A stretch of 64,000 bases of DNA, taken from contig DASVAS010000063.1 of the NCBI GenBank assembly GCA_036376245.1, positions 27,798-91,797 of the forward strand, given 5' to 3'. The notes beneath the pieces were generated by a model that was not told the origin of the DNA, ran no database searches, and saw nothing but the letters and a program-made list of their open reading frames with translations. Below, piece after piece: positions 1 through 64,000 of this stretch. This DNA is from Thermoanaerobaculia bacterium (GTDB taxonomy: Bacteria > Acidobacteriota > Thermoanaerobaculia > Multivoradales > UBA5704). Every line of letters begins with the position of its first letter. Positions within the stretch are counted from its first letter, which is position 1. The position numbers and the translations under genes are program-made.

Positions 1-9700: not shown

Positions 9701-9901
9701 GGGCTCGGTGACCGCCTTCTCCACCTGTTCCGGAGCGACGTCCGGATAAGCCGTCCAGACGACCAGGGAGGGGTAGCGGAGGGACGGCAGCAGCGCCACC
9801 GGCAGCCGGAACAAGGCCACCACCGCCAGGGCGAGGACCAGCAGGTAGAAGGCCGCCATGGCGACCGGCCGGCGGAGCAAGGCTCGGATCAGGGATTCCA
9901 C
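6782..9901 (-). CDS. RND-family efflux transporter permease
   Basis: 1039-aa ORF. The N-terminus MESLIRALLRRPVAMAAFYLLVLALAVVALFRLPVALLPSLRYPSLVVWTAYPDVAPEQVE is a typical AcrB/CzcA start. It lies 12 nt downstream of the adaptor gene. Confidence 0.9.
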   Translation of the reverse strand: MESLIRALLRRPVAMAAFYLLVLALAVVALFRLPVALLPSLRYPSLVVWTAYPDVAPEQVEKAVTEPVEEAVAGAAGLAGVTSRSQLGGSLVRLDFGWNADLDLAAIDVREKLDRLGGLLPERAERPLVLRIDPSDRPIMVLAVGLAGTATGASPPVPDLLRLKQAARDVVARRLEQLDGVARVRVTGGYEPEIEVAVSPARAAAYGIDLEKISGALRDANVSLAGGVVRRGPFRYAVEVSGELRDAGELAATIVSEHGQPPVRLYDVAEVREGTTRRRGLVRLDGGETLLLLVERRPDANTVQTARAVRDALGDLRAQLPGVRLAPVVDESVFIESAISGVVQSLIGGAVLTVMILLVFLRRPRALLAAAVAVPLSLALTLVLFELFGISFNLISLSGLALGVGLLLDNSTVVVENIARLRESGMDAWKAACRGTAEVAGPITASTLTTVAVFLPITFVEGLAGRLFRDQSLAIVCSVLSSLLVALTAVPLIAARDRTVTPDFTGQAGGLTLRLYERLLDVAVRRRWATLAATGLLLALTAAMALRLPREIVPEEEEGRVQVSLTLPTDADVELVSERAREIEAAAARWPEVRHVLADLGERDDARLDLEPRPVYRGDLTLVLAPGKTSADVLPRLRGLGLSPDIGIEARPVRPQLDALLAGSDVDLEIDLTAGNRSDAERSLGPLMAALRGRRELVNLARTDPEAVPAYRVELDRDAVARFGVRPPVLQTYLEAAARGREATRLRSVNDEIPVVLHAAAVDSIERLLAERIPAASGLLPLGSFVRAEAVQLPAVLLRSHQGPIVRLTADTAPGATLQDAVRAVEETAERAALPPSVRVRVGGANESFRSSLIAVGQSLLLSLLLVYLILAAQFESLLQPLVILSAVPLAAVGIVFCLALTGQSWNLMSLTACVVVVGIVDNDAIVKVDFINQARRSGLSLVEAIRAAGRNRFRPIVMNTLTTVLGLLPMSLGLGQGGGLQASLAITIVGGLLSATALTLVVVPVIYMLVDGGAERLRTRRPDPRRGEEDGTEPCAAA

Positions 9902-9913
9902 GGCGTCGCCTCC

Positions 9914-11164
9914 TCACCGCAGGGCGGCTGCCGTTTCACCGGCCAGCACGGTTTCGACCGGCGCCTCGTGCGCCAGGGAGAAGTGCCCGCCGGTGGCGAC
10001 GACATCCCCCGGCGAGAGGCCCTCTACGATCTCGACCAGGCCGCCCGCCTTGCGTCCCACCTGGACGTAGGTCCAGAGCGCCCGGCCCTCCTCGACCCGG
10101 AAGACCACGTCGCGTCCCTGGCGGACCAGCAACGCGCTCGCCGGCACCACCAGCCGGTCCGGCAGGCGCTCGGCCTCCAGCTCGACCGTGGTGAAGAGAC
10201 CGGTCAGCAGCAGGCGGCGGGGGTTGGGGATGGCGACCGTGACGCGGCCGGTGCCGGTCTCGGGGTCGATGCGGGGGTTGATGGTGTGAACCGTGCCTTC
10301 GAGCGTGAGGCCGCCGGCCGACGGGATGCGCACGCGGGCCGGCGCGCCCTTGCGGACGCGCACGATGTCCGCCTCCAAGACGTCCACGTCCACTTTGAGG
10401 CGGTCATCCTGGAGCAGGGTCATCAGCGCGTCCCCGGGGCCGACGTGCTGGCCCGCCTCCACCGCCAGGTCGGCGACACGGCCGGCGAAGGGGGCCAGGA
10501 TGCGGGTCCGCTCCAGGGCCAGACGGCCGCGCTCCACCTGCTGCTCGGCCTGGACAAGGCCGCTGGTGACGGCCCGCACCTCGCCCTGGCGGGAACCGGA
10601 GAGCAGCCGGTCCGCCTCGTAGCGCCGGCGCGCCTCGTCGAGGCTGCGCCGGGGGAGGAGCCCCTCCGCGACGAGCTTCTCCAGGCGGAGGATGTCGTCG
10701 GGAACGGCGGCCGGGGCGGGGCGGGCCTGCTGCGGCGCGGGCTGCTCGTAGTTCACGGCGTAGAAGGCCTGGCTCTTGAGGAGCTCCGCCCGGGCCTCCT
10801 CCAGCGCGACCAGATACTCGCGGTCGTCCAGCCGGACGAGGAGCGCTCCGGCGGCCACGGCGCCGCCCTCCTCCACGGAGCGCTGGACGACGCGCCCCGC
10901 CAGGTCCGCCCGGATCTCGACCTTGCGCCAGGGCTCCAGGTAACCGGTGGCCTCGACCCGCACCGGCAGGTCGGCCCGCCGCGCCCGCGCGGCCTCGACG
11001 CGGGCGGCCCGCGGCTCGGCGGCCACCGGGTCCACCGGCGGGCGGGGGACGGAGGCTTCGGAAGGACTCCTGGAGCTCCAGGCCAGGCCCCCGGTTGCGA
11101 GAGTCGCCAACAGCAGGGCGGCAACGGACCAGCGCAGGTTACGGTTCTTGACAGGGCTGCTCAT
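9914..11164 (-). CDS. RND efflux periplasmic adaptor (membrane fusion protein, HlyD-like)
   Basis: Trimmed to the ATG at 11164 (MSSPVKNRNLRWSVAALLLATLATGG signal/anchor, GGAGG SD). It has a coiled-coil hairpin and beta-barrel pattern (VEATGYLEPWRKVEIRADLAGRVV...). Confidence 0.85.
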   Translation of the reverse strand: MSSPVKNRNLRWSVAALLLATLATGGLAWSSRSPSEASVPRPPVDPVAAEPRAARVEAARARRADLPVRVEATGYLEPWRKVEIRADLAGRVVQRSVEEGGAVAAGALLVRLDDREYLVALEEARAELLKSQAFYAVNYEQPAPQQARPAPAAVPDDILRLEKLVAEGLLPRRSLDEARRRYEADRLLSGSRQGEVRAVTSGLVQAEQQVERGRLALERTRILAPFAGRVADLAVEAGQHVGPGDALMTLLQDDRLKVDVDVLEADIVRVRKGAPARVRIPSAGGLTLEGTVHTINPRIDPETGTGRVTVAIPNPRRLLLTGLFTTVELEAERLPDRLVVPASALLVRQGRDVVFRVEEGRALWTYVQVGRKAGGLVEIVEGLSPGDVVATGGHFSLAHEAPVETVLAGETAAALR

Positions 11165-11216
11165 GACTACCTCCGTTGTGGACCGCGGGCGGAAACTTGC
11201 CGAGGAGAAGCTGCGC

Positions 11217-11250
11217 GCGCCTCCGGCCGCCACAGGGAAGCCGGAGGCGC
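11217..11250 (-). terminator. GC-rich 11-bp stem-loop after the fulvocin-like gene (possible attenuator/partial terminator, no U-tract)
   Basis: gcgcctccggc (11217-11227) pairs perfectly with gccggaggcgc (11240-11250) around a 12-nt loop. The structure lies in the 94-nt gap between 11259 and 11164. Confidence 0.3.
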
Positions 11251-11258
11251 CGTTTGCA

Positions 11259-11990
11259 TCAGGTCGCGGCGTTCACTTTGCAGGAACCGTCACAGTCATA
11301 GGTCCAGAACGTTCCGCACTCGTCGGAGATGCGGATGCAGCCGCCCCCAGTGCAATTGAATCCGGAGCTGCAGTAATCAGAGGCATCGCTGCAACTGCAA
11401 CCGGTGTCCGGGGCGGGCTGCTGCTGGCCGGACGTAAGCTCCTCCACCATCTGCAGGCCCGGGACGATCGCCTCGGCTTTCTGACGGTCGATGAAGTAGA
11501 GGGTGTCCGTATCCGCCGGACCGATACGGGCAAAGATTCTGGCGGCACGGTCGGCGCCGAAGGCCTCCTTGGCTCGGGTTTCCAGACTTTCGACCCGGCT
11601 CCGCATCTGTCGATACTTGAGGCTGGAACGGTCCCTGGTGGCGGCGAAGGTGTCCGGCGTCGCCAGTTGAACAGCTTCCAGCAAAAGCGCCTTTTGCGCC
11701 GGCGTCAGCTCCGTCTCCATCTCCAGAACCCGTTCCAGCTGAGTCCGCCAGATCCGGCTCTTGGCGGCGGCCGGCAGGGCCGCGTAGGCCGCCCGCCGAT
11801 AGGCCAGCGGCATGACGGAGAGCTCTTCATAGGTCTGCGGCAGATTTCCTCTGTTCGCCGCCGCCCATTCGTGGGCTTCGGAGCGGCAGATGCGTTGCGC
11901 GAACGCAGAGCCCGGCAACGCCAGGACGATACCGAGGGAAAGCAGCAGGGCGGTACGGCGGACACACTTCGAGCGGGAACTGGCGTTCAT
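11259..11990 (-). CDS. Fulvocin-C-related pro-bacteriocin: signal peptide + ~170-aa helical pro-region + 8-Cys C-terminal domain
   Basis: Trimmed to the ATG at 11990 (AGGAG SD). The signal is MNASSRSKCVRRTALLLSLGIVLALPGSAFA|Q. The C-terminus CSCSDASDYCSSGFNCTGGGCIRISDECGTFWTYDCDGSCKVN carries a CSCS-ASDYC signature and 8 Cys, as I recall for fulvocin C of Myxococcus fulvus. Confidence 0.7.
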   Translation of the reverse strand: MNASSRSKCVRRTALLLSLGIVLALPGSAFAQRICRSEAHEWAAANRGNLPQTYEELSVMPLAYRRAAYAALPAAAKSRIWRTQLERVLEMETELTPAQKALLLEAVQLATPDTFAATRDRSSLKYRQMRSRVESLETRAKEAFGADRAARIFARIGPADTDTLYFIDRQKAEAIVPGLQMVEELTSGQQQPAPDTGCSCSDASDYCSSGFNCTGGGCIRISDECGTFWTYDCDGSCKVNAAT

Positions 11991-12046
11991 GGATTTCCTC
12001 TCCTTTCTGTTTATCGACCTGGAATGAGAATCGAGTCTTCGGCGAC

Positions 12047-12253
12047 TCAACTACCTGGAGGCGGTGGCGGCGGAGGCGCGTACACGTTGCAGGTGAACTC
12101 CGTGCAGGGGGGAACAAGATCATCGACCAGCCCTCCCAGCACCCGCGACAGAAGCTCCTCCAGAAGCTCCGCGCTGTCGACATCCCGCCGCTCCACACGG
12201 AACAGGGCGCGATTCAGAACGGTATCCTGACAGGGAACTGTTCTCTTTTTCAT
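12047..12253 (-). CDS. Candidate RiPP precursor peptide (68 aa): helical leader, GG motif, Cys-containing core, hepta-proline tail
   Basis: The sequence is MKKRTVPCQDTVLNRALFRVERRDVDSAELLEELLSRVLGG|LVDDLVPPCTEFTCNVYAPPPPPPPGS. A GGGAGGG SD lies 4 nt before the ATG. The gene has its own sigma-54 promoter and sits 262 nt downstream of a radical SAM/SPASM gene. Confidence 0.7.
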   Translation of the reverse strand: MKKRTVPCQDTVLNRALFRVERRDVDSAELLEELLSRVLGGLVDDLVPPCTEFTCNVYAPPPPPPPGS

Positions 12254-12320
12254 TCTACCCTCCCTGAACCTTTGCTGCGTGTTTCTTATCGATCATCTTT
12301 CCCTTGCGCCATCTCTACAG

Positions 12321-12336
12321 TGCAAGCGCCTTGCCA
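12321..12336 (-). promoter_or_regulatory. Sigma-54 (-24/-12) promoter for the precursor peptide / fulvocin-like genes
   Basis: The minus strand reads TGGCAAGGCGCTTGCA. This matches TGGCAC-N5-TTGCA with exact GG-N10-GC spacing, about 68 nt upstream of the ATG at 12253. Confidence 0.75.
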
Positions 12337-12386
12337 GGCTGAAGAGAGGGAAAAGCCTTGTTTCAAGCCTGTTTAAGGCACAGACG

Positions 12387-12402
12387 GGGTAACCGGTTAC
12401 CC
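12387..12402. promoter_or_regulatory. Perfect 16-bp palindrome GGGTAACCGGTTACCC; candidate enhancer-binding-protein site (UAS)
   Basis: Read directly from the sequence. It lies about 50 bp upstream of the sigma-54 promoter at 12321-12336 and shares GGGTA-N6-TACCC with the two dyads at 14122-14158. An extra half-site GGGTAAC lies at 12409-12415. Confidence 0.7.
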
Positions 12403-12443
12403 ATCGGCGGGTAACGGATGACACCATGAAAGCTGATCAATAG

Positions 12444-12475
12444 AAACCAAAAAAACGGGGCGGCAGCGCCGCCCG
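12444..12475 (-). terminator. Rho-independent terminator after the radical SAM gene
   Basis: The minus strand reads CGGGCGGCGCTGCCGCCCCG followed by TTTTTTTGGTTT. This is a GC stem (gggcggc/gccgccc) with a short loop and a U-tract, 40 nt after the stop at 12515. Confidence 0.75.
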
Positions 12476-12514
12476 GAAGGTATCGATGCAGAAAAGGGAA
12501 GGATTCTGGAAGGA

Positions 12515-14014
12515 TCAGAGATCGCAGACCCGCGCGCCCAGGGCGGCGGCGGGAGATCCGGCGGCGTGCGCCAGGTAGGCCTCGGCGACGCTCGCCTTGA
12601 ACCGGGAGGCGAAACCGTCGCAGTAATTCGAGTGGAACTTGCCGCTGCCGGCGAGCGCCAGCACGGCGCAGCCGCCGCCGCAGTGGAGGGCGTAGCGGCA
12701 GCGGCGGCAGGTCGGATTGGATGCCACCGTCCGGCTGCGCCAGAGCTCGGACTGATCTTCCTTCAATTCCACGTGACCGTCCGGCAGCACGCAGCCGATC
12801 CGCACATTGCGGTCCCCGGTGCGCTCCCAGCAGGCGTAGATGTCGCCGAACGGATCGAAGATGTACATCTTGTCGTGGGCGCTGCAGAAGCTCGGCCGCA
12901 GGCTCGGCAATACATTGCCGGGCGAGTCGAAGATCCGCCGGGCGCGGACGCGCAACCCCTCGTCCGGCCGCGCCAGCACCGCCACGTCCGGATGCTCCTC
13001 GCGCAACCGCGTCAGCTCGCGGTCGAGATCCCAGGAGCTGAAGACGCCGCCGCGATCGGTCTTGCCGTTGCCGGCGCGGACCGGCGAGGTATAGGCCGAG
13101 AAGCGCGGGTGGCGGTGCCAGCCCTGGGCGACGATCTCCGCCGCCAGCGCCGGCAGGTTGGCGAGGTTCGCCCGGTCGACGTTGATGCGGACGCTGACCG
13201 CGGCGCCCCGCTCCAGAGCCATGGTGATGTTGGCGGCGATCCTGGCGTAGGAGCCGGAGCCGTCGGCGTGGATGCGCCGCTGGTCGTGCTCCCGCGGCGG
13301 ACCGTCCAGCGTGATCTGGAGGGCCGCGATGCCGGCCGGCCCCAGAAGGTCGGCGTAGGCGTCGATCTCGGTGCCGTTGGTGACCGCCCAGAGGTCCGCC
13401 TCGCCCATCTCGAAGGCGCGGGCCAGGATGTGCTCGACGACCGGCCGGTGGGCCGCCAGCAGCGGCTCGCCGCCGAAGAAGCCGATGTTGCGCCGCCGCC
13501 GCGCTCCGGGCTCCAGGCCGTGGCGCTCCTCGATCCGCGGCAGCGCCGCGAAGATGCGGTCGACCATCGCCGGCCGCATGGTGCGCAGCAGGTGCTTGAA
13601 GCCGCAGTCGGTCCGCATGTGGTCCTGATAACAGTACGAACATCGCAGATTGCAGTCGTAGGTCGGCATGAAGATGTAGCTCGGCGGCTGCCGCAGGGCG
13701 CGGGCGTGGAGCGCCTCGGCGAGCCGGGAGAAAAAGGTTTCTTCTTCCTCCCGCGAGAGATCGGTGAGGTATCCCTGCCGGCGCAGGAGGTCGATCGTCG
13801 CGTCCGCGGGCTGCTCCGCCTCGGCGGCCTCCGGCTCCGGGCTCCAATCGCCGTAGAGGGGCTTCTCGGCCCCCCTGCCCTGGCGTGAGCGAAGGAAGCC
13901 GGCCACCTCGCGGGACACCTTGTCGTGGGCGCCGGTGTAGCCGTGTACCAGGAGGACCTCTTCCTCGTTGTCCGGCAGGTTCACATAGATCGTATAGCTG
14001 CTGGTCCGGAGCAT
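12515..14014 (-). CDS. Radical SAM/SPASM-domain peptide maturase with N-terminal RRE-like domain
   Basis: Trimmed to the ATG at 14014 (MLRTSSYTIYVNLPDNEEEVLLVHGYTGA..., AAGGAG SD). The radical SAM cluster motif is YDCNLRCSYCYQ (CxxxCxxC). The C-terminal SPASM motif is CRRCRYALHCGGGC (Cx2Cx5Cx3C), with an upstream CSAHDK...YACW. Confidence 0.85.
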   Translation of the reverse strand: MLRTSSYTIYVNLPDNEEEVLLVHGYTGAHDKVSREVAGFLRSRQGRGAEKPLYGDWSPEPEAAEAEQPADATIDLLRRQGYLTDLSREEEETFFSRLAEALHARALRQPPSYIFMPTYDCNLRCSYCYQDHMRTDCGFKHLLRTMRPAMVDRIFAALPRIEERHGLEPGARRRRNIGFFGGEPLLAAHRPVVEHILARAFEMGEADLWAVTNGTEIDAYADLLGPAGIAALQITLDGPPREHDQRRIHADGSGSYARIAANITMALERGAAVSVRINVDRANLANLPALAAEIVAQGWHRHPRFSAYTSPVRAGNGKTDRGGVFSSWDLDRELTRLREEHPDVAVLARPDEGLRVRARRIFDSPGNVLPSLRPSFCSAHDKMYIFDPFGDIYACWERTGDRNVRIGCVLPDGHVELKEDQSELWRSRTVASNPTCRRCRYALHCGGGCAVLALAGSGKFHSNYCDGFASRFKASVAEAYLAHAAGSPAAALGARVCDL

Positions 14015-14063
14015 GGCGGGAACTCCTTTCGAGGATACGAACCGCTCGGCGGCAGGGTCCGGG

Positions 14064-14079
14064 TGCAAGCGATGGACCA
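14064..14079 (-). promoter_or_regulatory. Sigma-54 (-24/-12) promoter for the radical SAM maturase
   Basis: The minus strand reads TGGTCCATCGCTTGCA with exact GG-N10-GC spacing and a TTGCA -12 element, 50 nt upstream of the ATG at 14014. Confidence 0.7.
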
Positions 14080-14121
14080 GGCCGGCGCGCGAGGAAGCGG
14101 AACCCCTCGACGCCGAAAATT

Positions 14122-14158
14122 GGGTAATCCATTACCCACAACGGGTAAACTGATACCC
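14122..14158. promoter_or_regulatory. Two dyads GGGTAATCCATTACCC and GGGTAAACTGATACCC (centres 21 bp apart); candidate shared UAS for divergent sigma-54 promoters
   Basis: Read directly at 14122-14137 and 14143-14158. Both fit GGGTA-N6-TACCC. They lie midway between the minus-strand promoter (14064-14079) and the plus-strand promoter (14202-14217). Confidence 0.7.
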
Positions 14159-14201
14159 GTTTGAAACGCGGCACGAACGGGCTCCCTCCGTGGCGATGGC
14201 A

Positions 14202-14217
14202 TGGCACAGCGGGTGCA
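14202..14217 (+). promoter_or_regulatory. Sigma-54 (-24/-12) promoter for the ABC-2 transporter operon
   Basis: The plus strand reads TGGCACAGCGGGTGCA. It has a perfect TGGCAC -24 element, exact GG-N10-GC spacing and a GTGCA -12 element. Confidence 0.7.
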
Positions 14218-14283
14218 ATTCCGTGCGCCGAGTCCATGGCGCGGATCGAAAACCTAGGAGGAGAAGAGAGCGGGGCGACGACG

Positions 14284-15891
14284 ATGCTGGGCGCCTGCAT
14301 CAGAAAGGAAATCCTCTGCCACCTGGCCAGCGTCCGCTTCTGGGTGGCGACGCTGATCACGGTGATCCTCGCCGCCGGGGCGACTCTGGTGGCGGCGCGG
14401 GATTACGAGTCGCGCCTGGAACGGTACGAAGACCGCCTCGCGGCCCAGCAGCGGGAGCTCCGGAACGTTTCGGTCTACTCCTTCCTCCAGCCGGTCGTCC
14501 TGCGGCCGCCGGAGCCTCTCAGCGTGCTCGATCAGGGTTTCGACGCGCGCCTGGGGACGGAGGTGAGGATCCACCTCTTCGGGATCCCCACCCATGCCAC
14601 CGGGAGCTCGCGGGGCAACGAGCTCCTGGCGGGCCTGCCCGCCGCCGAGGTGGACCTCACGACCATCGTCTCCGTGATCCTGGGATTGCTGGCGCTGCTC
14701 CTCGCCTGCGACGCCGTCACATGCGAGCGGGAGGAGGGTACCCTGCGGACCCTGCTCGCCCAGGGGGTCTCCCGCCGCGTCGTCCTGGCGGGGAAGGCGC
14801 TCGGCGGGCTGCTTACGCTCTGCCTGGCCCTCACGGCGGCGCTCGGCGTCAGCTTCGCCGTCCTGACCCCCACCGTGGGCTGGGAGCCCTATGCGGGCCG
14901 CGGTCTCCGGATGGCTGGACTGGTGGCGTCCTACCTGCTCTACCTGGCTCTCATGTTCCTGCTGGGGCTGCTCATCTCGCTGCGCGCGCGGAGCAGCGCG
15001 CGGGCCCTGGTCGTCGCCGTCCTCCTCTGGCTCGTCACCGTCGTGGTCCTGCCCCAGGTGGCCTGGACGGCGGCGGCCAGCCTCGTGGACACCCAGGAGG
15101 CGGCGAGCCGGACGGAGGTCCGGGAACGCCGGCTCGCCGAAAGTGAACGCCGGCGGCTCGGAGAGGCCTTCGCCCGGCACCCTCTGCGCCGGGCCTTCAG
15201 CGGACACACGGCGATCTCCTACACCGCGGGCTCCCATGGGGGAGTCCGCTATCGGAACGGCTCGGCCGCGTACTATGACGCGCTCCGGGAGTACTACGGC
15301 TTCGCGGTCAGATCCGGTCTCCTGCAGGCGGAGCAATCCTACGCGACGCATCGGCGGTATGAGGAGCGCCTGCGGCAAGCGGAGCGGCTCGGTTTCTGGC
15401 TCTCCGCCGCCTCTCCGGCGGTCCTGCTGGACCGCCTTTCGGAGTCCTTCGCCGGCACCTCCTTCGAGGACCACGACGCGTTCCTCGCGGAAAGCCGGCG
15501 GTACCGGCAGACACTCCTCACGTTTCTCACCCGCCAGAGCGCTTTTCGTTCCTGGCGCTGGTTCACCGACGATCCGCCGGAGCGCCTGTACCCCTGGCCC
15601 CGGTTCCTGGGACTGCGCCCCGAAGAAGTCGACGCGGCCCGCGTCCACCTGCTGTTCAACCGCCTGAGCTCGGCGGCAATCCAGCCGAAGCTCCAGCTCC
15701 AGAGGAGCGCGGCCGAGGCCGATCCCTCCCGGCGTCTCGACCTGGCCGGTCTGCCGGGGTTCGCCTACCGCGGCCCGAAGCTGCGCGATTGCCTGTGCCG
15801 TGCCGCCCCGGAAGGCCTCTTCCTCCTGCTGCTCGTCATCCTGACGGGCGCCGCGGCCTGGAGCCGTTTCGTCAGGTACCCGGTGAGGTGA
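14284..15891 (+). CDS. ABC-2-type transporter permease with long C-terminal extension
   Basis: The chosen start is the ATG at 14284 (MLGACIRKEILCHLASVRFWVATLITVIL, a typical ABC-2/NosY-like N-terminus), downstream of the sigma-54 promoter. The ATG at 14236 is an alternative. Multiple TM helices are followed by a helical soluble region and a last TM. Confidence 0.7.
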   Translation: MLGACIRKEILCHLASVRFWVATLITVILAAGATLVAARDYESRLERYEDRLAAQQRELRNVSVYSFLQPVVLRPPEPLSVLDQGFDARLGTEVRIHLFGIPTHATGSSRGNELLAGLPAAEVDLTTIVSVILGLLALLLACDAVTCEREEGTLRTLLAQGVSRRVVLAGKALGGLLTLCLALTAALGVSFAVLTPTVGWEPYAGRGLRMAGLVASYLLYLALMFLLGLLISLRARSSARALVVAVLLWLVTVVVLPQVAWTAAASLVDTQEAASRTEVRERRLAESERRRLGEAFARHPLRRAFSGHTAISYTAGSHGGVRYRNGSAAYYDALREYYGFAVRSGLLQAEQSYATHRRYEERLRQAERLGFWLSAASPAVLLDRLSESFAGTSFEDHDAFLAESRRYRQTLLTFLTRQSAFRSWRWFTDDPPERLYPWPRFLGLRPEEVDAARVHLLFNRLSSAAIQPKLQLQRSAAEADPSRRLDLAGLPGFAYRGPKLRDCLCRAAPEGLFLLLLVILTGAAAWSRFVRYPVR

Positions 15892-17381
15892 GCAAGTTGC
15901 TGAATTCTCTCCTACCTTCGCCATCCTTCGATCCCGCCGCCGGCTCGGGCAAGCTGGCGGCGGAGCCTCAGGCTCCCCGGGGAGTGGTGGCGACGATCGC
16001 CCGGCATGAGGCGGGCCGCCAGATGGCCAGCTTACGGTTCCGCCTGGTGTCGGTCCTGCTGCTCGGTCTCCTCGTCCTGCCGGCGTTCACGGCGTCGGAG
16101 AGGTACGACCGCGAACGGCGGTCACAGGCCGAGGTGGCCGCAAGCCACGACGCGTCTCTCCGCGGAATGACGGTCGACGGGCTGGCGGAGGTCCGGCATC
16201 CGGCGTTGCGCCCGCCGTGGCGCCTCGCCTTCGCGGTCGACGGCGGCCAGGCCGCGACCCCGGACGTCTATGAGCAGGCGCTCAGTCCCCTGATCGCGCC
16301 CGTGCTCCGTCGTGCCGAGCGCGGCAACGACCGCCTCCCAGGCCCCGCGCCGCTGGACTGGATGTTCGTCATCCGGGTGGTCCTCTCGCTCGCCGCTTTC
16401 CTGCTGGGCCATGACGCGATCTGCGGCGAACGGCAGATCGGGACGCTGAAGCTCCTGATGTCCTACCCGGTCCCCCGCTGGCGGATCCTGGCCGGCAAGC
16501 TGGCGGCCCTCTGGGGCTGCCTGGCGGTCCCCTTCCTGGCGGGAGCCGGGCTGAGCCTCGCTCTGGTCTTCGCCCTCGGGCGGGCGCCGCTCGGCGCCGT
16601 GGACCTCGTCAAGGCCGGACTGGTGGTCCTCCTCGGCCTCTGGGCCGCGGCGTTCTTCGCGCTCGCCGGGCTGGCCGTCTCCGCCGCCGCCCGGACGTCC
16701 TCCACCAGCCTGAGCGTGCTCGCGCTCCTGTGGGTCGGGGCCGTGGTGGCCGTCCCCGCTCTCGGCCACCTGCTCGCCCACCGGCTGTCCCCGATCCCGG
16801 CCGAGGGGGAGATCGAGCGGCGCATGCTGGAGGTCCAGCGGCGGATCGCCCGCGAGCATGCCGGCCACGAGGGGCGCTGGCGGGCGCCGGATTGGGCCGC
16901 CAACGACGGCTACGCCTGGGAGAAGGCCTCGGCTCGAGTGGAGACCGAACGCCGGCATCTCCAGGAAGAGATCCGCTGGTGGGTGATCGGCCGCAAGCTG
17001 GAGCAGGCGCGGACCGCCCGCCTCCTCTCCGCCCTGTCGCCGGCCTTGCTCATCCAGGACCTCGGAGAGCGGCTGACGGGCTCCGGCGTCCGGCGGGACC
17101 AGGAGTTCCTGGCGCAGGCCCGCGCCTACCGCGCCGTCCTGGCGGACCGGGTACGGAGGCTCGACCAGGCGGACCCCGCGAGCCCTCACATCCTCTTCTT
17201 CGAGGGCTATCTCTCGCGGCGGACCGTTCCGCCCGGGTCCCTCCCGCCGTTCGCCTTCCGTGAGATCCCGATGGCCGGCGCTCTCGCCGCCGCCCGAGCG
17301 CCTCTCGCGCTCCTCGCTCTCGAAACCCTCCTCCTCGCCGGCTTCGTCTTCCGGCCGCGGAAAGCGGGGGCGCTGCCATGA
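15888..17381 (+). CDS. Second ABC-2-type transporter permease (paralog of 14284-15891)
   Basis: The GTG at 15888 overlaps the upstream TGA (GTGA); GTG at 15984/15987 are alternatives. The segment ATIARHEAGRQMASLRFRLVSVLLLG parallels the ACIRKEILCHLASVRFWV start of the paralog. It has multiple TM helices. Confidence 0.65.
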   Translation: MSKLLNSLLPSPSFDPAAGSGKLAAEPQAPRGVVATIARHEAGRQMASLRFRLVSVLLLGLLVLPAFTASERYDRERRSQAEVAASHDASLRGMTVDGLAEVRHPALRPPWRLAFAVDGGQAATPDVYEQALSPLIAPVLRRAERGNDRLPGPAPLDWMFVIRVVLSLAAFLLGHDAICGERQIGTLKLLMSYPVPRWRILAGKLAALWGCLAVPFLAGAGLSLALVFALGRAPLGAVDLVKAGLVVLLGLWAAAFFALAGLAVSAAARTSSTSLSVLALLWVGAVVAVPALGHLLAHRLSPIPAEGEIERRMLEVQRRIAREHAGHEGRWRAPDWAANDGYAWEKASARVETERRHLQEEIRWWVIGRKLEQARTARLLSALSPALLIQDLGERLTGSGVRRDQEFLAQARAYRAVLADRVRRLDQADPASPHILFFEGYLSRRTVPPGSLPPFAFREIPMAGALAAARAPLALLALETLLLAGFVFRPRKAGALP

Positions 17382-18097
17382 TCGAAGCGATCCACCTCAG
17401 CATGCGCTACCCGAACGGCGTCCTGGCCCTGGACGCCCTCAACCTGCGGGTCGAGCCGGGGGAGATCTACTGCCTCCTCGGCGCCAGGGGCGCCGGCAAG
17501 ACGACGGTGGTCGACCTGTTCCTCGGCTTCCAGGAGGCGACCGCCGGCCGGGCGTTGATCGACGGGATCGAGGTGGCGCGGGAGCCGTTGCGGGCCAGGT
17601 CGCGGGCCGCCTATCTGGCCGCGGACACGGCGTTCTACGGCCGCCTGACGGCGCGTCAGAACCTGGAGCTCTTCGCCCGGCTGGGCGGCCGGCCGGACCG
17701 GACGCGGGCGGACTGCGAGATGGCCCTGCGCGAGGTGGGGCTGCCGGAGGCGGCCTTCGAGCGACGGGTGGCGAGCTTCACCCCGGGGATGACGCGCAAG
17801 CTGGGGGTCGCCGCGGCGCTGGTCAAGGACGCTCCCGCCCTTCTCCTCGACGAGCCGCTCTCCGGCCTCGATCCCAAATCGGCCGCCGAGGTGGTGGAGC
17901 TGCTGGAGCCCCTGCGCGACTCCGGCAAGGCGCTGCTGATCACGCTGGAGGATCTGGTCTGGGCCCGGCAACTCGCCGACCGGGTGGGCATCCTGCAGGA
18001 AGGCCGGCAGGTGTTGACCCGTACGCGGGACGAGCTGAGATACGACAACCTCGAAAAGCTCTATCTGGACTATCTGCGCGGCTTCACGCTTTCCTAG
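17378..18097 (+). CDS. ABC transporter ATP-binding protein
   Basis: 239 aa. Walker A is GARGAGKTT, the signature-like motif is LSGLD, and Walker B is LLLDEP. An ATGA overlap links it to the upstream permease. Confidence 0.9.
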   Translation: MIEAIHLSMRYPNGVLALDALNLRVEPGEIYCLLGARGAGKTTVVDLFLGFQEATAGRALIDGIEVAREPLRARSRAAYLAADTAFYGRLTARQNLELFARLGGRPDRTRADCEMALREVGLPEAAFERRVASFTPGMTRKLGVAAALVKDAPALLLDEPLSGLDPKSAAEVVELLEPLRDSGKALLITLEDLVWARQLADRVGILQEGRQVLTRTRDELRYDNLEKLYLDYLRGFTLS

Positions 18098-18100
18098 ACG

Positions 18101-19504
18101 TCAGACGGCGGAGTCCTCCGTCTCCTCGCCGGTCAGGCCGTACTGGCGCATCTTGTTGAACAGCGTCTTGCGGCTCACGCCCAGGCTCTCGGCGGTGGCG
18201 GTGCGGCTGCCCCGGTGCTCGGCGAGACGGGAGAGGATCATCATCCTCTCCAGCCGCTCGGTGGCCTGGGTCACCGCCTCGCTCAGCGTGAGCCGGACGA
18301 GATCGGACCCGAGGGCCACGTCCGGCCCGGCGTTTTCCCCCCGCACCCGGCCGGGCAGGTCCGCCGCCGTCAGGGTGTCCCCCTCGCAGAGGATCATCGC
18401 CCGGCAGACGGTGTTCTCCAGCTCGCGGATGTTGCCCGGCCACTGGTAGTCGCAGAGCAGTTGCCGGGCGTCCGGCGCGATCGACTCCACCGCCAGGCCC
18501 AGCTCGCGGTTGAAGCGGTCCACGAAGTGGTCGATCAGGAGAGGCAGGTCGGCCGGCCGCTCGCGCAACGGGGGCAGGCGGACGTGGACGACGTTCAGCC
18601 GCCAGTAGAGGTCCTCGCGGAAGCGCCCCGCCCGGCACTCCTTCTCCAGATCCTTGTTGGTGGCGGCCACCACCCGCACGTCCACCGGCCGGGGAGCGCG
18701 GGCGCCGATGCGGTGGATCTGCCGCTCCTGCAAGGCCCGCAGGAGCTTGGCCTGGGCGTCGAGGGCGAGGTCTCCCACCTCGTCGAGGAAGAGCGTGCCG
18801 CCGTCCGCCAGCTCGAACCGCCCCTGCCGGGCCTCGCGGGCGTCGGTGAAGGCGCCCTTCTCGTGGCCGAAGAACTCGGACTCGACCAGCGTCTGCGGGA
18901 TGGCGCTGCAGTTGACCGCCACGAACGGGCCTTCCGACCGCCCGCTGCGGCGGTGGATGGCCCGCGCCACCAGCTCCTTGCCGGTGCCCGATTCGCCGGT
19001 GATCAGCACCGTGACGTCCACCCGCACGACCTTGGCCATCATGCGGAAGACCTCCTGGATCTCCCGGCTGACGCCCACGATCTCGCTGAACCCGTAGCGG
19101 GTTTCGAGATCCTCCCGCAAGGCCGTGTTCTCCGACGTCAGCCGCTTCACCTCGAGAGCGCGGTCGACGACCATCAGCAGCTCGTCGTTGTCGAACGGCT
19201 TGGCGATGTAGTCGTGGGCGCCGCGGCGCATCGCCTCGACCGCCGAGGAGATGGTGCCGTGGGCGGTCATCATCACCACGATCAGCTCGGGGTTCAGGGC
19301 GCGCAGCCGCTTGAGGGTCTCCAGGCCGTCCATGCCGGGGAGCTTCAGGTCGAGCAGCGCGAGATCCGGCTTCGCTTCCGGCAGGGCCGCCAGAGCCTCC
19401 TCGCCCGAGCCCACCTCGGCGACCCGGTGCTGCCGCTCCTGCAGCAGCACGGAGAGGATGCGCCGGATCGGCCGTTCGTCGTCAACGATCAGGATGTTGG
19501 CCAT
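18101..19504 (-). CDS. Sigma-54-dependent response regulator (REC - AAA+ - Fis-type HTH; NtrC family) with GAFTDA loop variant
   Basis: Trimmed to the ATG at 19504 ([15 protein letters not shown]..., phospho-acceptor context [13 protein letters not shown]). The AAA+ Walker A is GESGTGKE and the sigma-54 contact loop reads [10 protein letters not shown]. The C-terminal HTH is [20 protein letters not shown]. Confidence 0.9.
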
Positions 19505-20844
19505 GTCTCTCCTTCGAGCAGCGGCAGGCGGATCGCCACCGTGGTCCCCTCCCCCACCTTGCTCTCCAGGTGGATCTCGCCTTCGTGCTGCTCGATGATG
19601 CCATGACAGATCGCCAGCCCCAGGCCGGTGCCCTCCCGCTTGGTGGTGAAGAAGGGATCGAAGACCCGCCGCAACTGGTCCGGCGGGATCCCCGGCCCGG
19701 TGTCCTCGACGCAGATCTCCACCCAGGAGACGTCGCGAGGGCTCTGGCCGGATCGCGGGGCCCACGGATGGACCGTCACCGAGATCCGCCCCCCGTTCGA
19801 CATGGCCTGGAGAGCGTTGAGCAGGAGGTTCAGGAAGACCTGCTTCAACTGGCCGTCGTCGCCGAGCACGCGGAGGCTTCCGGCCGCGAGATCGCTCCGG
19901 ATCTCCACGCCTTGCTCGGCGGCCCTGGCCTGCACAAGCTGCACCGCCTTGCGGAGAGTCGCCAGCAGGTCGATATCGGACTTCCGGATCTCTCCCGAGC
20001 GGCTGAGGCTGAGGAGCCCGCCCACGGTGCCGTTGATGCGGTCCACCTCGCTCAGGAGCTCTTCGACCAACTGGTGCTTCGGCGTGCCGGGATCGAGATC
20101 GCGCAGCAGGTATTGCATCGTGGAGCGGATCGCCGTCAGAGGGTTGCGGATCTCGTGGGCCACCCCGGCCGCGAGCTGCCCGACGGCGGCCAGACGCTCG
20201 GCCCGGTGGAGGCGGTCCAGGCGCTCGCGCTGGGCGCGGTACAGCGCCGCGTTCTCGAAGGCGAGACTGGCCTGGGAAGCCAGCAGGTTCAGGAGCTCGA
20301 CGTCGCTGCGGCCGAGACCGCCGCCCGGCCTGCCGAGGCCCAGGAGGACAATGCCCGTCAGCCGGTTCAGGGAAATCATGGGGACGCAGACGTTGAGCCG
20401 CAGCCGGTCGAGGAGGTCCCGCTCGGCAGGATCGAGGTACTCGTGGACTCCGGTCTGGCGGTCCAGGATCAGGGAGGTCTCGTTGACGGAAAGCCAGCGC
20501 GCCAGCTTGCCGCGCGCCGGCACCCGCAGATCCGCCAGGTCCGCCTCCGCCAGTCCGAAGGAGAAGCCCGGCAGGAAGGCCGCGGTCGGCCGGTCGGGCT
20601 CCAGGACGGCCATCCGCTCGGGATCGAGCAACTCCCGGATGCGCGCCGCCACGCTGGCCTCCAGGGCTTCGCGGTCGACGATCAGCGCCAGGGACCGGCT
20701 GAGCTCCTGGACGGCACGCCGGTTCGCCTTCCGCCTGCGGAAGCGGTCGAAAATGCCCTCGAAGATGAGCTTTCGCTGCATCCTGCGCGGATCATACGAC
20801 GGAATCTTGTCCCGTCTCGGGGAGCGGCGCACACCGCAATTCAT
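19489..20844 (-). CDS. Cytoplasmic GAF-domain sensor histidine kinase
   Basis: 451-aa ORF with no TM segment and a GAF-like N-terminal half. The H-box is GVAHEIRNPLTAI; the N/G boxes are LNLLLNALQA, EDTGPGIP and GTGLGLAI. It overlaps the regulator start by 16 nt. The start may be the ATG at 20781. Confidence 0.85.
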   Translation of the reverse strand: MNCGVRRSPRRDKIPSYDPRRMQRKLIFEGIFDRFRRRKANRRAVQELSRSLALIVDREALEASVAARIRELLDPERMAVLEPDRPTAAFLPGFSFGLAEADLADLRVPARGKLARWLSVNETSLILDRQTGVHEYLDPAERDLLDRLRLNVCVPMISLNRLTGIVLLGLGRPGGGLGRSDVELLNLLASQASLAFENAALYRAQRERLDRLHRAERLAAVGQLAAGVAHEIRNPLTAIRSTMQYLLRDLDPGTPKHQLVEELLSEVDRINGTVGGLLSLSRSGEIRKSDIDLLATLRKAVQLVQARAAEQGVEIRSDLAAGSLRVLGDDGQLKQVFLNLLLNALQAMSNGGRISVTVHPWAPRSGQSPRDVSWVEICVEDTGPGIPPDQLRRVFDPFFTTKREGTGLGLAICHGIIEQHEGEIHLESKVGEGTTVAIRLPLLEGETWPTS

Positions 20845-20875
20845 GGAGGGTCATCTACTTCCAGAAGGGGGATCT

Positions 20876-23302
20876 ATGTCTTGGACTCGATGTATCGCAG
20901 TCCCGCTCGTCCTCGTCGCCGCTCTGACGGCGCCGGCGGCGGGCAAGCCCCGGCTCGTAGTCGAGACGGGAGCCGGCGTCAACAAGGTGTTCGCGGAGGT
21001 GGAGGCGGGCAACAAAGGCCAGGTGCGGCGCAGCCTGCTGCGCATGACCTCGGCGGCGGTGACGCCGGGCGTCACCGGGTCCGATCCGGCGGGACGGGCC
21101 TCCTTCGCGACGTGGAACGAGGCCGGCGAGCGCTGGTTCACCGCCACCCAGGACGGCGGCCGGAGCTGGTCGAATCCCCGGGCTGTCCAGACCGCCCTGC
21201 TCCTCCTGGCCGGCGCCGTCGAGCCGGGCGCCAAGGCCCAGACCGTGCCACCGGGCCTCTCCTTGCCCGCCGAGGGACGGCTGTTCCTGGTGCAGTTCCG
21301 CACCCTCAGTCTCCCCGAGTGGCGCGCCGCCCTTCAGGACCTCGGCGCCGAGGTCCTCAACTACTTCCCGTACAACGCCCACATCGTCCGCATGAGCCCC
21401 GGGCTGGCCAAGACCGTGGAGGGCCTCGACTTCGTCGAGCGCGTCGAGCCCTACCACCCGGCGCACCGGCTGGAGCCGGAGCTGCGGGACTGGGTCCAGG
21501 CCGAAGGCGGGCCGGCGGATTTCCGCGTCCGCGTCATGGCCTTTGAATGGGGCCCCGAGGGCAAGGAGCGCATCCGCCAGGCCGCCCAGGCCGACGGCGC
21601 CGGCGTCGCCGCCAACACGCCCAGCGGCCATGTGATCGAGCTGGTGGTCAACCGCGGCCAGCTCCGCCGCCTCGCCGCCAACGACGACGTGCTGTGGATC
21701 GACCGCTGGAGCGCCCCCGAGAACGACATGGACCTGGTGCGCGGCGACACCGGCGCCAGCTTCCTCGAGACCAACTTCGGCACCTGCGGCCAGGGCGTGC
21801 GCGGCGAGGTCCTCGACGGCGGGTTCGAGAGCACCCACCAGGACTTCGACGGCGTCATCCTGCACGGCTCCAACACCGCCGCGAGCCACGGCACCAGCAC
21901 CTACGGCATCGTCTTCGGCAACGGCAACCGGGACGGCGACGGCAACGCCCAGGGCCTCGGGCAGCTCGTCTGCGGCGCCCAGGGCATCTCCGCCGACTAC
22001 GACTTCCTCACCGACCGCTTCGCCCACACCCAGCGGTTGAAGAATTCGCCCTACTTCGCCTCGTTCCAGAGCAACTCCTGGGGCAACGCCCTGACCACGG
22101 CCTACAACAGCATCTCCAGCGAGATGGACGACATCATCTGGCGGCTGGACATCGCCATCGCCCAGTCGCAGTCGAACGCCGGCACCCAGAGCAGCCGGCC
22201 GCAGGCCTGGGCGAAGAACGTCATCAGCGTCGGCGGCGTCTATCACTTCAACACCGCGTCCACCACGGACGACCGGTGGAACAGCGGCGCCTCCATCGGT
22301 CCGGCGGCGGACGGGCGCCTCAAGCCGGACGTGCACTACTGGTACGACAGCATCTTCACCACCACCTCCGGCAACACCTACACCACCGGCTTCGGCGGCA
22401 CCTCGGCGGCGACCCCGGAGGTGGCGGGCGTGCTCGGCCTGATCGTCCAGATGTGGTCGGAGAACGTCTGGGGGACCAACCCCCAGGGCTCGACCGTGTT
22501 CGAGCGCCAGCCGCACGCCTCGACGATCAAGGCGCTGCTGATCAACAGCGCCGTCCAGTACCCGTTCACGGGCACCACCAGCGACCTCACCCGCACCCAC
22601 CAGGGCTGGGGACGGCCCAGCGCCCGGGTGGCCCGCGAGCGCGCCGCCAACAGCCTGGTGGTCGACGAGTCCACGCCGCTGCAGCTCAACCAGACGGCGA
22701 CCTACACGGTCTCGGTCCCCTCCGGAGCCGCCGACCTCAAGGCCACCATGGTCTATCCGGACCCGCCGGGCACGACCTCCGCGTCCCTGCACCGGATCAA
22801 CAACCTGAACCTGCGGGTGACCTCGCCGACGGGCACGATCTACTGGGGCAACAACGGCCTCAACGCCGGCAACTGGTCCACCTCGGGCGGCAGCGCCAAC
22901 GCGGTGGACACGGTGGAGAACGTGTTCGTCCAGAACCCCGCCGCGGGCTCCTGGACCGTCGAGGTGCAGGCGGCCGAGATCAACCAGGACGCCCACCTGG
23001 ACACGGCCGCGGCCGACGCGGTGTTCGCCCTGGTGGTGACCGGCGGCACCAGCCAGCCGGCCTTCTGCGGCAACGGCGTCATCGAGGCCGGCGAGGCCTG
23101 CGACGGCGTCAACCTGGGCGGCCAGACCTGCCAGACCTTCGGCTTCAACTCCGGCACCCTGACCTGCAACGTCAACTGCACGCTGAACACCAGCGCCTGC
23201 GTCAACCTCTGCACGGCGTCCGGCGGAAGCTGCACGCAAAACAGCCAGTGCTGCCCCGGCCTCTCCTGCAGGGGCCCGAACGGCCGCAAGACCTGCCGCT
23301 AG
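20876..23302 (+). CDS. Secreted S8 (subtilisin-like) serine peptidase with C-terminal cysteine-rich domains
   Basis: Track ORF 19628-23302 was trimmed to the ATG at 20876 (MSWTRCIAVPLVLVAALTAPAAG signal, AAGGGGG SD), because its upstream part is antisense to the kinase gene. The catalytic triad contexts are VLDGGF (Asp), SHGTSTYG (His) and GGTSAATPEVAG (Ser). The tail reads CGNGVIEAGEACDG...CTQNSQCCPGLSCRGPNGRKTCR. Confidence 0.85.
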   Translation: MSWTRCIAVPLVLVAALTAPAAGKPRLVVETGAGVNKVFAEVEAGNKGQVRRSLLRMTSAAVTPGVTGSDPAGRASFATWNEAGERWFTATQDGGRSWSNPRAVQTALLLLAGAVEPGAKAQTVPPGLSLPAEGRLFLVQFRTLSLPEWRAALQDLGAEVLNYFPYNAHIVRMSPGLAKTVEGLDFVERVEPYHPAHRLEPELRDWVQAEGGPADFRVRVMAFEWGPEGKERIRQAAQADGAGVAANTPSGHVIELVVNRGQLRRLAANDDVLWIDRWSAPENDMDLVRGDTGASFLETNFGTCGQGVRGEVLDGGFESTHQDFDGVILHGSNTAASHGTSTYGIVFGNGNRDGDGNAQGLGQLVCGAQGISADYDFLTDRFAHTQRLKNSPYFASFQSNSWGNALTTAYNSISSEMDDIIWRLDIAIAQSQSNAGTQSSRPQAWAKNVISVGGVYHFNTASTTDDRWNSGASIGPAADGRLKPDVHYWYDSIFTTTSGNTYTTGFGGTSAATPEVAGVLGLIVQMWSENVWGTNPQGSTVFERQPHASTIKALLINSAVQYPFTGTTSDLTRTHQGWGRPSARVARERAANSLVVDESTPLQLNQTATYTVSVPSGAADLKATMVYPDPPGTTSASLHRINNLNLRVTSPTGTIYWGNNGLNAGNWSTSGGSANAVDTVENVFVQNPAAGSWTVEVQAAEINQDAHLDTAAADAVFALVVTGGTSQPAFCGNGVIEAGEACDGVNLGGQTCQTFGFNSGTLTCNVNCTLNTSACVNLCTASGGSCTQNSQCCPGLSCRGPNGRKTCR

Positions 23303-23323
23303 AGCTCTCCTGAAGCTCTCCGA

Positions 23324-23354
23324 GGCGGGACCACGCGGTCCCGCCTTTTATTTT
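23324..23354 (+). terminator. Rho-independent terminator after the S8 peptidase gene
   Basis: A 9-bp stem (ggcgggacc / ggtcccgcc) with loop acgc is followed by TTTTATTTT. Confidence 0.85.
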
Positions 23355-23369
23355 CCCCGCCTACTGTGC

Positions 23370-23398
23370 TTGACATAGTATGTGTCGCTATGTACTAT
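23370..23398 (+). promoter_or_regulatory. Sigma-70-type promoter TTGACA-17-TACTAT with embedded inverted repeat (likely PadR operator)
   Basis: TTGACA lies at 23370-23375, followed by a 17-nt spacer and TACTAT at 23393-23398. The inverted repeat CATAGTA (23374-23380) / TACTATG (23393-23399) overlaps the -35 and -10. The promoter lies about 25 nt upstream of the PadR start. Confidence 0.7.
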
Positions 23399-23422
23399 GC
23401 GACAAACAGCACTGGACGACAC

Positions 23423-23782
23423 ATGGTAAACAAGGACACAGAGAGCAAGGACGGCAGGGAGATCGGGCTGGTCGAGCTGCGGCGCGGCGTGCTGGTGCTC
23501 GCCGTGCTCAGCCAACTGCGCCAGCGCCAGTACGGCTACTCGCTCCGGCAGGCTCTGGCCGAAGGCGGCATGCCGATCGAGGAAGGCACGCTCTACCCGC
23601 TGCTGCGACGGCTGGAGGGGCAAGGCCTCCTGCTCAGCGAGTGGGACACCGCGACCGCGCCGCCGCGCCGCTACTACCGGCTGAGCCCGGAAGGCGAGCG
23701 CGCCTTCGCGGAGCTGGCGGACGCCTGGCGCGCCCAGGCCAAAGTGATCAACGGATTCCTGGAAGAGGAGGACAACCCATGA
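23423..23782 (+). CDS. PadR-family transcriptional regulator
   Basis: Trimmed to the ATG at 23423. The motif YGYSLRQALAEGGMPIEEGTLYPLLRRLEGQGLLLSEW...RRYYRLSPEG is the canonical PadR winged helix. Confidence 0.9.
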   Translation: MVNKDTESKDGREIGLVELRRGVLVLAVLSQLRQRQYGYSLRQALAEGGMPIEEGTLYPLLRRLEGQGLLLSEWDTATAPPRRYYRLSPEGERAFAELADAWRAQAKVINGFLEEEDNP

Positions 23783-24729
23783 TGACCGCCGGCGACGTGA
23801 TCGAGTCCTACGTCACCGAGGTGGCCGCGCAGTTGCCGCGCAGGCAACGCAACGATGTGGCGTTCGAGCTGCGTGTGCTGCTCAACGAAGAATTGCAGGG
23901 CAAAGCCGAAGCCGCCGGGCGTGCCGTCGATGCCGCCATGGCAACCGAGCTCTTGCGGGCTTTTGGCCGGCCCAGGGATGTGGCCGCGCGCTATCGGCCG
24001 ACGCTGACCATCATCGATCCCGCGGACGGACCCACTTTTCTGCGGGCGATGGTCATCGGCCTGGCGATTCTCTGGTGTTTGGGACTGTGGGCAGCCCTGC
24101 GGCAACCGATCGATTCCGGATCGGATCTTCTCCTGGCGCTCGGCCAGTGGTGGATGGGTACGGTGATTCCTTCCCTGTGGTGGCCAGGCGTGTTGGTCGT
24201 GGGTTTCGGTGCGGCTTCGTGGGCCCGCCGCCGGCCGCAAACCTCGGAGTGGAAGCCGCGTGCGGGCAATCGCATTCGCGGCGGCCGCGCAGCCATGGTG
24301 ACGGGGCTCGCCGGCATCCTGTGCGGGCTGTTCGTGCTCCTCGATCCCCGCAGGGTGTTGGATTTCTTCTGGGGCGGTCGAGCGGCTCCCGCGGCTTATG
24401 AGGCGCTGACCTACACGGATACTTTTCTCCGGCACCAGGCTCCCTTCCTGCTGGCGCTCCTCCTGCTCAACATCCCCTTGTTCATCACCGTGATCGTGCG
24501 CGGTCGCTGGTCGGCCCTCCTGCGGCGCCTTGAAATGGGGCTGGTCCTGGCCACCTCCGCGGTGATGGTGTGGGCGGTCGTGGATGGTCCGATCTTCGTC
24601 GCGTCAAGCGGCGATCGAGCGGCCAAGTTTTTCATGTTGCTCATCGTCGTTTTCTCGCTGATGGCCGTCGGTATCGAGCTGTACCGGAGTGTACGGCCCG
24701 CTCCGAGCTACGGCGCGGGCTCCGCCTGA
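23779..24729 (+). CDS. Multi-pass membrane protein partnered with PadR (DUF1700/HAAS-like N-terminus)
   Basis: An ATGA overlap links it to the padR stop. The N-terminus MMTAGDVIESYVTEVAAQLPRRQRNDVAFELRVLLNEEL is typical of PadR-associated membrane sensors and is followed by about 6 TM helices. Confidence 0.7.
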   Translation: MMTAGDVIESYVTEVAAQLPRRQRNDVAFELRVLLNEELQGKAEAAGRAVDAAMATELLRAFGRPRDVAARYRPTLTIIDPADGPTFLRAMVIGLAILWCLGLWAALRQPIDSGSDLLLALGQWWMGTVIPSLWWPGVLVVGFGAASWARRRPQTSEWKPRAGNRIRGGRAAMVTGLAGILCGLFVLLDPRRVLDFFWGGRAAPAAYEALTYTDTFLRHQAPFLLALLLLNIPLFITVIVRGRWSALLRRLEMGLVLATSAVMVWAVVDGPIFVASSGDRAAKFFMLLIVVFSLMAVGIELYRSVRPAPSYGAGSA

Positions 24730-24837
24730 CGCCGTCGCCGCGGTCGGCCGGGCGCTGAGCCGTCCGTTCTTCGGCGGCCCGGGGAGCGGGCAATTCGCCT
24801 ACAATAGGGGAAGTCTCTCGCGGACAACCCTCGTCGT

Positions 24838-27501
24838 ATGCAGGCGGAAGATCCAACCCTGCCGCTGTCGCCGCACCCCAGGCCGTCGCCGCGCCGGGGC
24901 GAGGTGCTCGGGCGCTACCTCATCCTCCATGAGCTCGGCCGTGGCGGCATGGGGGTCGTCTACGCGGCCTACGATCCGGAGCTGGACCGCAAGGTGGCCC
25001 TGAAGCTCCTGCATCCGGGCCGGGAGCGGGAGGGCGCCCGCCAGGCGCGGCTGCTGGGCGAGGCCCAGGCCCTGGCCCGCCTCTCCCATCCCAACGTCAT
25101 CCACGTCTACGACGCCGGCGCCGTGGGGGACCGCGTGTTCATGGCCATGGAGATGGTCCAGGGCGAGCCGCTGGACGAGTGGCTGGCCCGCGAGACTCCC
25201 CCCTGGCGCCAGGTCCTCGCGGTGTTCCGGGCGGCCGGGCAGGGGCTCGCGGCGGCCCATGCCGCGGGGCTCGTCCACCGCGACTTCAAGCCGTCCAACG
25301 TCCTGCTGGGCGACGACGGGCGCGTGCGGGTGGTGGACTTCGGCGTCGCCCGCCCGGCCGACGAGGTGGCGGCGGAACGGTCGGAGGTGGTGATGGGCAC
25401 GCCGCGCTACATGGCCCCGGAGGTGGCCCGGGGGCGCGCCTTCGACCACCGGGCGGACCAGTTCTCCTTCTGCGTGGCGCTGTTCGAGTCCCTCTACGGG
25501 ATCCGGCCCTTCGCTGGGGACACCCTGACGGAAACGCTGCGCGAAGCGCTGGCGGCCCGGGTGCGCGAGGTCCCCCGCTCGCGCGTCCCCGTCTGGGTGC
25601 GGCGCATCCTGCTCCGGGGCTTGAGCGCCGACCCCGCGGCGCGCTATCCCTCGCTGGACGCCCTGCTGGCGGAGCTCGGGCGGGACCGCGCCGCCCAGAT
25701 CCGGCGGCGCGCCGCCGCGGCGGCCGTGCTCGTCGCGCTGACCGCGAGCGGAACGGCCCTCTACACGGCGCAGCGGAGCGAGATCCGCCTGTGCATGGAC
25801 GCCGGCCGCAAGCTGGCCGGGGTCTGGGACGCCCGCCGCAAGCAGGTGATCCACCGCGCCTTCCAGGCCTCGACCCGCCCCTACGCGGAGGACGCCTGGC
25901 GCAGCGTGGAGCGCTCCCTGGACGCCTACACCGGCGCCTGGACCGCCATGCGCACGGAGGCCTGCGAGGCCACCCACCGGCGCGGCGAGCAGTCGGCGGA
26001 GCTGCTCGACCTGCGCATGGCCTGTCTGGACCGGCGGCTGCGCGAGGTGCGGACCCTGACCCGGCTCTTCGCCACCGGCGACCCCGCCGTGGTCGAGCGC
26101 GCGACGCAGGCCAGCCTGGCGCTGCCCGGCCTGGACGAGTGCGCGGACCCGGCCGCCCTCACCGCGCCGGTGCGGCCGCCGGCGGGCGAGGCGGCCCGGC
26201 ACGCCCTCGACCAGCTCAACAAGCGGCTGGCGGACGCCTCCTCGCTGCGGGCGCTGGGACGCTACCAGGCGAGCCGGGCCACCGCCGAGGCCGGGCTCGC
26301 CGCCCGGCCCGCCTGGCCGCCGCTGGAGGCGGAGCTGCTGCGCGCGCGGGCGCTGGCCGAGGACGCCCTGGGGGAATCCGCGACCGCCGAGGCGACCCTG
26401 TTCCAGGCGCTGGCCGCGGCCCAGCGCGGGCGCCACGACGCGCTCGCCGCCCGGATCTGGACCGACCTGGTGTGGATCTCGGGCTTCCAGCGCAAGCGGT
26501 TCGACGAGGCGCGCCGCTGGGCGCGGCTGGCCGAGGCGAGCCTGGTCCGCCTGGGAGGGCCGGCCGAGAACCCGGAGCTGGACGCCGACCTGAAGGGCCA
26601 CCTGGGCGCCGTCCTCGACCTCCAGGGGGAGCACGAGCGCGGCCTCGCCCTGCTGCGGCAGGCGCTCGCCATCTACCAGAAGACCCTGGGACCGGACCAC
26701 CCCAACGTCGGCCGCACGCTGAACCGCATCGGCGCCGCCTACTACCAGGCCGGCCGCCACGCCGAGGCCCTGGCCACCTTCCAGCGCGCCCTGGAGCAGA
26801 CCCGCCGCCTGCTGGGCCCCGACCATCCGACGGTGGCGATCCGCCTCGGCAACCTCGCGCTCGCCCTGGAAGGGCTGGGCCGCTACGAGGAGGCGCTGCG
26901 GGTCCAGTCCGACGCGTTGACCATCGAGGAGCGGGCCCTGGGACCGGACCACCCCCGCGTGGCGGTCACCCACGGCAACCTGGCGTCGCTGCTGATGGTC
27001 CTCGACCGCAACGAGGAGGCCCTGGCCCACGCCCGCCGCGGCCTGAACATCGACCGCCAGAACCCCGAGACCGCGCCGGCGGACCTGGGCGTGTCGTACC
27101 TCATCGTGGCGGACGCCATGTACCGGCTGGGGCGGTATCCATGGGCGCTGGATCACAACCGGCAGGCCCGGGAGCTGCTGGCGAAGTCCGTGGGGCCGAA
27201 CCACCCCTGGACGGCCGAGGCCGAGGCCGGCTATGGGCGCATCCTGCTGGCCCAGGGCCATCCGGACGAGGGAGCGGCGGCGCTCCGCCGCTCCCTGGCC
27301 GCCTTCCAGGCCGCGGGCGAGGAGACTGTCGAGAGCGCCGGCGCCCGCTTCCAGCTCGCCCGGATCCTCTGGAAGTCGGGCGGCGACCACGCCGAGGCCC
27401 TGAAGCTCGCCCGCGAGGCCCGGGAATGGCTGCTCCGCCACGCGCCCCACCGCAAACAGGACCTCGCCGGGATCGAGGACTGGCTGGCGGCGCGCGGGTA
27501 A
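24838..27501 (+). CDS. Ser/Thr protein kinase fused to TPR repeats
   Basis: 887 aa. Kinase motifs are GRGGMGVVYAA, VALKLL, HRDFKPSNVLL, DFGVAR and GTPRYMAPE. There is one TM-like segment, then multiple TPR-like units (LNRIGAAYYQAGRHAEALATFQRALE...). Confidence 0.9.
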   Translation: MQAEDPTLPLSPHPRPSPRRGEVLGRYLILHELGRGGMGVVYAAYDPELDRKVALKLLHPGREREGARQARLLGEAQALARLSHPNVIHVYDAGAVGDRVFMAMEMVQGEPLDEWLARETPPWRQVLAVFRAAGQGLAAAHAAGLVHRDFKPSNVLLGDDGRVRVVDFGVARPADEVAAERSEVVMGTPRYMAPEVARGRAFDHRADQFSFCVALFESLYGIRPFAGDTLTETLREALAARVREVPRSRVPVWVRRILLRGLSADPAARYPSLDALLAELGRDRAAQIRRRAAAAAVLVALTASGTALYTAQRSEIRLCMDAGRKLAGVWDARRKQVIHRAFQASTRPYAEDAWRSVERSLDAYTGAWTAMRTEACEATHRRGEQSAELLDLRMACLDRRLREVRTLTRLFATGDPAVVERATQASLALPGLDECADPAALTAPVRPPAGEAARHALDQLNKRLADASSLRALGRYQASRATAEAGLAARPAWPPLEAELLRARALAEDALGESATAEATLFQALAAAQRGRHDALAARIWTDLVWISGFQRKRFDEARRWARLAEASLVRLGGPAENPELDADLKGHLGAVLDLQGEHERGLALLRQALAIYQKTLGPDHPNVGRTLNRIGAAYYQAGRHAEALATFQRALEQTRRLLGPDHPTVAIRLGNLALALEGLGRYEEALRVQSDALTIEERALGPDHPRVAVTHGNLASLLMVLDRNEEALAHARRGLNIDRQNPETAPADLGVSYLIVADAMYRLGRYPWALDHNRQARELLAKSVGPNHPWTAEAEAGYGRILLAQGHPDEGAAALRRSLAAFQAAGEETVESAGARFQLARILWKSGGDHAEALKLAREAREWLLRHAPHRKQDLAGIEDWLAARG

Positions 27502-27508
27502 AAGCAAG

Positions 27509-27630
27509 CAAGGACCTAAAGGACATAAGGGACCTAAAGGACCTAAACGACCTGAAGGACTTCAAGGACGGCGGTATTGTCGTTTACCGTCCTTTATGTC
27601 CTTCAGGTCCCTTGGGTCCTTTAGGTCCTT
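27509..27630. repeat. Second 9-bp-periodic AAGGAC hairpin element (same family as 183-305)
   Basis: The left arm reads caaggacct aaaggacat aagggacct aaaggacct aaacgacct gaaggactt caaggac. The loop is ggcggtattgtcgtttacc. The right arm reads gtcctttat gtccttcag gtcccttgg gtcctttag gtcctt. It lies between convergent stops at 27501 and 27646. Confidence 0.8.
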
Positions 27631-27645
27631 TCCTCGGATGGCCAC

Positions 27646-29922
27646 TTAATCCTTCTTCGCCCGCACCTCGAGCGCCAACCCGACCTCCGCGGGCGGCAGC
27701 ACGCCGGTCAGCAGCAGCAGCTTGCCGGACTCCGGGATGGTGATCGGCAGCGGCTTCACGCCTCCCACCAGCCCCTCCTTGAGGCTGTTCGCCGTCTCCG
27801 TGAAGGAGTCGAAGTCGTAGTACGCGGCGGGCGCCTCCGTCTTCGGCTTCCGCCGCCTCCCGCCTCCACCCGACGGCCGGTCCTCCATGTCGAAGGTCTG
27901 CGTGTTGCCGGTCCGGCGTTCGTCGAGCAAAGGGGATTCCGCCGTCACCGTGATGACGTCCTCGACGGCGGCGCTGAGCGTCATCTCGATATTCGTCGTG
28001 GCTCCCTCGGACACCTGGATGTTGGGAGCCTCGATGCTGGAGAACCCCTCCAGGTCCGCCTGGACCGTGTAGGTCCCCGTGGCCAGGCCGATGAAGCGGA
28101 AGACCCCGAGAGCGTCCGTGACTTGCGTGAGCGGAGCGAAGGGCCCGTGCAGCGTCACCGTCACTCCGGGGAGCGCGGCTCCTTGCGTGTCCACGACCGT
28201 CCCCCGCAGCAGACCCTTCCCTCCCGGGCCGACATACTGGGACTGTTGACCCGATTCGTTGCCGCCTACGTTGATCCGGTCCGTCAACACGCCCGGAGTC
28301 GACTGCAGGATCCGCCAGGGGTCCCGGGCCCTGGGGATCGTGCCCACCGCCGCCGGCCGCAGGGTGCCCTCGCGGAAGCGGTAGCGATGGCCGTCCGGCA
28401 GCAGCAGCCGCCAGCGGTGCTCCTGGACCGGCGCGACGAGGCGCGGCAGGCTCAGGGCGAGCTCCGCGCGGCCCGCCGGGACCGCCTTCTCCATAACGGA
28501 CACCACCTCCACCACCACGTCCTTGCCCGTCTCGAATCCCAGCGGCACGGAGAGCGCGCCGCCCCCGCGCTCCAGCGGGCGCACCGGCAGCTCGCCCACC
28601 CGGGCCGACCAGAGCGTGGCCGACGGCGGCAGCGCGACATCCAGAGACGAGCCGAGGCCGTTGGGCCGCAGCGTGATGCGGTCCCGGTGCAGCAGCGTGC
28701 CGTCCACGGTCATCAGCGTCGTGGTCTCCCGCAGGCGCACCAGGGCCGGCAGGCTCGTCGCCGCCGGCAGCAGCGAGACCGCCACCCGCGGGCCCGGCGG
28801 CGCGCCGGTCAGCCGCCAGGCCGCCGCCAGGTCCACCGGCCCCAGGGCGTCGCGCAGGGTCGAAGGCAGGTCGTCCAGATCGACGCGATCCCAGGCCGGC
28901 TCGGGGAGGGGCCGCACGTCCGCCGCCACCGAAGAGGAAAGGGCCAGGAAGCGCGCCCGCACCTCGACCTCGGGCACCAACGGCTCCAGGGCCAGCTCGG
29001 CGCCGGGCGCGGGCGTCGAGGTCAGGACGAGATAACCCACGCCCTGGAGCTGCTTGCGGCGGTGCACGGTGAGGCGCCGGGCCTCCACCGCCGGCACGAC
29101 GTCCCCTTCGTCCGTGCCCACCTGATCGACGACCAACCCGGGGGGGAGATCGACCGTCAGGGCGCCGAGGCCGCCGCGCGAGACGTCGTAGAGCACCACG
29201 TCGTGCCGGCGGGGACCGTCGGGCTGGAGCTGCACCAGGGTGAGGACCAGGGCCTGGGCCAGCAGCCGGTCGGCCTCGCCGCCGTCCACCTTGCGCCGCA
29301 CCTCCAGGGCCGGGCTCTCCCCCCGCTTCGCCGTCAGGCGCACCGTGCGGCGGGCGCCGTCCACCCGGTCCTCTACGATCACGGAGCCCGGCGCGCTCCA
29401 GGCGAGGTCGGCCGGCAGCTCGATCTCGGTCAGGGAAACGGGCGCCGCCACCGGCGCCAGGACCAGCCGGCTGACGCCCTGGCGCTGGAGGGCGGCGGGG
29501 CCGGCGAAGCGGACGGCGTAGCGGCCGGGCGCGGACGCCACCAGCAGCCACTCGCCGGTCTTGACCCCGGCGGTGAGGGCGGCGGACGGCCCCTTCACCT
29601 CCGCCTGCCGGGGGACGCCGGTCACCGGGAGCGTCACCGGCTTCTCGGGCGCTCCCTGCACCAGGACCTCCATCTCCGAGGTCACGTCCGCCGTGTCGTC
29701 TCCGGTGAGCGCGACCCGCACGCGCTGGGAGACGACCTCGGCCACCGGGGCCTCCCTCCGCTCCGCGCGCTCCTGCCTCTCCTTCTCCACCCGTTCGACG
29801 GTCTCGACCAGCGTCAGGTAGTCCTTGAGGGGAAGGGTGACCTCCCCCGGCGACGGCGCTTCCGCGGCCCATCCGCGGCAGACGGCCAGCACGAAGATGA
29901 GGAGCCACGTTCTCAGAACCAT
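27646..29922 (-). CDS. Secreted hypothetical protein with carboxypeptidase-regulatory-like beta-sandwich near the C-terminus
   Basis: Track ORF 27646-31431 was trimmed to the ATG at 29922 (MVLRTWLLIFVLAVCRGWA signal, AAAGGAG SD). It overlaps the upstream stop by 10 nt. The segment LRGTVVDTQGAALPGVTVTLHG...TGTYTVQADLEGF is CarboxypepD_reg-like. Confidence 0.65.
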   Translation of the reverse strand: MVLRTWLLIFVLAVCRGWAAEAPSPGEVTLPLKDYLTLVETVERVEKERQERAERREAPVAEVVSQRVRVALTGDDTADVTSEMEVLVQGAPEKPVTLPVTGVPRQAEVKGPSAALTAGVKTGEWLLVASAPGRYAVRFAGPAALQRQGVSRLVLAPVAAPVSLTEIELPADLAWSAPGSVIVEDRVDGARRTVRLTAKRGESPALEVRRKVDGGEADRLLAQALVLTLVQLQPDGPRRHDVVLYDVSRGGLGALTVDLPPGLVVDQVGTDEGDVVPAVEARRLTVHRRKQLQGVGYLVLTSTPAPGAELALEPLVPEVEVRARFLALSSSVAADVRPLPEPAWDRVDLDDLPSTLRDALGPVDLAAAWRLTGAPPGPRVAVSLLPAATSLPALVRLRETTTLMTVDGTLLHRDRITLRPNGLGSSLDVALPPSATLWSARVGELPVRPLERGGGALSVPLGFETGKDVVVEVVSVMEKAVPAGRAELALSLPRLVAPVQEHRWRLLLPDGHRYRFREGTLRPAAVGTIPRARDPWRILQSTPGVLTDRINVGGNESGQQSQYVGPGGKGLLRGTVVDTQGAALPGVTVTLHGPFAPLTQVTDALGVFRFIGLATGTYTVQADLEGFSSIEAPNIQVSEGATTNIEMTLSAAVEDVITVTAESPLLDERRTGNTQTFDMEDRPSGGGGRRRKPKTEAPAAYYDFDSFTETANSLKEGLVGGVKPLPITIPESGKLLLLTGVLPPAEVGLALEVRAKKD

Positions 29923-31670
29923 TGGGATTTCTCCTTTGCCGCTTCGACGCGGATCGCCAGGGGGGAGGGGGTGGCCGAAAGGGCGCTCCACGCCGCGTCC
30001 AGGAAGATGAACCCCGGAGGATGCGGGTAGAAGCCGGAAGCCTGGGAGGCCGCGGCCACGGCGTTGACGTTCATCAGTTGGGTGTTCACCTGCCGGGACA
30101 GCTCGGAAACCGGCCCGCGGGCGGCCGTCCGGGGGAGAGCCCCCACGACCCCGGCCCGGGCCGGCTCGGCGAGGGAGTACGCGCGCCCTCCCGGCAGCAG
30201 CACCCTGACTTCGACCTTGGCCGCCGGGACCGACAACGCGGGCATCGGGATCTCGAAGCTCCCCTCCCGCGGCAGCGTCAGGGGGACGACGCCGTCGAGA
30301 TGGACGACCTGCGGCGCCTGCTGGGTCAGCAGCGGCACGGACAGGGTCTTGCCGTCGGTCCCCGGCGTGACGGCGGCGCCGTCGCGGTGGCCGGCCGCGA
30401 GCGTGAAGCCCGCGGGCAGGGTCAGCGAGAGCCGCTGGGCGCCGCGGTTCCTCACTTCCGCCCAGAGCTGGTACGAGGCCCGGCCGGATTCCCCCACCGC
30501 CACGTTCACCAGCAGCCGGTCGATCTGGGCCGCCAGCACCTCCGTGCTCCTGGCCCAGACCGCCTCCCAGCGCGGCGGCCGGCGGACGTCGGCCACGGCG
30601 AAGAGCTTGCCGTCCCGCTCCCGGAGGGAAGCCGGGAGCTTCGCCGCCTCCCCCGCCTCCGCCACGCGCGCCGCGCCGGGATCGGCGAGGTTCAGCTCTC
30701 CGTCCCCCCGCAGCGCCGCCTTGGCGAGCGGCAGGGTGCGGACGCTCCCTTCCGGGATCAGCAGCGGCGTCGCGAAGACGTCCCGCGGCTCGCCGGTGAG
30801 CTCCACCTCGACCGCCAGCCGGTCCTCCACCGGCGCCAGAGGGGTGATCACCAGAGCTCCCTCCTTCGCGTCCCATCCCGCCACCGGCCCGCGGACCGTC
30901 ACCACCTTGAAGCCGGCGGGGACCGGCACGCGCAGGGTCTCCAGGCGCCCCTGGGCCACCCGGGTCTCGATCCATCCGAACGCCTGGAGGCGGGTGCGGG
31001 AGAGGGTCGTGGCGGTGGCCGTGGTCGCCTCGAACCTGAGCGGCAGCAGGGCGCGGCGCGGCAGGGTGGCGCGGCCGGAGAGCGTCCAGCGGATCTCGCC
31101 GTTGGGCAGGGCCACGAACGTCCAGCCGCCTTCGGGGGCGTGGAGGGTCAGGCCCGGACCTTCGGATTCGACCTCCTCGATGGCGGCGGGCGCCGCGATG
31201 CGGCCCCGCACCACCGCCGCGGCGGGGAAGCGCAGGCCGAACCGCCAGGTGGGCCGGGTGGCGGTCTCGTCGCGGACGACCGGCACGGCGGATTCGAGGA
31301 CGACCTCGTGGACGCCGCGGCCCCGGGCCTGGAGGACCCAGGCCCCGCCGGCCATGTCCACCCGCCCTTCCAGCCCCCGGAAGTCGGCGCGGATGAACGC
31401 GCCGGCCTCGCCCAGGGGGAGGGACTGCCACTTGTCGTCGAACAGGGTGAAGCGCAGCGTCTGGACCACCCGGGCGCTCTCCGGTCCCGCCTTGACCTCG
31501 TAGTCGGCGGATTCCAGCGCCCAGGGCGCCGGAGGAGGCGTCGGATCCTCACCTCCGGCGCTGGCGCGGGCGCGCAGGTCCTCGTACTTCTCCAGGGGCA
31601 GCGTGACCTGCTGCGCCCCGGCGATTGCGGGATACAACCCGAGCCACGCGATCAGGAAAAGTCTTCTCAT
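29913..31670 (-). CDS. Secreted hypothetical protein (distant paralog of 27646-29922 N-terminal part)
   Basis: 585 aa with signal MRRLFLIAWLGLYPAIAGA and an AGGAGG SD. Both proteins begin their mature part with VTLPL(K/E)xY. Confidence 0.65.
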   Translation of the reverse strand: MRRLFLIAWLGLYPAIAGAQQVTLPLEKYEDLRARASAGGEDPTPPPAPWALESADYEVKAGPESARVVQTLRFTLFDDKWQSLPLGEAGAFIRADFRGLEGRVDMAGGAWVLQARGRGVHEVVLESAVPVVRDETATRPTWRFGLRFPAAAVVRGRIAAPAAIEEVESEGPGLTLHAPEGGWTFVALPNGEIRWTLSGRATLPRRALLPLRFEATTATATTLSRTRLQAFGWIETRVAQGRLETLRVPVPAGFKVVTVRGPVAGWDAKEGALVITPLAPVEDRLAVEVELTGEPRDVFATPLLIPEGSVRTLPLAKAALRGDGELNLADPGAARVAEAGEAAKLPASLRERDGKLFAVADVRRPPRWEAVWARSTEVLAAQIDRLLVNVAVGESGRASYQLWAEVRNRGAQRLSLTLPAGFTLAAGHRDGAAVTPGTDGKTLSVPLLTQQAPQVVHLDGVVPLTLPREGSFEIPMPALSVPAAKVEVRVLLPGGRAYSLAEPARAGVVGALPRTAARGPVSELSRQVNTQLMNVNAVAAASQASGFYPHPPGFIFLDAAWSALSATPSPLAIRVEAAKEKSQWF

Positions 31671-31720
31671 GTCCGATCCTCCTGAGCAACAGGTTAGACA
31701 CGAGAAGCGCTCTTCCGGAA

Positions 31721-31948
31721 AGCCGGGCGGTTCGTCCCGACGTCCGGGCGGTCCGTCCCAGCGGGTGGAAGGTTCTACCCAATGGGTGGAGGGCTCTACC
31801 GAGCGGGTGGAGGGCGCTGCCGAGTGGGTAGAGCGCTCTACCCACTCGCCGGAACGCTCTACCTGATGTCCGGAGGGCTCTACCCGCTCGCCGGGACGTC
31901 CTACTTTGTGTCCGGAGGGCTCTACCCGTTGGGTGGAATGATCCGGAA
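31721..31948. repeat. About 11 tandem 20-21-bp units containing GGGT(G/A)-N8-TACCC dyads, including a perfect 26-bp palindrome (31822-31847)
   Basis: Example units are gcgggtggaaggttctaccca, atgggtggagggctctaccg, agcgggtggagggcgctgccg, agtgggtagagcgctctaccc, actcgccggaacgctctacct and gatgtccggagggctctaccc. The palindrome is gagtgggtagagc|gctctacccactc. The array is intergenic, 50-280 bp upstream of the start at 31670. Confidence 0.85.
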
Positions 31949-31991
31949 GGCCGGTAGGGAGCTCCGGGAGGAAGTACGGACGGTCCGGGAG

Positions 31992-34583
31992 TCAGGAAGC
32001 GGCTTTCAGCGCCCGGGTGCGGGGCTTCACCCGCTCGGCCAGAGGGAGCAGGACCGTGAACGCGGCCCCTCCCTCGGGGGCGCGGGTCTCCACCCGCACG
32101 TCGCCGCCGTGCGCCCGCACGAGGTTGCGCACGGTCACGAGACCGAGACCCGTCCCCTGCTTCTTGCCGGTGGTGAAGGGCTCGAAGAGGTGGCCGGCGG
32201 CGTCCTCGGGGATGCCGGGACCGGAATCGGCCACCCGCACCGCCAGGAGATCCCCCTCGGCCCCGACGCGGATCGCCACCCGCCGCTGCAATCCCCAGCA
32301 GGCCAGCGCCTCGCGGGCGTTGGTCACCAGGTTCTCCAGCACGCGCTGGATGCGGTCGCGGTCGATGTTGACCTGGAGCGCGGCGTCCAGCCGCAGGTCG
32401 AGATCGGCCTCGATCCCCCGCTCGCGGAGGTCGTCGGCCAGGGGCTGGAGCGCGTCTTCCAGGAAACGGGCGGCGGGCACGGTCTGGAGGTCGAGACGGG
32501 GCGAGCCGCCGCGGGCGAAGTCGAGGATCTCCTCGATCATCCGGCGCAGGCGGTCCGACTCGCTGCGCACCATCTCCAGCTCGCGGGCGATGGTGGCGGC
32601 GTCGCCGCCGCGCACGGCGAGGGCGTGGGCGAGGTCGGCGTAGCCCTTCACCAGGGTCAGCGGGTTGCGCAGGTCGTGCACCACGGCGCTGGTCATCTGG
32701 CCGATGGCGGCGAGGCGGCTCTCGCGCTCGCGGAGCTGGCGCTCGATCTCGCGCGCCCGCAGGTGGGCGGCGATGCGGGCCTCCAGCTCGCGCAGGGCGA
32801 AGGGCTTGACCACGTAGTCGTCCGCCCCGGCGTCGAGGCCCTCGGCCACGGCTTCGGTCCCCGCCCGGGCGGTGAGGAGGATGACCGGAGTCGAGGCGAA
32901 CGCGGGGTCGGCCTTGAGGCGGCGGCACAGCTCGAAGCCGTCCACGCCCGGCATCATGGCGTCGGTGACGATCAGGTCGGGACGGCAGCGGTCGGCCGCC
33001 GCGAGCCCGGCGGCGCCGTCGGCGGCCGTCTCCACGCGGTAGCGGTGCGACAGGCGGGAGGCCAGGAAGCCCCGCAGGTCCTCGTTGTCCTCCACCACGA
33101 GCACCAGGGGCGCGCCCGCGGGCGAGCGGACCGTAGCTTCGCGGACGGTGCGCGGCAGCTCGACGTCGGCGAGCAGGGTGTCGCGCAGAGTCCGCAGGGC
33201 GTACTCGCGGGCCGCCAGGGCGTCGGTGCGGGCCTGGACGAGCTGGTCCTCGCGACGGCGGGGCTGGCGGCGGCGCTCGAAGGCGGCCCCGCGGACGTCG
33301 CGCGGCAGCTCGACGCGGAAGACCGAGCCCTCGCCGGGACGGCTGCGCACGCTGACGTTGCCGCCGTGCAGACGGGCCAGCTCGCGGGCCAGGGCGAGCC
33401 CGAGCCCGGTGCCGCCGAACTCGCGGGACGCCGAGCCGTCCACCTGGTGGAAACGCTCGAAGATCCGCTCCAGCTCGCCCGCGGGGATGCCCGGACCGTC
33501 ATCCTCCACCTCGAAGGCGACGAAGTCCCGCCCGGCTTCGGCGCGTACGGTCACACAGCCGGCCGGCGGGGTGAACTTCAAGGCGTTGGAGAGCAGGTTG
33601 GCGGCGACGACCTCGGCCTTGTGGGGATCGAAGGAGGAATCCGGGACCTCGTCCAGCCGCTCGGTGAGCAGCCGGATGCCGCGCCGCTCGGCGTGCGGAG
33701 CGGCGGCGGCGGTCAGCTCGGCCAGCAGCTTGCCCAGGTTGCCCGGCGCCGGCTCCAGGCGCAGCCGGCCGGACTCCAGCTTGGCGCCGTCCAGCAGGGC
33801 GTTGACCTGGCGCAGCAGACGCCGCGAGTTGGTGGCCATGGCCTCCAGCAGGACGCGCCGGTCGCCGTCGTCGTCCGCGGCCAGCAGGGTCTCCAGGGGG
33901 CCGAGCATCAGGGTGAGAGGCGTGCGCAGCTCGTGGCTGACGTTGGCGAAGAAGCGGGTCTTGGCCTCGTCCAGCTCCTTCAGCTCCTCGTTGGCCTTCT
34001 CCAGGCGCAGGCGCAGCGAGAGGTCCCGCCGCCGGATCCGGCGGTTGGAGAGGCAGGCCAGCCAGGTGAAGACCGACGCCCCGGCGAGGAAGAAGAGGGG
34101 CGCGATCATGGCCGGGGACGGCCCGTGGTCGGCCAGATTGATCCCGGTGTAGCTGAGCAGGATGAGAGCGCACAGCGCCGCCGCCGCGGGCAGCTCCCAG
34201 GGGATGAAGACGCCGATGACGAAGATGACGATGACGACGCCGGCGAAGTAGTGGCTTTCGAACCCGCCGAGCTGCGCGGCCATCAGCGAGATGCCCACCG
34301 CCGAGGCGACCGCCCCGGTCATGACCAGCGGCTGGGCCAGGCGCTCCGCGAAGCGCGAGTAGACCGCCGCCAGGCCCAGCAGGTAGACCCCGCAGACGCC
34401 GGCGCGGATGGCCAGGAACGGCATCGCCTCCTCGGGAGCCACCAGGAGGTCCAGGAACCAGAAGGTGGGATACAGGGACAGGGCGGACCACAGCAGGAAA
34501 CGCGACCGTTCGACGAAAAGCCGCCGGCTTTCAACGTTGAAAGCCTCCTCGAAACCAGGGAGCCGGGGCGACGCAGACTTCAT
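31992..34583 (-). CDS. Hybrid sensor kinase with two HisKA/HATPase cores flanking a receiver domain (membrane sensor - HK - REC - HK)
   Basis: 863 aa with about 6 N-terminal TM helices. H-box 1 is NVSHELRTPLT with ATPase motifs EDDGPGIP and GGTGLGLALA. The REC domain reads LVVEDNEDLRGFL...IVTDAMMPGVDG...DDYVVKPF. H-box 2 is VVHDLRNPLT with ATPase motifs ADSGPGIP and GTGLGLVTV. Confidence 0.85.
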   Translation of the reverse strand: MKSASPRLPGFEEAFNVESRRLFVERSRFLLWSALSLYPTFWFLDLLVAPEEAMPFLAIRAGVCGVYLLGLAAVYSRFAERLAQPLVMTGAVASAVGISLMAAQLGGFESHYFAGVVIVIFVIGVFIPWELPAAAALCALILLSYTGINLADHGPSPAMIAPLFFLAGASVFTWLACLSNRRIRRRDLSLRLRLEKANEELKELDEAKTRFFANVSHELRTPLTLMLGPLETLLAADDDGDRRVLLEAMATNSRRLLRQVNALLDGAKLESGRLRLEPAPGNLGKLLAELTAAAAPHAERRGIRLLTERLDEVPDSSFDPHKAEVVAANLLSNALKFTPPAGCVTVRAEAGRDFVAFEVEDDGPGIPAGELERIFERFHQVDGSASREFGGTGLGLALARELARLHGGNVSVRSRPGEGSVFRVELPRDVRGAAFERRRQPRRREDQLVQARTDALAAREYALRTLRDTLLADVELPRTVREATVRSPAGAPLVLVVEDNEDLRGFLASRLSHRYRVETAADGAAGLAAADRCRPDLIVTDAMMPGVDGFELCRRLKADPAFASTPVILLTARAGTEAVAEGLDAGADDYVVKPFALRELEARIAAHLRAREIERQLRERESRLAAIGQMTSAVVHDLRNPLTLVKGYADLAHALAVRGGDAATIARELEMVRSESDRLRRMIEEILDFARGGSPRLDLQTVPAARFLEDALQPLADDLRERGIEADLDLRLDAALQVNIDRDRIQRVLENLVTNAREALACWGLQRRVAIRVGAEGDLLAVRVADSGPGIPEDAAGHLFEPFTTGKKQGTGLGLVTVRNLVRAHGGDVRVETRAPEGGAAFTVLLPLAERVKPRTRALKAAS

Positions 34584-34589
34584 CGGCTT

Positions 34590-37500
34590 CTACTTCTCCG
34601 CGCGGACGAGGATCGCCGTGGGCGGCGAGCCGAAACCGTGGAACGTGTGGACCCGCGAGAATCCCGCTTCGGCCATCAAGGCCTCCAGCGACGCGGAATC
34701 CAGGAAACGGAAGCGGCCGTCCTCCTCCAGCTCGATGAGACGGCTGACCATGTTGGCGAAGTGGCGCAGGGCCTCCAGCTTGCGGCCGGCGCGGGCGTCG
34801 CCGTCCTCCGCCTGCCGCGCCAGGATGTCGGCCCCTTCGGTGTAGAGCTTGGAGGGGTCGAAGTTCGGCCGCAGGGAGGAGACCACCAGCGTGCCGCCGG
34901 GCTTGAGGAGCCGGTGCATCTCGCGCAGGGCCGCCAGCGGGTCGTAGAGGTACGGCAGGACCAGCGACGAGCCGATGCGGTCGAAGGAGGCGTCGGGGAG
35001 GTCGAGCCGGAGCCGCGGCGTGGCCTCGCCGAAGCGGAGGTGGCGGAAGCGCAGGTGGCGCGCCGTGCAGGCCGCCGGGTCCGCCGGCGCGCCGGGCAGG
35101 CGGTCCTCCGGCAGCGCGCCGCCCTGCAGGAAGCGGGCGGCGCGGCTGATCTCGAGCGCGATCTCCACCTCACGGTCCTCCAGGGCGGGGCAGAGCTCGC
35201 GCACCCGGGCCGGCTCCGCCGGGTCCCCCCGCAGGATGGCGTGCAGCTCGCGGCCGTAGCCGGCGGCGAGCTTGCGGGCGGTGGCCAGGGGCAGCCCCTC
35301 GATGCGGTGGACCAGGGCCTCGACGCCGTGCAGGCGGCCGGCCAGGAAGTCGGCGATCACCGCCAGGCGGGAGACCTCCAGGTCCGCCACCAGGCCGCGG
35401 TGCTCGGGCGCGGGCACGCCGCGCAGGGCGGAATCGGTGAGCAGCTTCTCGCGCGTGCGCTCCACCGCTTCCGGCACCAGGTCCAGGAAGGTCAGCGAGG
35501 CCGGCGCGCCGCCCGCCGCGCGGCAGGCGTCCAGCATGGCCAGCAGGAAGTTGCCGGTGCCGCACCCGAAGTCCGCCAGGTCCTCCCCCGGCTGGGGATC
35601 GAGCAGCTCGGCCTGGCGGGCCAGGAAGCGGGGGTACTCGGGATGGTCGAGGAGGATGTCGTAGCCGACGTCGTCCCCCTGAACGCCGAAGAGATGCTCC
35701 TTCCAGAAGCCCTCGGCGTCGGCCAGCTCCAGGCGGCGCACGCGTCCCCACTCGGCCTCGCTCTGGCGGGCGAAGCGGGCGAGGTTGGGCTCCCGAGCCG
35801 GCCGGTCCGCCCCGAACAGGTGCTTGGACATCGACTCGGCCACCAGCTTGAACAGCTCGATGGCCTCGGCCCCGCTCTTGAGCACGTGGCCCGTGGCGCA
35901 CTCGAAGACCTCGCGCACGCCGCCGCCCGGCGCGTCCAGCAGGGCGCGCACCCGCGAGCGGGTCACCCAGCAGTCGTAGGTGCCGAGGATCCAGACCACC
36001 GGCGCCTGGATGCGCGCGAGGTGGCGCCGGCCGTCCTCCAGGAAGGCGAGCCCGCCCTCCATGGCCTGCCCGTAGAGGGCGTCGCCGCGGATGGGCCGGC
36101 CGTGGATGAGGATGGTCTCCGGTCCTTCGCCCTGGCGGTAGACCTCGAACAGGTCGAGGCCCGCCAGGTAGTTGCGCAGCACGTCCTGGGCGTCGGGGCA
36201 GCCGTAGGGGGCGATCCACAGGTCGACCGGGGCGTCGATGCACTCCGCCGCCACCTTGCGGGCCGGGATGGCCGAGAGCGAGACGCTCACCAGCGCCCGC
36301 TTGGCCGGCCGGAACCGGCGCTGGAGGTAGCGCAGGGAGGCCGCCATGTCGTCCCCCAGATGGCCGAAGGTCCAGTTGTAGTAGGGCCGCCCCTCGGCCA
36401 CCAGCCTGGAATTCATGGTGCTCTCGCCCACGATGTGCGAGGCGTCGAAGCGCAGGGTCACCACCTTGCGGCCGTCGCGGTCGAGGTCGTCGAGGACCGT
36501 GCGCGCCAGCAGGCCGAAGACCTCCTTGCGCTTGAGGATCGCGGGGGCGATCACCACCGCCACGTCGGGCCGGATGGCGGGATCGCCGGTGTCGAAGTTG
36601 GCGTCGATGATGCCGGCCACGGTGTCGCCCCGGCGGTTGCGGAAGCGGACCACCTCGATGCCGCCCTCCTCGTTGCGGCCGGGCCGGCGGACGAAGCTCG
36701 CCACCTTGCCGCCGAGCATCGAGACGGTGCGGGTGAGCCGGGTGGCGAGGCCGCCGCTGGCGGTGTGGCGCTTGAGCTCGCGGAAGCTGTCGCGCTCGGT
36801 CTCCCCCTCCTCGAAGCGGAGGCCGGCGCGCAGGGCGCCGTCGTCCAGGGCCGAGAGGTAGCGCACCGTAGCGCCCGCCACCTGCCGGCGCTCCCCCTCC
36901 ACTTCCAGCGTGAAGGCCGGCAGGCGCACGCCGGGCACCAGGGCGGTGGCGGGCTCCAGACGGACCGAGGCCCCGCCCTCCCCCAGGTCCATCACCGGCA
37001 GGCGCAGCCGGCCTTCGGGGGCGTGCGGGGCCGACAGCTCGCAGAAGGCGCGGCGCGGCGGCATGCGGCGCTGCGTGCGGCGCTCGGTGAGGTAGATCCG
37101 TTCCGGCGCCATCAGCTCCAGCAGGCCCTCTCCCGTGAGGGCGATCCCCTCGAAGGCGTAGAACAGCGGCGGGTCCGAGAAGGTCAGGTAGAGCACCCGC
37201 GGCCGCGACGGCGGCAGGAGATCCAGGCGCAGGGAGGCGCCATGGCGGGCGGTGGTCCCGAAGGACACCGCCCGGCAGGGGATCGGCTTGAAGCCGCGCC
37301 CCGGCAGGATGGCGGTCATGGCCAGCTTCTTCTCCACCGCGCCGCGCAGGATGGCCTCGATCTCCGAGGGCTCGCCCAGGGGCAGCAGGTTGCCGGGGAT
37401 CAGGTCACCCAGGGCGCGCTGGACGCGGACGATCGCCTCGTCCATCTCGTAGAAGCCGGCGTGGGCCAGCAGGCGGGCGCGGTCGCGGGCCGAGACCTCC

Positions 37501-37820
37501 TCGAAGCGGACGCCGATGCCGTCCGACGAGGAGCGCACGACGCGGGCCGTCAGGGGGATGGGGCGGGGGTCGGTCGGGATCTCCAGCGCCAGGCGGAGGC
37601 GGACGTCCGGGGCCACGGCGGCCGGGGTGCGGAGGAAGGCGCCGTCGGCCGAGAGATCGGTGACGAGCAGCCCGCCGCCGAGCTCCGGCCCTTCCAGGAT
37701 GCGCACGCCCGCAAGCGTGCGGCGCCGGGGCGAGCGGCGCTCTTCATTGGACTTCCCCGCCTCCCAGCGGGCGGCTCTCTCCAGAACCGACGGCTCCCGA
37801 AACGACTCCCCTGCGATCAT
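34590..37820 (-). CDS. Multidomain protein: PilZ + PilZN/PilZ + alpha/beta-fold region + SAM-dependent methyltransferase
   Basis: 1076 aa. PilZ motifs are RRSPRRR...DLSADGAF, and a second set RRTQRRMPPRR...DLGEGGASV. The C-terminal MTase motif I is LADFGCGTGNF and the post-II-like motif is LKPGGTLVVSS. A GGGAGGG SD is present. Confidence 0.7.
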   Translation of the reverse strand: MIAGESFREPSVLERAARWEAGKSNEERRSPRRRTLAGVRILEGPELGGGLLVTDLSADGAFLRTPAAVAPDVRLRLALEIPTDPRPIPLTARVVRSSSDGIGVRFEEVSARDRARLLAHAGFYEMDEAIVRVQRALGDLIPGNLLPLGEPSEIEAILRGAVEKKLAMTAILPGRGFKPIPCRAVSFGTTARHGASLRLDLLPPSRPRVLYLTFSDPPLFYAFEGIALTGEGLLELMAPERIYLTERRTQRRMPPRRAFCELSAPHAPEGRLRLPVMDLGEGGASVRLEPATALVPGVRLPAFTLEVEGERRQVAGATVRYLSALDDGALRAGLRFEEGETERDSFRELKRHTASGGLATRLTRTVSMLGGKVASFVRRPGRNEEGGIEVVRFRNRRGDTVAGIIDANFDTGDPAIRPDVAVVIAPAILKRKEVFGLLARTVLDDLDRDGRKVVTLRFDASHIVGESTMNSRLVAEGRPYYNWTFGHLGDDMAASLRYLQRRFRPAKRALVSVSLSAIPARKVAAECIDAPVDLWIAPYGCPDAQDVLRNYLAGLDLFEVYRQGEGPETILIHGRPIRGDALYGQAMEGGLAFLEDGRRHLARIQAPVVWILGTYDCWVTRSRVRALLDAPGGGVREVFECATGHVLKSGAEAIELFKLVAESMSKHLFGADRPAREPNLARFARQSEAEWGRVRRLELADAEGFWKEHLFGVQGDDVGYDILLDHPEYPRFLARQAELLDPQPGEDLADFGCGTGNFLLAMLDACRAAGGAPASLTFLDLVPEAVERTREKLLTDSALRGVPAPEHRGLVADLEVSRLAVIADFLAGRLHGVEALVHRIEGLPLATARKLAAGYGRELHAILRGDPAEPARVRELCPALEDREVEIALEISRAARFLQGGALPEDRLPGAPADPAACTARHLRFRHLRFGEATPRLRLDLPDASFDRIGSSLVLPYLYDPLAALREMHRLLKPGGTLVVSSLRPNFDPSKLYTEGADILARQAEDGDARAGRKLEALRHFANMVSRLIELEEDGRFRFLDSASLEALMAEAGFSRVHTFHGFGSPPTAILVRAEK

Positions 37821-37871
37821 CCCGGTCCCTCCCGGTCCGGGGTACGGCGAAGCCGCGGGGAAGCAGGAGCT

Positions 37872-38966
37872 TCAGGCGCCGCCTGGCCTGCCTGCCACCG
37901 CGAGGTCCGCGAGCCGTCCCCGGATCTCAGCGAATTCCCGGTGGCAGTGGAGAAAGACGTCCACCAGCACCGGGTCGAAGTGCGTGCCGCGATCGCGCGC
38001 GATCCTGCGGACCGCCTCTTCGTGATCAAAAGCTACCTTGTAGGGACGACGGCTGGTGATCGTGTCGTATGCATCCGCAAGGGCCACAATGCGAGCCGCC
38101 AGGGGAATGTGATCTCCCGTGAGCCCGTGCGGATATCCTGAGCCATCCCAACGCTCGTGATGGGAGTAAGCAATTTCCATACCCATGCGCAGAAAGCTAT
38201 GTCCTTCAAAGCGTTCGATGACACCGCGCAGAGTGTCGCCGCCGATGGTGGGGTGCCGGCGCATGATCTCCTCCTCGGCGGGCGCGAGGGGGCCGGCCTT
38301 GAGGAGGATGGCGTCGGGGATGCCGACCTTGCCGATGTCGTGCAGGGGGCTCGACTTGTAAAGATGGTCCACGAACCCGGTGTCGATGCGTAGTTTGGAC
38401 TCGCGTCCGGCGGCCTCGGCGAGACAGCGGCTGTACTCGGCCATGCGCTCCAGGTGCTGGCCGGTGGCGTTGTCGCGCGACTCGGCGAGGCGGGCCAGGG
38501 TGAGGAGGGCGATGTCGCGGGTCTGGCGGACCTCCTCGGTCTTCTCCATCACCATCCGTTCCAGGTGTTGCTGATAGGCCTCGTTCTGGCGGATCAGCCG
38601 CGCCCGTTCGACCGCCCGCTCGACGGTGGCCAGCAGGTCGTCGCCCTCGAACGGCTTGAGGATGTAGTCGTACGCCCCGGCGCGGACGCATTCGCGCACG
38701 GTCTCCATGTGCTGGACGCCGGTGACCATCACGACCTGGATGGTCTCGTCGAGCTCCTTGAGACGCTGCAGGAGCTCGACGCCGGAGATGCCGGGCATCT
38801 CGATGTCGGAGATCACCAGCGCGGGCAGCGGCGGCTCGGCGGCGAGGGCCAAGGCCTCGTCGCCGTCCCGGGCGGCCTGGACGTCGAGAGGGAGCGAGGA
38901 GAGATACGCCTGGAGAAGCCCGCGGATGGCGGGCTCGTCATCGACGATGACAACACGTTCGTGCAT
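37872..38966 (-). CDS. Response regulator with HD-GYP domain (c-di-GMP phosphodiesterase type)
   Basis: 364 aa. The REC domain reads VVIVDDEPAIRGLL...VISDIEMPGISG...YDYILKPF. The HD-GYP motifs are PLHDIGKVGIP and HHERWDGSGYPHGL. Confidence 0.9.
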   Translation of the reverse strand: MHERVVIVDDEPAIRGLLQAYLSSLPLDVQAARDGDEALALAAEPPLPALVISDIEMPGISGVELLQRLKELDETIQVVMVTGVQHMETVRECVRAGAYDYILKPFEGDDLLATVERAVERARLIRQNEAYQQHLERMVMEKTEEVRQTRDIALLTLARLAESRDNATGQHLERMAEYSRCLAEAAGRESKLRIDTGFVDHLYKSSPLHDIGKVGIPDAILLKAGPLAPAEEEIMRRHPTIGGDTLRGVIERFEGHSFLRMGMEIAYSHHERWDGSGYPHGLTGDHIPLAARIVALADAYDTITSRRPYKVAFDHEEAVRRIARDRGTHFDPVLVDVFLHCHREFAEIRGRLADLAVAGRPGGA

Positions 38967-39041
38967 ACATCAGGGCAAAACGGCAACTACTTTGTAGATT
39001 GTACAGGGAACAGGCCGAAAAAAGGGAACCAGGGTCTCCGC

Positions 39042-39106
39042 GAGGAGACTTGGAGGAGACTTGGTCATTTCGCCCCCTTACTTGGTCATTTCACCCTTCG
39101 ACTTGG
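39042..39106. repeat. Direct repeats containing ACTTGG (11-bp tandem GGAGACTTGGx2; 17-bp ACTTGGTCATTTC(G/A)CCC x2)
   Basis: ACTTGG occurs at 39048, 39059, 39079 and 39100 (spacings 11, 20 and 21 bp). The repeats lie in the 146-bp gap upstream of the HD-GYP regulator start (38966). Confidence 0.75.
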
Positions 39107-39112
39107 AGTTGC

Positions 39113-39778
39113 CTACCAGATCACCCGCGTCATGTGCCCCAAGCCCAGGAGCGTGACGCCCAGACAGGCGGCGGCGAGGGCGGCCGTGTTCCACCGCGGA
39201 TGGATCCCGAGCAGGGCCGCGATCCCGAAGAGGCTGGCGTAGAGGACGGGGACGAACATCAGCGGCGAGGCTCCGACCGTGTCAATCCACCAGGTGTTGA
39301 AGGGGTTCGCGCAGGCGTCGTTGGGCACGAGCAGCAGCAGGTCGAGGACCAGCAGCCCCAGCACCGCCCGCTCCCGCAGGCCGGACCGGTAGAGCAGCGC
39401 CAGGGACACCGCCGCCAGGAATCCGGCGCCGGTCAGCACCAGGTTGAGCCGCAAAACCTGATCGATCCCACCCCAGACCTGGGTTACGGAAGGGCGGAAC
39501 GGATAGAACTGGTGCACCGCCGACGTGCAGACCAGAGACAGCGGTAGAAGAACCCAGACCAGCCCGTTCTCCCCCAGCCGGGCGATCCCACGCGCCCTCC
39601 AGATCCCCAGAGTCACGAAGGCTGCGTACGCAACGAGCGCCGCCAGCCCCGCCACGAACGCCGGCACGAACCAGGAGGGGAACATCGCCCGGTCGCCGGT
39701 CAGGTCGAAGGCGGCCTTCGCCGACAGCGCGGCGGCGGCGAAGAAGACCAGGACGGCGAGCGGGGCGACGCGCCTCAA
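39113..39778 (-). CDS. Multi-pass integral membrane protein, unknown function
   Basis: 221 aa with about 7 hydrophobic helices. The TTG start overlaps the upstream TGA (TTGA). Confidence 0.6.
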   Translation of the reverse strand: MRRVAPLAVLVFFAAAALSAKAAFDLTGDRAMFPSWFVPAFVAGLAALVAYAAFVTLGIWRARGIARLGENGLVWVLLPLSLVCTSAVHQFYPFRPSVTQVWGGIDQVLRLNLVLTGAGFLAAVSLALLYRSGLRERAVLGLLVLDLLLLVPNDACANPFNTWWIDTVGASPLMFVPVLYASLFGIAALLGIHPRWNTAALAAACLGVTLLGLGHMTRVIW

Positions 39779-40134
39779 GTCTTCCCGGCCTGTTCCACGC
39801 GGAACGCGAGCAGCCGCAACGCCTCCCGGGCGGCGTCGGCGGCGGCGGGATCGGGGTCCTGGGAGAACGAGCGGAAAACCGGTTCGTACCTCGGGTCCCC
39901 GATGCTGGAGAGCACGGAAAGGACCATCGGAAGGTTTTCGCGCCGGGCGAGCGCTTCGTCGAGCAGAGGCTCGGCCCGCCGGCCGCCTCGAACCAGGAAC
40001 ATCCCCGCGATGGTGCGCAGATCCTCGTCCGGAGAGCCCAGGGCTTCGACCAGGGCACGCCCGGCGGAACGCAGCCCCGTGCTCCGCCAGAGCGCGTTCT
40101 GTCCAAAGAGGCGGGCGGCCTGCGAGGTCCGCAT
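39775..40134 (-). CDS. Small HEAT-repeat protein
   Basis: 119 aa with helical repeats LVEALGSPDEDLRTIAGMFLV...VLSSIGDPRYEPVF... typical of HEAT/PBS-lyase-like repeats. Confidence 0.55.
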   Translation of the reverse strand: MRTSQAARLFGQNALWRSTGLRSAGRALVEALGSPDEDLRTIAGMFLVRGGRRAEPLLDEALARRENLPMVLSVLSSIGDPRYEPVFRSFSQDPDPAAADAAREALRLLAFRVEQAGKT

Positions 40135-40165
40135 GGCCGCAGTCTAACAGGCCCTTCTTTTCCTC

Positions 40166-41347
40166 TCAGATCCTCGCCGGCAGATCGTGCCGTCTCCAGA
40201 TCTCCGGGTCGTGCGTCTTGGAATGACCGGTGAACCAGAGTGGCAGGATGATCTCCTGGATTCTCGCGTCGTTGAAGCGCTGCCCCCCGCCATCGGCGAG
40301 GATGACGAGATCCATGTGCGTGACGATGGCCACCACCTTGTTCACGCGAGTGAACTCAGGAAAGTATTTCCGCCGGTGAACGGGACAGGCCATCATCACC
40401 AGCCGCCCGATGCGCAACGAGGTCTTGTTGGCCAGCATGGCCACGTTGCCACCATGGCTGTGGGCGAAGAGGTCCAGCCCATCCAATTGATGATCGTTCA
40501 CCCACTGGATGAGGCGAAGGGCTCCGTCGGCCCGGCCGGCGTCGCTCCAATCCCCCGACCAGGAATAGAAATCGCCCGCCGAATACAGGTTCGGATCCAC
40601 GTTGGAGCGGATGTAGGTATGGAAGTCGCCGCCGGGCTTCCACCAGGGTTGATTGCGAGCCCACGTGCCATGGATCATCGTGCTCGTGTGGGTGGGCTCT
40701 CCTTCGACAGAGTAGGGTTCGGGCCGGACCAGTTCCCGCAGGCGGGGATGCCCCGGCACCAGACGGGCCAGGGCGGTGGCCGCCACGTCGCGGGTCGTTT
40801 CGTCTTCGCTGCGGGTGCCCTCGGCGAGGATCCGGATCGGGATGGCCTGTTGCTGCGGCAGGGCCACCTCCGCGTACGAGGACGCCGCCGCGACCCGGAC
40901 CAGCTCGTCCGGATGCGACAAGCTGGCCTGCAACAGTTCCGCCGCCGCGAGGGGCTGCGACGGCTCCGCATGAAGCCGCTCCGCCAGAGCCGGCAAGAGG
41001 GAGAGAGAGGTGCCGGCCTCTTCGATCGCCATCCCGCTGACGACGGCCTCCCTGCCGGCGACTCTTTCACGGATGAAGTTGGCGTCGAAGCGGACGCCCC
41101 TGACCCTGGCCAGATCGTAGATCCCCGCCGGGATGTTCAGCCGCTGGCGGTCTTCCTCGGGGAGGATCTCCTCCGGCTCCGGAGGCGGCTGTTCCTCGGC
41201 CATGAGCTCCATGGCGAAGGGGTCCTCGAACCGCAAGAGATTGCCCAGGGTCAGGAGGACCGCCGCCTGGGATTGAGCGGCGGCGTCGCCGGTCTCGCGG
41301 AAGGACTCGGGAAAGGGGATGGGGTCCTGGACGACCTCGCGGGCCAT
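40166..41347 (-). CDS. HEAT-like repeat + alpha/beta-hydrolase (lipase/esterase-like) protein
   Basis: 393 aa with a GGGAGGTG SD. The central part has HEAT-like repeats (SHPDELVRVAAASSY..., TRDVAATALARL). The C-terminal hydrolase pattern is IHGTWA...WWKPGG...WSGDWS...LFAHSHGGNV, with a nucleophile elbow AHSHG. Confidence 0.6.
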   Translation of the reverse strand: MAREVVQDPIPFPESFRETGDAAAQSQAAVLLTLGNLLRFEDPFAMELMAEEQPPPEPEEILPEEDRQRLNIPAGIYDLARVRGVRFDANFIRERVAGREAVVSGMAIEEAGTSLSLLPALAERLHAEPSQPLAAAELLQASLSHPDELVRVAAASSYAEVALPQQQAIPIRILAEGTRSEDETTRDVAATALARLVPGHPRLRELVRPEPYSVEGEPTHTSTMIHGTWARNQPWWKPGGDFHTYIRSNVDPNLYSAGDFYSWSGDWSDAGRADGALRLIQWVNDHQLDGLDLFAHSHGGNVAMLANKTSLRIGRLVMMACPVHRRKYFPEFTRVNKVVAIVTHMDLVILADGGGQRFNDARIQEIILPLWFTGHSKTHDPEIWRRHDLPARI

Positions 41348-41519
41348 ACGTCACCTCCCATCGATGTTGGATTGCTTACATTATGAACCCCAATGCACGC
41401 CCGTGAAAAGCCGGTCCGGGTGTATCATCTTCCGGGGAGAGGAGGGGCATGCCCTCTTCTCTCAATGCGCGATGTGGGGTAGAGTACCGGAAACGAACGA
41501 CTCCGAAAGGGAGAATTTC

Positions 41520-42212
41520 ATGAGCCGGCCAGCGGTCGCGGCGTCCGTATCCCTTCCCTTCGAGCTCGTCATCGAAGACGGGATCCCCATGGAAAACAAC
41601 CTGCACGTCATCCAGTTCTCTGTATTGCGTGACCTGGTCGATGGGGTCATGAAGGACCGGGAACGGGAGGATTACTTCACCGCGGGAAACATCTTCGTCT
41701 ACTACTCCATCGAGCAGGCCCACGACGTGGCGAAGGGCGGCTCCTACTTCCGCGGACCGGATTTCTTCCTGGTGACCGGAGTTCCTCCCAAGCCCGTGAG
41801 GGAAGCCTGGGTCTCCTGGGAAGAAGGAGGCCGGCTGCCCGATCTCATCGTCGAGTTGCTGTCGCCCTCGACCGCCGACATCGACCGTACCGAAAAAAAG
41901 GATCTCTACGCGCGCGTCTTCCGCACGCCCGAGTACTACCTCTACGACTTCGACACCGAGGAGCTCGAAGGATTCCGGCTCGCTGGCAACGTCTACAAGC
42001 CGATGCGCCGTGACTCCCAGGGACGTTACCGGAGCGAGGTTCTGGGATTGGATATCGGGCTGTGGCGCGGCGTCCTGAAACGCCAGAAAGCTGAGTGGAT
42101 CCGCTTCTTCCATCCGGACGGACGGCTGGTGCCTACCCCAGAGGAACGCGCCGAAGCCGAACGCCAGCGTGCTGAAGCCGCCGAAGCCGAGTTGCGGCGC
42201 CTGCGGGCTCAG

Positions 42213-42236
<24 letters not shown>
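41520..42236 (+). CDS. Uma2-family (DUF820) restriction-endonuclease-like protein
   Basis: Trimmed to the ATG at 41520 (AAGGGAG SD). The pattern NIFVYY...PDFFLV...PDLIVELLSPST...DRTEKKDLYARVFRTPEYYLYD matches the Uma2 PD-(D/E)xK core. It has a coiled C-terminal tail. Confidence 0.8.
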
Positions 42237-43640
<1,404 letters not shown>

Positions 43641-43692
43641 CAGGCCGGCGATCTTCCAGGGCGTGAACGCGGGGAGGCGCAGGGTCCCCTCC

Positions 43693-44082
43693 CTACTTCT
43701 TGACCGGCGAGATGGAGCGGATGTAGGCCGCCGTGTCGCGGATGTCCTGGTCGGACAGGGTCTTGGACCAGCCGAGCATGCGCGGGGAAAGGCCGAGAGC
43801 CGGGCCGCCGTCGCGGATCACCACGTAGAGCTCCCAGTCGCTCCGTTTGGGCGTCACGGCCCTGAGGTCGGCCGGCGGCGGCTTGATGGGCAGCGTGCCG
43901 CGGCCGTCGCCCGTCTCGCCGTGGCACAGGGCGCAGCTCTTGGAGTAGAGCGGCTTGCCGCGCCTGGCGTCGCCCTTGAGCTTGAACCCGGGCGGCTCCG
44001 GCGGGGCCGCCCAGGCGGAAAGGACCGCGGCCGCCCCGGCGAGGGCGGCCAGAGAGAAGCGGAAAAAAAACTTCGTCTTCAA
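43693..44082 (-). CDS. Periplasmic mono-haem c-type cytochrome
   Basis: Track ORF 43693-44244 was trimmed to the in-frame TTG at 44082, which overlaps the TGA of the upstream peptide gene (TTGA). The signal is (M)KTKFFFRFSLAALAGAAAVLSAWA and the haem motif is CALCH. Confidence 0.75.
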   Translation of the reverse strand: MKTKFFFRFSLAALAGAAAVLSAWAAPPEPPGFKLKGDARRGKPLYSKSCALCHGETGDGRGTLPIKPPPADLRAVTPKRSDWELYVVIRDGGPALGLSPRMLGWSKTLSDQDIRDTAAYIRSISPVKK

Positions 44083-44309
44083 CGCGCTTCGAGAGCCAGC
44101 GAGTCGCGGAGCTGCCGGCGCAGGGCCGCCATCTGGAACACGGAGCTCTCGCTGGGGTCGCCGTCGCCGCGGGTGGCCTGGCCGCACTCCAGCTCGTTGT
44201 CGGGATCTCCCCCCTCCTGCGAGTCGCGGGTGGCCTGGCCGCACATCTCGAACCCGGGCCGGGCGACGGGGGAAAGGTCGATCATCAGGTCCCTCGATTG
44301 AAAGCTCAT
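44079..44309 (-). CDS. Small acidic peptide, paralog 1 (76 aa) of the kinase-associated peptide family
   Basis: The sequence is MSFQSRDLMIDLSPVARPGFEMCGQATRDSQEGGDPDNELECGQATRGDGDPSESSVFQMAALRRQLRDSLALEAR. The strong SD AGGAGGAG directly precedes ATGATG. The N- and C-termini are shared with 52412-52669. The longer track form (105 aa from 44396) is disfavoured because the paralog lacks that extension. Confidence 0.65.
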   Translation of the reverse strand: MSFQSRDLMIDLSPVARPGFEMCGQATRDSQEGGDPDNELECGQATRGDGDPSESSVFQMAALRRQLRDSLALEAR

Positions 44310-44400
44310 CATCTCCTCCTGGGGCGGAGCCCCGGTATCGAATCCCAAATGTCCTTGGACGATGAGCAAAATTGTACCAGATGCGGACGAATTCATGATT

Positions 44401-47970
<3,570 letters not shown>

Positions 47971-48135
47971 CTCCCCTCAGGCGCTTCGGGATTTTTGACG
48001 CCACCGCTGGAGAAAAACGGCGGTTCCGGATTATGATCACGCACGAGCAGAACGCGTAAATTTTGTCGCACCTTCAACACCGGCTGTCCGCTCCGCCGCA
48101 ACCGGGAGTTGACGCCACTTAACTCATAGGTTAAT

Positions 48136-48561
48136 ATGCGCCTCAGGGTGGTACGCCGTGGGTTGTGGACGGTTCTTGCGGTCTGCAACGAACGAGGGAA
48201 CTGTCCGCTCCTCGATTTCCTGTACGAAGGCTCGACTTCTACGCCCTGGGGACTGCAGCCGAAAGGCCCCGTGGCGAGCCAGAAAGTGAGGATGCTGGCC
48301 CGTCTGGCGGGAATCGCGGTGAACGGTCCACCCCGGAATCCGAAGATCTGCCACCAGATCGAAGTCGATCTCTGGCAGGTGGAGCTGGGGAGGGTTCGCA
48401 TTCTGTGGTTCTACGACCAGGGGCGAGTCGTGATCCTGTCGCACGGGTTCCTGAAGCAGACGACGAAGACGCCTGAGGCCGAGAAGCAGACCGCTCGTGA
48501 GGCTCTCAGGCGATACCGGGAGGCCAAGGCCAGGAATCAGCTTCGTATCCTGGAGGACTGA
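48136..48561 (+). CDS. RelE/ParE-superfamily toxin (HigB / Gp49-like)
   Basis: 141-aa ORF with the pattern ...CPLLDFL...ICHQIEVDLWQVELGRVRILWFYDQGRVVILSHGFLKQTTKTPEAE typical of Gp49/HigB-like toxins. It lies 1 nt before an XRE antitoxin gene. The exact start is uncertain. Confidence 0.7.
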   Translation: MRLRVVRRGLWTVLAVCNERGNCPLLDFLYEGSTSTPWGLQPKGPVASQKVRMLARLAGIAVNGPPRNPKICHQIEVDLWQVELGRVRILWFYDQGRVVILSHGFLKQTTKTPEAEKQTAREALRRYREAKARNQLRILED

Positions 48562-48562
48562 G

Positions 48563-48889
48563 ATGAGCGAGAAGAGCTTCGCATCCCTTTTCGAGGCCGC
48601 TGAACGCCATGACGAATACTGGACAGAGCGGGCCATCGCCGAGTTCACCGAGGATCTCTGCCGCTGGATGGAGACGCGGAAGATCTCCCAGGCCGACCTC
48701 GCGTCGGCGGCCGGCGTTTCCCAGGCCTACATCTCGAAGGTGCTGAAAGGAAACGTCAACTTCACCCTCGCGACCATGACCAAGCTGGCTCGTGCCGTGG
48801 GCGCCACGGTCCACGTCCATCTCTCGCCTCCGGATGAGGCGGACGGCCGGAAGCCGGCTGACAGGAAAGCCGCCGCTTCCGGCGCCTAA
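48563..48889 (+). CDS. XRE-family HTH antitoxin (HigA-like)
   Basis: The ATG at 48563 follows the toxin TGA by 1 nt. The HTH is ISQADLASAAGVSQAYISKVLKGNVNFTLATMTKLARAVG. Confidence 0.8.
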   Translation: MSEKSFASLFEAAERHDEYWTERAIAEFTEDLCRWMETRKISQADLASAAGVSQAYISKVLKGNVNFTLATMTKLARAVGATVHVHLSPPDEADGRKPADRKAAASGA

Positions 48890-51234
48890 CCCCACCCTTC
48901 CTCTTCAAAGAACGGCATCGCCGCGGCCTCCGGCCGGGCGAGGTCGGCGGCGAGGACCGCCACTCCCAGCTCCCCCTTGTAGAGGCTGTGCGGCGGATCG
49001 GAGGAGCGGGAGGTCTCCCGGGCGGCCCGCTCGGCGAGGTCGCGGGCGCGCGCCAGCCAGTCCGGACCGCCGCCGTGCTTGTGGAGGTTGAGAAGGGCGT
49101 AGGCGCGGCCGGCGAGGCCACAGCAGAGGCTGGCGTTGCGGCTGGGCTCCTCCCAGGCGTTCCAGGCCGCTCCTTCCGCCAGGGCGGCGTAGGAAGAGCC
49201 GCCCAGCATCCGGTGCGCCAGCGTCCATAGGAAGACGTAGCCGGCGCTGCCGTTGCACCATCCCGGCATGGAGCCCAGGCCCCAGCGGCTCTCTCCCCCG
49301 TGCCAGCGCCAGCGCAGGCCGCGCCCCCAGGGCCGGGCGCAGGCCCCCAGCTCGTCGAGCCTCTCGCGGAGCCGCGGAGGCAGAGGACGGCCGGCGGCCC
49401 GGCACCACTGGAGCGAAGCGTAGAGATAACCGGCCCAGCCATGGGCCATGCCGAGGACGGGGCGCTCCCGGTCCTCCGAGATGGGCGGAAGCGAGTCGAT
49501 CTCGCTCCAGAGCCCCGCGAGGAGATCGTCCCCCAGCTCCCTCAGCGCCCCTGGGACCGGCTCGCTCTCGATATCCAGCAGAAGAGCAGCCGCAAGGAGC
49601 AGACCCGAGCGGCCCAGAGTGAGATCCGGATTCTCGCAGGGCTGGCGGGCGGCCTGGAGGAAGGCGCTCACCGCCTGCCTCTGCACGCCCGGGAGGTTCT
49701 GGGCGTGCGCGATCAGCGCCTGCACGCAGAACGGTCCGGTGGCGGCGTGGTAGGGCGAGACCCGTCCGATGTCCACGGGCTCCAGCCCCTTCTCAGGACT
49801 GTAGAAGCTCTCGTCCGCGTCCCCGGCGGCCACCGCGCGGGCGGCCCAGAGCTCGGCCAGCGCAAGCAGAGAGGGGGACTCGCGGGTCTGCGCGAGGCGG
49901 TACAGCGCGCAGGCCACCCCGGCGGAGCCGTAGTTGATCGACGCCCGGGGCGGCTCCGGGATGCCGCTCTCGTAGAGATCGCCGCCCGGCTCCAGGCGCG
50001 CCAGCACCCGCGCCAGGAGCTCGTCCGCCGCGGGGGTCCGGGCAGGAACGTCTCCAGGCGAGCCTGGCTCCGGAACGGCGGCGAAGGCTTCTTCGAGAAC
50101 CGCCAGGGATGGATACCGGCGATCCGGGTCCTTATCCAGAGCCCGCGCCAGGATCGCCTCGACCTCGGGCCAGGGCTCGACGCCCCGGTCCGCGAAGGGG
50201 AGCGGCGGCTCGCCGGCGATCTGCCGCAGCATCGCGTCCCTCTCCAGGAGGAAGTCGCGATAGTGGGCTCCGGCCACCAGGAAGTACAGGAGGGCCGCCA
50301 CGGCGTACTGCTCGCCGGGCACCGAGACCTCGGGCGGCCGCCGGCCGGCCAGGGCCGCCGCCGCGTACTCGGGCTCGAAGAAAAAGGCGATGCCGGCGCG
50401 TCCCGGACGGGAGAGGTCCCCGGGGGCCTCGTCCCAGCGGGCGTAGCCGAAGTCCACGAGACGGACGCTCCCATCCCCCGCCACCAGGACGTTGCGGGGA
50501 TGGACGTCGCCATGGAGCACTCCGCGCTCGTGGAGCCGGGCATACGCCGCGCAGACCTCGCGGCAGAGCGCCAGGAGAGCCCGCCGTCCACCGGGTCCCC
50601 GCCTTCGCCATTCCCAGGCCGCGCTCCCCGCCTCGACTCCCGGGCACCACTCCAGAATCAGATAGCCCCGTCCCTCGGTCTCCCCCGTTTCCAGGAGACG
50701 CGGGACCGGCGCTCCGCCCAGATGGCGCAGGACCGCCGCTTCCCAAGTAAAAGAGAGCGATTCGGAACGCGCCACCTTCAGCGCCACCGCACCCTCCGGC
50801 CCCCGGCCCTGGTAGAGATCGGTGTCCTCCAGCTCCTGCACGCACTCCCGCACCTCGAAGCCGCCCAGCGTCTCCCCCGGCCGCAGCAGAGGGAGGATGC
50901 CCCCGGCTCCGGCGGCGCCTTCCGGGACCAGGAAGCCGGTGGCGAGGAGCCGCTCCAGCAGGGGATAGGCCGCCTCCAGAGTGGCTTCGGGATCAGCCTC
51001 GCGGTCCCGGCTGTAGCGGATCACCGCCTCGACGATGGTGCGCGGCGTCCGGAACTGCTCCAGCAGCTCGGCGGACGGGGCGTCGAGGATGCGCGACGGA
51101 GCGCGCAGGCGGGGATGGGTGAGGGCGAAGTCCCCCTCCTCGTGCTCGAAGCGGCCGCGCACGTCCTCCGGCAGGTCCGCGACCGGGACCAGCACCGCGT
51201 CAGGCAGCAGCAGCAGGGGATCGGTGACGGCCAA
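48886..51234 (-). CDS. Protein-kinase-like domain fused to LanC-like cyclase domain (CCG zinc-site variant), with ~110-aa N-terminal extra domain
   Basis: Track ORF 48886-51774 was trimmed to the TTG at 51234 (GGGAGG SD, 5 nt after the upstream stop). Kinase-like motifs are ALKVAR, HGDVHPRNVLV and VDFGYA. LanC motifs are GMAHGWAG, PGWCNGSAGYVF and SLCCGLAGRAY, followed by SLYKGELG. Confidence 0.8.
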   Translation of the reverse strand: MAVTDPLLLLPDAVLVPVADLPEDVRGRFEHEEGDFALTHPRLRAPSRILDAPSAELLEQFRTPRTIVEAVIRYSRDREADPEATLEAAYPLLERLLATGFLVPEGAAGAGGILPLLRPGETLGGFEVRECVQELEDTDLYQGRGPEGAVALKVARSESLSFTWEAAVLRHLGGAPVPRLLETGETEGRGYLILEWCPGVEAGSAAWEWRRRGPGGRRALLALCREVCAAYARLHERGVLHGDVHPRNVLVAGDGSVRLVDFGYARWDEAPGDLSRPGRAGIAFFFEPEYAAAALAGRRPPEVSVPGEQYAVAALLYFLVAGAHYRDFLLERDAMLRQIAGEPPLPFADRGVEPWPEVEAILARALDKDPDRRYPSLAVLEEAFAAVPEPGSPGDVPARTPAADELLARVLARLEPGGDLYESGIPEPPRASINYGSAGVACALYRLAQTRESPSLLALAELWAARAVAAGDADESFYSPEKGLEPVDIGRVSPYHAATGPFCVQALIAHAQNLPGVQRQAVSAFLQAARQPCENPDLTLGRSGLLLAAALLLDIESEPVPGALRELGDDLLAGLWSEIDSLPPISEDRERPVLGMAHGWAGYLYASLQWCRAAGRPLPPRLRERLDELGACARPWGRGLRWRWHGGESRWGLGSMPGWCNGSAGYVFLWTLAHRMLGGSSYAALAEGAAWNAWEEPSRNASLCCGLAGRAYALLNLHKHGGGPDWLARARDLAERAARETSRSSDPPHSLYKGELGVAVLAADLARPEAAAMPFFEEEGWG

Positions 51235-51239
51235 GAGGT

Positions 51240-52385
51240 TCAGGCCTCCCGCCAGAGCAGGGCGCCGGGGGTCCAGGTGGCCGGATCCACGCCTTCCAGG
51301 CGCAGGCGCTCCACGGCGAAGCGCCAGGGCTCGCCCTCCCCGTCCGCGCGCCGGGCGTCGAGGATGGCCCGGGCCAGCCGGCGCGCCAGCCAGAGCCGCC
51401 AGCTCTCGGCCTCCCCCGCGCTTTCGCCCCGCGGCGGATCGACGCCCCACGAGAGCAGACCATCCCCGCCGATCTCGGAGGTGAACGGCACTCCCTGGGC
51501 CGGCACCCCGCCGAGGCGTTTCGCCACGGCCGCGGCGGCATTGGCCAGCGGATCGAAGCCGTGGAAGTAGGCGACGATCTTGTCGGGGCGCAGCAGGCCC
51601 GGCGCGTCCGGTCCGATCTTGAACTGGTAGGCCCGCGCGTCCGCCAGGGCGTCGAGCACGGCGCCGAACGACTCCGCGAGGGCCTCCGGCGCCGGGCTCA
51701 CGTAGAGCTTGTAGGTCGAGCCCGCCCAGGACGATGGCGCCCGGTCGCGCCCCCGGGTCCCCCAGCTCAGCCATCCCTCCACGGCGAGGCGGGCCCAGCT
51801 CCGGTCGAGCCGCTCCCGATTGCGTCCACCGGGAGCGATCCCGAGATGGCCCTCGACGGCCTCCGCCGAGGGCAGCGTCCGACGCCAGAACGGCGTCAGC
51901 GGACGGCGGTTGAAGGCGTAGAGGCTCCAGGAGAGGCGTGAGACGTCATCCACCGGCAGGGCCTGGGCATGGCGGAGGGCGGCGAGGGACAGCTCGGCGA
52001 TCCGCCCGTTTCCCAGCTCCTCCCCTCCTCCGCCCAGCAGCCGGAGGGCGGCGGCGCCCGAGACGAAGGCGTCGCCGTCCGCCACCTCCAGCACGCCGTC
52101 GGCCACCAGACGGGCGACGGTTCTGCCAGCGGCCTCACCCAGGAGGCTGCGGGCGTAGGCGGGGATCGGCCCCGGCTCGCGCAGGGTCAGGAAGAGAAGG
52201 GCCGTATCGCGGTCCACGGAGCGGACGCCCAGATCCGATTCACCGCGAGGCCGCAGCACTCCGTAGAAGCCGGGCTCGCGGGCGAGCTCCGCCAATGCCT
52301 CGCGCTGTCCGGCGGGCAGGCGGTCAAACAGGACAAGGTCGTAGAGCGGGTTCGCCCGGAAGTCGCGGGAAAGGAGCCCCGTCAT
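51240..52385 (-). CDS. HopA1-effector-family-like protein (candidate phospho-Ser/Thr lyase)
   Basis: 381 aa. The C-terminal half has STYKLYVSPAPEAL...AYQFKIGPDAPGLLRPDKIVAYFHG, which I recognise as HopA1-like family signatures. The assignment is from memory, not from a search. The gene is tightly packed between the peptide and kinase-LanC genes. Confidence 0.55.
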   Translation of the reverse strand: MTGLLSRDFRANPLYDLVLFDRLPAGQREALAELAREPGFYGVLRPRGESDLGVRSVDRDTALLFLTLREPGPIPAYARSLLGEAAGRTVARLVADGVLEVADGDAFVSGAAALRLLGGGGEELGNGRIAELSLAALRHAQALPVDDVSRLSWSLYAFNRRPLTPFWRRTLPSAEAVEGHLGIAPGGRNRERLDRSWARLAVEGWLSWGTRGRDRAPSSWAGSTYKLYVSPAPEALAESFGAVLDALADARAYQFKIGPDAPGLLRPDKIVAYFHGFDPLANAAAAVAKRLGGVPAQGVPFTSEIGGDGLLSWGVDPPRGESAGEAESWRLWLARRLARAILDARRADGEGEPWRFAVERLRLEGVDPATWTPGALLWREA

Positions 52386-52411
52386 CTACGACCTCGACAG
52401 GCGACGCCTCT

Positions 52412-52669
52412 TCAGGCGAGCGCTCCCAACGTCTCCTGGAGCTGCTGGCGCAACAGCGCGAGACCGGCCCCCCCGGGGTCCGGCTGGTCGTAGTAGTTGT
52501 CCCTCGTGCGTGTGCAATCGTCTTTGTCCTGGCTGACGGAGCAACCGCCGCAGTCGGGCGTGGGCGTGCAGGCGCCGCAATCGGGCGGCCGAGTGCGGGT
52601 GCATCCGTCACATGGCCCGCCCCCCTCACCCGACAGACTTACCGTAAGGTCTCGGGACTTGAAGCTCAT
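52412..52669 (-). CDS. Small Cys/Thr-rich peptide, paralog 2 (85 aa); candidate lanthipeptide-type precursor
   Basis: The sequence is MSFKSRDLTVSLSGEGGGPCDGCTRTRPPDCGACTPTPDCGGCSVSQDKDDCTRTRDNYYDQPDPGGAGLALLRQQLQETLGALA, with 7 Cys. An SD GGAGG precedes ATGATG. It lies 26 nt upstream of the HopA1-like gene. Confidence 0.7.
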   Translation of the reverse strand: MSFKSRDLTVSLSGEGGGPCDGCTRTRPPDCGACTPTPDCGGCSVSQDKDDCTRTRDNYYDQPDPGGAGLALLRQQLQETLGALA

Positions 52670-52750
52670 CATCACCTCCCTGGGGATATCCCCGACAAGA
52701 CGATGAAAAGAGATGTTGCTGATTTTTATCAGGCTAGCACAGATCGACCG

Positions 52751-55700
52751 TCACGGCAGGGAGATTTCACAGATCTCGCCCTGATCGTCGGCGCGCACGA
52801 CATAGAGGGCGCGGTCGTCAGGGGCAACGTCAAGCCCGACAAAGGAGGAGCCCACGGGGGGCGCCAGGAGCTGACGGGAGGCTTTCGTCCGGCTGTCGAG
52901 GGCGAAGATCTTCCCTTCGTGGAGATAGACCAGATTCCGTCCGTCGTGGAGCCAGGTGGGCAGCATGCCGTGCCCGGTCATCTGCTCGTACCGGCGCGAC
53001 TCCAACGAAAAAAGGAAGATTCCGCGCTCCCCGGTGGTTCCGGCCAGACGCTTGCCGTCCGGCGACCAGGAAAATGCGAAGAAGGGGCCGCCTCTGGGGA
53101 TGTCGGGCAGCCGCTCCGGAGTCCGCTGCCGCAAAGGCCGGGCAGGATCGATCAACGCGGGTCCGGTGTACCCCAGGCCACAGACCAGCCGGCGACCATC
53201 CGGCGACCAGAGAGGGAAGAAGATCGGCTCCCCCCGGGTGGCGGTCATCTGCTCGATATCGCTCCCGTCCGGCGCGATGGTCCAGGCGTCATAGCGCCCT
53301 CCGCGGTCCGAGTAGAAGAGGATCCTGCGCCCGTCCGGCGACCATCCGGGATTGCGGTCGCGGAAGATGTCGTCGGTGAGCTGGCGGAGCCCGGAACCGT
53401 CGATCCGGGTGACGAACAGATCCTCCTGGGGAAAACCGGTGGCGAATGCCAACCATTGCCCGTCCGGCGAAACCCGGCAATAGTTCACCTCCCGATAGCC
53501 CTGGGTGACCGGTGTAAGCGGCCCGGTGACCGCCGGGCCATCGGGATCCAACCCCACACGCTCGAGGTACGACCTGCCCTCACGGGTGGCGAAGAGAATG
53601 CGGCGGCCGTCCCGGGCCAGGCTCATCATCCCGCTCCACTGCGACGGCGTCGTGATCGGCTCGGCTTCGCCTCGCGCTCTGCCCGTGGCTTCGTCAATGG
53701 GGAGGCGCCAGAGGTTCATGCTGCCTCCCCGGTTGCTGGAGAAATAGAGGTATTTCCCATCCGGCGACCACACCGGGTTCCAGTTGAGATAGTCGTCGTC
53801 GGTCACCTGCACGGCATCGCCGCCATCGGCCGAGACGGTCCAGAGCACCCGTTTGGCGGAGTTCAAGGGGACTCCCCAATAGGCGATCCGGTGCCCCCCC
53901 GGGGACCAGCTCGGCTGCACGGAATCGCTCGTGACCACAAGCTTGCTCTGTCCGGAAGCCACGTCCACCCGCCAGATCCGGCTGTCCGTTTTCCGTACAT
54001 CGGGCGCGCCGACACCCTCGGTCGCCACCAGGATCTCCTTCCCATCCGGCGACCATGCGGGGTTGTAGCCGAACCTCGTGACACGCTTGACCGACTCGCC
54101 CGTGGCGCCCATGACGAAGACGCCGCCGCCGTCCCGCTCCGAGCGGAAGGCGATCCGCTCTCCATCGGGAGAGAAGGCGGGATGAGTGTCGTCCACCGGA
54201 GAGTCCCCGGTGAGCGGGATGGGATTGCCGCCGCCGATCCGCTGGAGATAGATGTCGAGGTCCCCCCGGGGGGAGGTCCTGACGTAGGCGAAGAAGTCTC
54301 CGTCCGGAGAGAGGGTGGGGAACCACTCCCGCCCTTCCTGGTCGGTCAGCCGGTGGAAGCTGGTTTTGACCGGCGGGGCCTGGGAAGATCCGCCCGCGCG
54401 TCCGAGGAGGAGGTAGAGAACCCATCCCGCCAGCGCCGCCGCGATGAGGGCCGCGCCCCACCACCCGAGGCGACGCCGGCGCTCCAGGTCATGTTGCAGG
54501 GTGCCGGTGAGCGGCTGTCCCCGCAGCTCGCGCAGGATCGCCAGCGGCTCGTCCAGGGTGGGATAGCGGTCCGCCGGCGACTTCGCCAGCAGGCGCTCCA
54601 CCATCCGCGCCAGCACCGGCGGGACCTCCGGCCGGAGATGGTCGAGGGGCTCCGGGCTCGCCTTGAGGAGCGAGTGGATCACCGCCTGCTCGTGCTCGCC
54701 CCGGAACGGCCGGTGGCCCGCCAGCATCTCGTAGAGGACCACCCCGAGGGACCAGAGGTCGGCCCGGGCGTCCACGGTCTCCCCCAGGGCCTGCTCCGGG
54801 GCCATGTAGGCGGGCGTTCCGGCGGCGGAGCCGGTGCGGGAAACCGCCGCGCCCATCAGCTTGGCGAGGCCGAAATCCAGGATCTTCACCACGCCGTCGC
54901 CGGTGATCATGATGTTCGCCGGCTTGAGGTCCCGATGGACGATGCCGTTGCGGTGGGCCTTGGTGAGGCCGCGGGCGATCTGCTCGCTGATTTCCAGGAC
55001 CTCCTCCAGCGGCAGCGGTCCGCGCCCGATCCGTCGGCGCAGGGTCTCGCCGTCGTAGCGCGGCATGGCCAGGTAGAGCCGGCCGTCCACGGCCTCCCCC
55101 AGCTCCAGGATGGTGCACAGGTTGGGATGGTCCAGGGCCGAGGCCGCCCGGGCCTCCAGCATGAAGCGGGCCTTGGCGTCCGGGTCCCGTGTCAGCTCCG
55201 GCGGCAGGAACTTGAGGGCCACCACGCGGGAGAGCCGGGTGTCCTCGGCCTGGTAGACCACCCCCATGCCGCCGCCCCCGAGGTATTCGAGCACCCGGTA
55301 GGGACCGATCTTCCGCCCGATCAATCCCTCGCCCGGCACCTCCGGCAGCGCGGGCGCGGCGTGGGTTGGCGAACGGGGCAGATCCAGGAGGGTCTGGTCG
55401 CCGTCGTCTCCGCTCCGGGAGGTCTTCAGACCAGGGGTCAGGTCCCGGAGCTCCGCCAGCATCCGCTCCATGTCCGGAGGGCGGTCGTCCGGGTGTTTGC
55501 TCAACGCCCTTTCCACGATCCTGTCGAGAGCAGGAGGCACGCCGGAGCGGAGGGCGGACATGGAGGGCGGATGATGGTGGAGGATCCCGCGGACGATCTC
55601 GCGCTCGTCGGAGCCTTCGAAGGGGAGGCGGCCGGCCACCATCTCGTAGAGCACCACACCCAGGGACCAGACGTCCGCGCGGGCGTCGGCGGCCTCGCCC

Positions 55701-56242
55701 CGGAACTGCTCGGGGGGCATGTAGGACAGCGTCCCCATCGCCGTGCCCGCCCGGGTGAGGCGGGACTGGTCGGTGAGCCGGGCGATGCCGAAGTCCACGA
55801 TCTTCACCATGCCGTCCCGGGTGAGGATCACGTTGGCCGGCTTGATGTCGCGGTGGATGACGCCGCGCTCGTGGGCCTTGGCGAGGCCGGCGGCGATCTG
55901 GCAGGCGATCTCCACGGCCTCCGCGACGGTCAGGGGGCCGCCGTCCAGGCGCTCGCGGAGCGTCTCGCCCTCGCAGAAGGCCATGGCGAGGAAGACGGCG
56001 CCGTCCTCGGTCTCGCCGATCTCGTAGAGGGTGCAGATGTTGGGGTGATCGAGGGAGGAGGCGGCGCGGGCTTCGCGGAGAAAACGTTTCTTCTCGTCCT
56101 CGGGGGCGCCGCGCTGGGAGGCCAGGAACTTCAGCGCCACCACCCGGTCGAGCCTGAGGTCCAGGGCCTTGTAGACGATACCCATGCCTCCGCCGCCCAG
56201 GCGGTCGAGGATGCGGTAATGCGAGACCGTTTCGCCGATCAA
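52751..56242 (-). CDS. Tandem (dual) Ser/Thr protein kinase - TM - PD40/TolB-like beta-propeller protein (paralog of 44401-47970)
   Basis: Track ORF 52751-56908 was trimmed to the in-frame TTG at 56242, which overlaps the WS/DGAT TGA (TTGA). The N-terminus (M)IGETVSHYRILDRLGGGGMG aligns with LIGSTISRYRILERLGGGGAG of the paralog. Both kinase domains are intact (HRDIKPANVIL/DFGIARL and HRDLKPANIMI/DFGLAKL). A TM is followed by PD40 repeats. Confidence 0.9.
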   Translation of the reverse strand: MIGETVSHYRILDRLGGGGMGIVYKALDLRLDRVVALKFLASQRGAPEDEKKRFLREARAASSLDHPNICTLYEIGETEDGAVFLAMAFCEGETLRERLDGGPLTVAEAVEIACQIAAGLAKAHERGVIHRDIKPANVILTRDGMVKIVDFGIARLTDQSRLTRAGTAMGTLSYMPPEQFRGEAADARADVWSLGVVLYEMVAGRLPFEGSDEREIVRGILHHHPPSMSALRSGVPPALDRIVERALSKHPDDRPPDMERMLAELRDLTPGLKTSRSGDDGDQTLLDLPRSPTHAAPALPEVPGEGLIGRKIGPYRVLEYLGGGGMGVVYQAEDTRLSRVVALKFLPPELTRDPDAKARFMLEARAASALDHPNLCTILELGEAVDGRLYLAMPRYDGETLRRRIGRGPLPLEEVLEISEQIARGLTKAHRNGIVHRDLKPANIMITGDGVVKILDFGLAKLMGAAVSRTGSAAGTPAYMAPEQALGETVDARADLWSLGVVLYEMLAGHRPFRGEHEQAVIHSLLKASPEPLDHLRPEVPPVLARMVERLLAKSPADRYPTLDEPLAILRELRGQPLTGTLQHDLERRRRLGWWGAALIAAALAGWVLYLLLGRAGGSSQAPPVKTSFHRLTDQEGREWFPTLSPDGDFFAYVRTSPRGDLDIYLQRIGGGNPIPLTGDSPVDDTHPAFSPDGERIAFRSERDGGGVFVMGATGESVKRVTRFGYNPAWSPDGKEILVATEGVGAPDVRKTDSRIWRVDVASGQSKLVVTSDSVQPSWSPGGHRIAYWGVPLNSAKRVLWTVSADGGDAVQVTDDDYLNWNPVWSPDGKYLYFSSNRGGSMNLWRLPIDEATGRARGEAEPITTPSQWSGMMSLARDGRRILFATREGRSYLERVGLDPDGPAVTGPLTPVTQGYREVNYCRVSPDGQWLAFATGFPQEDLFVTRIDGSGLRQLTDDIFRDRNPGWSPDGRRILFYSDRGGRYDAWTIAPDGSDIEQMTATRGEPIFFPLWSPDGRRLVCGLGYTGPALIDPARPLRQRTPERLPDIPRGGPFFAFSWSPDGKRLAGTTGERGIFLFSLESRRYEQMTGHGMLPTWLHDGRNLVYLHEGKIFALDSRTKASRQLLAPPVGSSFVGLDVAPDDRALYVVRADDQGEICEISLP

Positions 56243-57672
56243 GCGCGCTTGTGTCCCTGGGGCCGCCTCGCCGCCCGGGCCCGCAGCTCTTCGAACTCCT
56301 CGTGGAAACCTCGCACGATGGCCTCGGGGTCCGGCACCAGCCCCGCGTCCGAGGCGAGCCCCATCCGGACGTGGCCGGCGTAGCTGAAGATGCTGATGCC
56401 GAGCCCCACCCGGCCCGACTGCGGCACCCAGAAGAAGATCTCCTTGATGGGCCTGCCCGCGAGGTAGAGCACCTCCCGGGGACCGGGTACGTTGGTCATC
56501 ACCGCCGTGGTCTTGGCGGCGAAGACGTCCACCACGATCTTCTGCACCAGCTCGGGGCTGACCCCCAGCAGCTTGAGGATGTTGTAGACCACGATGGGCT
56601 CGGCCGAGCGCTTCAGGCTCATCGACCGCCGGTGCAGCTCCGCCAGCCGCTCCACCGGATCCTCGATCCCCACCGGCAGCGAGAGGAAGATCAGGCCGAA
56701 CTGGTTGCCCAGGTCCGACATCTCGTCCAGCGACCGCAGGTTGACCGGCATCGCGGCCCGGAAGTTGAGGCCGTTCGCCTTCTCCCCCCGGTGGCCCAGG
56801 TAGCGCCGCAGCCCGCCCGTCATGGCCGAGAGCAGGACGTCGTTGACCGTCCCCTTGAGGGCCTTGCCGACCGCCTTGACCTCCTCCACCGTCAACGGAT
56901 CCGACCACGCGACCCGTTTGGGGACGCCCAGGGGGCCCTTGTAGATCGTGTCCGGATCGGACGGACGGAGCACGAGGCGACCCAGGGCGGTCGTGGAGGC
57001 CACACCCGTGACCATGGCGTTCATGGACTTGAACGCCTGGGCGGTCTGCTCGAGCAGCCGCATGCCGTCCGGCATGACGCGCTGGGCGAGCTCCTTGGCG
57101 GCCTCGAGGCCCCGGGGCGGCTTGCGGAAGAGCTCGGTGAAAGGGTTGTCCTCGAGATCGCCGTCGGGATCGGGCCCGGCCGGCTTCCCCACCGTCAGAT
57201 CGGTCAGCGAGAGCAGCACCAGCAGGAGGGCCATGCCGTCCCCGATGCAGTGATGGAGGCGGGCCATCAGGACGCAGCCCTGGCCCTTGTAGCGCTCCAG
57301 GAGATGGAAGCTCCAGAGCGGCCGCTTCGGAGGGAGGGGATCGCTCATCAGGCTGCTGACGATCTCCCGCAGGACGTTGTCGTCGCCGGGGGCGGGCAGC
57401 TCCATGCGATGGATGTGCTGATCGAGCTCGAACTCCGGGTCTTCCTCCCAGTAGGGATCGTCCTTGTAGTGGATGATGTGCTGGCGGAAGCGGCGGATGG
57501 GCAGGAGACGCCGCCGCAGGAGGGCCTTGATCCGTTCGAGGTCCACCGGCTCGTCCAGCACCAGCACGCCGTTGATGATCATCAGGTTGGCCGGATCGTC
57601 CATCCGCAACCAGGCGTGATCGACGGCGGAGAGCGGTTCCCGCATCTCATCGGTTTCTTCCGGAGAGACCAA
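56239..57672 (-). CDS. WS/DGAT-family acyltransferase (wax ester synthase/diacylglycerol acyltransferase)
   Basis: 477 aa with the catalytic motif HHCIGDG and an N-terminal LSAVDHAWLRMD pattern. The TTG start is preceded by GGGAGGAGG. Confidence 0.85.
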   Translation of the reverse strand: MVSPEETDEMREPLSAVDHAWLRMDDPANLMIINGVLVLDEPVDLERIKALLRRRLLPIRRFRQHIIHYKDDPYWEEDPEFELDQHIHRMELPAPGDDNVLREIVSSLMSDPLPPKRPLWSFHLLERYKGQGCVLMARLHHCIGDGMALLLVLLSLTDLTVGKPAGPDPDGDLEDNPFTELFRKPPRGLEAAKELAQRVMPDGMRLLEQTAQAFKSMNAMVTGVASTTALGRLVLRPSDPDTIYKGPLGVPKRVAWSDPLTVEEVKAVGKALKGTVNDVLLSAMTGGLRRYLGHRGEKANGLNFRAAMPVNLRSLDEMSDLGNQFGLIFLSLPVGIEDPVERLAELHRRSMSLKRSAEPIVVYNILKLLGVSPELVQKIVVDVFAAKTTAVMTNVPGPREVLYLAGRPIKEIFFWVPQSGRVGLGISIFSYAGHVRMGLASDAGLVPDPEAIVRGFHEEFEELRARAARRPQGHKRA

Positions 57673-57745
57673 GGCGTTCCTCCTCCCTGACGTGACAGGC
57701 GAAGTTTACACCCCGGGCTCCCGGTTATGATGGGTCGATCCCGCC

Positions 57746-58528
57746 ATGCCGACCCGCGCCCACACCTTCGACGCCGTCGCCTTCGTGGAGAATCTCTCGC
57801 TCAGGGAGATGAGCGCCGCCATCCCCGAGGCCCGGGGAGGCGTCCACGATCTGCGCCTCGCCCTGCCCGGCGGCGGCGAGGTCTTCCTCTACCCCTTCGG
57901 CGCCGTGGTCTTCCGGGACGTGCCGCGGGAAGGGCGCGAAAGCTTCCTGGGCCGCCTGCGCCAGCTCCGCCCGAACCTCACCGCCGAGATCGTCCGCGAG
58001 GACTTCGCCGTCCGGGAAGAGGAAGGCGCGGAGATCGGCCTGGCGGAAGGGGTGCTCACCGTGGACCGCCTGACCGCCGCGCGGGCGGCCATCGTGGCCC
58101 AGACCGTGGCCCAGAGCGCGGCCATGGAGTATTACGAGCGGATCGTCGACAAGCTCTTCGAGCGCACGGGCGACCTGGTGGCCCGCCTGGAGGTCCGCGG
58201 CACCGTCCCCCTGCGGGTCCGCCCCCTCCACCGCTTCATCGGCGAGGCGGTGGGCACCCGCAGCGAGGTGCTCTCGGTCCTCCACCTCCTGGACAAGCCC
58301 GACGCGGTCTGGGACGACCCGGCCATGGACCTCATCTATGACGACCTGCGGGCGGAGTTCGATCTCACCGACCGCTACCACGCGCTGGAATCCAAGATCC
58401 GCGGCGTCCAGGAAGCCCTGGAGCTGGTGCTGGACGTCGCCCGCGACCGCCGCCTCGTCCTCCTGGAGTCCGCGATCGTGCTGCTGATCGTGGTCGAGCT
58501 GGTGTTGTCGTTGCTGAAGCTGTATTGA
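57746..58528 (+). CDS. RMD1/DUF155-family protein
   Basis: 260 aa with the pattern FLYPFGAVVFRDV...IVAQTVAQSAAMEYYE...LLDKPDAVWDD... and a C-terminal TM helix (LLESAIVLLIVVELVLSLL). Confidence 0.65.
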   Translation: MPTRAHTFDAVAFVENLSLREMSAAIPEARGGVHDLRLALPGGGEVFLYPFGAVVFRDVPREGRESFLGRLRQLRPNLTAEIVREDFAVREEEGAEIGLAEGVLTVDRLTAARAAIVAQTVAQSAAMEYYERIVDKLFERTGDLVARLEVRGTVPLRVRPLHRFIGEAVGTRSEVLSVLHLLDKPDAVWDDPAMDLIYDDLRAEFDLTDRYHALESKIRGVQEALELVLDVARDRRLVLLESAIVLLIVVELVLSLLKLY

Positions 58529-58529
58529 C

Positions 58530-60008
58530 TTACCTGGGCAGCAGGTGCTTCTGCACCTTCCCCAGCGCGTTGCGCGGCAGGGATTCGACGGCCCGGATCT
58601 CCCGCGGCACCTTGAAGCCGGCCATCTGGGACTTGCAGAAGGCGATCAGCTCGTCGGGGTCCACGGGTGAGTCGGCGACGATCCAGGCCGCGGGGACCTC
58701 GCCCCACTCCGGATGGGGACGGCCCGCCACCGCGGCCTCGCGGACTCCGGGGAAGGAGGCCAGCACCTCCTCCACCTCGCGGGGGTAGATGTTGAAGCCG
58801 CCGCTGAGGATCAGCTCGCTGCTGCGGCCGAGCAGGGTGACGTAGCCCGTCTCCGGGTCCTTCCGCGCCAGGTCTCCGGTGCGGAACCAGCGCCGGCCGA
58901 GATCGTCGTGGACGAAGCTCTCCGCCGTCTTCTCGGGAGCGCGCCAGTAGCCGGAGAAGACGTTCGAGCCGCGGACCAGGAGATCCCCCTCCCCGCCGGG
59001 CTCCACGTCCTGGCCCCCGCGGTCCACGATGCGGATCGAGACGCCCGGCAGCGGCGTCCCCACCGTGCCCGGACGCCGCTCTCCGGCGTAGGGGTTGCTC
59101 AGGTTCATCCCCGTCTCGGTCATGCCGTAGCGCTCCAGGATGTCGTGGCCGGTCAGCTCGCGGAAGGCCTCGAAGGTCTCCGGCGACAGCGGGGCGCTCC
59201 CGGAGCAGAAGAGGCGCATGTGGGAGAGGCTTCCCCTGCCCCGCGACCGCAGCTCCTCCACCAGCCGGACGTACATGGTCGGGACGCCGAAGAAAAGCGT
59301 GGCCTCGCCCGCGAGCAGCTCATCGGCGACTCCGGCGGCGTCGAACCGCGGCCGCAGGCGCACCGTCGCTCCCGCCGCCAGGGCGCAGGTGAGCCCCACG
59401 ACCAGGCCGTGCGTGTGGAAGAGAGGAAGCGTGAGAAGGAGCGTGTCGGTCCGCTCCCAGGCCCAGGCGGCCAGGAGGCCCGTCACCGTCGCCAGGACGT
59501 TGTCGTGGGTGATCTCGGCCCCCTTGCTCCGTCCCGTGGTTCCCGAGGTGTAGAGAAGCATGGCGAGATCGCTCCCCTCCACCAGGGGCGGGACGAATTC
59601 GCCGGCCCGCCAGCCCGCGAGATCCTCGGCGAGGATCACCTCCCCGACGCTCCGGCGCTCGTCCGGCGCCAGCTCGTCCAGCCAGGGAAGCTGGGCCTTC
59701 TCGGTCAGCAGCAGCCGCGGCTCGGCGTCCGTCAGCATGTGGGCGATCTCGCGCCGCCGGTAGGCGAGGTTGATGGGGACCATCACCGCGCCGAGCTGGA
59801 GGACCGCCAGGTACGCCGCGACGAATTCGGGCCGGTTGCCGAGGAAGAAGGCCACCCGGTCCCCCTTCCGCAACCCCCGCTCCGCAAACCCGGCGGCGAG
59901 GCGGTCGGCGTCCGCGAACAGCTCGCGGTACGGGATGGATCTCCCCTCGAACCCGAGCGCGGTCCGCTCCGGCGCCCGGCGGCAGGCGAAAAGGTCGTGG
60001 AGGTTCAT
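58530..60008 (-). CDS. AMP-dependent acyl-CoA synthetase/ligase
   Basis: 492 aa. The AMP-binding motifs are LLYTSGTTGRSKGAEITH, GYGMTE-like YGMTETG, TGDLARKD and the C-terminal PRNALGKVQK. Its ATG immediately follows the upstream TGA. Confidence 0.85.
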   Translation of the reverse strand: MNLHDLFACRRAPERTALGFEGRSIPYRELFADADRLAAGFAERGLRKGDRVAFFLGNRPEFVAAYLAVLQLGAVMVPINLAYRRREIAHMLTDAEPRLLLTEKAQLPWLDELAPDERRSVGEVILAEDLAGWRAGEFVPPLVEGSDLAMLLYTSGTTGRSKGAEITHDNVLATVTGLLAAWAWERTDTLLLTLPLFHTHGLVVGLTCALAAGATVRLRPRFDAAGVADELLAGEATLFFGVPTMYVRLVEELRSRGRGSLSHMRLFCSGSAPLSPETFEAFRELTGHDILERYGMTETGMNLSNPYAGERRPGTVGTPLPGVSIRIVDRGGQDVEPGGEGDLLVRGSNVFSGYWRAPEKTAESFVHDDLGRRWFRTGDLARKDPETGYVTLLGRSSELILSGGFNIYPREVEEVLASFPGVREAAVAGRPHPEWGEVPAAWIVADSPVDPDELIAFCKSQMAGFKVPREIRAVESLPRNALGKVQKHLLPR

Positions 60009-62828
60009 TCAGGCCAGATCCGGCTCGCCGCAGCGTTCGAGGATCGCGGCGCGGCAGGCGTCCCGGAGCCGGACGCCCGCGTGCCATCCGGAGCCTTCGG
60101 GAGAGACGGGCGGCAGGACGGTCACGGAGATTTCGCCGCGGCGCGGGAAGAAGGTGTCGCCGCGGAAGATCCCGCGCGTACCCCGTAGGGCCACCGGCAC
60201 GACCGGGACCCCGGCGTCCACGGCGACCGCGAAGGTCCCCATGCGGAACGGCAGGAGGCCGGGGTAGCGCCGGAAGGTTCCTTCGGGATAGATCACCAGC
60301 GAGTCGCCCCCCTGCACCGCCTCCAGAGCCTTGCGGGTCTCCCCCGCTCCCTGCGTGGCGTCGAAGCGTTCCACGAAGAGAGTCCCCAGCCGCCGCAGCA
60401 GCGTCCGGGGCACGAAATTCTTCTCCAGCTCCCGCTTGACCACGTACGCGAAGTCCGGCGGCAGCAGGGCGGTCAGGACGAAGCCGTCCAGGTAGCTCTG
60501 GTGATTGGCGGCGACGATGCACGGCCGCGCTCCCGCGAAATGCTCCAGACCCTCGATCCGGGCGCGGACACCCACGCTCCGCAGCAGCAGCCGGGCCGCG
60601 CCGCGGGCGAGGCGCCGCCGCCGGGCGAGCCCCGGCGCGGCCACCACCACCGTCCAGATCGGCAGGGCCAGGAGCGAGACCGCCAGATAGAACCAGACGG
60701 CGTAGAGGACGTCTCCCGCCGAGCGCAGCCAGCGGGCGGCCTGAGCCCACAGGCCGGAGACGGCGAGACGGGCGAGTTGCGCCCCCAAGGCCGAGCCGCT
60801 CTTGCCGATCCGGCCCGACTCGTAGATCTCGCGGCTCGCCGTCCGGCGGATCTTGCCGCTGGAAGTCTTCGGCACGGTGTGGGGCGGCGCGAGGACGACG
60901 TCGTCGGCGGGCGTGCCCAGCAGGTCCACCGCCACGTCCTGGACCGCCTGGCGCAGGCGCTCCAGGGCCTCGCCGTCCGTCTCCCGGGTCTCGGCCAGGA
61001 TCACCAGGCGCTCGGTGCCGGTCGCCGGGTCGGGGCTGCCGAAGACCGCCACGCACCCCTTGCGCACCCCGGGCACGTCCCCCACCGCCCCCTCCAGCTC
61101 GTGGGGGTAGAGGTTGCGCCCGGCGCGGATGATGACGTCCTTGACCCGGCCGGTGATGTAGACCTCGCCGCCCGCGATGTAGGCGAGGTCCCCGGAGTCC
61201 CGCCACTCGCCGCGGACCAGCTTCGCCGTGGCCTCGGGATTGCGGAAGTAGCCGCTGGTGGCCGAGGGGCCCTTGAACTCCAGGCGGCCCTGCCGGCGTT
61301 CCTCCAATTCGCGGCCGGCGTCGTCCACGATGCGGATCTCGTGGTCCGGCAGCGGCACGCCGCAGGAGACGAACCGCAGGGCGTGGGCATCGTCCGGCGC
61401 GGCGGGCACGGCCCGGCCCGAGTCCTGGAAGGGCTCGCGCTGGATCGTGTCCACCAGCGGCGGCCGGCCCAGGGTCGGGAAGGCCAGGGCCAGGGAGTTC
61501 TCCGCCAGGCCGTAGACCGGGGCCAGGGAGCCGGGCCGGAAGCCGTAGGGCTCGTAACGCTCGATGAACTTCCGCACCGCCTCGGGGCTCACCGGCTCGG
61601 CGCCGTTCAGGGCCATGCGCCAGGAGGAGAGGTCGAGCCCGTCGATCTCCTCGTCCGTGACGCGGTTGACGCACAGCTCGTAGGCGAAGTTGGGAGCGGC
61701 GGAGAGCGTCCCGCGGTGGCGGTGGATCGCCCACAGCCAGCGCGAAGGCCGGGCGAGGAAGGTCAGCGGCGACATCAGCACCAGCGGCAGGCCGAAGTAG
61801 AGGCCGCCCATCCAGCAGCCGATCAGGCCCATGTCGTGGTACAGCGGCAGCCAGCTCACGATGACGTCCTCGGGGAGGATCTCCGCCCCCTTGCCGATGG
61901 CCCGCAGGTTGGCCAGCAGGTTGGCGTGGGTGAGGACGACGCCCTTGGGATTGCCCGTGCTGCCGGAGGTGAACTGGAGGAAGGCCACGTCCTCCTCGCG
62001 GACCGGGATGGGGAGCCACTCCTCGCGCCCGGGGGCCGAGAGCTCGGCCACGGTGACGACCTTGCGCACGCCGGGAAGCTGGGCGCTGAGCAGGCGGGCC
62101 AGGGGGAGCACCTCGGGGAACGCGACGAGCACCTCGGCGCCGGCGGTCTGGAGGATGCCGGCCTGGCGGCGGAGGTGGTCCTCGATCTGGCTCTTGCGGG
62201 CCGGGGGATAGAGCGGAACGGGGACGCCGCCCGCGAGCTGGGCGCCGAAGAAGGCGGCGAAGTACTCCAGTCCCGTCGGCAGCATGAGGCCGACCGCCTG
62301 GCCCCGCCCCACGCCCAGCCGTGCCAGCCCGGAAGCCACGGCCCGCGCGCGGCGGAGCAGCTCGCCGTAGGTCAGCTCCTCGGGATCGCCGTCGCCCGGG
62401 TAGTAGAGGATGTGCCGCCGGTCGGGATGCCGCTGGGCGTGCCACTCCAGCACCTCGACCAGCGTGCGGGTCCGGTCCGGGGCGGCTTCGGCGGCCTCCC
62501 CGGGCAGCGCCAGGATCTCCGGCGCGCCCGCGGAACGGGGATGGGCGGCCAGCAGGGCCTGTAGGAGGTCGCGGGGGGTCTCGGCCGAGCCCAGCAGGTC
62601 CTCGGGGAGGCGGACGCCGAAGCTCACTTCCAGCCGGGCCAGCAGCTCGACGCGGCCCAGGCTGTCCAGCCCGAGGTCCCGCTCCAGCGACGCGTCGAGG
62701 GTGAGCGAGCGCCAGGACTGGCGCTGCGGCTGCAGCTCCCGGGCGAGACCCTGGACCACCGCCATCACCGTCTCCGGCGACGGGGCCAGGGCCTCTTCGG
62801 AGCTTGTTTTTTCCGGGGCGAGCGTCAC
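60009..62828 (-). CDS. Tri-domain fusion: acyl carrier protein - fatty-acyl-AMP ligase - lysophospholipid (PlsC-type) acyltransferase
   Basis: 939 aa. The ACP phosphopantetheine site is LGLDSLGRVEL. The adenylation motifs are FLQFTSGSTGNPKGVVLTH and SGDLAY. The acyltransferase HX4D motif is AANHQSYLDG, followed by IYPEGT. The GTG start lacks a clear SD, and the ATG at 62765 is an alternative. Confidence 0.8.
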   Translation of the reverse strand: MTLAPEKTSSEEALAPSPETVMAVVQGLARELQPQRQSWRSLTLDASLERDLGLDSLGRVELLARLEVSFGVRLPEDLLGSAETPRDLLQALLAAHPRSAGAPEILALPGEAAEAAPDRTRTLVEVLEWHAQRHPDRRHILYYPGDGDPEELTYGELLRRARAVASGLARLGVGRGQAVGLMLPTGLEYFAAFFGAQLAGGVPVPLYPPARKSQIEDHLRRQAGILQTAGAEVLVAFPEVLPLARLLSAQLPGVRKVVTVAELSAPGREEWLPIPVREEDVAFLQFTSGSTGNPKGVVLTHANLLANLRAIGKGAEILPEDVIVSWLPLYHDMGLIGCWMGGLYFGLPLVLMSPLTFLARPSRWLWAIHRHRGTLSAAPNFAYELCVNRVTDEEIDGLDLSSWRMALNGAEPVSPEAVRKFIERYEPYGFRPGSLAPVYGLAENSLALAFPTLGRPPLVDTIQREPFQDSGRAVPAAPDDAHALRFVSCGVPLPDHEIRIVDDAGRELEERRQGRLEFKGPSATSGYFRNPEATAKLVRGEWRDSGDLAYIAGGEVYITGRVKDVIIRAGRNLYPHELEGAVGDVPGVRKGCVAVFGSPDPATGTERLVILAETRETDGEALERLRQAVQDVAVDLLGTPADDVVLAPPHTVPKTSSGKIRRTASREIYESGRIGKSGSALGAQLARLAVSGLWAQAARWLRSAGDVLYAVWFYLAVSLLALPIWTVVVAAPGLARRRRLARGAARLLLRSVGVRARIEGLEHFAGARPCIVAANHQSYLDGFVLTALLPPDFAYVVKRELEKNFVPRTLLRRLGTLFVERFDATQGAGETRKALEAVQGGDSLVIYPEGTFRRYPGLLPFRMGTFAVAVDAGVPVVPVALRGTRGIFRGDTFFPRRGEISVTVLPPVSPEGSGWHAGVRLRDACRAAILERCGEPDLA

Positions 62829-62876
62829 GGAGGGGACGCTACCCGCGATTCAAGGGAAAGACAAGGTGCCGGCGGG

Positions 62877-64000
62877 CTAGACCGCCCGCAGCATCGGCCG
62901 CCGGGGCTCGCCCATGCCGATCTCGAACTGATCCTCTTCCAGGTTCAGGTGGACGTGGAGGTCGACCGTCTCCAGGAGCTGCTCCATGAAGAAGTAGCGG
63001 AGCGGGGCGATGTGGACCTCTTCCTTCTTCCACTCGCCGAACAGGTCTTGCAGCAGGTGCTTCTCCGAGATGAGCTGCTGGCCGCACCAGCGCCGGATCA
63101 CGGGGTGCAGGTAGACGCTCTCGTCCGCCTTGCTCGGCTCGGGGTTGCGCGGGATGTTGAACGGATCCCCCTCGATCTTCCCGAGCTCCAGGGAGATCGT
63201 GTAGTAGTGGCTCTTCTGGCCGATCTCGCTGTCGTGGATGTAGGCGAGGGGCATCTCCTCGTAGTAGACGGCGTGGTCCCAGTCCTCGTCGACCACGATC
63301 ACGTCGTGGAGGAAGCCGAACTGCTGCCAGAGGGCCGAGCTGCGGTTGATCCGCGCGAGGGCGGCCTCGAGCAGGCCCTCCGGAGTCGCCTCGATCTCGC
63401 GGCTGGGCAGCCACTCGCGGCGGTGGTGCTTCTTCTCCAGCATCCGGTGGAGAGCCCGCACGTTGTAGCGGAAGCCGTGGATGAAGCCGGAAGTGTGCTT
63501 CTTGAAGTCGTTCGCCTGCATGAGCGTGCCGGCGAAGTAGAGGCCCGGCACGTTGATCGACTCCCACTCGGAGGTCTGCGCCGGGAAGCGGTTGTTGATG
63601 ACCAGCTCGGGCCGGCACTCCTCGGCGAAGATCGAGTCGTCGAAGCGGAAGCCGGTGCAGACGATCACCCGGTCGTAGATCAGCTCCTCGGTCTCGCCGT
63701 GGGCGTGGCTGTAGCGCACGGAGACCGCCAGCACGCCCTCGCGGCGCTCGATGCGCTCGATGACGCAGTCGAGCACGGCGTTCTGGGTCGTGAGCTGGTA
63801 GGTGTCGAGGAAGTTGTTGTTGACGGCCCGCAGGTGCCCCACGTAATGAGTCTTCCAGGCCAGCTTCACCGGGTTGGGGCTGGCGACGTGGATCATCGCG
63901 GTCGTCGGGATCAGGTTGTCCGCGGTCTCGAAGGCCGAGTTGCCCTTGCCCAGGACCAGCACCCGCTGGTTGGCGAAGTCCTCGGGGTCGACCGAGACGT
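62877..64000 (-). CDS. Flavin/NAD(P)-binding oxidoreductase (flavin-monooxygenase-like), 5' end outside the window
   Basis: The frame stays open to the window edge. The motif RVLVLGKGNSAFETA is a second dinucleotide-binding motif, and FRFDDSIF...GLYFAG is typical of FMO/pyridine-nucleotide-disulfide-oxidoreductase-like proteins. Confidence 0.6.
   Translation of the reverse strand, partial: VSVDPEDFANQRVLVLGKGNSAFETADNLIPTTAMIHVASPNPVKLAWKTHYVGHLRAVNNNFLDTYQLTTQNAVLDCVIERIERREGVLAVSVRYSHAHGETEELIYDRVIVCTGFRFDDSIFAEECRPELVINNRFPAQTSEWESINVPGLYFAGTLMQANDFKKHTSGFIHGFRYNVRALHRMLEKKHHRREWLPSREIEATPEGLLEAALARINRSSALWQQFGFLHDVIVVDEDWDHAVYYEEMPLAYIHDSEIGQKSHYYTISLELGKIEGDPFNIPRNPEPSKADESVYLHPVIRRWCGQQLISEKHLLQDLFGEWKKEEVHIAPLRYFFMEQLLETVDLHVHLNLEEDQFEIGMGEPRRPMLRAV

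What the first reader, a model, noticed from the sequence alone, without database searches (positions are those of the whole stretch)
12047..14014. Radical SAM/SPASM maturase with a 68-aa leader-GG-core peptide ending in a hepta-proline tail
The 499-aa enzyme has the CxxxCxxC cluster (CNLRCSYC), a C-terminal SPASM motif (CRRCRYALHCGGGC) and an N-terminal segment (SSYTIYVNLPDNEEEVLLVHGYTGA) like the RRE/PqqD-type domain of peptide-modifying rSAM enzymes. Downstream lies a 68-aa ORF, after a terminator and with its own sigma-54 promoter. It has a helical acidic leader (DVDSAELLEELLSRVLGG), a double-glycine motif and a 27-aa core LVDDLVPPCTEFTCNVYAPPPPPPPGS. The core has two Cys in a C-x4-C arrangement flanked by Thr, Glu, Phe and Asn, which are potential thioether/sactionine-ranthionine-type acceptor residues. 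It ends in a run of 7 Pro. I do not recognise this core as a described RiPP family.
Basis: partly seen in the sequence, partly recalled or inferred. Interest (0 to 1): 0.78.

Follow-up and report, generated by a model that had tools for sequence, protein, structure and literature searches.

The report
Conserved Acidobacteria radical-SAM peptide cassette
This is a real but uncharacterised pair of a small precursor peptide and the radical-SAM enzyme that most likely cross-links its two cysteines; it is conserved with its own exporter and sigma-54 regulatory switch across many soil Thermoanaerobaculia (Acidobacteriota), so it is a new family within a known class of natural products, not a new kind of system.

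Summary
Window 12515-14014 (-) encodes a 499-aa radical SAM/SPASM enzyme with an N-terminal domain that has the fold of a peptide-recognition element (RRE). Window 12047-12253 (-) encodes a 68-aa peptide, preceded by a terminator and a sigma-54 promoter.

The peptide is real. It sits beside the enzyme in 24 of 27 related genomes, and its invariant residues show synonymous codon changes. The conserved feature is the core C-x-x-[F/Y]-x-C-x-x-[Y/F]-x-P. The proline tail and the GG motif vary or are absent.

The enzyme fails every curated family cut-off. Its best matches are cysteine-thioether RiPP maturases (TIGR04463, CefB, PapB; the closest structure is CteB).

The conserved unit is larger than reported. 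It comprises a soluble GAF histidine kinase, an NtrC-type activator, an ABC-2/DUF3526 transporter, the enzyme and the peptide. Tandem palindromes flanked by divergent sigma-54 promoters drive it, and this layout is present in all 25 loci examined.

Enzyme relatives at 50-67% identity pair with other cysteine-repeat peptides, which suggests short Cys(i)-to-(i+3) rings. The chemistry and the biological role are inferred, not shown.

Verdict: an undescribed family of a known kind, of moderate interest.

The parts
12515..14014 (-). Radical SAM/SPASM peptide maturase, 499 aa
   Evidence: PF04055 scores 51.5 bits (cut-off 29.5) and TIGR04085 SPASM scores 48.4 bits (cut-off 27). No equivalog cut-off is reached. 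The AF2 model has pLDDT 81 and pTM 0.82. The top Foldseek hits are CteB, TigE, anSME, SuiB and ChlB.
13685..14014 (-). N-terminal RRE-like domain (residues 1-110), with b1-b2-b3-a1-(disordered insert 44-70)-a2-a3 topology
   Evidence: Secondary structure is. For the domain-only model, the top 10 Foldseek hits are all RRE proteins (TbiB1 with bound leader, LynD), with probability 0.5-0.97 and E 0.01-0.2. There is no PqqD match by sequence.
13631..13654 (-). CxxxCxxC motif (C121, C125, C128) for the SAM-binding [4Fe-4S] cluster
   Evidence: Translation gives CNLRCSYC. The motif is invariant in 44 homologues.
12620..12886 (-). SPASM domain with seven invariant Cys (C377, C395, C436, C439, C445, C449, C465), implying two auxiliary [4Fe-4S] clusters
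   Evidence: The region aligns with the CteB SPASM cysteines.
12448..12474 (-). Intrinsic terminator after the enzyme gene (7 G-C pairs, then a T7 run)
12387..12424 (.). Tandem palindromes GGGTAACCGGTTACCC and GGGTAACGGATGACAC, 22 bp apart: putative activator-binding site for the peptide promoter
   Evidence: Only four such sites occur in the 64 kb window, against 0.35 expected. L001 has the same arrangement.
12321..12336 (-). Sigma-54-type promoter TGGCAAGGCGCTTGCA, about 57 nt upstream of the peptide ATG
12047..12253 (-). Precursor peptide, 68 aa
12131..12253 (-). Leader region (residues 1-41), with conserved L-N-x-A-x-F and LLEELLxxVxG(G) motifs
   Evidence: Alignments.
12056..12106 (-). 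Core CTEFTCNVYAPPPPPPP. The family-wide motif is C-x-x-[FY]-x-C-x-x-[YF]-x-P.
14064..14079 (-). Sigma-54-type promoter TGGTCCATCGCTTGCA for the enzyme gene
   Evidence: It is conserved at the same relative place in all 25 related loci examined.
14122..14158 (.). Tandem palindromes GGGTAATCCATTACCC and GGGTAAACTGATACCC between the divergent promoters
   Evidence: The pair is present in the enzyme/ABC intergenic region of 24 of the 25 loci examined; L019 shows one site at the threshold used.
14202..14217 (+). Sigma-54-type promoter TGGCACAGCGGGTGCA for the ABC operon
   Evidence: TGGCAC/T-N5-xTGCA (TGCT in L022) is conserved in all 25 loci.
14284..15891 (+). ABC-2 permease with a DUF3526 domain (6 predicted TM segments)
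   Evidence: PF12679 and PF12040; TM scan; syntenic in 25 of 27 loci.
15789..17381 (+). Second ABC-2/DUF3526 permease. Coordinates are the longest ORF; the true start is probably near 16020.
17378..18097 (+). ABC transporter ATPase (DrrA / lantibiotic-protection type)
18101..19504 (-). NtrC-family sigma-54 activator (receiver + AAA+ + Fis-type HTH)
   Evidence: It is syntenic in 24 loci and in L036/L037.
19489..20844 (-). Soluble GAF-HisKA-HATPase histidine kinase
   Evidence: No TM segment was found. Syntenic.
11259..11990 (-). Accessory gene: secreted fulvocin C-related protein, probably co-transcribed with the peptide
   Evidence: NF033852 scores 112 bits (cut-off 35). It has a signal peptide. 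It is present after the peptide only in the window, L016 and L024.

Best explanation
This is a RiPP (ribosomally synthesised, post-translationally modified peptide) cassette that is conserved across Thermoanaerobaculia.

Proposed sequence of events:
1. A cytoplasmic GAF histidine kinase phosphorylates the adjacent NtrC-type activator.
2. The activator binds the tandem GGGTAR-N4-TTACCC palindromes and fires the sigma-54 promoters. These drive the maturase, the ABC-2/DUF3526 transporter operon and, in this lineage, a second dedicated promoter for the precursor (and probably the fulvocin-like gene).
3. The maturase holds the precursor leader (L-N-x-A-x-F plus the acidic helix) on its N-terminal RRE-like domain.
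4. Using the SAM cluster and two auxiliary SPASM clusters, it abstracts a hydrogen from an acceptor residue and couples the resulting radical to a Cys thiolate.
5. This gives two thioether cross-links (loss of 4 Da in total), one per invariant Cys.
6. The most likely topology is two in-line four-residue rings, Cys50 to Phe53 and Cys55 to Tyr58. A nested arrangement is the alternative.
7. The ABC-2 transporter exports the product or protects the producer. The leader is removed by a protease not encoded in the cassette.

Shown here: the gene pair, its conservation and synteny, the domain architecture, and the conserved promoter and operator layout.

Inferred: regulator-operator pairing, thioether chemistry, ring topology, export and leader removal.
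For: Pair and selection:
- The peptide sits next to the enzyme in 24 of 27 loci.
- Invariant residues show synonymous variation.
- There are 25 clusters of the peptide in the representative library.

Enzyme class:
- Radical_SAM and SPASM cut-offs are passed.
- Seven SPASM Cys are invariant.
- Best family scores are to Cys-thioether or Cys-rich-peptide maturases: TIGR04463 111 bits, CefB 110 bits, PapB 105 bits.
- The only strong PDB sequence hit and the top fold hit is CteB, the thioether-forming maturase.
- An RRE fold is supported for the N-terminal domain.

Cysteine as the reactive residue:
- The two Cys are the only fully invariant core residues.
- Enzyme relatives at 50-67% identity are all paired with other Cys-repeat peptides: 6x G-C-[IL]-[IV]-x-W, 6x C-x-x-N-S-x-x, and C-G-T-[FY]-C.

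i+3 acceptor:
- Cys+3 is F or Y in about 34 of 37 distinct cores. It is replaced by D or N in P0155 and P0151.
- It is N in all six L031 repeats.
- It is N, D, Q or E (once L) in the 36 M. soli-type repeats.
- PapB makes analogous in-line Cys-X3-Asp rings and tolerates other spacings (PMC9413430).

Regulation:
- The window holds four palindromes, in two pairs, against 0.35 expected.
- The divergent sigma-54 promoters flanking the palindrome site are conserved in all 25 loci; 24 of them show the tandem pair.
- The HK, RR and ABC genes are syntenic, including in the rearranged locus L036.
Against: - No experiment or mass data exist for this family.
- The enzyme fails every equivalog cut-off, so its chemistry cannot be transferred by homology. 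SPASM enzymes at this level of similarity also make C-C, C-O and cyclopropyl products; TigE and SuiB are among the fold hits.
- In the M. soli-type repeats the invariant partner is Trp at Cys+4, not the residue at Cys+3.
- In L035 only one of four Cys has an aromatic residue at +3. The i+3 rule is therefore suggestive, not strict.
- RRE support is at fold level only, with weak E-values (0.01-0.2) and no sequence match.
- Binding of the palindromes by the neighbouring activator is inferred from adjacency alone.
- No leader protease is encoded in the conserved cassette.
Confidence: 0.62

Rival explanations
1. The RiPP pair is the same, but the chemistry is different. The maturase makes carbon-carbon or carbon-oxygen cross-links on the conserved aromatic residues, for example three-residue cyclophanes on F53-T54-C55 and Y58-A59-P60, or a Tyr/Phe link to another side chain. 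The two Cys then form a disulfide, bind metal or ligate the auxiliary cluster only transiently.
For: - The two aromatic residues are nearly as conserved as the Cys, and Trp is invariant in the M. soli-type repeats.
- Cyclophane-forming and other non-thioether SPASM enzymes also appear in the hit lists: YhhB 54 bits and FxsB 46 bits; SuiB and TigE.
- The Y-A-P triplet is highly conserved.
Against: - Scores to the cyclophane, Lys-Trp and cyclopropyl families are about half those to the Cys-peptide maturases.
- The L031 relative has six C-x-x-N repeats with no aromatic residue at all.
- The cores of P0155 (both aromatics) and P0151 (the second aromatic) lack them but keep both Cys.
Confidence: 0.2
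2. The product is not an exported antimicrobial or signal. It is an intracellular factor (a redox cofactor or metal-binding peptide, in the manner of PQQ or mycofactocin) needed for a lineage-wide physiological function, and the ABC-2 transporter handles something else.
For: - The core is almost invariant across enzymes that differ by up to 40%, and the cassette is found in many species-level genomes. This is unusual for bacteriocins.
- The kinase is soluble and therefore senses an internal cue.
- No leader protease and no C39 transporter are present.
- The core contains E...Y and V-Y, which recall PqqA and MftA.
Against: - PqqE and MftC are weak matches: 42 bits for mycofactocin rSAM, and PqqE ranks 29th by fold.
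- No cofactor-using dehydrogenase or other pathway gene is syntenic.
- The transporter shares the bidirectional control region with the maturase in every locus.
- The same operator drives lanthipeptide and fulvocin-like secreted products in relatives.
Confidence: 0.12
3. The small ORF is not the substrate. The enzyme acts on another protein (for example the Cys-rich fulvocin-like protein) or on a non-peptide substrate, and the small ORF is a regulator or a chance ORF.
For: - A Cys-rich secreted protein lies immediately downstream in the window.
- High-GC genomes carry many spurious ORFs.
Against: - The fulvocin-like gene is present in only 3 of 27 loci, whereas the small ORF is present in 24.
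- Codon-level purifying selection acts on the small ORF.
- The leader-plus-Cys-core layout and the RRE-like domain fit a peptide substrate.
- The sulfatase-maturase model scores only 52 bits against a cut-off of 349.
Confidence: 0.04

Closest known systems
CteB / thermocellin (CteA) system of Clostridium thermocellum (PDB 5WGG, 5WHY)
   Same: It shares the architecture of N-terminal RRE, radical SAM barrel and SPASM domain with two auxiliary clusters. It is the best PDB match by sequence (E 2.4e-12) and by fold (E 1e-15). Its substrate is a small Cys-containing peptide encoded next to the enzyme.
   Different: Identity is only about 19-20%. The precursor is unrelated (SCIFF-like, Cys-rich), the core motif differs, and there is no sigma-54/ABC-2 cassette. 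The TIGR03974 SCIFF maturase model scores 60 bits against a cut-off of 425.
PapB / freyrasin (PapA) ranthipeptide system
   Same: It is a SPASM maturase that installs several short in-line Cys-to-acceptor thioether rings (Cys-X3-Asp/Glu; PMC9413430). It is the third-best family hit at 105 bits, and the alignment covers almost the whole catalytic region (residues 115-459).
   Different: The score is far below the cut-off of 340. Here the conserved acceptor candidates are Phe/Tyr at Cys+3, not Asp/Glu at Cys+4. There are two motifs, not six. This enzyme has an extra N-terminal domain that the PapB model does not cover.
NCBIfam TIGR04463 (maturase paired with Cys-rich peptides) and NF038107 CefB (Cys-every-fifth peptide maturase)
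   Same: These are the best-scoring curated families (111 and 110 bits). Both are RiPP maturases for Cys-patterned peptides, and the two Cys here are also five residues apart.
   Different: The scores are roughly one fifth of the cut-offs (525 and 600), so this enzyme is not a member. The precursor has only one C-x4-C unit plus aromatic positions. As far as I could find, neither family has published chemistry.
Sactipeptides (e.g. subtilosin A, thuricin CD)
   Same: These have Cys sulfur to alpha-carbon links made by RRE-SPASM enzymes. To my knowledge Phe and Tyr serve as acceptors in known members. The variable acceptor identity seen across relatives here would fit alpha-carbon chemistry.
   Different: Known sactipeptides have nested hairpin rings with Cys clustered at the N-terminus and acceptors far to the C-terminal side. 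Here the Cys and the candidate acceptors alternate at i/i+3. No sactisynthase model reaches its cut-off.
Two-component, promoter-coupled control of RiPP operons (e.g. NisRK-type autoinduction of lantibiotics)
   Same: A kinase/regulator pair is encoded next to the biosynthetic and transporter genes and controls several promoters in the cluster.
   Different: Here the regulator is an NtrC-type sigma-54 activator with a soluble GAF kinase. The promoters are of the -24/-12 type, with a shared bidirectional upstream activating site.

Membership tests
Radical SAM superfamily | CxxxCxxC cluster motif and a Radical_SAM domain score above the Pfam gathering threshold | tested here: met
   C121/C125/C128 are invariant. 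PF04055 scores 51.5 bits against a cut-off of 29.5.
SPASM subfamily | C-terminal seven-Cys motif CX9-15GX4C ... CX2CX5CX3C ... C, and a TIGR04085 score above its cut-off | tested here: met
   The pattern C377-x12-G-x4-C395, C436xxC439x5C445x3C449, C465 is present and all seven Cys are invariant. TIGR04085 scores 48.4 bits against a cut-off of 27.
RRE (PqqD-like RiPP recognition element) | Three-stranded sheet followed by three helices (winged-helix-like), recognisable by sequence profile or by fold | tested here: inconclusive
   The fold is met. The topology is b8-12, b19-24, b30-34, a35-43, a71-80, a88-107. The top 10 Foldseek hits of the isolated domain are all RRE proteins (TbiB1, LynD), but with E 0.01-0.2 and TM 0.3-0.46. 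By sequence it is not met: there is no PqqD or other Pfam hit and no PDB profile hit. Leader binding was not tested.
RiPP precursor + maturase pair | A small ORF adjacent to the enzyme, conserved with it, with a leader and a core carrying the modifiable residues | tested here: met
   The ORF is adjacent in 24 of 27 loci, under purifying selection, and has a conserved leader and Cys core. Modification itself is not testable with these tools.
Ranthipeptide (PapB family, NF047865) | Score at or above 340 bits; Cys-X3-Asp/Glu motifs; S to beta/gamma-carbon links | tested here: not met
   The score is 105 bits. No conserved Asp/Glu lies at Cys+4; Glu52 at Cys+2 is variable (E/Q/L/T). The linkage type cannot be tested here.
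SCIFF / thermocellin maturase (TIGR03974) | Score at or above 425 bits; a six-Cys-in-45 precursor | tested here: not met
   The score is 60 bits. The precursor has two core Cys and matches no NCBIfam model.
CefB (NF038107) and TIGR04463 maturases | Score at or above 600 and 525 bits respectively | tested here: not met
   The scores are 110 and 111 bits.
Anaerobic sulfatase maturase (TIGR03942) | Score at or above 349 bits; no RRE; the substrate is a sulfatase | tested here: not met
   The score is 52.5 bits. An extra N-terminal RRE-like domain is present. No sulfatase gene is in the conserved neighbourhood.
PqqE / MftC / QhpD cofactor maturases | Equivalog score reached; PqqA, MftA or QhpC substrate and pathway genes nearby | tested here: not met
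   QhpD scores 70.6 bits (cut-off 453) and MftC 42.6 bits (cut-off 265). PqqE ranks 29th by fold. No pathway genes are syntenic.
Double-glycine (PCAT-processed) leader peptides | A conserved GG/GA/GS cleavage motif, plus an ABC transporter with an N-terminal C39 peptidase domain | tested here: not met
   GG is present in the window but is replaced by GK, GS, GR or AG in relatives. The transporter is ABC-2/DUF3526 with a separate ATPase and has no C39 domain.
Sigma-54 / bacterial enhancer-binding-protein regulon | -24 GG / -12 GC promoter with 10-nt spacing, an upstream palindromic activator site, and an EBP with an AAA+ sigma-54 interaction domain | tested here: met
   The window has three promoters and two palindrome pairs, and the layout is conserved in all 25 loci. 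The adjacent gene carries PF00158 Sigma54_activat at 240 bits. Actual binding and activation are not testable here.

The most novel reading that the evidence does not exclude
This enzyme clade (the window family plus its 50-67% identical relatives, including the one in the cultured Methylobacterium soli) installs a cross-link type not yet described: a short-range Cys(i) sulfur link to the residue at i+3. In this family that residue is Phe or Tyr, so the link would be a benzylic beta-carbon or aryl thioether, giving two tandem four-residue rings followed by a polyproline tail. The near-invariant product would serve as a lineage-wide secreted effector or signal of a sigma-54 'peptide arsenal' regulon in Thermoanaerobaculia. 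That regulon also controls lanthipeptide and fulvocin-like genes.
Probability: 0.2. Interest if true: 0.7.

Novelty: new variant of a known kind. Interest (0 to 1): 0.5.

Why it matters
Acidobacteriota are abundant in soil, hard to culture and almost unexplored for peptide natural products.

This cassette is a compact, well-delimited target of seven genes, with a precursor of 58-92 aa (68 aa in the window) and a single tailoring enzyme. It is present in dozens of species-level genomes, so heterologous reconstitution is realistic.

The comparative data give a concrete hypothesis: Cys to i+3 rings, with Phe/Tyr as acceptors. If confirmed, this would add a new thioether motif to the radical SAM toolbox used for peptide macrocyclisation.

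The conserved bidirectional sigma-54 control region links this peptide to other secreted peptides in relatives. It offers a handle on how these bacteria switch on their secreted-peptide genes.

If the chemistry turns out to be an ordinary sactionine or ranthionine, the finding is a new family of a known class and nothing more.

Tried and rejected
- **Named family for the peptide.** NCBIfam and Pfam scans gave no hit.
- **Sequence-level RRE.** A Pfam scan of 16 N-terminal domains at E up to 10, and a PDB profile search, found nothing relevant. Only the fold comparison supports an RRE.
- **Literature.** Eight full-text searches found no description of this family or of the ABC-2/DUF3526 link. 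The terms covered Thermoanaerobaculia/Acidobacteriota with radical SAM, RiPP, ranthipeptide and SPASM; DUF3526; Cys-aromatic thioethers; and tryptathionine. The rSAM-RiPP compendium paper (PMC10288494) does not mention Acidobacteria.
- **Conserved leader protease or further tailoring gene downstream of the peptide.** All-against-all clustering of downstream ORFs in 25 loci found no family present in more than 8 loci. The neighbouring S8 subtilase is not syntenic in L036 or L037, so I rejected it as part of the cassette.
- **Fulvocin-like protein as the real substrate.** Rejected, because it is present in only 3 of 27 loci.
- **Known RNA element in the intergenic regions.** There were no Rfam hits in the whole window.
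These positions vary across the family, so they are unlikely to be fixed acceptors.
- **Enzyme-leader complex prediction.** Not possible with the tools on hand.


Full report
**1. Observation**

The 499-aa protein (12515-14014) contains:
- CNLRCSYC at residues 121-128.
- A complete SPASM cysteine pattern: C377-x12-G-x4-C395, C436xxC439x5C445x3C449, and C465.

The 68-aa ORF (12047-12253) reads MKKRTVPCQDTVLNRALFRVERRDVDSAELLEELLSRVLGG-LVDDLVPP-CTEFTCNVYAPPPPPPPGS. A GGGAGGG ribosome-binding site sits 6 nt upstream of its ATG.

Between the two genes lie, in order:
- A clean intrinsic terminator at 12458-12474 followed by a T7 run, the only such site in 11200-14400.
- Two palindromes (12387-12402 and 12409-12424).
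- A near-consensus sigma-54 promoter, TGGCAAGGCGCTTGCA, at 12321-12336.

**2. The small ORF is a real gene**

- A word-indexed search found 11 homologous peptides. Their alignment shows an invariant C-T-E-F-T-C-N-V-Y-A-P5 block and a conserved leader.
- A scan of GTDB species-representative genomes with the enzyme returned 27 loci. Almost all are Thermoanaerobaculia MAGs, plus one Holophagales MAG and Methylobacterium soli.
- An HMM of the peptide finds an ORF directly downstream of the enzyme gene in 24 of those loci (E 1e-13 to 1e-41). Weaker, divergent copies occur in L022 and L026.
- A profile search of 1.84 billion representative proteins gave 25 clusters, all 58-92 aa with the same layout.
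- At the invariant residues the codons vary synonymously: TGC/TGT, TTC/TTT, TAC/TAT, four Val codons and all four Pro codons. That pattern is what selection on the translated product produces.

**3. What defines the peptide family**

Across 64 peptides (37 distinct cores) the two Cys are invariant:
- Cys+3 is F or Y in about 34 of 37 distinct cores.
- The residue three after the second Cys is Y or F in about 33 of 37.
- The residue two further on is P in 30 of 37.

Thr51, Glu52, Thr54 and Asn56 vary (T/S/V/N/A; E/Q/T/L; T/S/N/V; N/T/S/H/V).

The proline run is a sub-clade ornament. Relatives end in ...YAPK*...YAPKS*...FAGGESA*...YMP*...YQPAL* and ...SPYG*.

The GG is often GK, GS, GR or AG. 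The segment between it and the first Cys varies from 3 to 13 residues.

Two leader flavours carry the same core:
- MKK...L-N-x-A-A-F-R...LLEE-L-x-x-V-x-GG.
- An L-S-F-D...L-E-Q-R-x-E type (L026, L036, P0156).

**4. The enzyme**

- It passes the Pfam Radical_SAM and NCBIfam SPASM cut-offs but none of 57 family-level models.
- The best are TIGR04463 (111 bits, cut-off 525), CefB (110 bits, cut-off 600) and PapB (105 bits, cut-off 340).
- The anaerobic sulfatase maturase model scores 52 bits, QhpD 71 and MftC 43.
- The only strong PDB sequence match is CteB (E 2.4e-12).
- An AlphaFold2 model built on 44 homologues (pLDDT 81, pTM 0.82) matches CteB best (E 1e-15), then TigE, anSME, SuiB, ChlB and SkfB.
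- More than 1,500 homologues exist in the metagenome-scale database. The top 120 share 59-95% identity, and those that carry a source name are from Thermoanaerobaculia or Acidobacteriota.

N-terminal domain (residues 1-110):
- It folds as three strands followed by three helices, with a disordered insert at roughly residues 44-70.
- Modelled alone (pLDDT 83), its ten best PDB matches are all RiPP recognition elements: TbiB1 bound to its leader peptide, and the LynD heterocyclase. The scores are weak (E 0.01-0.2, probability 0.5-0.97).
- Sequence profiles do not detect PqqD.
- I therefore call it RRE-like by fold, not proven.

**5. The conserved unit is larger than the finding**

The loci where the neighbourhood could be read share these genes:
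- A soluble GAF-HisKA-HATPase kinase (window 19489-20844; no TM segment).
- An NtrC-family sigma-54 activator (18101-19504).
- An ABC ATPase (17378-18097).
- Two ABC-2 permeases with a DUF3526 domain (14284-17381).
- Divergently from the transporter, the maturase and the peptide.

In a 12-Mb genome (L036, enzyme 67% identical) the genes are rearranged and the peptide is transcribed divergently. The same set of genes and the same palindromes are still together there.

Nothing downstream of the peptide is broadly conserved. The fulvocin C-related gene that follows the peptide in the window is present in only three loci.

**6. Regulation**

- The motif GGGTAA-N4-TTACCC (two mismatches allowed) occurs four times in the 64-kb window against 0.35 expected. 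The four sites form two tandem pairs, 21-22 bp apart. One pair precedes the peptide and the other lies in the maturase/ABC intergenic region.
- In all 25 related loci examined, the intergenic region has the same layout. A TGGCAC/T-N5-xTGCA promoter (TGCT in L022) faces the ABC operon, the palindrome site follows, and a TGGYNN-N5-TTGCA promoter (TTGCT in L022) faces the maturase. 24 loci show the tandem pair; L019 shows one site at the threshold used.
- In the window these elements are at 14202-14217 (+), 14122-14158 and 14064-14079 (-).
- This phylogenetic footprint strongly supports a bidirectional sigma-54 control region. The adjacent activator is the obvious candidate binder, but that is an inference.
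- The extra terminator, palindrome pair and promoter in front of the peptide occur only in the window, L001 and partly L002. Elsewhere the peptide is co-transcribed with the enzyme.
- In other genomes the same palindrome-plus-promoter unit precedes a class III lanthipeptide synthetase with its peptide (L004), a fulvocin-like gene (L024) and other small secreted products. The regulator therefore appears to control a set of secreted peptides.

**7. Clues to the chemistry**

Enzyme relatives at 50-67% identity sit next to quite different peptides, all built on cysteine repeats:

| Relatives | Peptide |
|---|---|
| Methylobacterium soli, a Pyrinomonadaceae MAG and several metagenome contigs | Leaderless ~110-aa proteins with six G-C-[IL]-[IV]-x-W units |
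| Roseiflexaceae MAG (L031) | Leader plus six C-x-x-N-S-x-x units |
| L035 | Two peptides with ...C-G-T-[FY]-C-S...PP |

Cysteine is the one constant, which fits the thioether-forming enzymes that score best.

The residue at Cys+3:
- F or Y in the window family, replaced by D or N in two outliers.
- N in all six L031 units.
- N, D, Q or E in 35 of 36 M. soli-type units.

PapB makes in-line Cys-X3-Asp/Glu rings on the beta or gamma carbon and tolerates other spacings (PMC9413430). I therefore propose two in-line Cys-to-(i+3) thioether rings, C50-F53 and C55-Y58.

Weak points:
- In the M. soli type the invariant partner is Trp at +4.
- L035 fits only in part.
- SPASM enzymes of this similarity range also make C-C and C-O bonds.

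**8. Comparison and novelty**

- In mechanism and architecture this is a sactipeptide/ranthipeptide-like RiPP system, closest to CteB and PapB.
- It is not a member of any curated family. The tested cut-offs for PapB, SCIFF, CefB, TIGR04463, anSME, QhpD and MftC all fail.
- Its precursor matches no model. I found no paper describing it.
- It differs from described systems in four ways: the C-x-x-aromatic tandem motif, the polyproline tail in one sub-clade, the strict link to an ABC-2/DUF3526 transporter, and the sigma-54 two-component switch with a shared bidirectional operator.
- I rate it a new variant of a known kind.

**9. Verdict**

| Claim | Confidence |
|---|---|
| This is a genuine RiPP precursor-maturase pair | About 0.9 |
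| The modification is a Cys thioether | About 0.6 |
| The rings are in-line i/i+3 | About 0.35 |

The biological role (antimicrobial, signal or something else) is open. Interest is moderate at 0.5: the target is well delimited, experimentally tractable and undescribed, from an under-studied phylum, but it lies within a class where new families are found regularly.

Noticed in passing
window 11259-11990 (-): A secreted, Cys-rich fulvocin C-related protein (NF033852, 112 bits). It starts 57 nt after the precursor stop with no terminator between them, so it is probably driven by the same sigma-54 promoter. It follows the peptide in only 3 of 27 loci (window, L016, L024).
   Followed up: partly
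L023 7550-7888 (Methylobacterium soli YIM 48816); also L028 5545-5868, L029 4457-4792, L030 3878-4219, L032 1746-2087, L034 5551-5907: Leaderless ~110-aa proteins with six G-C-[IL]-[IV]-x-W repeats. Most begin directly with MGC. They are encoded right after rSAM/SPASM enzymes that are 50-67% identical to the window enzyme and lack the ABC/NtrC cassette. They match no NCBIfam model. One is in a cultured strain, which makes it a handy test system. L034 has a Trp-halogenase-like gene next door.
   Followed up: partly
L031 4573-4875 (Roseiflexaceae MAG) and L035 3646-3867, 5565-5771: Further substrate types sit next to related enzymes. One is a leader plus six C-x-x-N-S-x-x repeats. The other is a pair of peptides flanking the enzyme, with C-x-C-P-x-L-x-x-C-G-T-[FY]-C-S cores and Pro-rich ends.
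   Followed up: no
L004 8047-11206; L024 7909-8785; L022 10517-11000; L010 8552; L017 8863; L025 11258: The same tandem palindrome plus sigma-54 promoter precedes other genes in relatives. These are a 57-aa peptide with a class III lanthipeptide synthetase (RamC_N + Pkinase + LANC_like), a fulvocin-like gene, a 77-aa Gly/Asp-rich peptide, and several secreted proteins. This suggests a regulon of secreted peptides.
   Followed up: partly
L037 11771-21500: In a 5.9-Mb Thermoanaerobaculaceae contig, thiopeptide-type genes (YcaO, ThcOx/nitroreductase, Thiopep_pre, Lant_dehydr_C) lie immediately after the precursor peptide. The region downstream of the cassette looks like a hotspot for peptide natural-product genes.
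   Followed up: no
window 20951-23302 (+): A secreted subtilase (Peptidase_S8) with a Cys-rich C-terminal extension, divergent from the histidine kinase. It could be a leader protease, but it is not syntenic with the cassette in L036 or L037.
   Followed up: partly
window 12056-12076 (-): Seven consecutive proline codons use mixed synonymous codons. From general knowledge, such runs stall ribosomes and need EF-P, so translation of this precursor may depend on EF-P. This was not tested.
   Followed up: no
window 6782-11233 (-): An RND pump (AcrB family) and its membrane-fusion protein follow the fulvocin-like gene. The same pair follows the peptide in L014 and L016 only, so it may be an accessory export route in close relatives.
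   Followed up: partly
window 1-64000: No Rfam family reaches its gathering score anywhere in the window, on either strand.
   Followed up: yes

Follow-up and report, generated by a model that had tools for sequence, protein, structure and literature searches.

A putative NtrC-type two-component and sigma-54 regulon for the peptide, maturase and transporter genes of a Thermoanaerobaculia locus

The locus described here lies in a 64,000-nucleotide stretch of DNA (hereafter the window) from an uncultured soil Acidobacterium of the class Thermoanaerobaculia, and its sequence indicates that it is probably an NtrC-type regulon, in which a two-component system and sigma-54 would jointly induce a toxin precursor, a maturase and a transporter. 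The placing of the radical SAM (rSAM), peptide/bacteriocin and ABC genes in one regulon, as put forward in the initial annotation, is supported by conservation, synteny and distance classes about 11 bp apart, all of which are comparative evidence. The predicted wiring is conserved in about 25 related genomes.

Promoters, dyads and genes in the window

Re-reading of the window returned exactly the sequences and coordinates first given for three -24/-12 matches and three GGGTA-N6-TACCC dyads (Table 1). Likewise, the 10-bp spacing between GG and GC is exact at all three promoter sites, which match TGGCAC-N5-TTGCW at 9-10 of 11 positions. Strings of this kind are not enriched in the 64-kb window (five matches at 9/11 or better versus 5.7 expected), and the looser TGG-N9-TGCA pattern, with nine matches versus 4.7 expected, was judged not to be above chance. 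Since their frequency is at chance level, the -24/-12 sites draw their weight only from position, orientation and conservation. All three are intergenic and each faces a gene; behind P_rSAM this is the rSAM gene, with a conserved ATG at 14017. The distance from the C of the -12 element to the centre of the dyad pair is 75 bp for P_rSAM and 76 bp for P_ABC, both taken from the locus alignment, and 83.5 bp for P_pep, calculated by hand.

As regards the dyads, a background count, which the initial annotation proposed for the genome, was made in the window and gave three matches in 64 kb with at most one mismatch to the pattern, versus 0.39 expected from 100 shuffles of the window, none of which reached three; no match exists beyond these three sites. 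A PWM trained on orthologous sites also places the three at the top, the next best matches in the window scoring about 8. The inventory of three dyads was correct, but it overlooked a fourth, degenerate dyad, which pairs with the one at 12387, so that every enhancer is a dyad pair. The same arrangement of a weak and a strong dyad is found at the peptide enhancer of two related loci, L001 and L002. The two central dyads are 21 bp apart, centre to centre, around a pair centre at 14140; each predicted transcription start is about 77.5 bp from the centre of the nearer dyad and about 98.5 bp from that of the farther one. The dyad pairs have the layout of a UAS, that is, at least two dyads on the same face of the DNA, about 70-150 bp upstream of the start.

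Concerning the genes, all the gene calls listed in Table 1 were borne out. The families in NCBIfam nearest to the rSAM protein are RiPP maturases, all of them under their cut-offs, so that no named family is reached. In the related loci examined, the peptide after the rSAM gene has a conserved leader (..LNGAAFR..LLEETLAQVFGG) and a conserved core (CTEFTCNVYAPPPPP); a maturase beside a co-conserved short leader/core precursor is what defines a radical SAM/SPASM RiPP cluster. The terminator behind the rSAM gene, missing from the initial annotation, is the sole terminator-like site on the minus strand in 9500-21500, and a similar stem is present in L001. A search of Rfam over 9000-22000 gave no match. 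The fulvocin C-related gene begins 56 nt past the peptide stop codon with no predicted terminator between the two, and it is therefore probably transcribed from P_pep. The ABC-2 transporter may serve in export or in immunity.

Table 1. Positions of regulatory elements and genes of the locus in the window
Feature	Position	Strand	Remarks
P_ABC, sigma-54 -24/-12 promoter TGGCACAGCGGGTGCA	14202-14217	+	would drive the ABC-2 operon; predicted start ~14228
P_rSAM, sigma-54 -24/-12 promoter TGGTCCATCGCTTGCA	14079-14064	-	predicted start ~14053
P_pep, sigma-54 -24/-12 promoter TGGCAAGGCGCTTGCA	12336-12321	-	predicted start ~12310
Enhancer dyad GGGTAAACTGATACCC	14143-14158	none	ABC-promoter side of central pair; PWM 18.6
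Enhancer dyad GGGTAATCCATTACCC	14122-14137	none	rSAM-promoter side of central pair; PWM 22.5
Strong proximal dyad, peptide enhancer GGGTAACCGGTTACCC	12387-12402	none	PWM 26.0, highest in the window
Degenerate distal dyad, peptide enhancer GGGTAACGGATGACAC	12409-12424	none	PWM 8.2; 22 bp from the 12387 dyad
Radical SAM/SPASM peptide maturase gene	12515-14017	-	Pfam Radical_SAM; NCBIfam SPASM domain
Intrinsic terminator (GGGCGGCGCTGCCGCCC and T-run)	12458-12474	-	directly past the rSAM stop codon
RiPP precursor, 68 aa	12047-12253	-	leader ends in GG; core CTEFTCNVYAPPPPPPPGS
Secreted fulvocin C-related bacteriocin gene	11259-11990	-	NCBIfam NF033852, 112.7 bits versus cut-off 35
ABC-2 transporter operon	14284-18097	+	two permeases and ATPase
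ABC-2 permease 1	14284-15891	+	ABC2_membrane_2 and DUF3526
ABC-2 permease 2	~15984-17381	+	ABC2_membrane_2 and DUF3526
ABC ATPase	17378-18097	+	
NtrC-family enhancer-binding response regulator	18101-19504	-	REC, AAA+ sigma-54 interaction domain, HTH_8
GAF-HisKA-HATPase histidine kinase	19489-20844	-	cytoplasmic; true start may be the ATG at 20781

Conservation of the regulatory region in Thermoanaerobaculia

The rSAM/ABC intergenic region was aligned for 26 Thermoanaerobaculia loci, which come from related genomes and are therefore not independent observations. The sole conserved islands in this alignment are the two divergent -24/-12 promoters and the central dyad pair, with identities of 0.82-0.93 in the motif columns versus 0.49 in the remaining intergenic region. 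Specifically, P_ABC is kept as ATGGCACG-N4-sTGCA in all 26 loci (identity 0.93 at the specified positions), and so is P_rSAM, as CCTGGyCC-N5-TTGCAC. The dyads are spaced by 22 bp in 21 loci and by 21 bp in the other five, and the distances from the pair centre to the -12 element cluster at about 63, 72.5-76.5, 83.5-88.5 and 95.5-98.5 bp, with a period of about 11 bp (R ~0.75, rough P ~0.004, among related loci).

These data bear directly on another reading of the region, according to which the dyads would be operators for a repressor or another sigma-70-type regulator, the -24/-12 matches would be coincidental and transcription would start from unrecognised Acidobacteriota housekeeping promoters. 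We regard this as very improbable. GG and GC at 10 bp, together with the flanking consensus, are kept on both sides in 26 of 26 loci while the neighbouring sequence has diverged; the distances shift by about one helical turn; a gene for an enhancer-binding protein is always adjacent; and no sigma-70-like promoter was found in 9500-21500. What speaks for operators is the chance frequency of -24/-12-like strings in a window of 70% GC, and a TATACT box that most sister loci have just past the -12 element on the ABC side.

The claim that the peptide has its own sigma-54 promoter holds for the lineage formed by the window, L001, where the counterpart of P_pep reads TGGCAAAGCGCTTGCA, and L002, where it is weaker (TGGTCTGCCCCTTGCA). 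Elsewhere it does not hold: P_pep is confined to this lineage, and in the other loci about 35 bp separate the rSAM gene from the peptide gene behind it, which has no separate promoter module.

Wherever a Thermoanaerobaculia contig is long enough, it keeps the kinase, regulator, ABC, rSAM and peptide genes in synteny, and in every Thermoanaerobaculia locus that extends far enough to include both, the regulator gene occurs together with the dyad pair. The strict tandem-dyad pattern is rare, with a single match in a chromosome of 8.8 Mb, a single one in a contig of 5.9 Mb, and in general one or two per multi-Mb genome, which fall at this locus or at those of bacteriocins. As for sigma-54 itself, a search for the RpoN box found no rpoN either in the window or in the 1.65 Mb of loci retrieved, and a scan of the collection identified full-length RpoN in at least three other Thermoanaerobaculia MAGs; for one of these ORFs the AID, CBD and DBD domains were confirmed.

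The two-component system and its known counterparts

Domain searches and gene calls confirmed that the region 18101-20844 encodes, as first annotated, an NtrC-family activator and a GAF kinase. The regulator carries the domains of a group I enhancer-binding protein, namely REC, an AAA+ Sigma54_activat domain and a Fis-type HTH_8 (Pfam Response_reg 2.9e-33, Sigma54_activat 9e-72, AAA_lid_14 1.7e-27, HTH_8 5.7e-10), and its Walker A (GESGTGKE), Walker B (LFLDEVG) and receiver motifs are legible in the translation. The L1 loop reads GAFTDA, versus the canonical GAFTGA; 28 orthologues share GAFTDA and one has GSFTDA. This variant is listed by Kazakov et al. among those expected to stay active, and DVU2106 of D. 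vulgaris carries it (PMC4641369). Assignment to a named subfamily was rejected, all NCBIfam scores being below cut-off (bits/cut-off: AtoC 497/714, NtrC 483/558.6, PEP-CTERM regulator 428/503, ZraR 401/760).

Several observations suggest that this regulator binds the dyads. It is the best-conserved protein of the locus (about 70-95% identity), and its HTH (SRT.TAESLG[VI]...) is nearly invariant across orthologues, as is the dyad half-site. Dyad pairs are frequent near regulators with an HTH identity of at least 72% and occur in one of about 30 loci where it is below 60%, a comparison confounded by genome relatedness. Against such binding, a dyad within 7 kb is absent from several loci that encode a similar HTH. 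When the 69-aa HTH region alone was searched against a large protein database, the matches were 24 short fragments that bore generic names and gave no informative context.

Thermodesulfobacteriota and one Acidobacteriota MAG also have tandem dyads with a -24/-12 promoter, in their case before type IV pilin-like genes; the 8-kb stretches around these sites contain no homologue of the window regulator, and the dyad is thus no proof of which regulator binds. A known system for comparison is the control of type IV pilin genes by PilS/PilR. At the pilin-like genes of the Thermodesulfobacteriota MAGs, the tandem dyads are of the same type as in the window and the -24/-12 element lies about 100 bp on; no PilR-like gene was seen beside them. 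The published PilR site of P. aeruginosa differs from the window dyad, and in the texts searched no published PilR or DVU2114 motif matched GGGTA/TACCC. Pilin genes of Geobacter, Myxococcus and Pseudomonas are known targets of sigma-54-dependent regulators (PMC3333781). The sigma-54 promoters of the window could be genuine and the dyads be bound by another enhancer-binding protein whose gene lies elsewhere, such as a PilR-like one with the same HTH specificity, the adjacent regulator controlling something else or only co-activating. The near-identical pilin-gene sites and the dyad-less loci with a similar HTH would agree with this, but the constant company of regulator gene and dyad pair, which extends to distant Acidobacteriota cassettes, the joint near-invariance of HTH and half-site, and the rarity of the strict tandem pattern make it improbable.

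The adjacent regulator remains our preferred candidate, and the histidine kinase is presumably its partner. The kinase has no transmembrane segment and, being cytoplasmic, cannot sense external peptides directly. No dyad that could mediate autoregulation lies upstream of the kinase gene, which is separated from a divergent subtilase gene by merely 32-95 bp.

In conclusion, we propose that an intracellular signal would reach the cytoplasmic GAF kinase, which would phosphorylate the receiver domain of the enhancer-binding protein. Dimers of the latter, through the C-terminal Fis-type HTH, would occupy two GGGTAA-N4-TTACCC dyads 21-22 bp (two helical turns) apart, assemble an active AAA+ ring and, once the DNA has looped, remodel the closed complexes of sigma-54 RNA polymerase. 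The central dyad pair (14122-14158) would serve both P_ABC, for the ABC-2 transporter, and P_rSAM, for the maturase, the rSAM transcript being stopped by the terminator. The second pair (12387-12424), with P_pep, would drive the precursor peptide and probably also the fulvocin-like bacteriocin, so that toxin precursor, maturase and transporter would be induced together.

The mechanism is of an ordinary, well-known kind, and its layout is close to that of E. coli zraP-zraSR. A shared bidirectional sigma-54 enhancer, which the initial annotation called uncommon for the control of a RiPP/bacteriocin locus, is in itself not unusual, as zraP-zraSR has the same layout: in the MG1655 sequence, divergent -24/-12 promoters flank two central inverted repeats, and the pair centre is about 80-88 bp from the -12 elements, a distance similar to that found here. 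ZraR shares the REC-AAA+-HTH_8 architecture of the window regulator, although the NCBIfam score given above indicates that the two are not orthologues. The possibility that the dyad is a ZraR site was rejected, because the ZraR repeats (GAGTAAAAATGACTC) are about 30 bp apart and differ from GGGTAA-N4-TTACCC at 21-22 bp. Further differences concern the sensor, ZraS being a periplasmic metal sensor and the window kinase a cytoplasmic GAF protein, the targets, which are envelope-stress genes for zra and RiPP and ABC-2 genes here, and the two-component operon, which lacks dyads in the window, unlike zraSR.

The same general scheme is known from NtrB/NtrC at glnAp2, where a phosphorylated regulator with REC, AAA+ and Fis-type HTH domains binds two dyads on the same face and activates by looping. 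The NtrC site, TGCACC-N5-GGTGCA, differs from the window dyad, as does the L1 loop, and the window holds no nitrogen-metabolism targets. With the LanR/LanK type the window shares a cluster-encoded two-component system over RiPP operons; NisRK and SpaRK co-regulate RiPP precursor, modification and ABC immunity/export operons in this way. There, the mature extracellular peptide is detected by LanK, a membrane kinase, and LanR activates sigma-70 promoters as an OmpR-type regulator. Autoinduction of this type was rejected for the window, where the kinase is without transmembrane segment and the regulator is a sigma-54 AAA+ activator. In Myxococcus xanthus, Nla28 and sigma-54 promoters directly control antimicrobial secondary-metabolite genes (Ma, Welch and Garza 2021, PMC7910581). 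The targets of Nla28, which regulates globally in starvation, are PKS/NRPS clusters with mostly intragenic promoters, whereas the window combines ribosomal-peptide targets (rSAM RiPP and fulvocin-like, with lanthipeptides in sister genomes), intergenic promoters and a cluster-encoded regulator. In the literature searched, we found no report of sigma-54/enhancer control of rSAM RiPP or Thermoanaerobaculia clusters.

Distribution of the cassette and meaning of the regulon

Blastocatellia, Pyrinomonadaceae, Aminicenantes and other Acidobacteriota also have the kinase/regulator/ABC-2 cassette, but with no rSAM or peptide genes. Three of these distant loci (L112, L115 and L141) have dyad-like sites and -24/-12 matches at the ABC operon; L120 has a dyad pair, but away from it. 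For most distant cassettes, the roughly 420 bp ahead of the first ABC gene found by tblastn contained no motif; other genes apparently precede the operon there. As the cassette is more widespread in Acidobacteriota than the RiPP genes, it is presumably the older unit.

In sister genomes, enhancer-promoter modules also stand before lanthipeptide and fulvocin-like operons, some of them being clear duplications; in all, Thermoanaerobaculia modules were seen ahead of bacteriocin, lanthipeptide and secreted-peptide operons. The operon behind P_pep in the window is of the fulvocin-MFP-RND type, and a sister genome with a 95% identical rSAM protein has three lanthipeptide precursors, a LanKC-type synthetase and an ABC exporter at this place. 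We tentatively suggest, with slightly less than even confidence, that an enhancer-promoter cassette of about 110 bp has been copied repeatedly before unrelated antimicrobial operons in Thermoanaerobaculia, that the GAF kinase and GAFTDA regulator are a master switch of all bacteriocins of the clade, derived from an older Acidobacteriota system with ABC-2 alone, and that the P_pep operon is a swappable cargo slot. Among the operons so equipped would be those for the rSAM peptide, for class III/IV lanthipeptides, for fulvocin-like bacteriocins and for small secreted proteins rich in Cys.

A different function, under the same mechanism, would be that of a module mainly for resistance or detoxification, in which peptide or envelope stress induces the ABC-2 efflux pump and the RiPP genes merely borrow the other face of the enhancer. 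The repeated placing of the module before bacteriocin, lanthipeptide and secreted-peptide operons, which argues for selection on co-regulated production, and a cytoplasmic kinase with no direct access to external peptides render this rather unlikely, even if it is favoured by the cassettes without rSAM or peptide genes, including the three with dyad-like sites and -24/-12 matches, and by the TolC-like protein beside the cassette in one distant locus.

As the proposed mechanism is textbook NtrC-type regulation, the understanding of sigma-54 systems is unchanged. For a class of Acidobacteriota that is neither cultured nor open to genetic work, these data offer a precise putative regulon, with kinase, activator, 16-bp dyad and three promoters, and they would extend sigma-54/enhancer control of antimicrobials from myxobacterial PKS/NRPS products to ribosomal peptides. 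The signature of dyad pair and promoter could be a search key for more Thermoanaerobaculia bacteriocin loci, and a constitutively active form of the activator, together with sigma-54, could turn on silent RiPP/bacteriocin clusters in a heterologous host.

Gene content and dyad sites of the window

The window has a G+C content of 70% and is closest to MAGs from Thermoanaerobaculia, a class of the Acidobacteriota. The three sigma-54 promoter matches and three GGGTA-N6-TACCC dyads quoted in the initial annotation were all found in place, and its gene calls proved correct by Pfam and NCBIfam domain content. The table reports the features discussed here.

Genes and predicted regulatory elements of the window
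Feature	Coordinates	Strand	Domain content or remark
Secreted fulvocin C-related protein gene	11259-11990	-	NF033852, 112.7 bits (cut-off 35)
68-aa peptide gene	12047-12253	-	
Peptide promoter, -24/-12 (predicted)	12336-12321	-	
Peptide-side dyad, strong	12387-12402		
Peptide-side dyad, weak	12409-12424		
Intrinsic terminator (predicted)	12474-12458	-	canonical; past the rSAM stop codon
Radical SAM/SPASM enzyme (rSAM) gene	12515-14017	-	
rSAM promoter, -24/-12 (predicted)	14079-14064	-	
Central dyad pair	14122-14137, 14143-14158		
ABC promoter, -24/-12 (predicted)	14202-14217	+	
ABC operon	14284-18097	+	two ABC-2 permeases with DUF3526, ABC ATPase
Response regulator gene	18101-19504	-	REC, Sigma54_activat, HTH_8
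Kinase gene	19489-20844	-	GAF-HisKA-HATPase
Secreted S8 subtilase gene	20876-23302	+	Cys-rich C-terminal end

No transmembrane segment was found in the kinase, which is therefore a cytoplasmic sensor, and for this reason a LanK-type sensing of an external peptide is unlikely. The annotated kinase start is separated from the divergent subtilase gene by a gap of only 32 bp (20845-20876), and the true start is probably the ATG at 20781. Since neither a dyad nor a -24/-12 element was found in this gap, the two-component operon does not look autoregulated.

The initial annotation had set the background frequency of the dyad as a check. Allowing at most one mismatch, only the three quoted sites occur in the 64 kb, which exceeds chance (0.39 expected from shuffles, with none of 100 shuffles reaching three). 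Specifically, a PWM trained on orthologous sites only scored the three dyads at 26.0, 22.5 and 18.6, the next best score in the window being about 8. A lone weak match, GAGTAAGCAATTTCCA at 38164-38179 (score 8.3), has no partner dyad and is probably due to chance. As for the promoters, TGG-N9-TGCA was found 9 times in the window (4.7 expected), which was not judged above chance, and -24/-12 strings with at least 9 of 11 consensus positions and GG/GC fixed were found 5 times (5.7 expected). As such strings alone are at chance level, frequency lends the promoter calls no weight; they depend on context and conservation.

When a strict tandem-dyad pattern was run over the genome collection, 72 stretches were returned, with a single match in an 8.8-Mb Thermoanaerobaculaceae chromosome, one in a 5.9-Mb contig and two in each of two MAGs, the second lying at another rSAM/peptide locus or before a small Cys-rich secreted protein.

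Conservation and geometry of the predicted divergent promoters

Using the rSAM protein as query, we retrieved 27 loci from one-genome-per-species contigs (numbered from L001 onwards, like the other fetched loci), 25 of them from MAGs of Thermoanaerobaculia or other Acidobacteriota (about 54-95% identity overall) and the remaining two from an unclassified MAG and a Methylobacterium. In the Methylobacterium locus the rSAM gene stands without the regulator, the dyads and the promoters. Each of the 26 alignable intergenic regions (25 loci plus the window) contains the dyad pair together with both divergent -24/-12 elements. In a MAFFT alignment of the rSAM/ABC intergenic region, the sole conserved islands are the two promoters (ATGGCACG-N4-sTGCA on the ABC side, CCTGGyCC-N5-TTGCAC on the rSAM side) and the central dyad pair (G.GTA-N5-TTACCC, N6, GGGTAA-N4-TTACCC), with a column identity of 0.82-0.93 in the motifs versus 0.49 in the remaining 197 intergenic columns. 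A reading of the -24/-12 matches as chance and of the dyads as operators of some other regulator is very improbable: conservation of GG/GC and spacing on both sides in 26 loci is hard to square with coincidence.

In 21 loci the dyad centres are 22 bp apart; the other 5 have a spacing of 21 bp. In the window the arrangement shows almost perfect symmetry: measured from the pair centre at 14140, the -12 C of the ABC promoter is 76 bp away and that of the rSAM promoter 75 bp. When the loci are compared, these distances group at about 63, 72.5-76.5, 83.5-88.5 and 95.5-98.5 bp, which gives a period of roughly 11 bp (Rayleigh R about 0.75 and P about 0.004 on collapsed values, a rough estimate because the genomes are related). 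Therefore, insertions and deletions between enhancer and promoter appear to have kept the helical face, as looping activation predicts, within the roughness imposed by related genomes.

In addition, most of L003-L027 differ from the window in having about 21 bp of additional A/T-rich sequence (e.g. GAAACCTCCACTTTTC) where the dyad pair is followed by the rSAM-side promoter. Its presence or absence moves the enhancer by two helical turns (about 97 versus 75 bp); a bend or an IHF-like site is a possible role. A conserved TATACT box (AGTATA on the aligned strand) closely follows the ABC-side -12 element in most of L002-L027, near where transcription of the ABC operon is predicted to begin. The window (14218-14240) does not have it, nor do L001 and a few others. 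Possible roles are a sigma-70 -10-like element, an operator or a conserved leader start.

The layout is the same as that of E. coli zraP-zraSR, in which two divergent -24/-12 promoters surround two central inverted repeats; in the MG1655 sequence, the -12 elements lie about 80 and 88 bp from the centre of the pair. These repeats are binding sites of ZraR. The two systems differ in repeat sequence, sensor type and targets. Given this precedent, a shared bidirectional enhancer is not unusual, contrary to what had been proposed. Experimental precedent for sigma-54/enhancer control of antimicrobial natural-product genes exists for PKS/NRPS clusters of M. xanthus (PMC7910581); we found no literature report of such control for rSAM RiPPs, lanthipeptides or Thermoanaerobaculia.

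The regulator and the distribution of its putative sites

In each Thermoanaerobaculia locus whose contig extends far enough, the sites are found in synteny with the kinase, the regulator and the convergent ABC operon. The regulator is the best-conserved protein of these loci (about 70-95% identity, compared with 58-95% for rSAM and mostly about 50-65% for the permeases), and its HTH (SRT.TAESLG[VI]...) is near-invariant, as is the dyad half-site. Walker A, Walker B and the receiver Asp region are readable in its translation. In place of GAFTGA, the loop that contacts sigma-54 has the sequence GAFTDA, without variation in 28 homologues; this variant is among those expected to stay active and is also found in the D. 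vulgaris regulator DVU2106 (Kazakov et al., PMC4641369). Scores for the AtoC, NtrC, ZraR and PEP-CTERM regulator equivalogs were all under the NCBIfam cut-offs. An RpoN-box scan recovered, among the matches listed, full-length sigma-54 genes in at least three Thermoanaerobaculia MAGs, one of them with AID, CBD and DBD domains confirmed by Pfam.

Near-identical tandem dyads (GGGTAAGCGATTACCC-AAAGT-GGGTAACGGCATAC), with the -24/-12 promoter match TGGCATAGCCAGTGCA about 100 bp downstream, were also observed in nine Thermodesulfobacteriota/SeepSRB2 loci (L036, L039, L048, L065, L075, L079, L088, L094 and L095). In all four examined (L036, L065, L079 and L088) a type IV pilin/pseudopilin-like gene comes next, its product in L088 having N_methyl and GspH domains; an Acidobacteriota locus, L064, has another pair sequence, likewise before a pilin-like gene. 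The recognition code thus seems to be shared with pilin regulation in another phylum, and these occurrences show a DNA code apparently older and wider than the rSAM/ABC locus. As no regulator homologue was found within 8 kb of the pilin-type sites, an activator other than the adjacent regulator might bind the dyads; we regard this as unlikely, since their strict co-occurrence at the rSAM/ABC locus favours the adjacent regulator.

The kinase/regulator/ABC-2 cassette also exists without rSAM or peptide genes in Blastocatellia, Pyrinomonadaceae, Aminicenantes and other Acidobacteriota, with a regulator identity of 49-77%. Dyad-like sites and -24/-12 matches lie at the ABC operon in three such loci (L112, L115 and L141; the promoter regions of the others were not located), and in L120 a dyad pair lies in another part of the locus. 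From this distribution we infer that the two-component system and transporter may be the older unit, and that in Thermoanaerobaculia RiPP genes came to occupy the free face of its enhancer.

L097 (377-7973), from a MAG labelled Eubacteriales, carries a distant form of the system. Its dyad pair, GGGTAAAATCTTACCC-GATATC-GGGTAATTTTTTAC, lies between a GAF kinase and regulator (51% identical to that of the window, with a GAFTDA loop) and an operon led by the -24/-12 match TGGCATGAATCTTGCC and encoding a TolC-like outer-membrane protein, a NEW3-domain protein and an ABC-2 permease. As an outer-membrane protein is odd in a Firmicute, the label may be wrong.

The peptide promoter, exchanged cargo and the proposed regulon

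Upstream of the peptide promoter, the strong dyad stood as annotated, but its degenerate distal partner, GGGTAACGGATGACAC, had been missed. The two are 22 bp apart and every enhancer is a dyad pair; the weak-plus-strong arrangement also occurs in L001 and L002. Given the predicted terminator after the rSAM gene, the window maturase would form its own transcription unit and the peptide would need its own promoter. In most sister genomes the peptide gene lies about 35 bp past the rSAM gene, with neither terminator nor promoter module, so that of the three annotated promoters, all present in the window, the peptide one appears restricted to one lineage. No predicted terminator separates the peptide gene from the fulvocin-like gene 56 nt downstream; both are probably driven by the peptide promoter, whose transcript might even extend into the RND adaptor and pump genes beyond.

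The peptide belongs to a conserved precursor family (window plus homologues in L001-L027), with a leader ..LNGAAFR..LLEETLAQVFGG ending in a double glycine and a core CTEFTCNVYAPPPPP. It matched no Pfam or NCBIfam model and, despite the GG-type leader, no C39 peptidase-type exporter was found in the cluster. In L001, whose rSAM is 95% identical, the slot after the peptide (10062-15213) has none of the fulvocin-MFP-RND genes of the window; it encodes an ABC exporter, a RamC_N-kinase-LanC synthetase and, in tandem, three lanthipeptide precursors of class III type (MMD[SN]VLSLQLL...). Cargo is thus apparently exchanged behind the same promoter.

Extra dyad-pair-plus-promoter modules in sister genomes stand before lanthipeptide synthetase operons (L004, L018), a fulvocin-like gene (L024), a second peptide-family copy (L026), a MacB-type permease gene (L022) and genes for small secreted proteins. 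Those of L017 (10863-10984) and L015 (6915-7021) are clear duplicates of their own rSAM-side enhancer and promoter, spacer included (90/122 aligned positions identical and z = 14.5 for L017; z = 9.2 for L015), and duplication appears to be how the cassette spreads. In L072 (4825-5300), another contig of the MAG that yielded L027 and L060, a second perfect dyad pair with TGGCCCACGCCTTGCA stands before a gene for a 92-aa secreted Cys-rich protein (..GYCESDCCWATGEQVYCDNGGCWGSD..); this protein matched no Pfam family and may be another bacteriocin of the regulon.

Building on the directly observed motifs, conservation, geometry, synteny, domain content and presence of sigma-54 in the class, we infer that a cytoplasmic signal would lead the GAF kinase to phosphorylate the regulator, whose dimers, on two dyads two helical turns apart, would nucleate an AAA+ ring. 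The ring would contact sigma-54 holoenzyme at the promoters about 75 bp to either side and open them, with transcription predicted to start at about 14228 (+) and 14053 (-). The second enhancer would act likewise on the peptide/bacteriocin operon, with a predicted transcription start at about 12310 (-). Precursor, maturase, second bacteriocin and the ABC-2 transporter, a putative exporter or immunity pump, would thereby be induced jointly. That the module is primarily a resistance pump regulon is conceivable though rather doubtful, and concerns function, not mechanism.

In conclusion, the annotated single regulon has strong comparative evidence, drawn from sequence comparison, and we consider it quite probable that the locus is a sigma-54 regulon of NtrC type, marked by the unusual class of its targets, by the conserved GAFTDA loop and by an enhancer-promoter cassette that duplicates.

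Follow-up and report, generated by a model that had tools for sequence, protein, structure and literature searches.

A closely packed set of three genes on the minus strand, encoding a Cys/Thr-rich peptide, a stand-alone lyase-like protein of 381 aa and a kinase-LanC fusion of 782 aa, probably constitutes a lanthipeptide-type RiPP pathway run by a split, LanL-like synthetase. The set was located in the window, a 64,000-nucleotide stretch of DNA from a Thermoanaerobaculia bacterium (GCA_036376245.1 DASVAS010000063.1:27798-91797). Genes, domains, active-site conservation, predicted folds and gene linkage were observed directly. Because the defining tests of classes III, IV, V, and VI failed, the lyase plus kinase-LanC(CCG) fusion with its adjacent peptide matches no canonical class, as a first-pass annotation of the same DNA had proposed, and it is regarded as a lanthipeptide synthetase variant of new architecture, with a predicted biosynthetic role. 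The following features were distinguished, with positions counted from the first nucleotide of the window:

52751..56242, minus strand: STK1, with two tandem Ser/Thr kinase domains, one TM helix and a PD40 beta-propeller
52412..52669, minus strand: precursor peptide A, 85 aa, with an MSFKSRDL N-terminus, a Cys/Thr core and a C-terminal helix
51240..52385, minus strand: stand-alone lyase gene, 381 aa, LanY/HopA1-like by fold
48886..51234, minus strand: kinase-LanC fusion gene, 782 aa, with a TTG start
50920..51234, minus strand: RRE-like domain of the fusion, residues 1-105, by AlphaFold2 and Foldseek
50035..50817, minus strand: Ser/Thr protein-kinase domain of the fusion, approximately residues 140-400, Pfam Pkinase
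48886..49941, minus strand: LanC-type cyclase domain of the fusion, residues 432-782, Pfam LANC_like
44401..47970, minus strand: STK2, an STK1 paralogue and tandem-kinase/PD40 protein
44079..44309, minus strand: precursor peptide B, 76 aa, with an MSFQSRDL N-terminus

Following recalculation of coordinates and motifs, the peptide, 381-aa and 782-aa genes were found to be genuine and the close packing described earlier was confirmed. A gap of 26 nt separates the stop of peptide A from the 381-aa gene, and the TTG start of the fusion lies 5 nt past the stop of the 381-aa gene, with GGGAGG located within that upstream gene. The N-terminus of the fusion agrees with its homologues (consensus MAITDPL). 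For peptide A, GGAGG is present 5 nt ahead of the second ATG. Every motif quoted previously (HGDVHPRNVLV, VDFGYA, GMAHGWAG, GWCNGSAG, LCCGLAG, YKLYVSP, and RPDKIVAYF) was recovered. A longer listed alternative, a 962-aa open reading frame, overlaps the 381-aa gene and was rejected as a frame artefact. A scan for promoters and terminators yielded nothing beyond promoter-like sites for an inserted toxin-antitoxin pair.

The same peptide-lyase-fusion order is repeated in 79 species-level genomes, and the cassette was found in genomes of at least eight phyla. The fusion gene follows the lyase gene in 64 of 65 loci. Neighbourhood analysis also located the Cys/Ser/Thr-rich peptide that had been predicted to accompany homologous enzyme pairs: upstream of the lyase-fusion pair, and ending no more than 450 nt away from it, a family peptide is encoded in at least 59 of the 76 loci (median gap, 44 nt). 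Since this order recurs in 79 genomes and Cys is confined to the peptide cores (8.8% inside versus 0.09% outside), the three-gene set represents more than chance. At 50% identity, the lyase family comprises more than 1,500 clusters, from soil and sediment phyla little explored for natural products. PADLOC defence models returned generic kinase-domain matches only, and none for the lyase or the peptide; a reading as a defence system was dropped on this ground.

The 782-aa protein had been described as combining kinase motifs with a C-terminal LanC domain, and Pfam and NCBIfam agree on both (Pkinase and LANC_like in Pfam, E = 1e-21 for LANC_like). Kinase residues K153, H241-x-D243, N248, and D261-F-G and LanC residues H598, C660, and C704-C705 (CCG) are kept across 69 homologues from several phyla, the zinc ligands and the catalytic His being invariant. 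By sequence, PknB-type kinases were the top PDB matches of the kinase domain, and among PDB entries the LanC domain was nearest to the LanCL1/2 glutathione transferases. The motif LCCGLAG aligns with ICHGTAG and LCHGSAG of LanCL2 and LanCL1, placing CCG where these proteins have CHG, and CCG is present in 59 of 60 aligned homologues, so that the replacement of CHG suggested earlier is borne out by both the alignment and the family. CCG has been linked to substrate-tolerant ProcM-type cyclases (PMC8524650). The LanM dehydratase domain PF13575 had no Pfam match in the fusion, and a match to TIGR03897 was confined to the cyclase part.

Upstream of the kinase, the first approximately 105 residues of the fusion fold like a PqqD-type winged-helix RRE in the AlphaFold2 model (residues 1-105, pLDDT 86; beta-beta-alpha-beta-beta-alpha-alpha-alpha), in agreement with the winged helix of three beta strands and three helices that characterizes RREs, and binding of the precursor by this domain is putative. 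Foldseek matches were almost exclusively RREs (TigE, PqqD, TbiB1 with leader, TglI, ThcOx, MibB, and MccB), with target TM-scores of 0.67-0.73 versus PqqD and TbiB1 and modest E-values of 2.5e-3 to 0.1. When 40 fusion homologues were scanned with Pfam, PqqD was matched in one of them and HTH_35 in seven, each time weakly. As in the RRE-dependent enzymes LanB, lasso B1, and PqqD, the predicted PqqD-like winged helix is fused N-terminally. Classes II-IV, the kinase-type lanthipeptide synthetases, are regarded as RRE-independent (PMC7470986). The N-terminal approximately 110 residues of the lyase may form a second RRE-like domain; when the N-terminal domains of lyase and fusion were compared profile to profile, the match was colinear but insignificant (E = 0.21), and paralogy of the two is at most a suggestion. 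The first-pass annotation had noted neither the RRE-like domain nor the linkage to kinase-propeller genes, nor how widely the family is distributed.

For the 381-aa protein, the HopA1 identity proposed earlier was absent from direct profile searches but emerged from structure. Pfam and NCBIfam searches, at E limits of 10 and 1, were empty, including for HopA1; the lyase family profile had no match among PDB sequences (E up to 10), and the best 150 matches in a representative library were all close family, with no bridge to HopA1. Because these direct searches were empty, the link to HopA1 was taken from structure and from a scan of relatives. The AlphaFold2 model (pLDDT 89; catalytic domain approximately residues 190-381) retrieved LxmY (E = 2.6e-8) and HopA1 (E = 4.6e-7) as top Foldseek matches, followed by the lyase domains of CuvL, SalKC, and ThurKC and then by OspF/SpvC. 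Among 88 relatives, eight had weak matches to PF17914 (HopA1) and five to RamC_N. Residues K226, Y228, K256, R266, D268, and Y273 are invariant, and the spacing K226-30-K256-10-R266-7-Y273 resembles R187-32-K219-10-R229-7-Y236 of CaoY (PMC9486802), a mapping based on spacing rather than on structural superposition. Together, the predicted fold and these residues support a putative phosphoSer/Thr lyase of LanY/HopA1-like type. Of the computational outcomes that the first-pass annotation had named as refuting its reading, none came up.

Peptide A contains seven Cys (C20, 23, 31, 34, 40, 43, and 52) and eight Ser/Thr in its core, which is built of three C-x-x-C-[TS]-x-[TS] units and a closing CTRTRD and is followed by the C-terminal helix LALLRQQLQETL. 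A weak zf-CXXC-like signal was noted over the CxxC units. Peptide B has two CGQAT units and ends in AALRRQLRDSL, and its conserved orthologues lie downstream of STK2 in many loci. Throughout the family, an N-terminal M-x-F-x-x-x-D-L and a C-terminal LxxLxxQL helix enclose a hypervariable Cys-x-x-x-Ser/Thr core, in which 58% of Cys have Ser/Thr at Cys+4, a strongly enriched register. Long-form precursors reach 280 aa and include a coiled coil of approximately 70 aa. The core of peptide A is 58% identical to that of its closest relative, although the enzymes of those genomes are 93-96% identical. A hypervariable core beside conserved enzymes is typical of RiPP precursors. In these peptides Cys sits N-terminal to its probable Ser/Thr partner, an order that is unusual among lanthipeptides. 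An NCBIfam search of the peptides gave spurious coiled-coil matches only, and the 44 matches of a peptide profile search that passed the word prefilter were all labelled hypothetical.

That the peptide is conserved at both ends, as noted initially for the peptides of the window, holds across phyla. With the RRE-like domain, this is consistent with a possible follower or double recognition of the precursor. The likeness of the C-terminal helix to the class III leader motif stands only loosely: the segment is helix-like, but its leucines are spaced L-xx-L-xxx-L-xxx-L (i, i+3, i+7, i+11) instead of i, i+3, i+6, i+9, and an N-terminal helical theta-xx-theta-xx-theta-xx-theta leader of class III/IV type is absent from the family peptides.

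In the pathway that we consider probable, the N-terminal M-x-F-x-x-x-D-L-M-I-x-V strand of the precursor probably pairs with the RRE-like domain of the fusion, while the C-terminal amphipathic helix would dock at a second site, possibly the lyase N-terminal domain or the kinase. Core Ser/Thr would be phosphorylated by the kinase domain, and the LanY/HopA1-like lyase, with K226, K256, R266, and Y273 as candidate catalytic set, would eliminate the phosphate to give dehydroalanine or dehydrobutyrine. The LanC domain, which depends on zinc and has three Cys as ligands, would then add neighbouring Cys thiols, resulting in thioether rings mostly from Cys(i) to i+4 and otherwise to i+1 or i+3. A single enzyme pair would serve several precursors, with A hypervariable and B conserved. 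Several observations count against this pathway: the lack of a conserved transporter or leader protease around the cassette, the empty profile searches with the 381-aa protein, the modest Foldseek E-values of the RRE-like domain, the unusual position of Cys ahead of its partner, and the kinship of the LanC domain to LanCL1/2.

The peptides might instead be modified without giving a classical lanthionine-ring product, either by dehydration or phosphorylation only or as metal-binding CxxC peptides, with another thiol-transfer role for LanC. The CxxC-built core of peptide A with its zf-CXXC-like signal, the position of Cys ahead of Ser/Thr and the more protein-like 280-aa forms with their coiled coil would fit such a product. 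The invariant LanC zinc ligands and catalytic His speak against it, as does the enrichment of Ser/Thr at Cys+4, which is expected if both residues react together, and we regard this alternative as unlikely.

STK1 lies directly upstream of peptide A, and for 46 of 63 family peptides an STK-PD40 gene ends no more than 500 nt upstream; every peptide gene in Thermoanaerobaculia is preceded by its own tandem-kinase/beta-propeller gene. In relatives, STK2 begins 40-60 nt past the fusion gene. STK2 shares 68-96% identity with its orthologues but no more than 60% with STK1 proteins, and positional orthology is conserved. That the kinase-propeller protein senses or regulates the peptide product is a guess. 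Comparison of propeller with kinase divergence for receptor co-diversification gave a difference of approximately 9 points in both STK1 and STK2, and thus no signal. A bolder version of the lanthipeptide reading, which we hold to be rather unlikely, is a new synthetase class gripping both substrate ends, the leader strand on the RRE-like domain and the follower helix on a second site. Multi-ring products would then range from peptides of approximately 60 aa to 'lanthi-proteins' of 280 aa carrying as many as 28 Cys and, in Thermoanaerobaculia, each would be the ligand or substrate of its own tandem-kinase/beta-propeller receptor, forming a peptide-receptor signalling pair.

The same neighbours allow a reading as protein modification or repair, in which the lyase and LanC would target the tandem kinases encoded nearby, at their phosphorylated activation loops, and the peptides would be thiol donors or regulators. 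OspF/SpvC act on MAP kinases, and LanCL proteins on dehydroamino acids in kinases. Such a role would suit LanCL1/2 as closest solved relatives of the LanC domain by sequence and the two positionally conserved tandem-kinase genes flanking the Thermoanaerobaculia cassette, as well as the finding that no exporter, transporter or leader protease is conserved around the cassette. It is nevertheless quite improbable: in all other phyla the cassette has the peptide but no kinase-propeller genes, the peptides combine the nucleophile (Cys) with the acceptor (Ser/Thr) in a repeated register, and the enzyme itself carries a predicted RRE-like domain for peptide binding.

Enzyme architecture is what defines the lanthipeptide classes. 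Class IV LanL enzymes (VenL, SgbL, and CuvL; NF038150) likewise carry a kinase and then a zinc LanC on one chain and follow phosphorylation-elimination logic, and LanL is the best NCBIfam match of the fusion, over model positions 241-810 only, with 1-240 missing, at 154 bits versus a cut-off of 650. Unlike LanL, the fusion has no OspF-type lyase domain and carries the RRE-like N-terminus instead, the lyase being separate and LanY/HopA1-like; Cys (CCG) takes the place of the His that serves LanL as third zinc ligand, and the precursors are conserved at their N- and C-termini, whereas those of LanL have an N-terminal helical leader. In class III, the LanKC cyclase lacks zinc residues, whereas this cyclase has C660 and C704-C705, which do not vary in the family; the fusion scored 89.6 bits with NF038151 (LanKC), versus a cut-off of 575.

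In class V (LanK/LanY; CaoKY and LxmKY) and in the thioamitide pair TvaC/TvaD, a free HopA1-fold lyase, as predicted here, is found beside a kinase gene, and LxmY is the closest solved structure to the lyase, whose catalytic spacing matches CaoY. Here, however, a Hanks-type Pkinase is fused to a canonical LanC, whereas class V has a free APH-type LanK and no canonical LanC. The lyase also falls outside PF17914 (save the weak matches in eight of 88 relatives) and has K226 for CaoY Arg187 if the spacing mapping holds, and LanX and LanD genes are absent. The class VI LanKC of Streptococcus is a single polypeptide with a truncated N-terminal lyase domain (PMC12328550), whereas the N-terminal domain of the fusion matches RREs and a full lyase is encoded separately.

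Genome mining had already pointed to HopA1-LanC gene clusters, in which a HopA1-like lyase, a phosphotransferase and a LanC-like cyclase were proposed to make up a lanthionine synthetase not yet characterised (Eyles et al. 2021, PMC8153245). PF17914 was the model that retrieved those clusters, and their HopA1 is paired with or fused to LanC; in the present cassette it is the kinase that shares a chain with LanC, and PF17914 does not detect the lyase. ProcM-type class II systems share the CCG cyclase site and the use of one enzyme for several hypervariable-core precursors, but a LanM dehydratase domain is absent here and the kinase/lyase logic and precursor family differ. No description of this architecture was found in the openly accessible literature searched. 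Although LanL is the best NCBIfam match and automated surveys file any kinase-plus-LanC protein as class III/IV (PMC7268733), it is extremely improbable that the cassette is a normal class IV (LanL) or class V cluster made to look split by a frameshift or gene-calling artefact, given the lyase/fusion split kept in 64 of 65 loci across phyla, the RRE-like fold without lyase remnant upstream of the kinase, the extra N-terminal domain of a lyase nearer to LanY than to LanL lyase domains, the low LanL score and a kinase of Pkinase type on one chain with LanC, which sets it apart from class V LanK.

An RRE-like domain, kinase and CCG-LanC combined with a separate LanY-like lyase thus fits none of the six described classes. 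If the proposed pathway is true, it would give kinase-cyclases, and kinase-type lanthipeptide systems, their first RRE and their first case of recognition elements at both precursor ends, which would alter precursor prediction and engineering. Because the lyase and the precursors are without Pfam or NCBIfam models, automated mining misfiles the cassette as class III/IV or overlooks it. A promiscuous CCG cyclase acting on tandem-repeat cores would be attractive for peptide libraries, and laboratory work is feasible in a cultured carrier, Amaricoccus macauensis DSM 101730. The cassette is widespread and undescribed in the literature searched, and it most likely yields sulfur-bridged ring peptides.

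Three tightly packed minus-strand genes had been placed here by the first-pass annotation. They were recovered at the claimed positions, and every motif quoted from them was found in the sequences. Together with a second precursor gene and two genes for tandem-kinase/propeller proteins, they are arranged as follows.

44079..44309, minus strand: peptide B, a second precursor (MSFQSRDL and two CGQAT units)
44401..47970, minus strand: STK2, directly upstream of peptide B
48886..51234, minus strand: kinase-LanC fusion, 782 aa, TTG start 5 nt past the lyase stop
51240..52385, minus strand: lyase, 381 aa, start 26 nt past the peptide A stop
52412..52669, minus strand: peptide A, 85 aa
52751..56242, minus strand: STK1, directly upstream of peptide A

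The start region of peptide A reads GTG-ATG-ATG, with GGAGG 5 nt ahead of the second ATG, and the GGGAGG of the fusion gene sits within the upstream lyase gene. Translated from TTG, the fusion begins M-A-V-T-D-P-L, in agreement with the homologue consensus MAITDPL, and an identical database protein is exactly 782 aa long. A 962-aa ORF from a mechanical ORF list overlaps the lyase gene and was rejected as a frame artefact. Residues 19-57 of peptide A contain 7 Cys and 8 Ser/Thr, and its core consists of three C-x-x-C-[TS]-x-[TS] units followed by CTRTRD.

The lyase gave no match in Pfam or NCBIfam, even at permissive E-values, and neither did a profile of 30 homologues searched against PDB sequences at such values. 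An AlphaFold2 model built from 30 homologues was confident (pLDDT 89.2, pTM 0.87). Using Foldseek against the PDB, its nearest structure was LxmY (E = 2.6e-8, 22% identity across 186 columns), which serves as lyase subunit in LxmKY, the class V dehydratase of lexapeptide. Next came P. syringae HopA1 (4RSX, E = 4.6e-7; 4RSW, E = 4.3e-6), then the lyase domains from CuvL (class IV) and from SalKC, ThurKC and PneKC (class III), and, in fourth place, the phosphothreonine lyases OspF and SpvC. Scanned singly, 8 of 88 divergent relatives matched Pfam HopA1 weakly (best E = 9.5e-5) and 5 of 88 matched RamC_N, the LanKC lyase domain, also weakly. The earlier assignment to the HopA1 family is supported by the predicted structure and agrees with the weak sequence matches of relatives, although direct Pfam and NCBIfam searches gave it nothing. 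Across 150 representatives, Y156, W205, K226, Y228, K256, R266, D268, G314, S328 and R330 were invariant and K269 and Y273 nearly so. The spacing K226-30-K256-10-R266-7-Y273 parallels R187-32-K219-10-R229-7-Y236 of CaoY, residues equivalent to K104, K136, R148 and Y158 of SpvC (PMC9486802); mapped in this way, K226, K256, R266 and Y273 are the putative catalytic residues. The family comprises 1,554 clusters at 50% identity (E <= 0.001), and the named top matches are all labelled 'hypothetical' or equally uninformative, none with a Pfam domain.

In the fusion, Pfam identified Pkinase at residues 161-327 and LANC_like at 432-777 (E = 1e-21). The top NCBIfam family was class IV LanL, matched at model positions 241-810 of 851 and scoring 154 bits where the cut-off is 650; the lyase-bearing part of LanL, before position 241, is absent. 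Alignment with human LanCL1/2 placed GMAHGWAG at the catalytic His, GWCNGSAG at the first zinc Cys and LCCGLAG opposite [IL]CHG[TS]AG. Because LCCGLAG occupies the CHG position, the third zinc ligand is Cys, not His. The kinase and LanC(CCG) domains described in the first-pass annotation do lie on one chain. A CCG site has been described as setting promiscuous ProcM-like enzymes apart (PMC8524650), and the fusion shares it. Kinase residues K153, H241-x-D243, N248 and D261-F-G and cyclase residues H598, C660 and C704-C705 were essentially invariant across the 69 homologues that the fetched loci supplied.

A point absent from that annotation is the likeness of the fusion's N-terminal domain to RiPP recognition elements (RREs). 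Residues 1-105 were modelled as beta-beta-alpha-beta-beta-alpha-alpha-alpha-beta (pLDDT 86), and nearly all Foldseek matches were RREs: TigE, PqqD, leader-bound TbiB1, TglI, ThcOx, MibB, TbtB and MccB. E-values were modest (2.5e-3 to 0.1), with target TM-scores up to 0.67-0.73 for small RREs, and on this model the domain appears RRE-like. The first ~110 residues of the lyase have the same secondary-structure order; its full-length model matched TigE weakly (rank 41). When the two N-terminal domains were compared profile to profile, the match was colinear but not significant (E = 0.21).

Cassettes were sought in one genome per species, yielding 79 loci, mostly from Thermoanaerobaculia or Holophagales, with further carriers in Chloroflexota, Armatimonadota, Gemmatimonadota, Eremiobacterota, Actinomycetota, Planctomycetota, Terriglobales and the cultured alphaproteobacterium Amaricoccus macauensis DSM 101730. 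The lyase gene was followed by the fusion gene in 64 of the 65 loci with enough downstream DNA. Pattern matching placed a family peptide next to the enzyme pair, ending <=450 nt upstream, in at least 59 of 76 loci; manual reading adds a few, among them peptides that start with GTG or TTG. Clustering of all ORFs in the cassette loci revealed no other conserved gene, specifically no transporter and no protease.

Some loci deviate. A. macauensis is the one carrier found that is in culture. Its cassette (7419-11571, with flanks) lies amid genes resembling those of mobile elements (AAA_25, SNase, ParB-N6 methylase, SRAP, DNA ligase), and neither a transporter nor a protease is nearby. The fusion gene there is read as two ORFs that overlap (9086-10924 and 10789-11571), perhaps through a frameshift, perhaps as a real split. 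An Armatimonadota locus (L055, 2366-4061) has two tandem precursors of 270 aa (28 Cys) and 282 aa (26 Cys); downstream of its lyase the tblastn filter picked up the LanC part, the kinase part was not found, and it may be a variant architecture. In a 7-Mb Acidobacteriota genome (L001/L004, 2355-3953), a 62-aa family peptide (MAFDSKDL...LALLQQQLRTVL) precedes a LanC_like protein of 455 aa that stands alone, exceeds a bare LanC domain by ~100 aa and has no adjoining kinase or lyase; it could be an RRE-LanC variant dependent on a nearby cassette.

The precursors, for which neither NCBIfam nor Pfam has a curated model, range from ~56 to 282 aa with up to 28 Cys. Their alignment upheld the proposal that both ends are conserved: M-[AS]-F-x-x-[RK]-D-L-M-[IV]-x-[VL] at the N-terminus and L-x-x-L-[RK]-x-Q-L-x-x-x-L at the C-terminus. 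The suggested likeness of the latter to the class III/IV leader motif (PMC12328550) is loose, its spacing being 3-4-4, not 3-3-3. Cys accounts for 8.8% of the residues in the core versus 0.09% elsewhere, and 58% of Cys have Ser/Thr at Cys+4 versus 10-30% at other offsets, so the repeat unit is C-x-x-x-[ST] (CGQAT, CPDDT, CTLAT, CTGTT). Between the window and its closest relative, L046 (lyase 93%, STK2 96% identical), peptide B is ~90% identical versus 58% for peptide A, whose ends are nearly the same and whose core is rewritten; this core is hypervariable. Outside the short form of Thermoanaerobaculia, and in some paralogues there, the C-terminus is extended by a conserved ~70-aa coiled coil (VExxE...PxTxEExExLExKLxxALEEL). 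A distinct long-form subfamily of Thermoanaerobaculia, ~7 kb upstream of the lyase, combines units of the CT[LP]A[ST] type with a conspicuous run of ITTVTTVTTVTTLV and the complete coiled coil (L035 691-1230; L037 64-639; L039 570-1049; L041 567-1166; L043 633-1124; L077 502-1089). At L060 (~7700-7870) the upstream precursor appears split into N-terminal and coiled-coil pieces in different frames; a frameshift, decay to a pseudogene or faulty assembly may be the cause.

The best-supported reading, predicted from the genes, is a lanthipeptide-type pathway of three chemical steps. The kinase domain of the fusion would phosphorylate Ser/Thr of the core, the separate LanY-like lyase would eliminate the phosphate, and the three-Cys zinc LanC domain would add Cys thiols to the dehydro residues. 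Two-site precursor recognition, as predicted earlier, is plausible, since both precursor ends are conserved and there is at least one RRE-like domain. A non-lanthionine outcome, either dehydration only or CxxC peptides binding metal, is unlikely. Slightly less probable is a LanCL-like modification of proteins, with the neighbouring kinases as targets: LanCL1/2 are the nearest solved sequence relatives of the LanC domain and an exporter is missing, but linkage to the peptide is universal whereas that to the STK genes is lineage-restricted. A mis-split ordinary LanL is highly improbable given the conserved architecture. PADLOC lent nothing to a defence-system reading.

The lanthipeptide-type system seems to work like a class IV/class V hybrid that fails a defining feature of each class, which bears out its placement outside the canonical classes. 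Class II-IV enzymes are regarded as RRE-independent (PMC7470986), in contrast to the fusion with its predicted RRE-like domain. HopA1-like proteins beside or fused with LanC had already been seen by genome mining (PMC8153245), so the pairing is not a new idea; in the freely searchable literature, no account was found of this architecture, the RRE-like domain, the precursor family or its breadth.

A Na/sulfate-type symporter gene (42213-43817, minus strand) and a wax-ester synthase/DGAT gene (56239-57672, minus strand), whose stop is overlapped by the TTG start of STK1, flank the cassette. Related Thermoanaerobaculia loci have these neighbours too (16 and 8 loci, respectively), and the chromosomal position of the cassette is therefore conserved. 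Between the fusion and STK2 genes, on the opposite strand, lie a Gp49/HigB-like toxin gene (48136-48561, plus strand) and an HTH antitoxin gene (48497-48889, plus strand), with promoter-like sites at 48008-48137. This pair is absent from all 79 related loci, where STK2 starts 40-60 nt past the fusion gene, so it was inserted into the operon recently. Past the downstream end of the cassette is a signalling cluster (29913-38969, minus strand).

37872-38969, minus strand: response regulator with HD domain
34590-37871, minus strand: 1093-aa PilZ-plus-methyltransferase protein
31992-34589, minus strand: hybrid histidine kinase
29913-31991, minus strand: 692-aa protein, no Pfam match

STK1 and STK2, the only tandem-kinase/PD40 genes in the window, encode paralogues. 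Each combines two Ser/Thr kinase domains that look active with a single transmembrane helix and a PD40 beta-propeller. Across loci, such a gene ends <=500 nt upstream of 46 of 63 family peptides, and the arrangement STK1, peptide A, lyase, fusion, STK2, peptide B is found repeatedly; the linkage is limited to the acidobacterial lineage. STK2 of the window shares 68-96% identity with its STK2 counterparts elsewhere versus at most 60% with STK1 proteins, so the pairing with precursors is old and has been maintained. The STK-propeller proteins are candidates for a sensor of the product or for a regulator.
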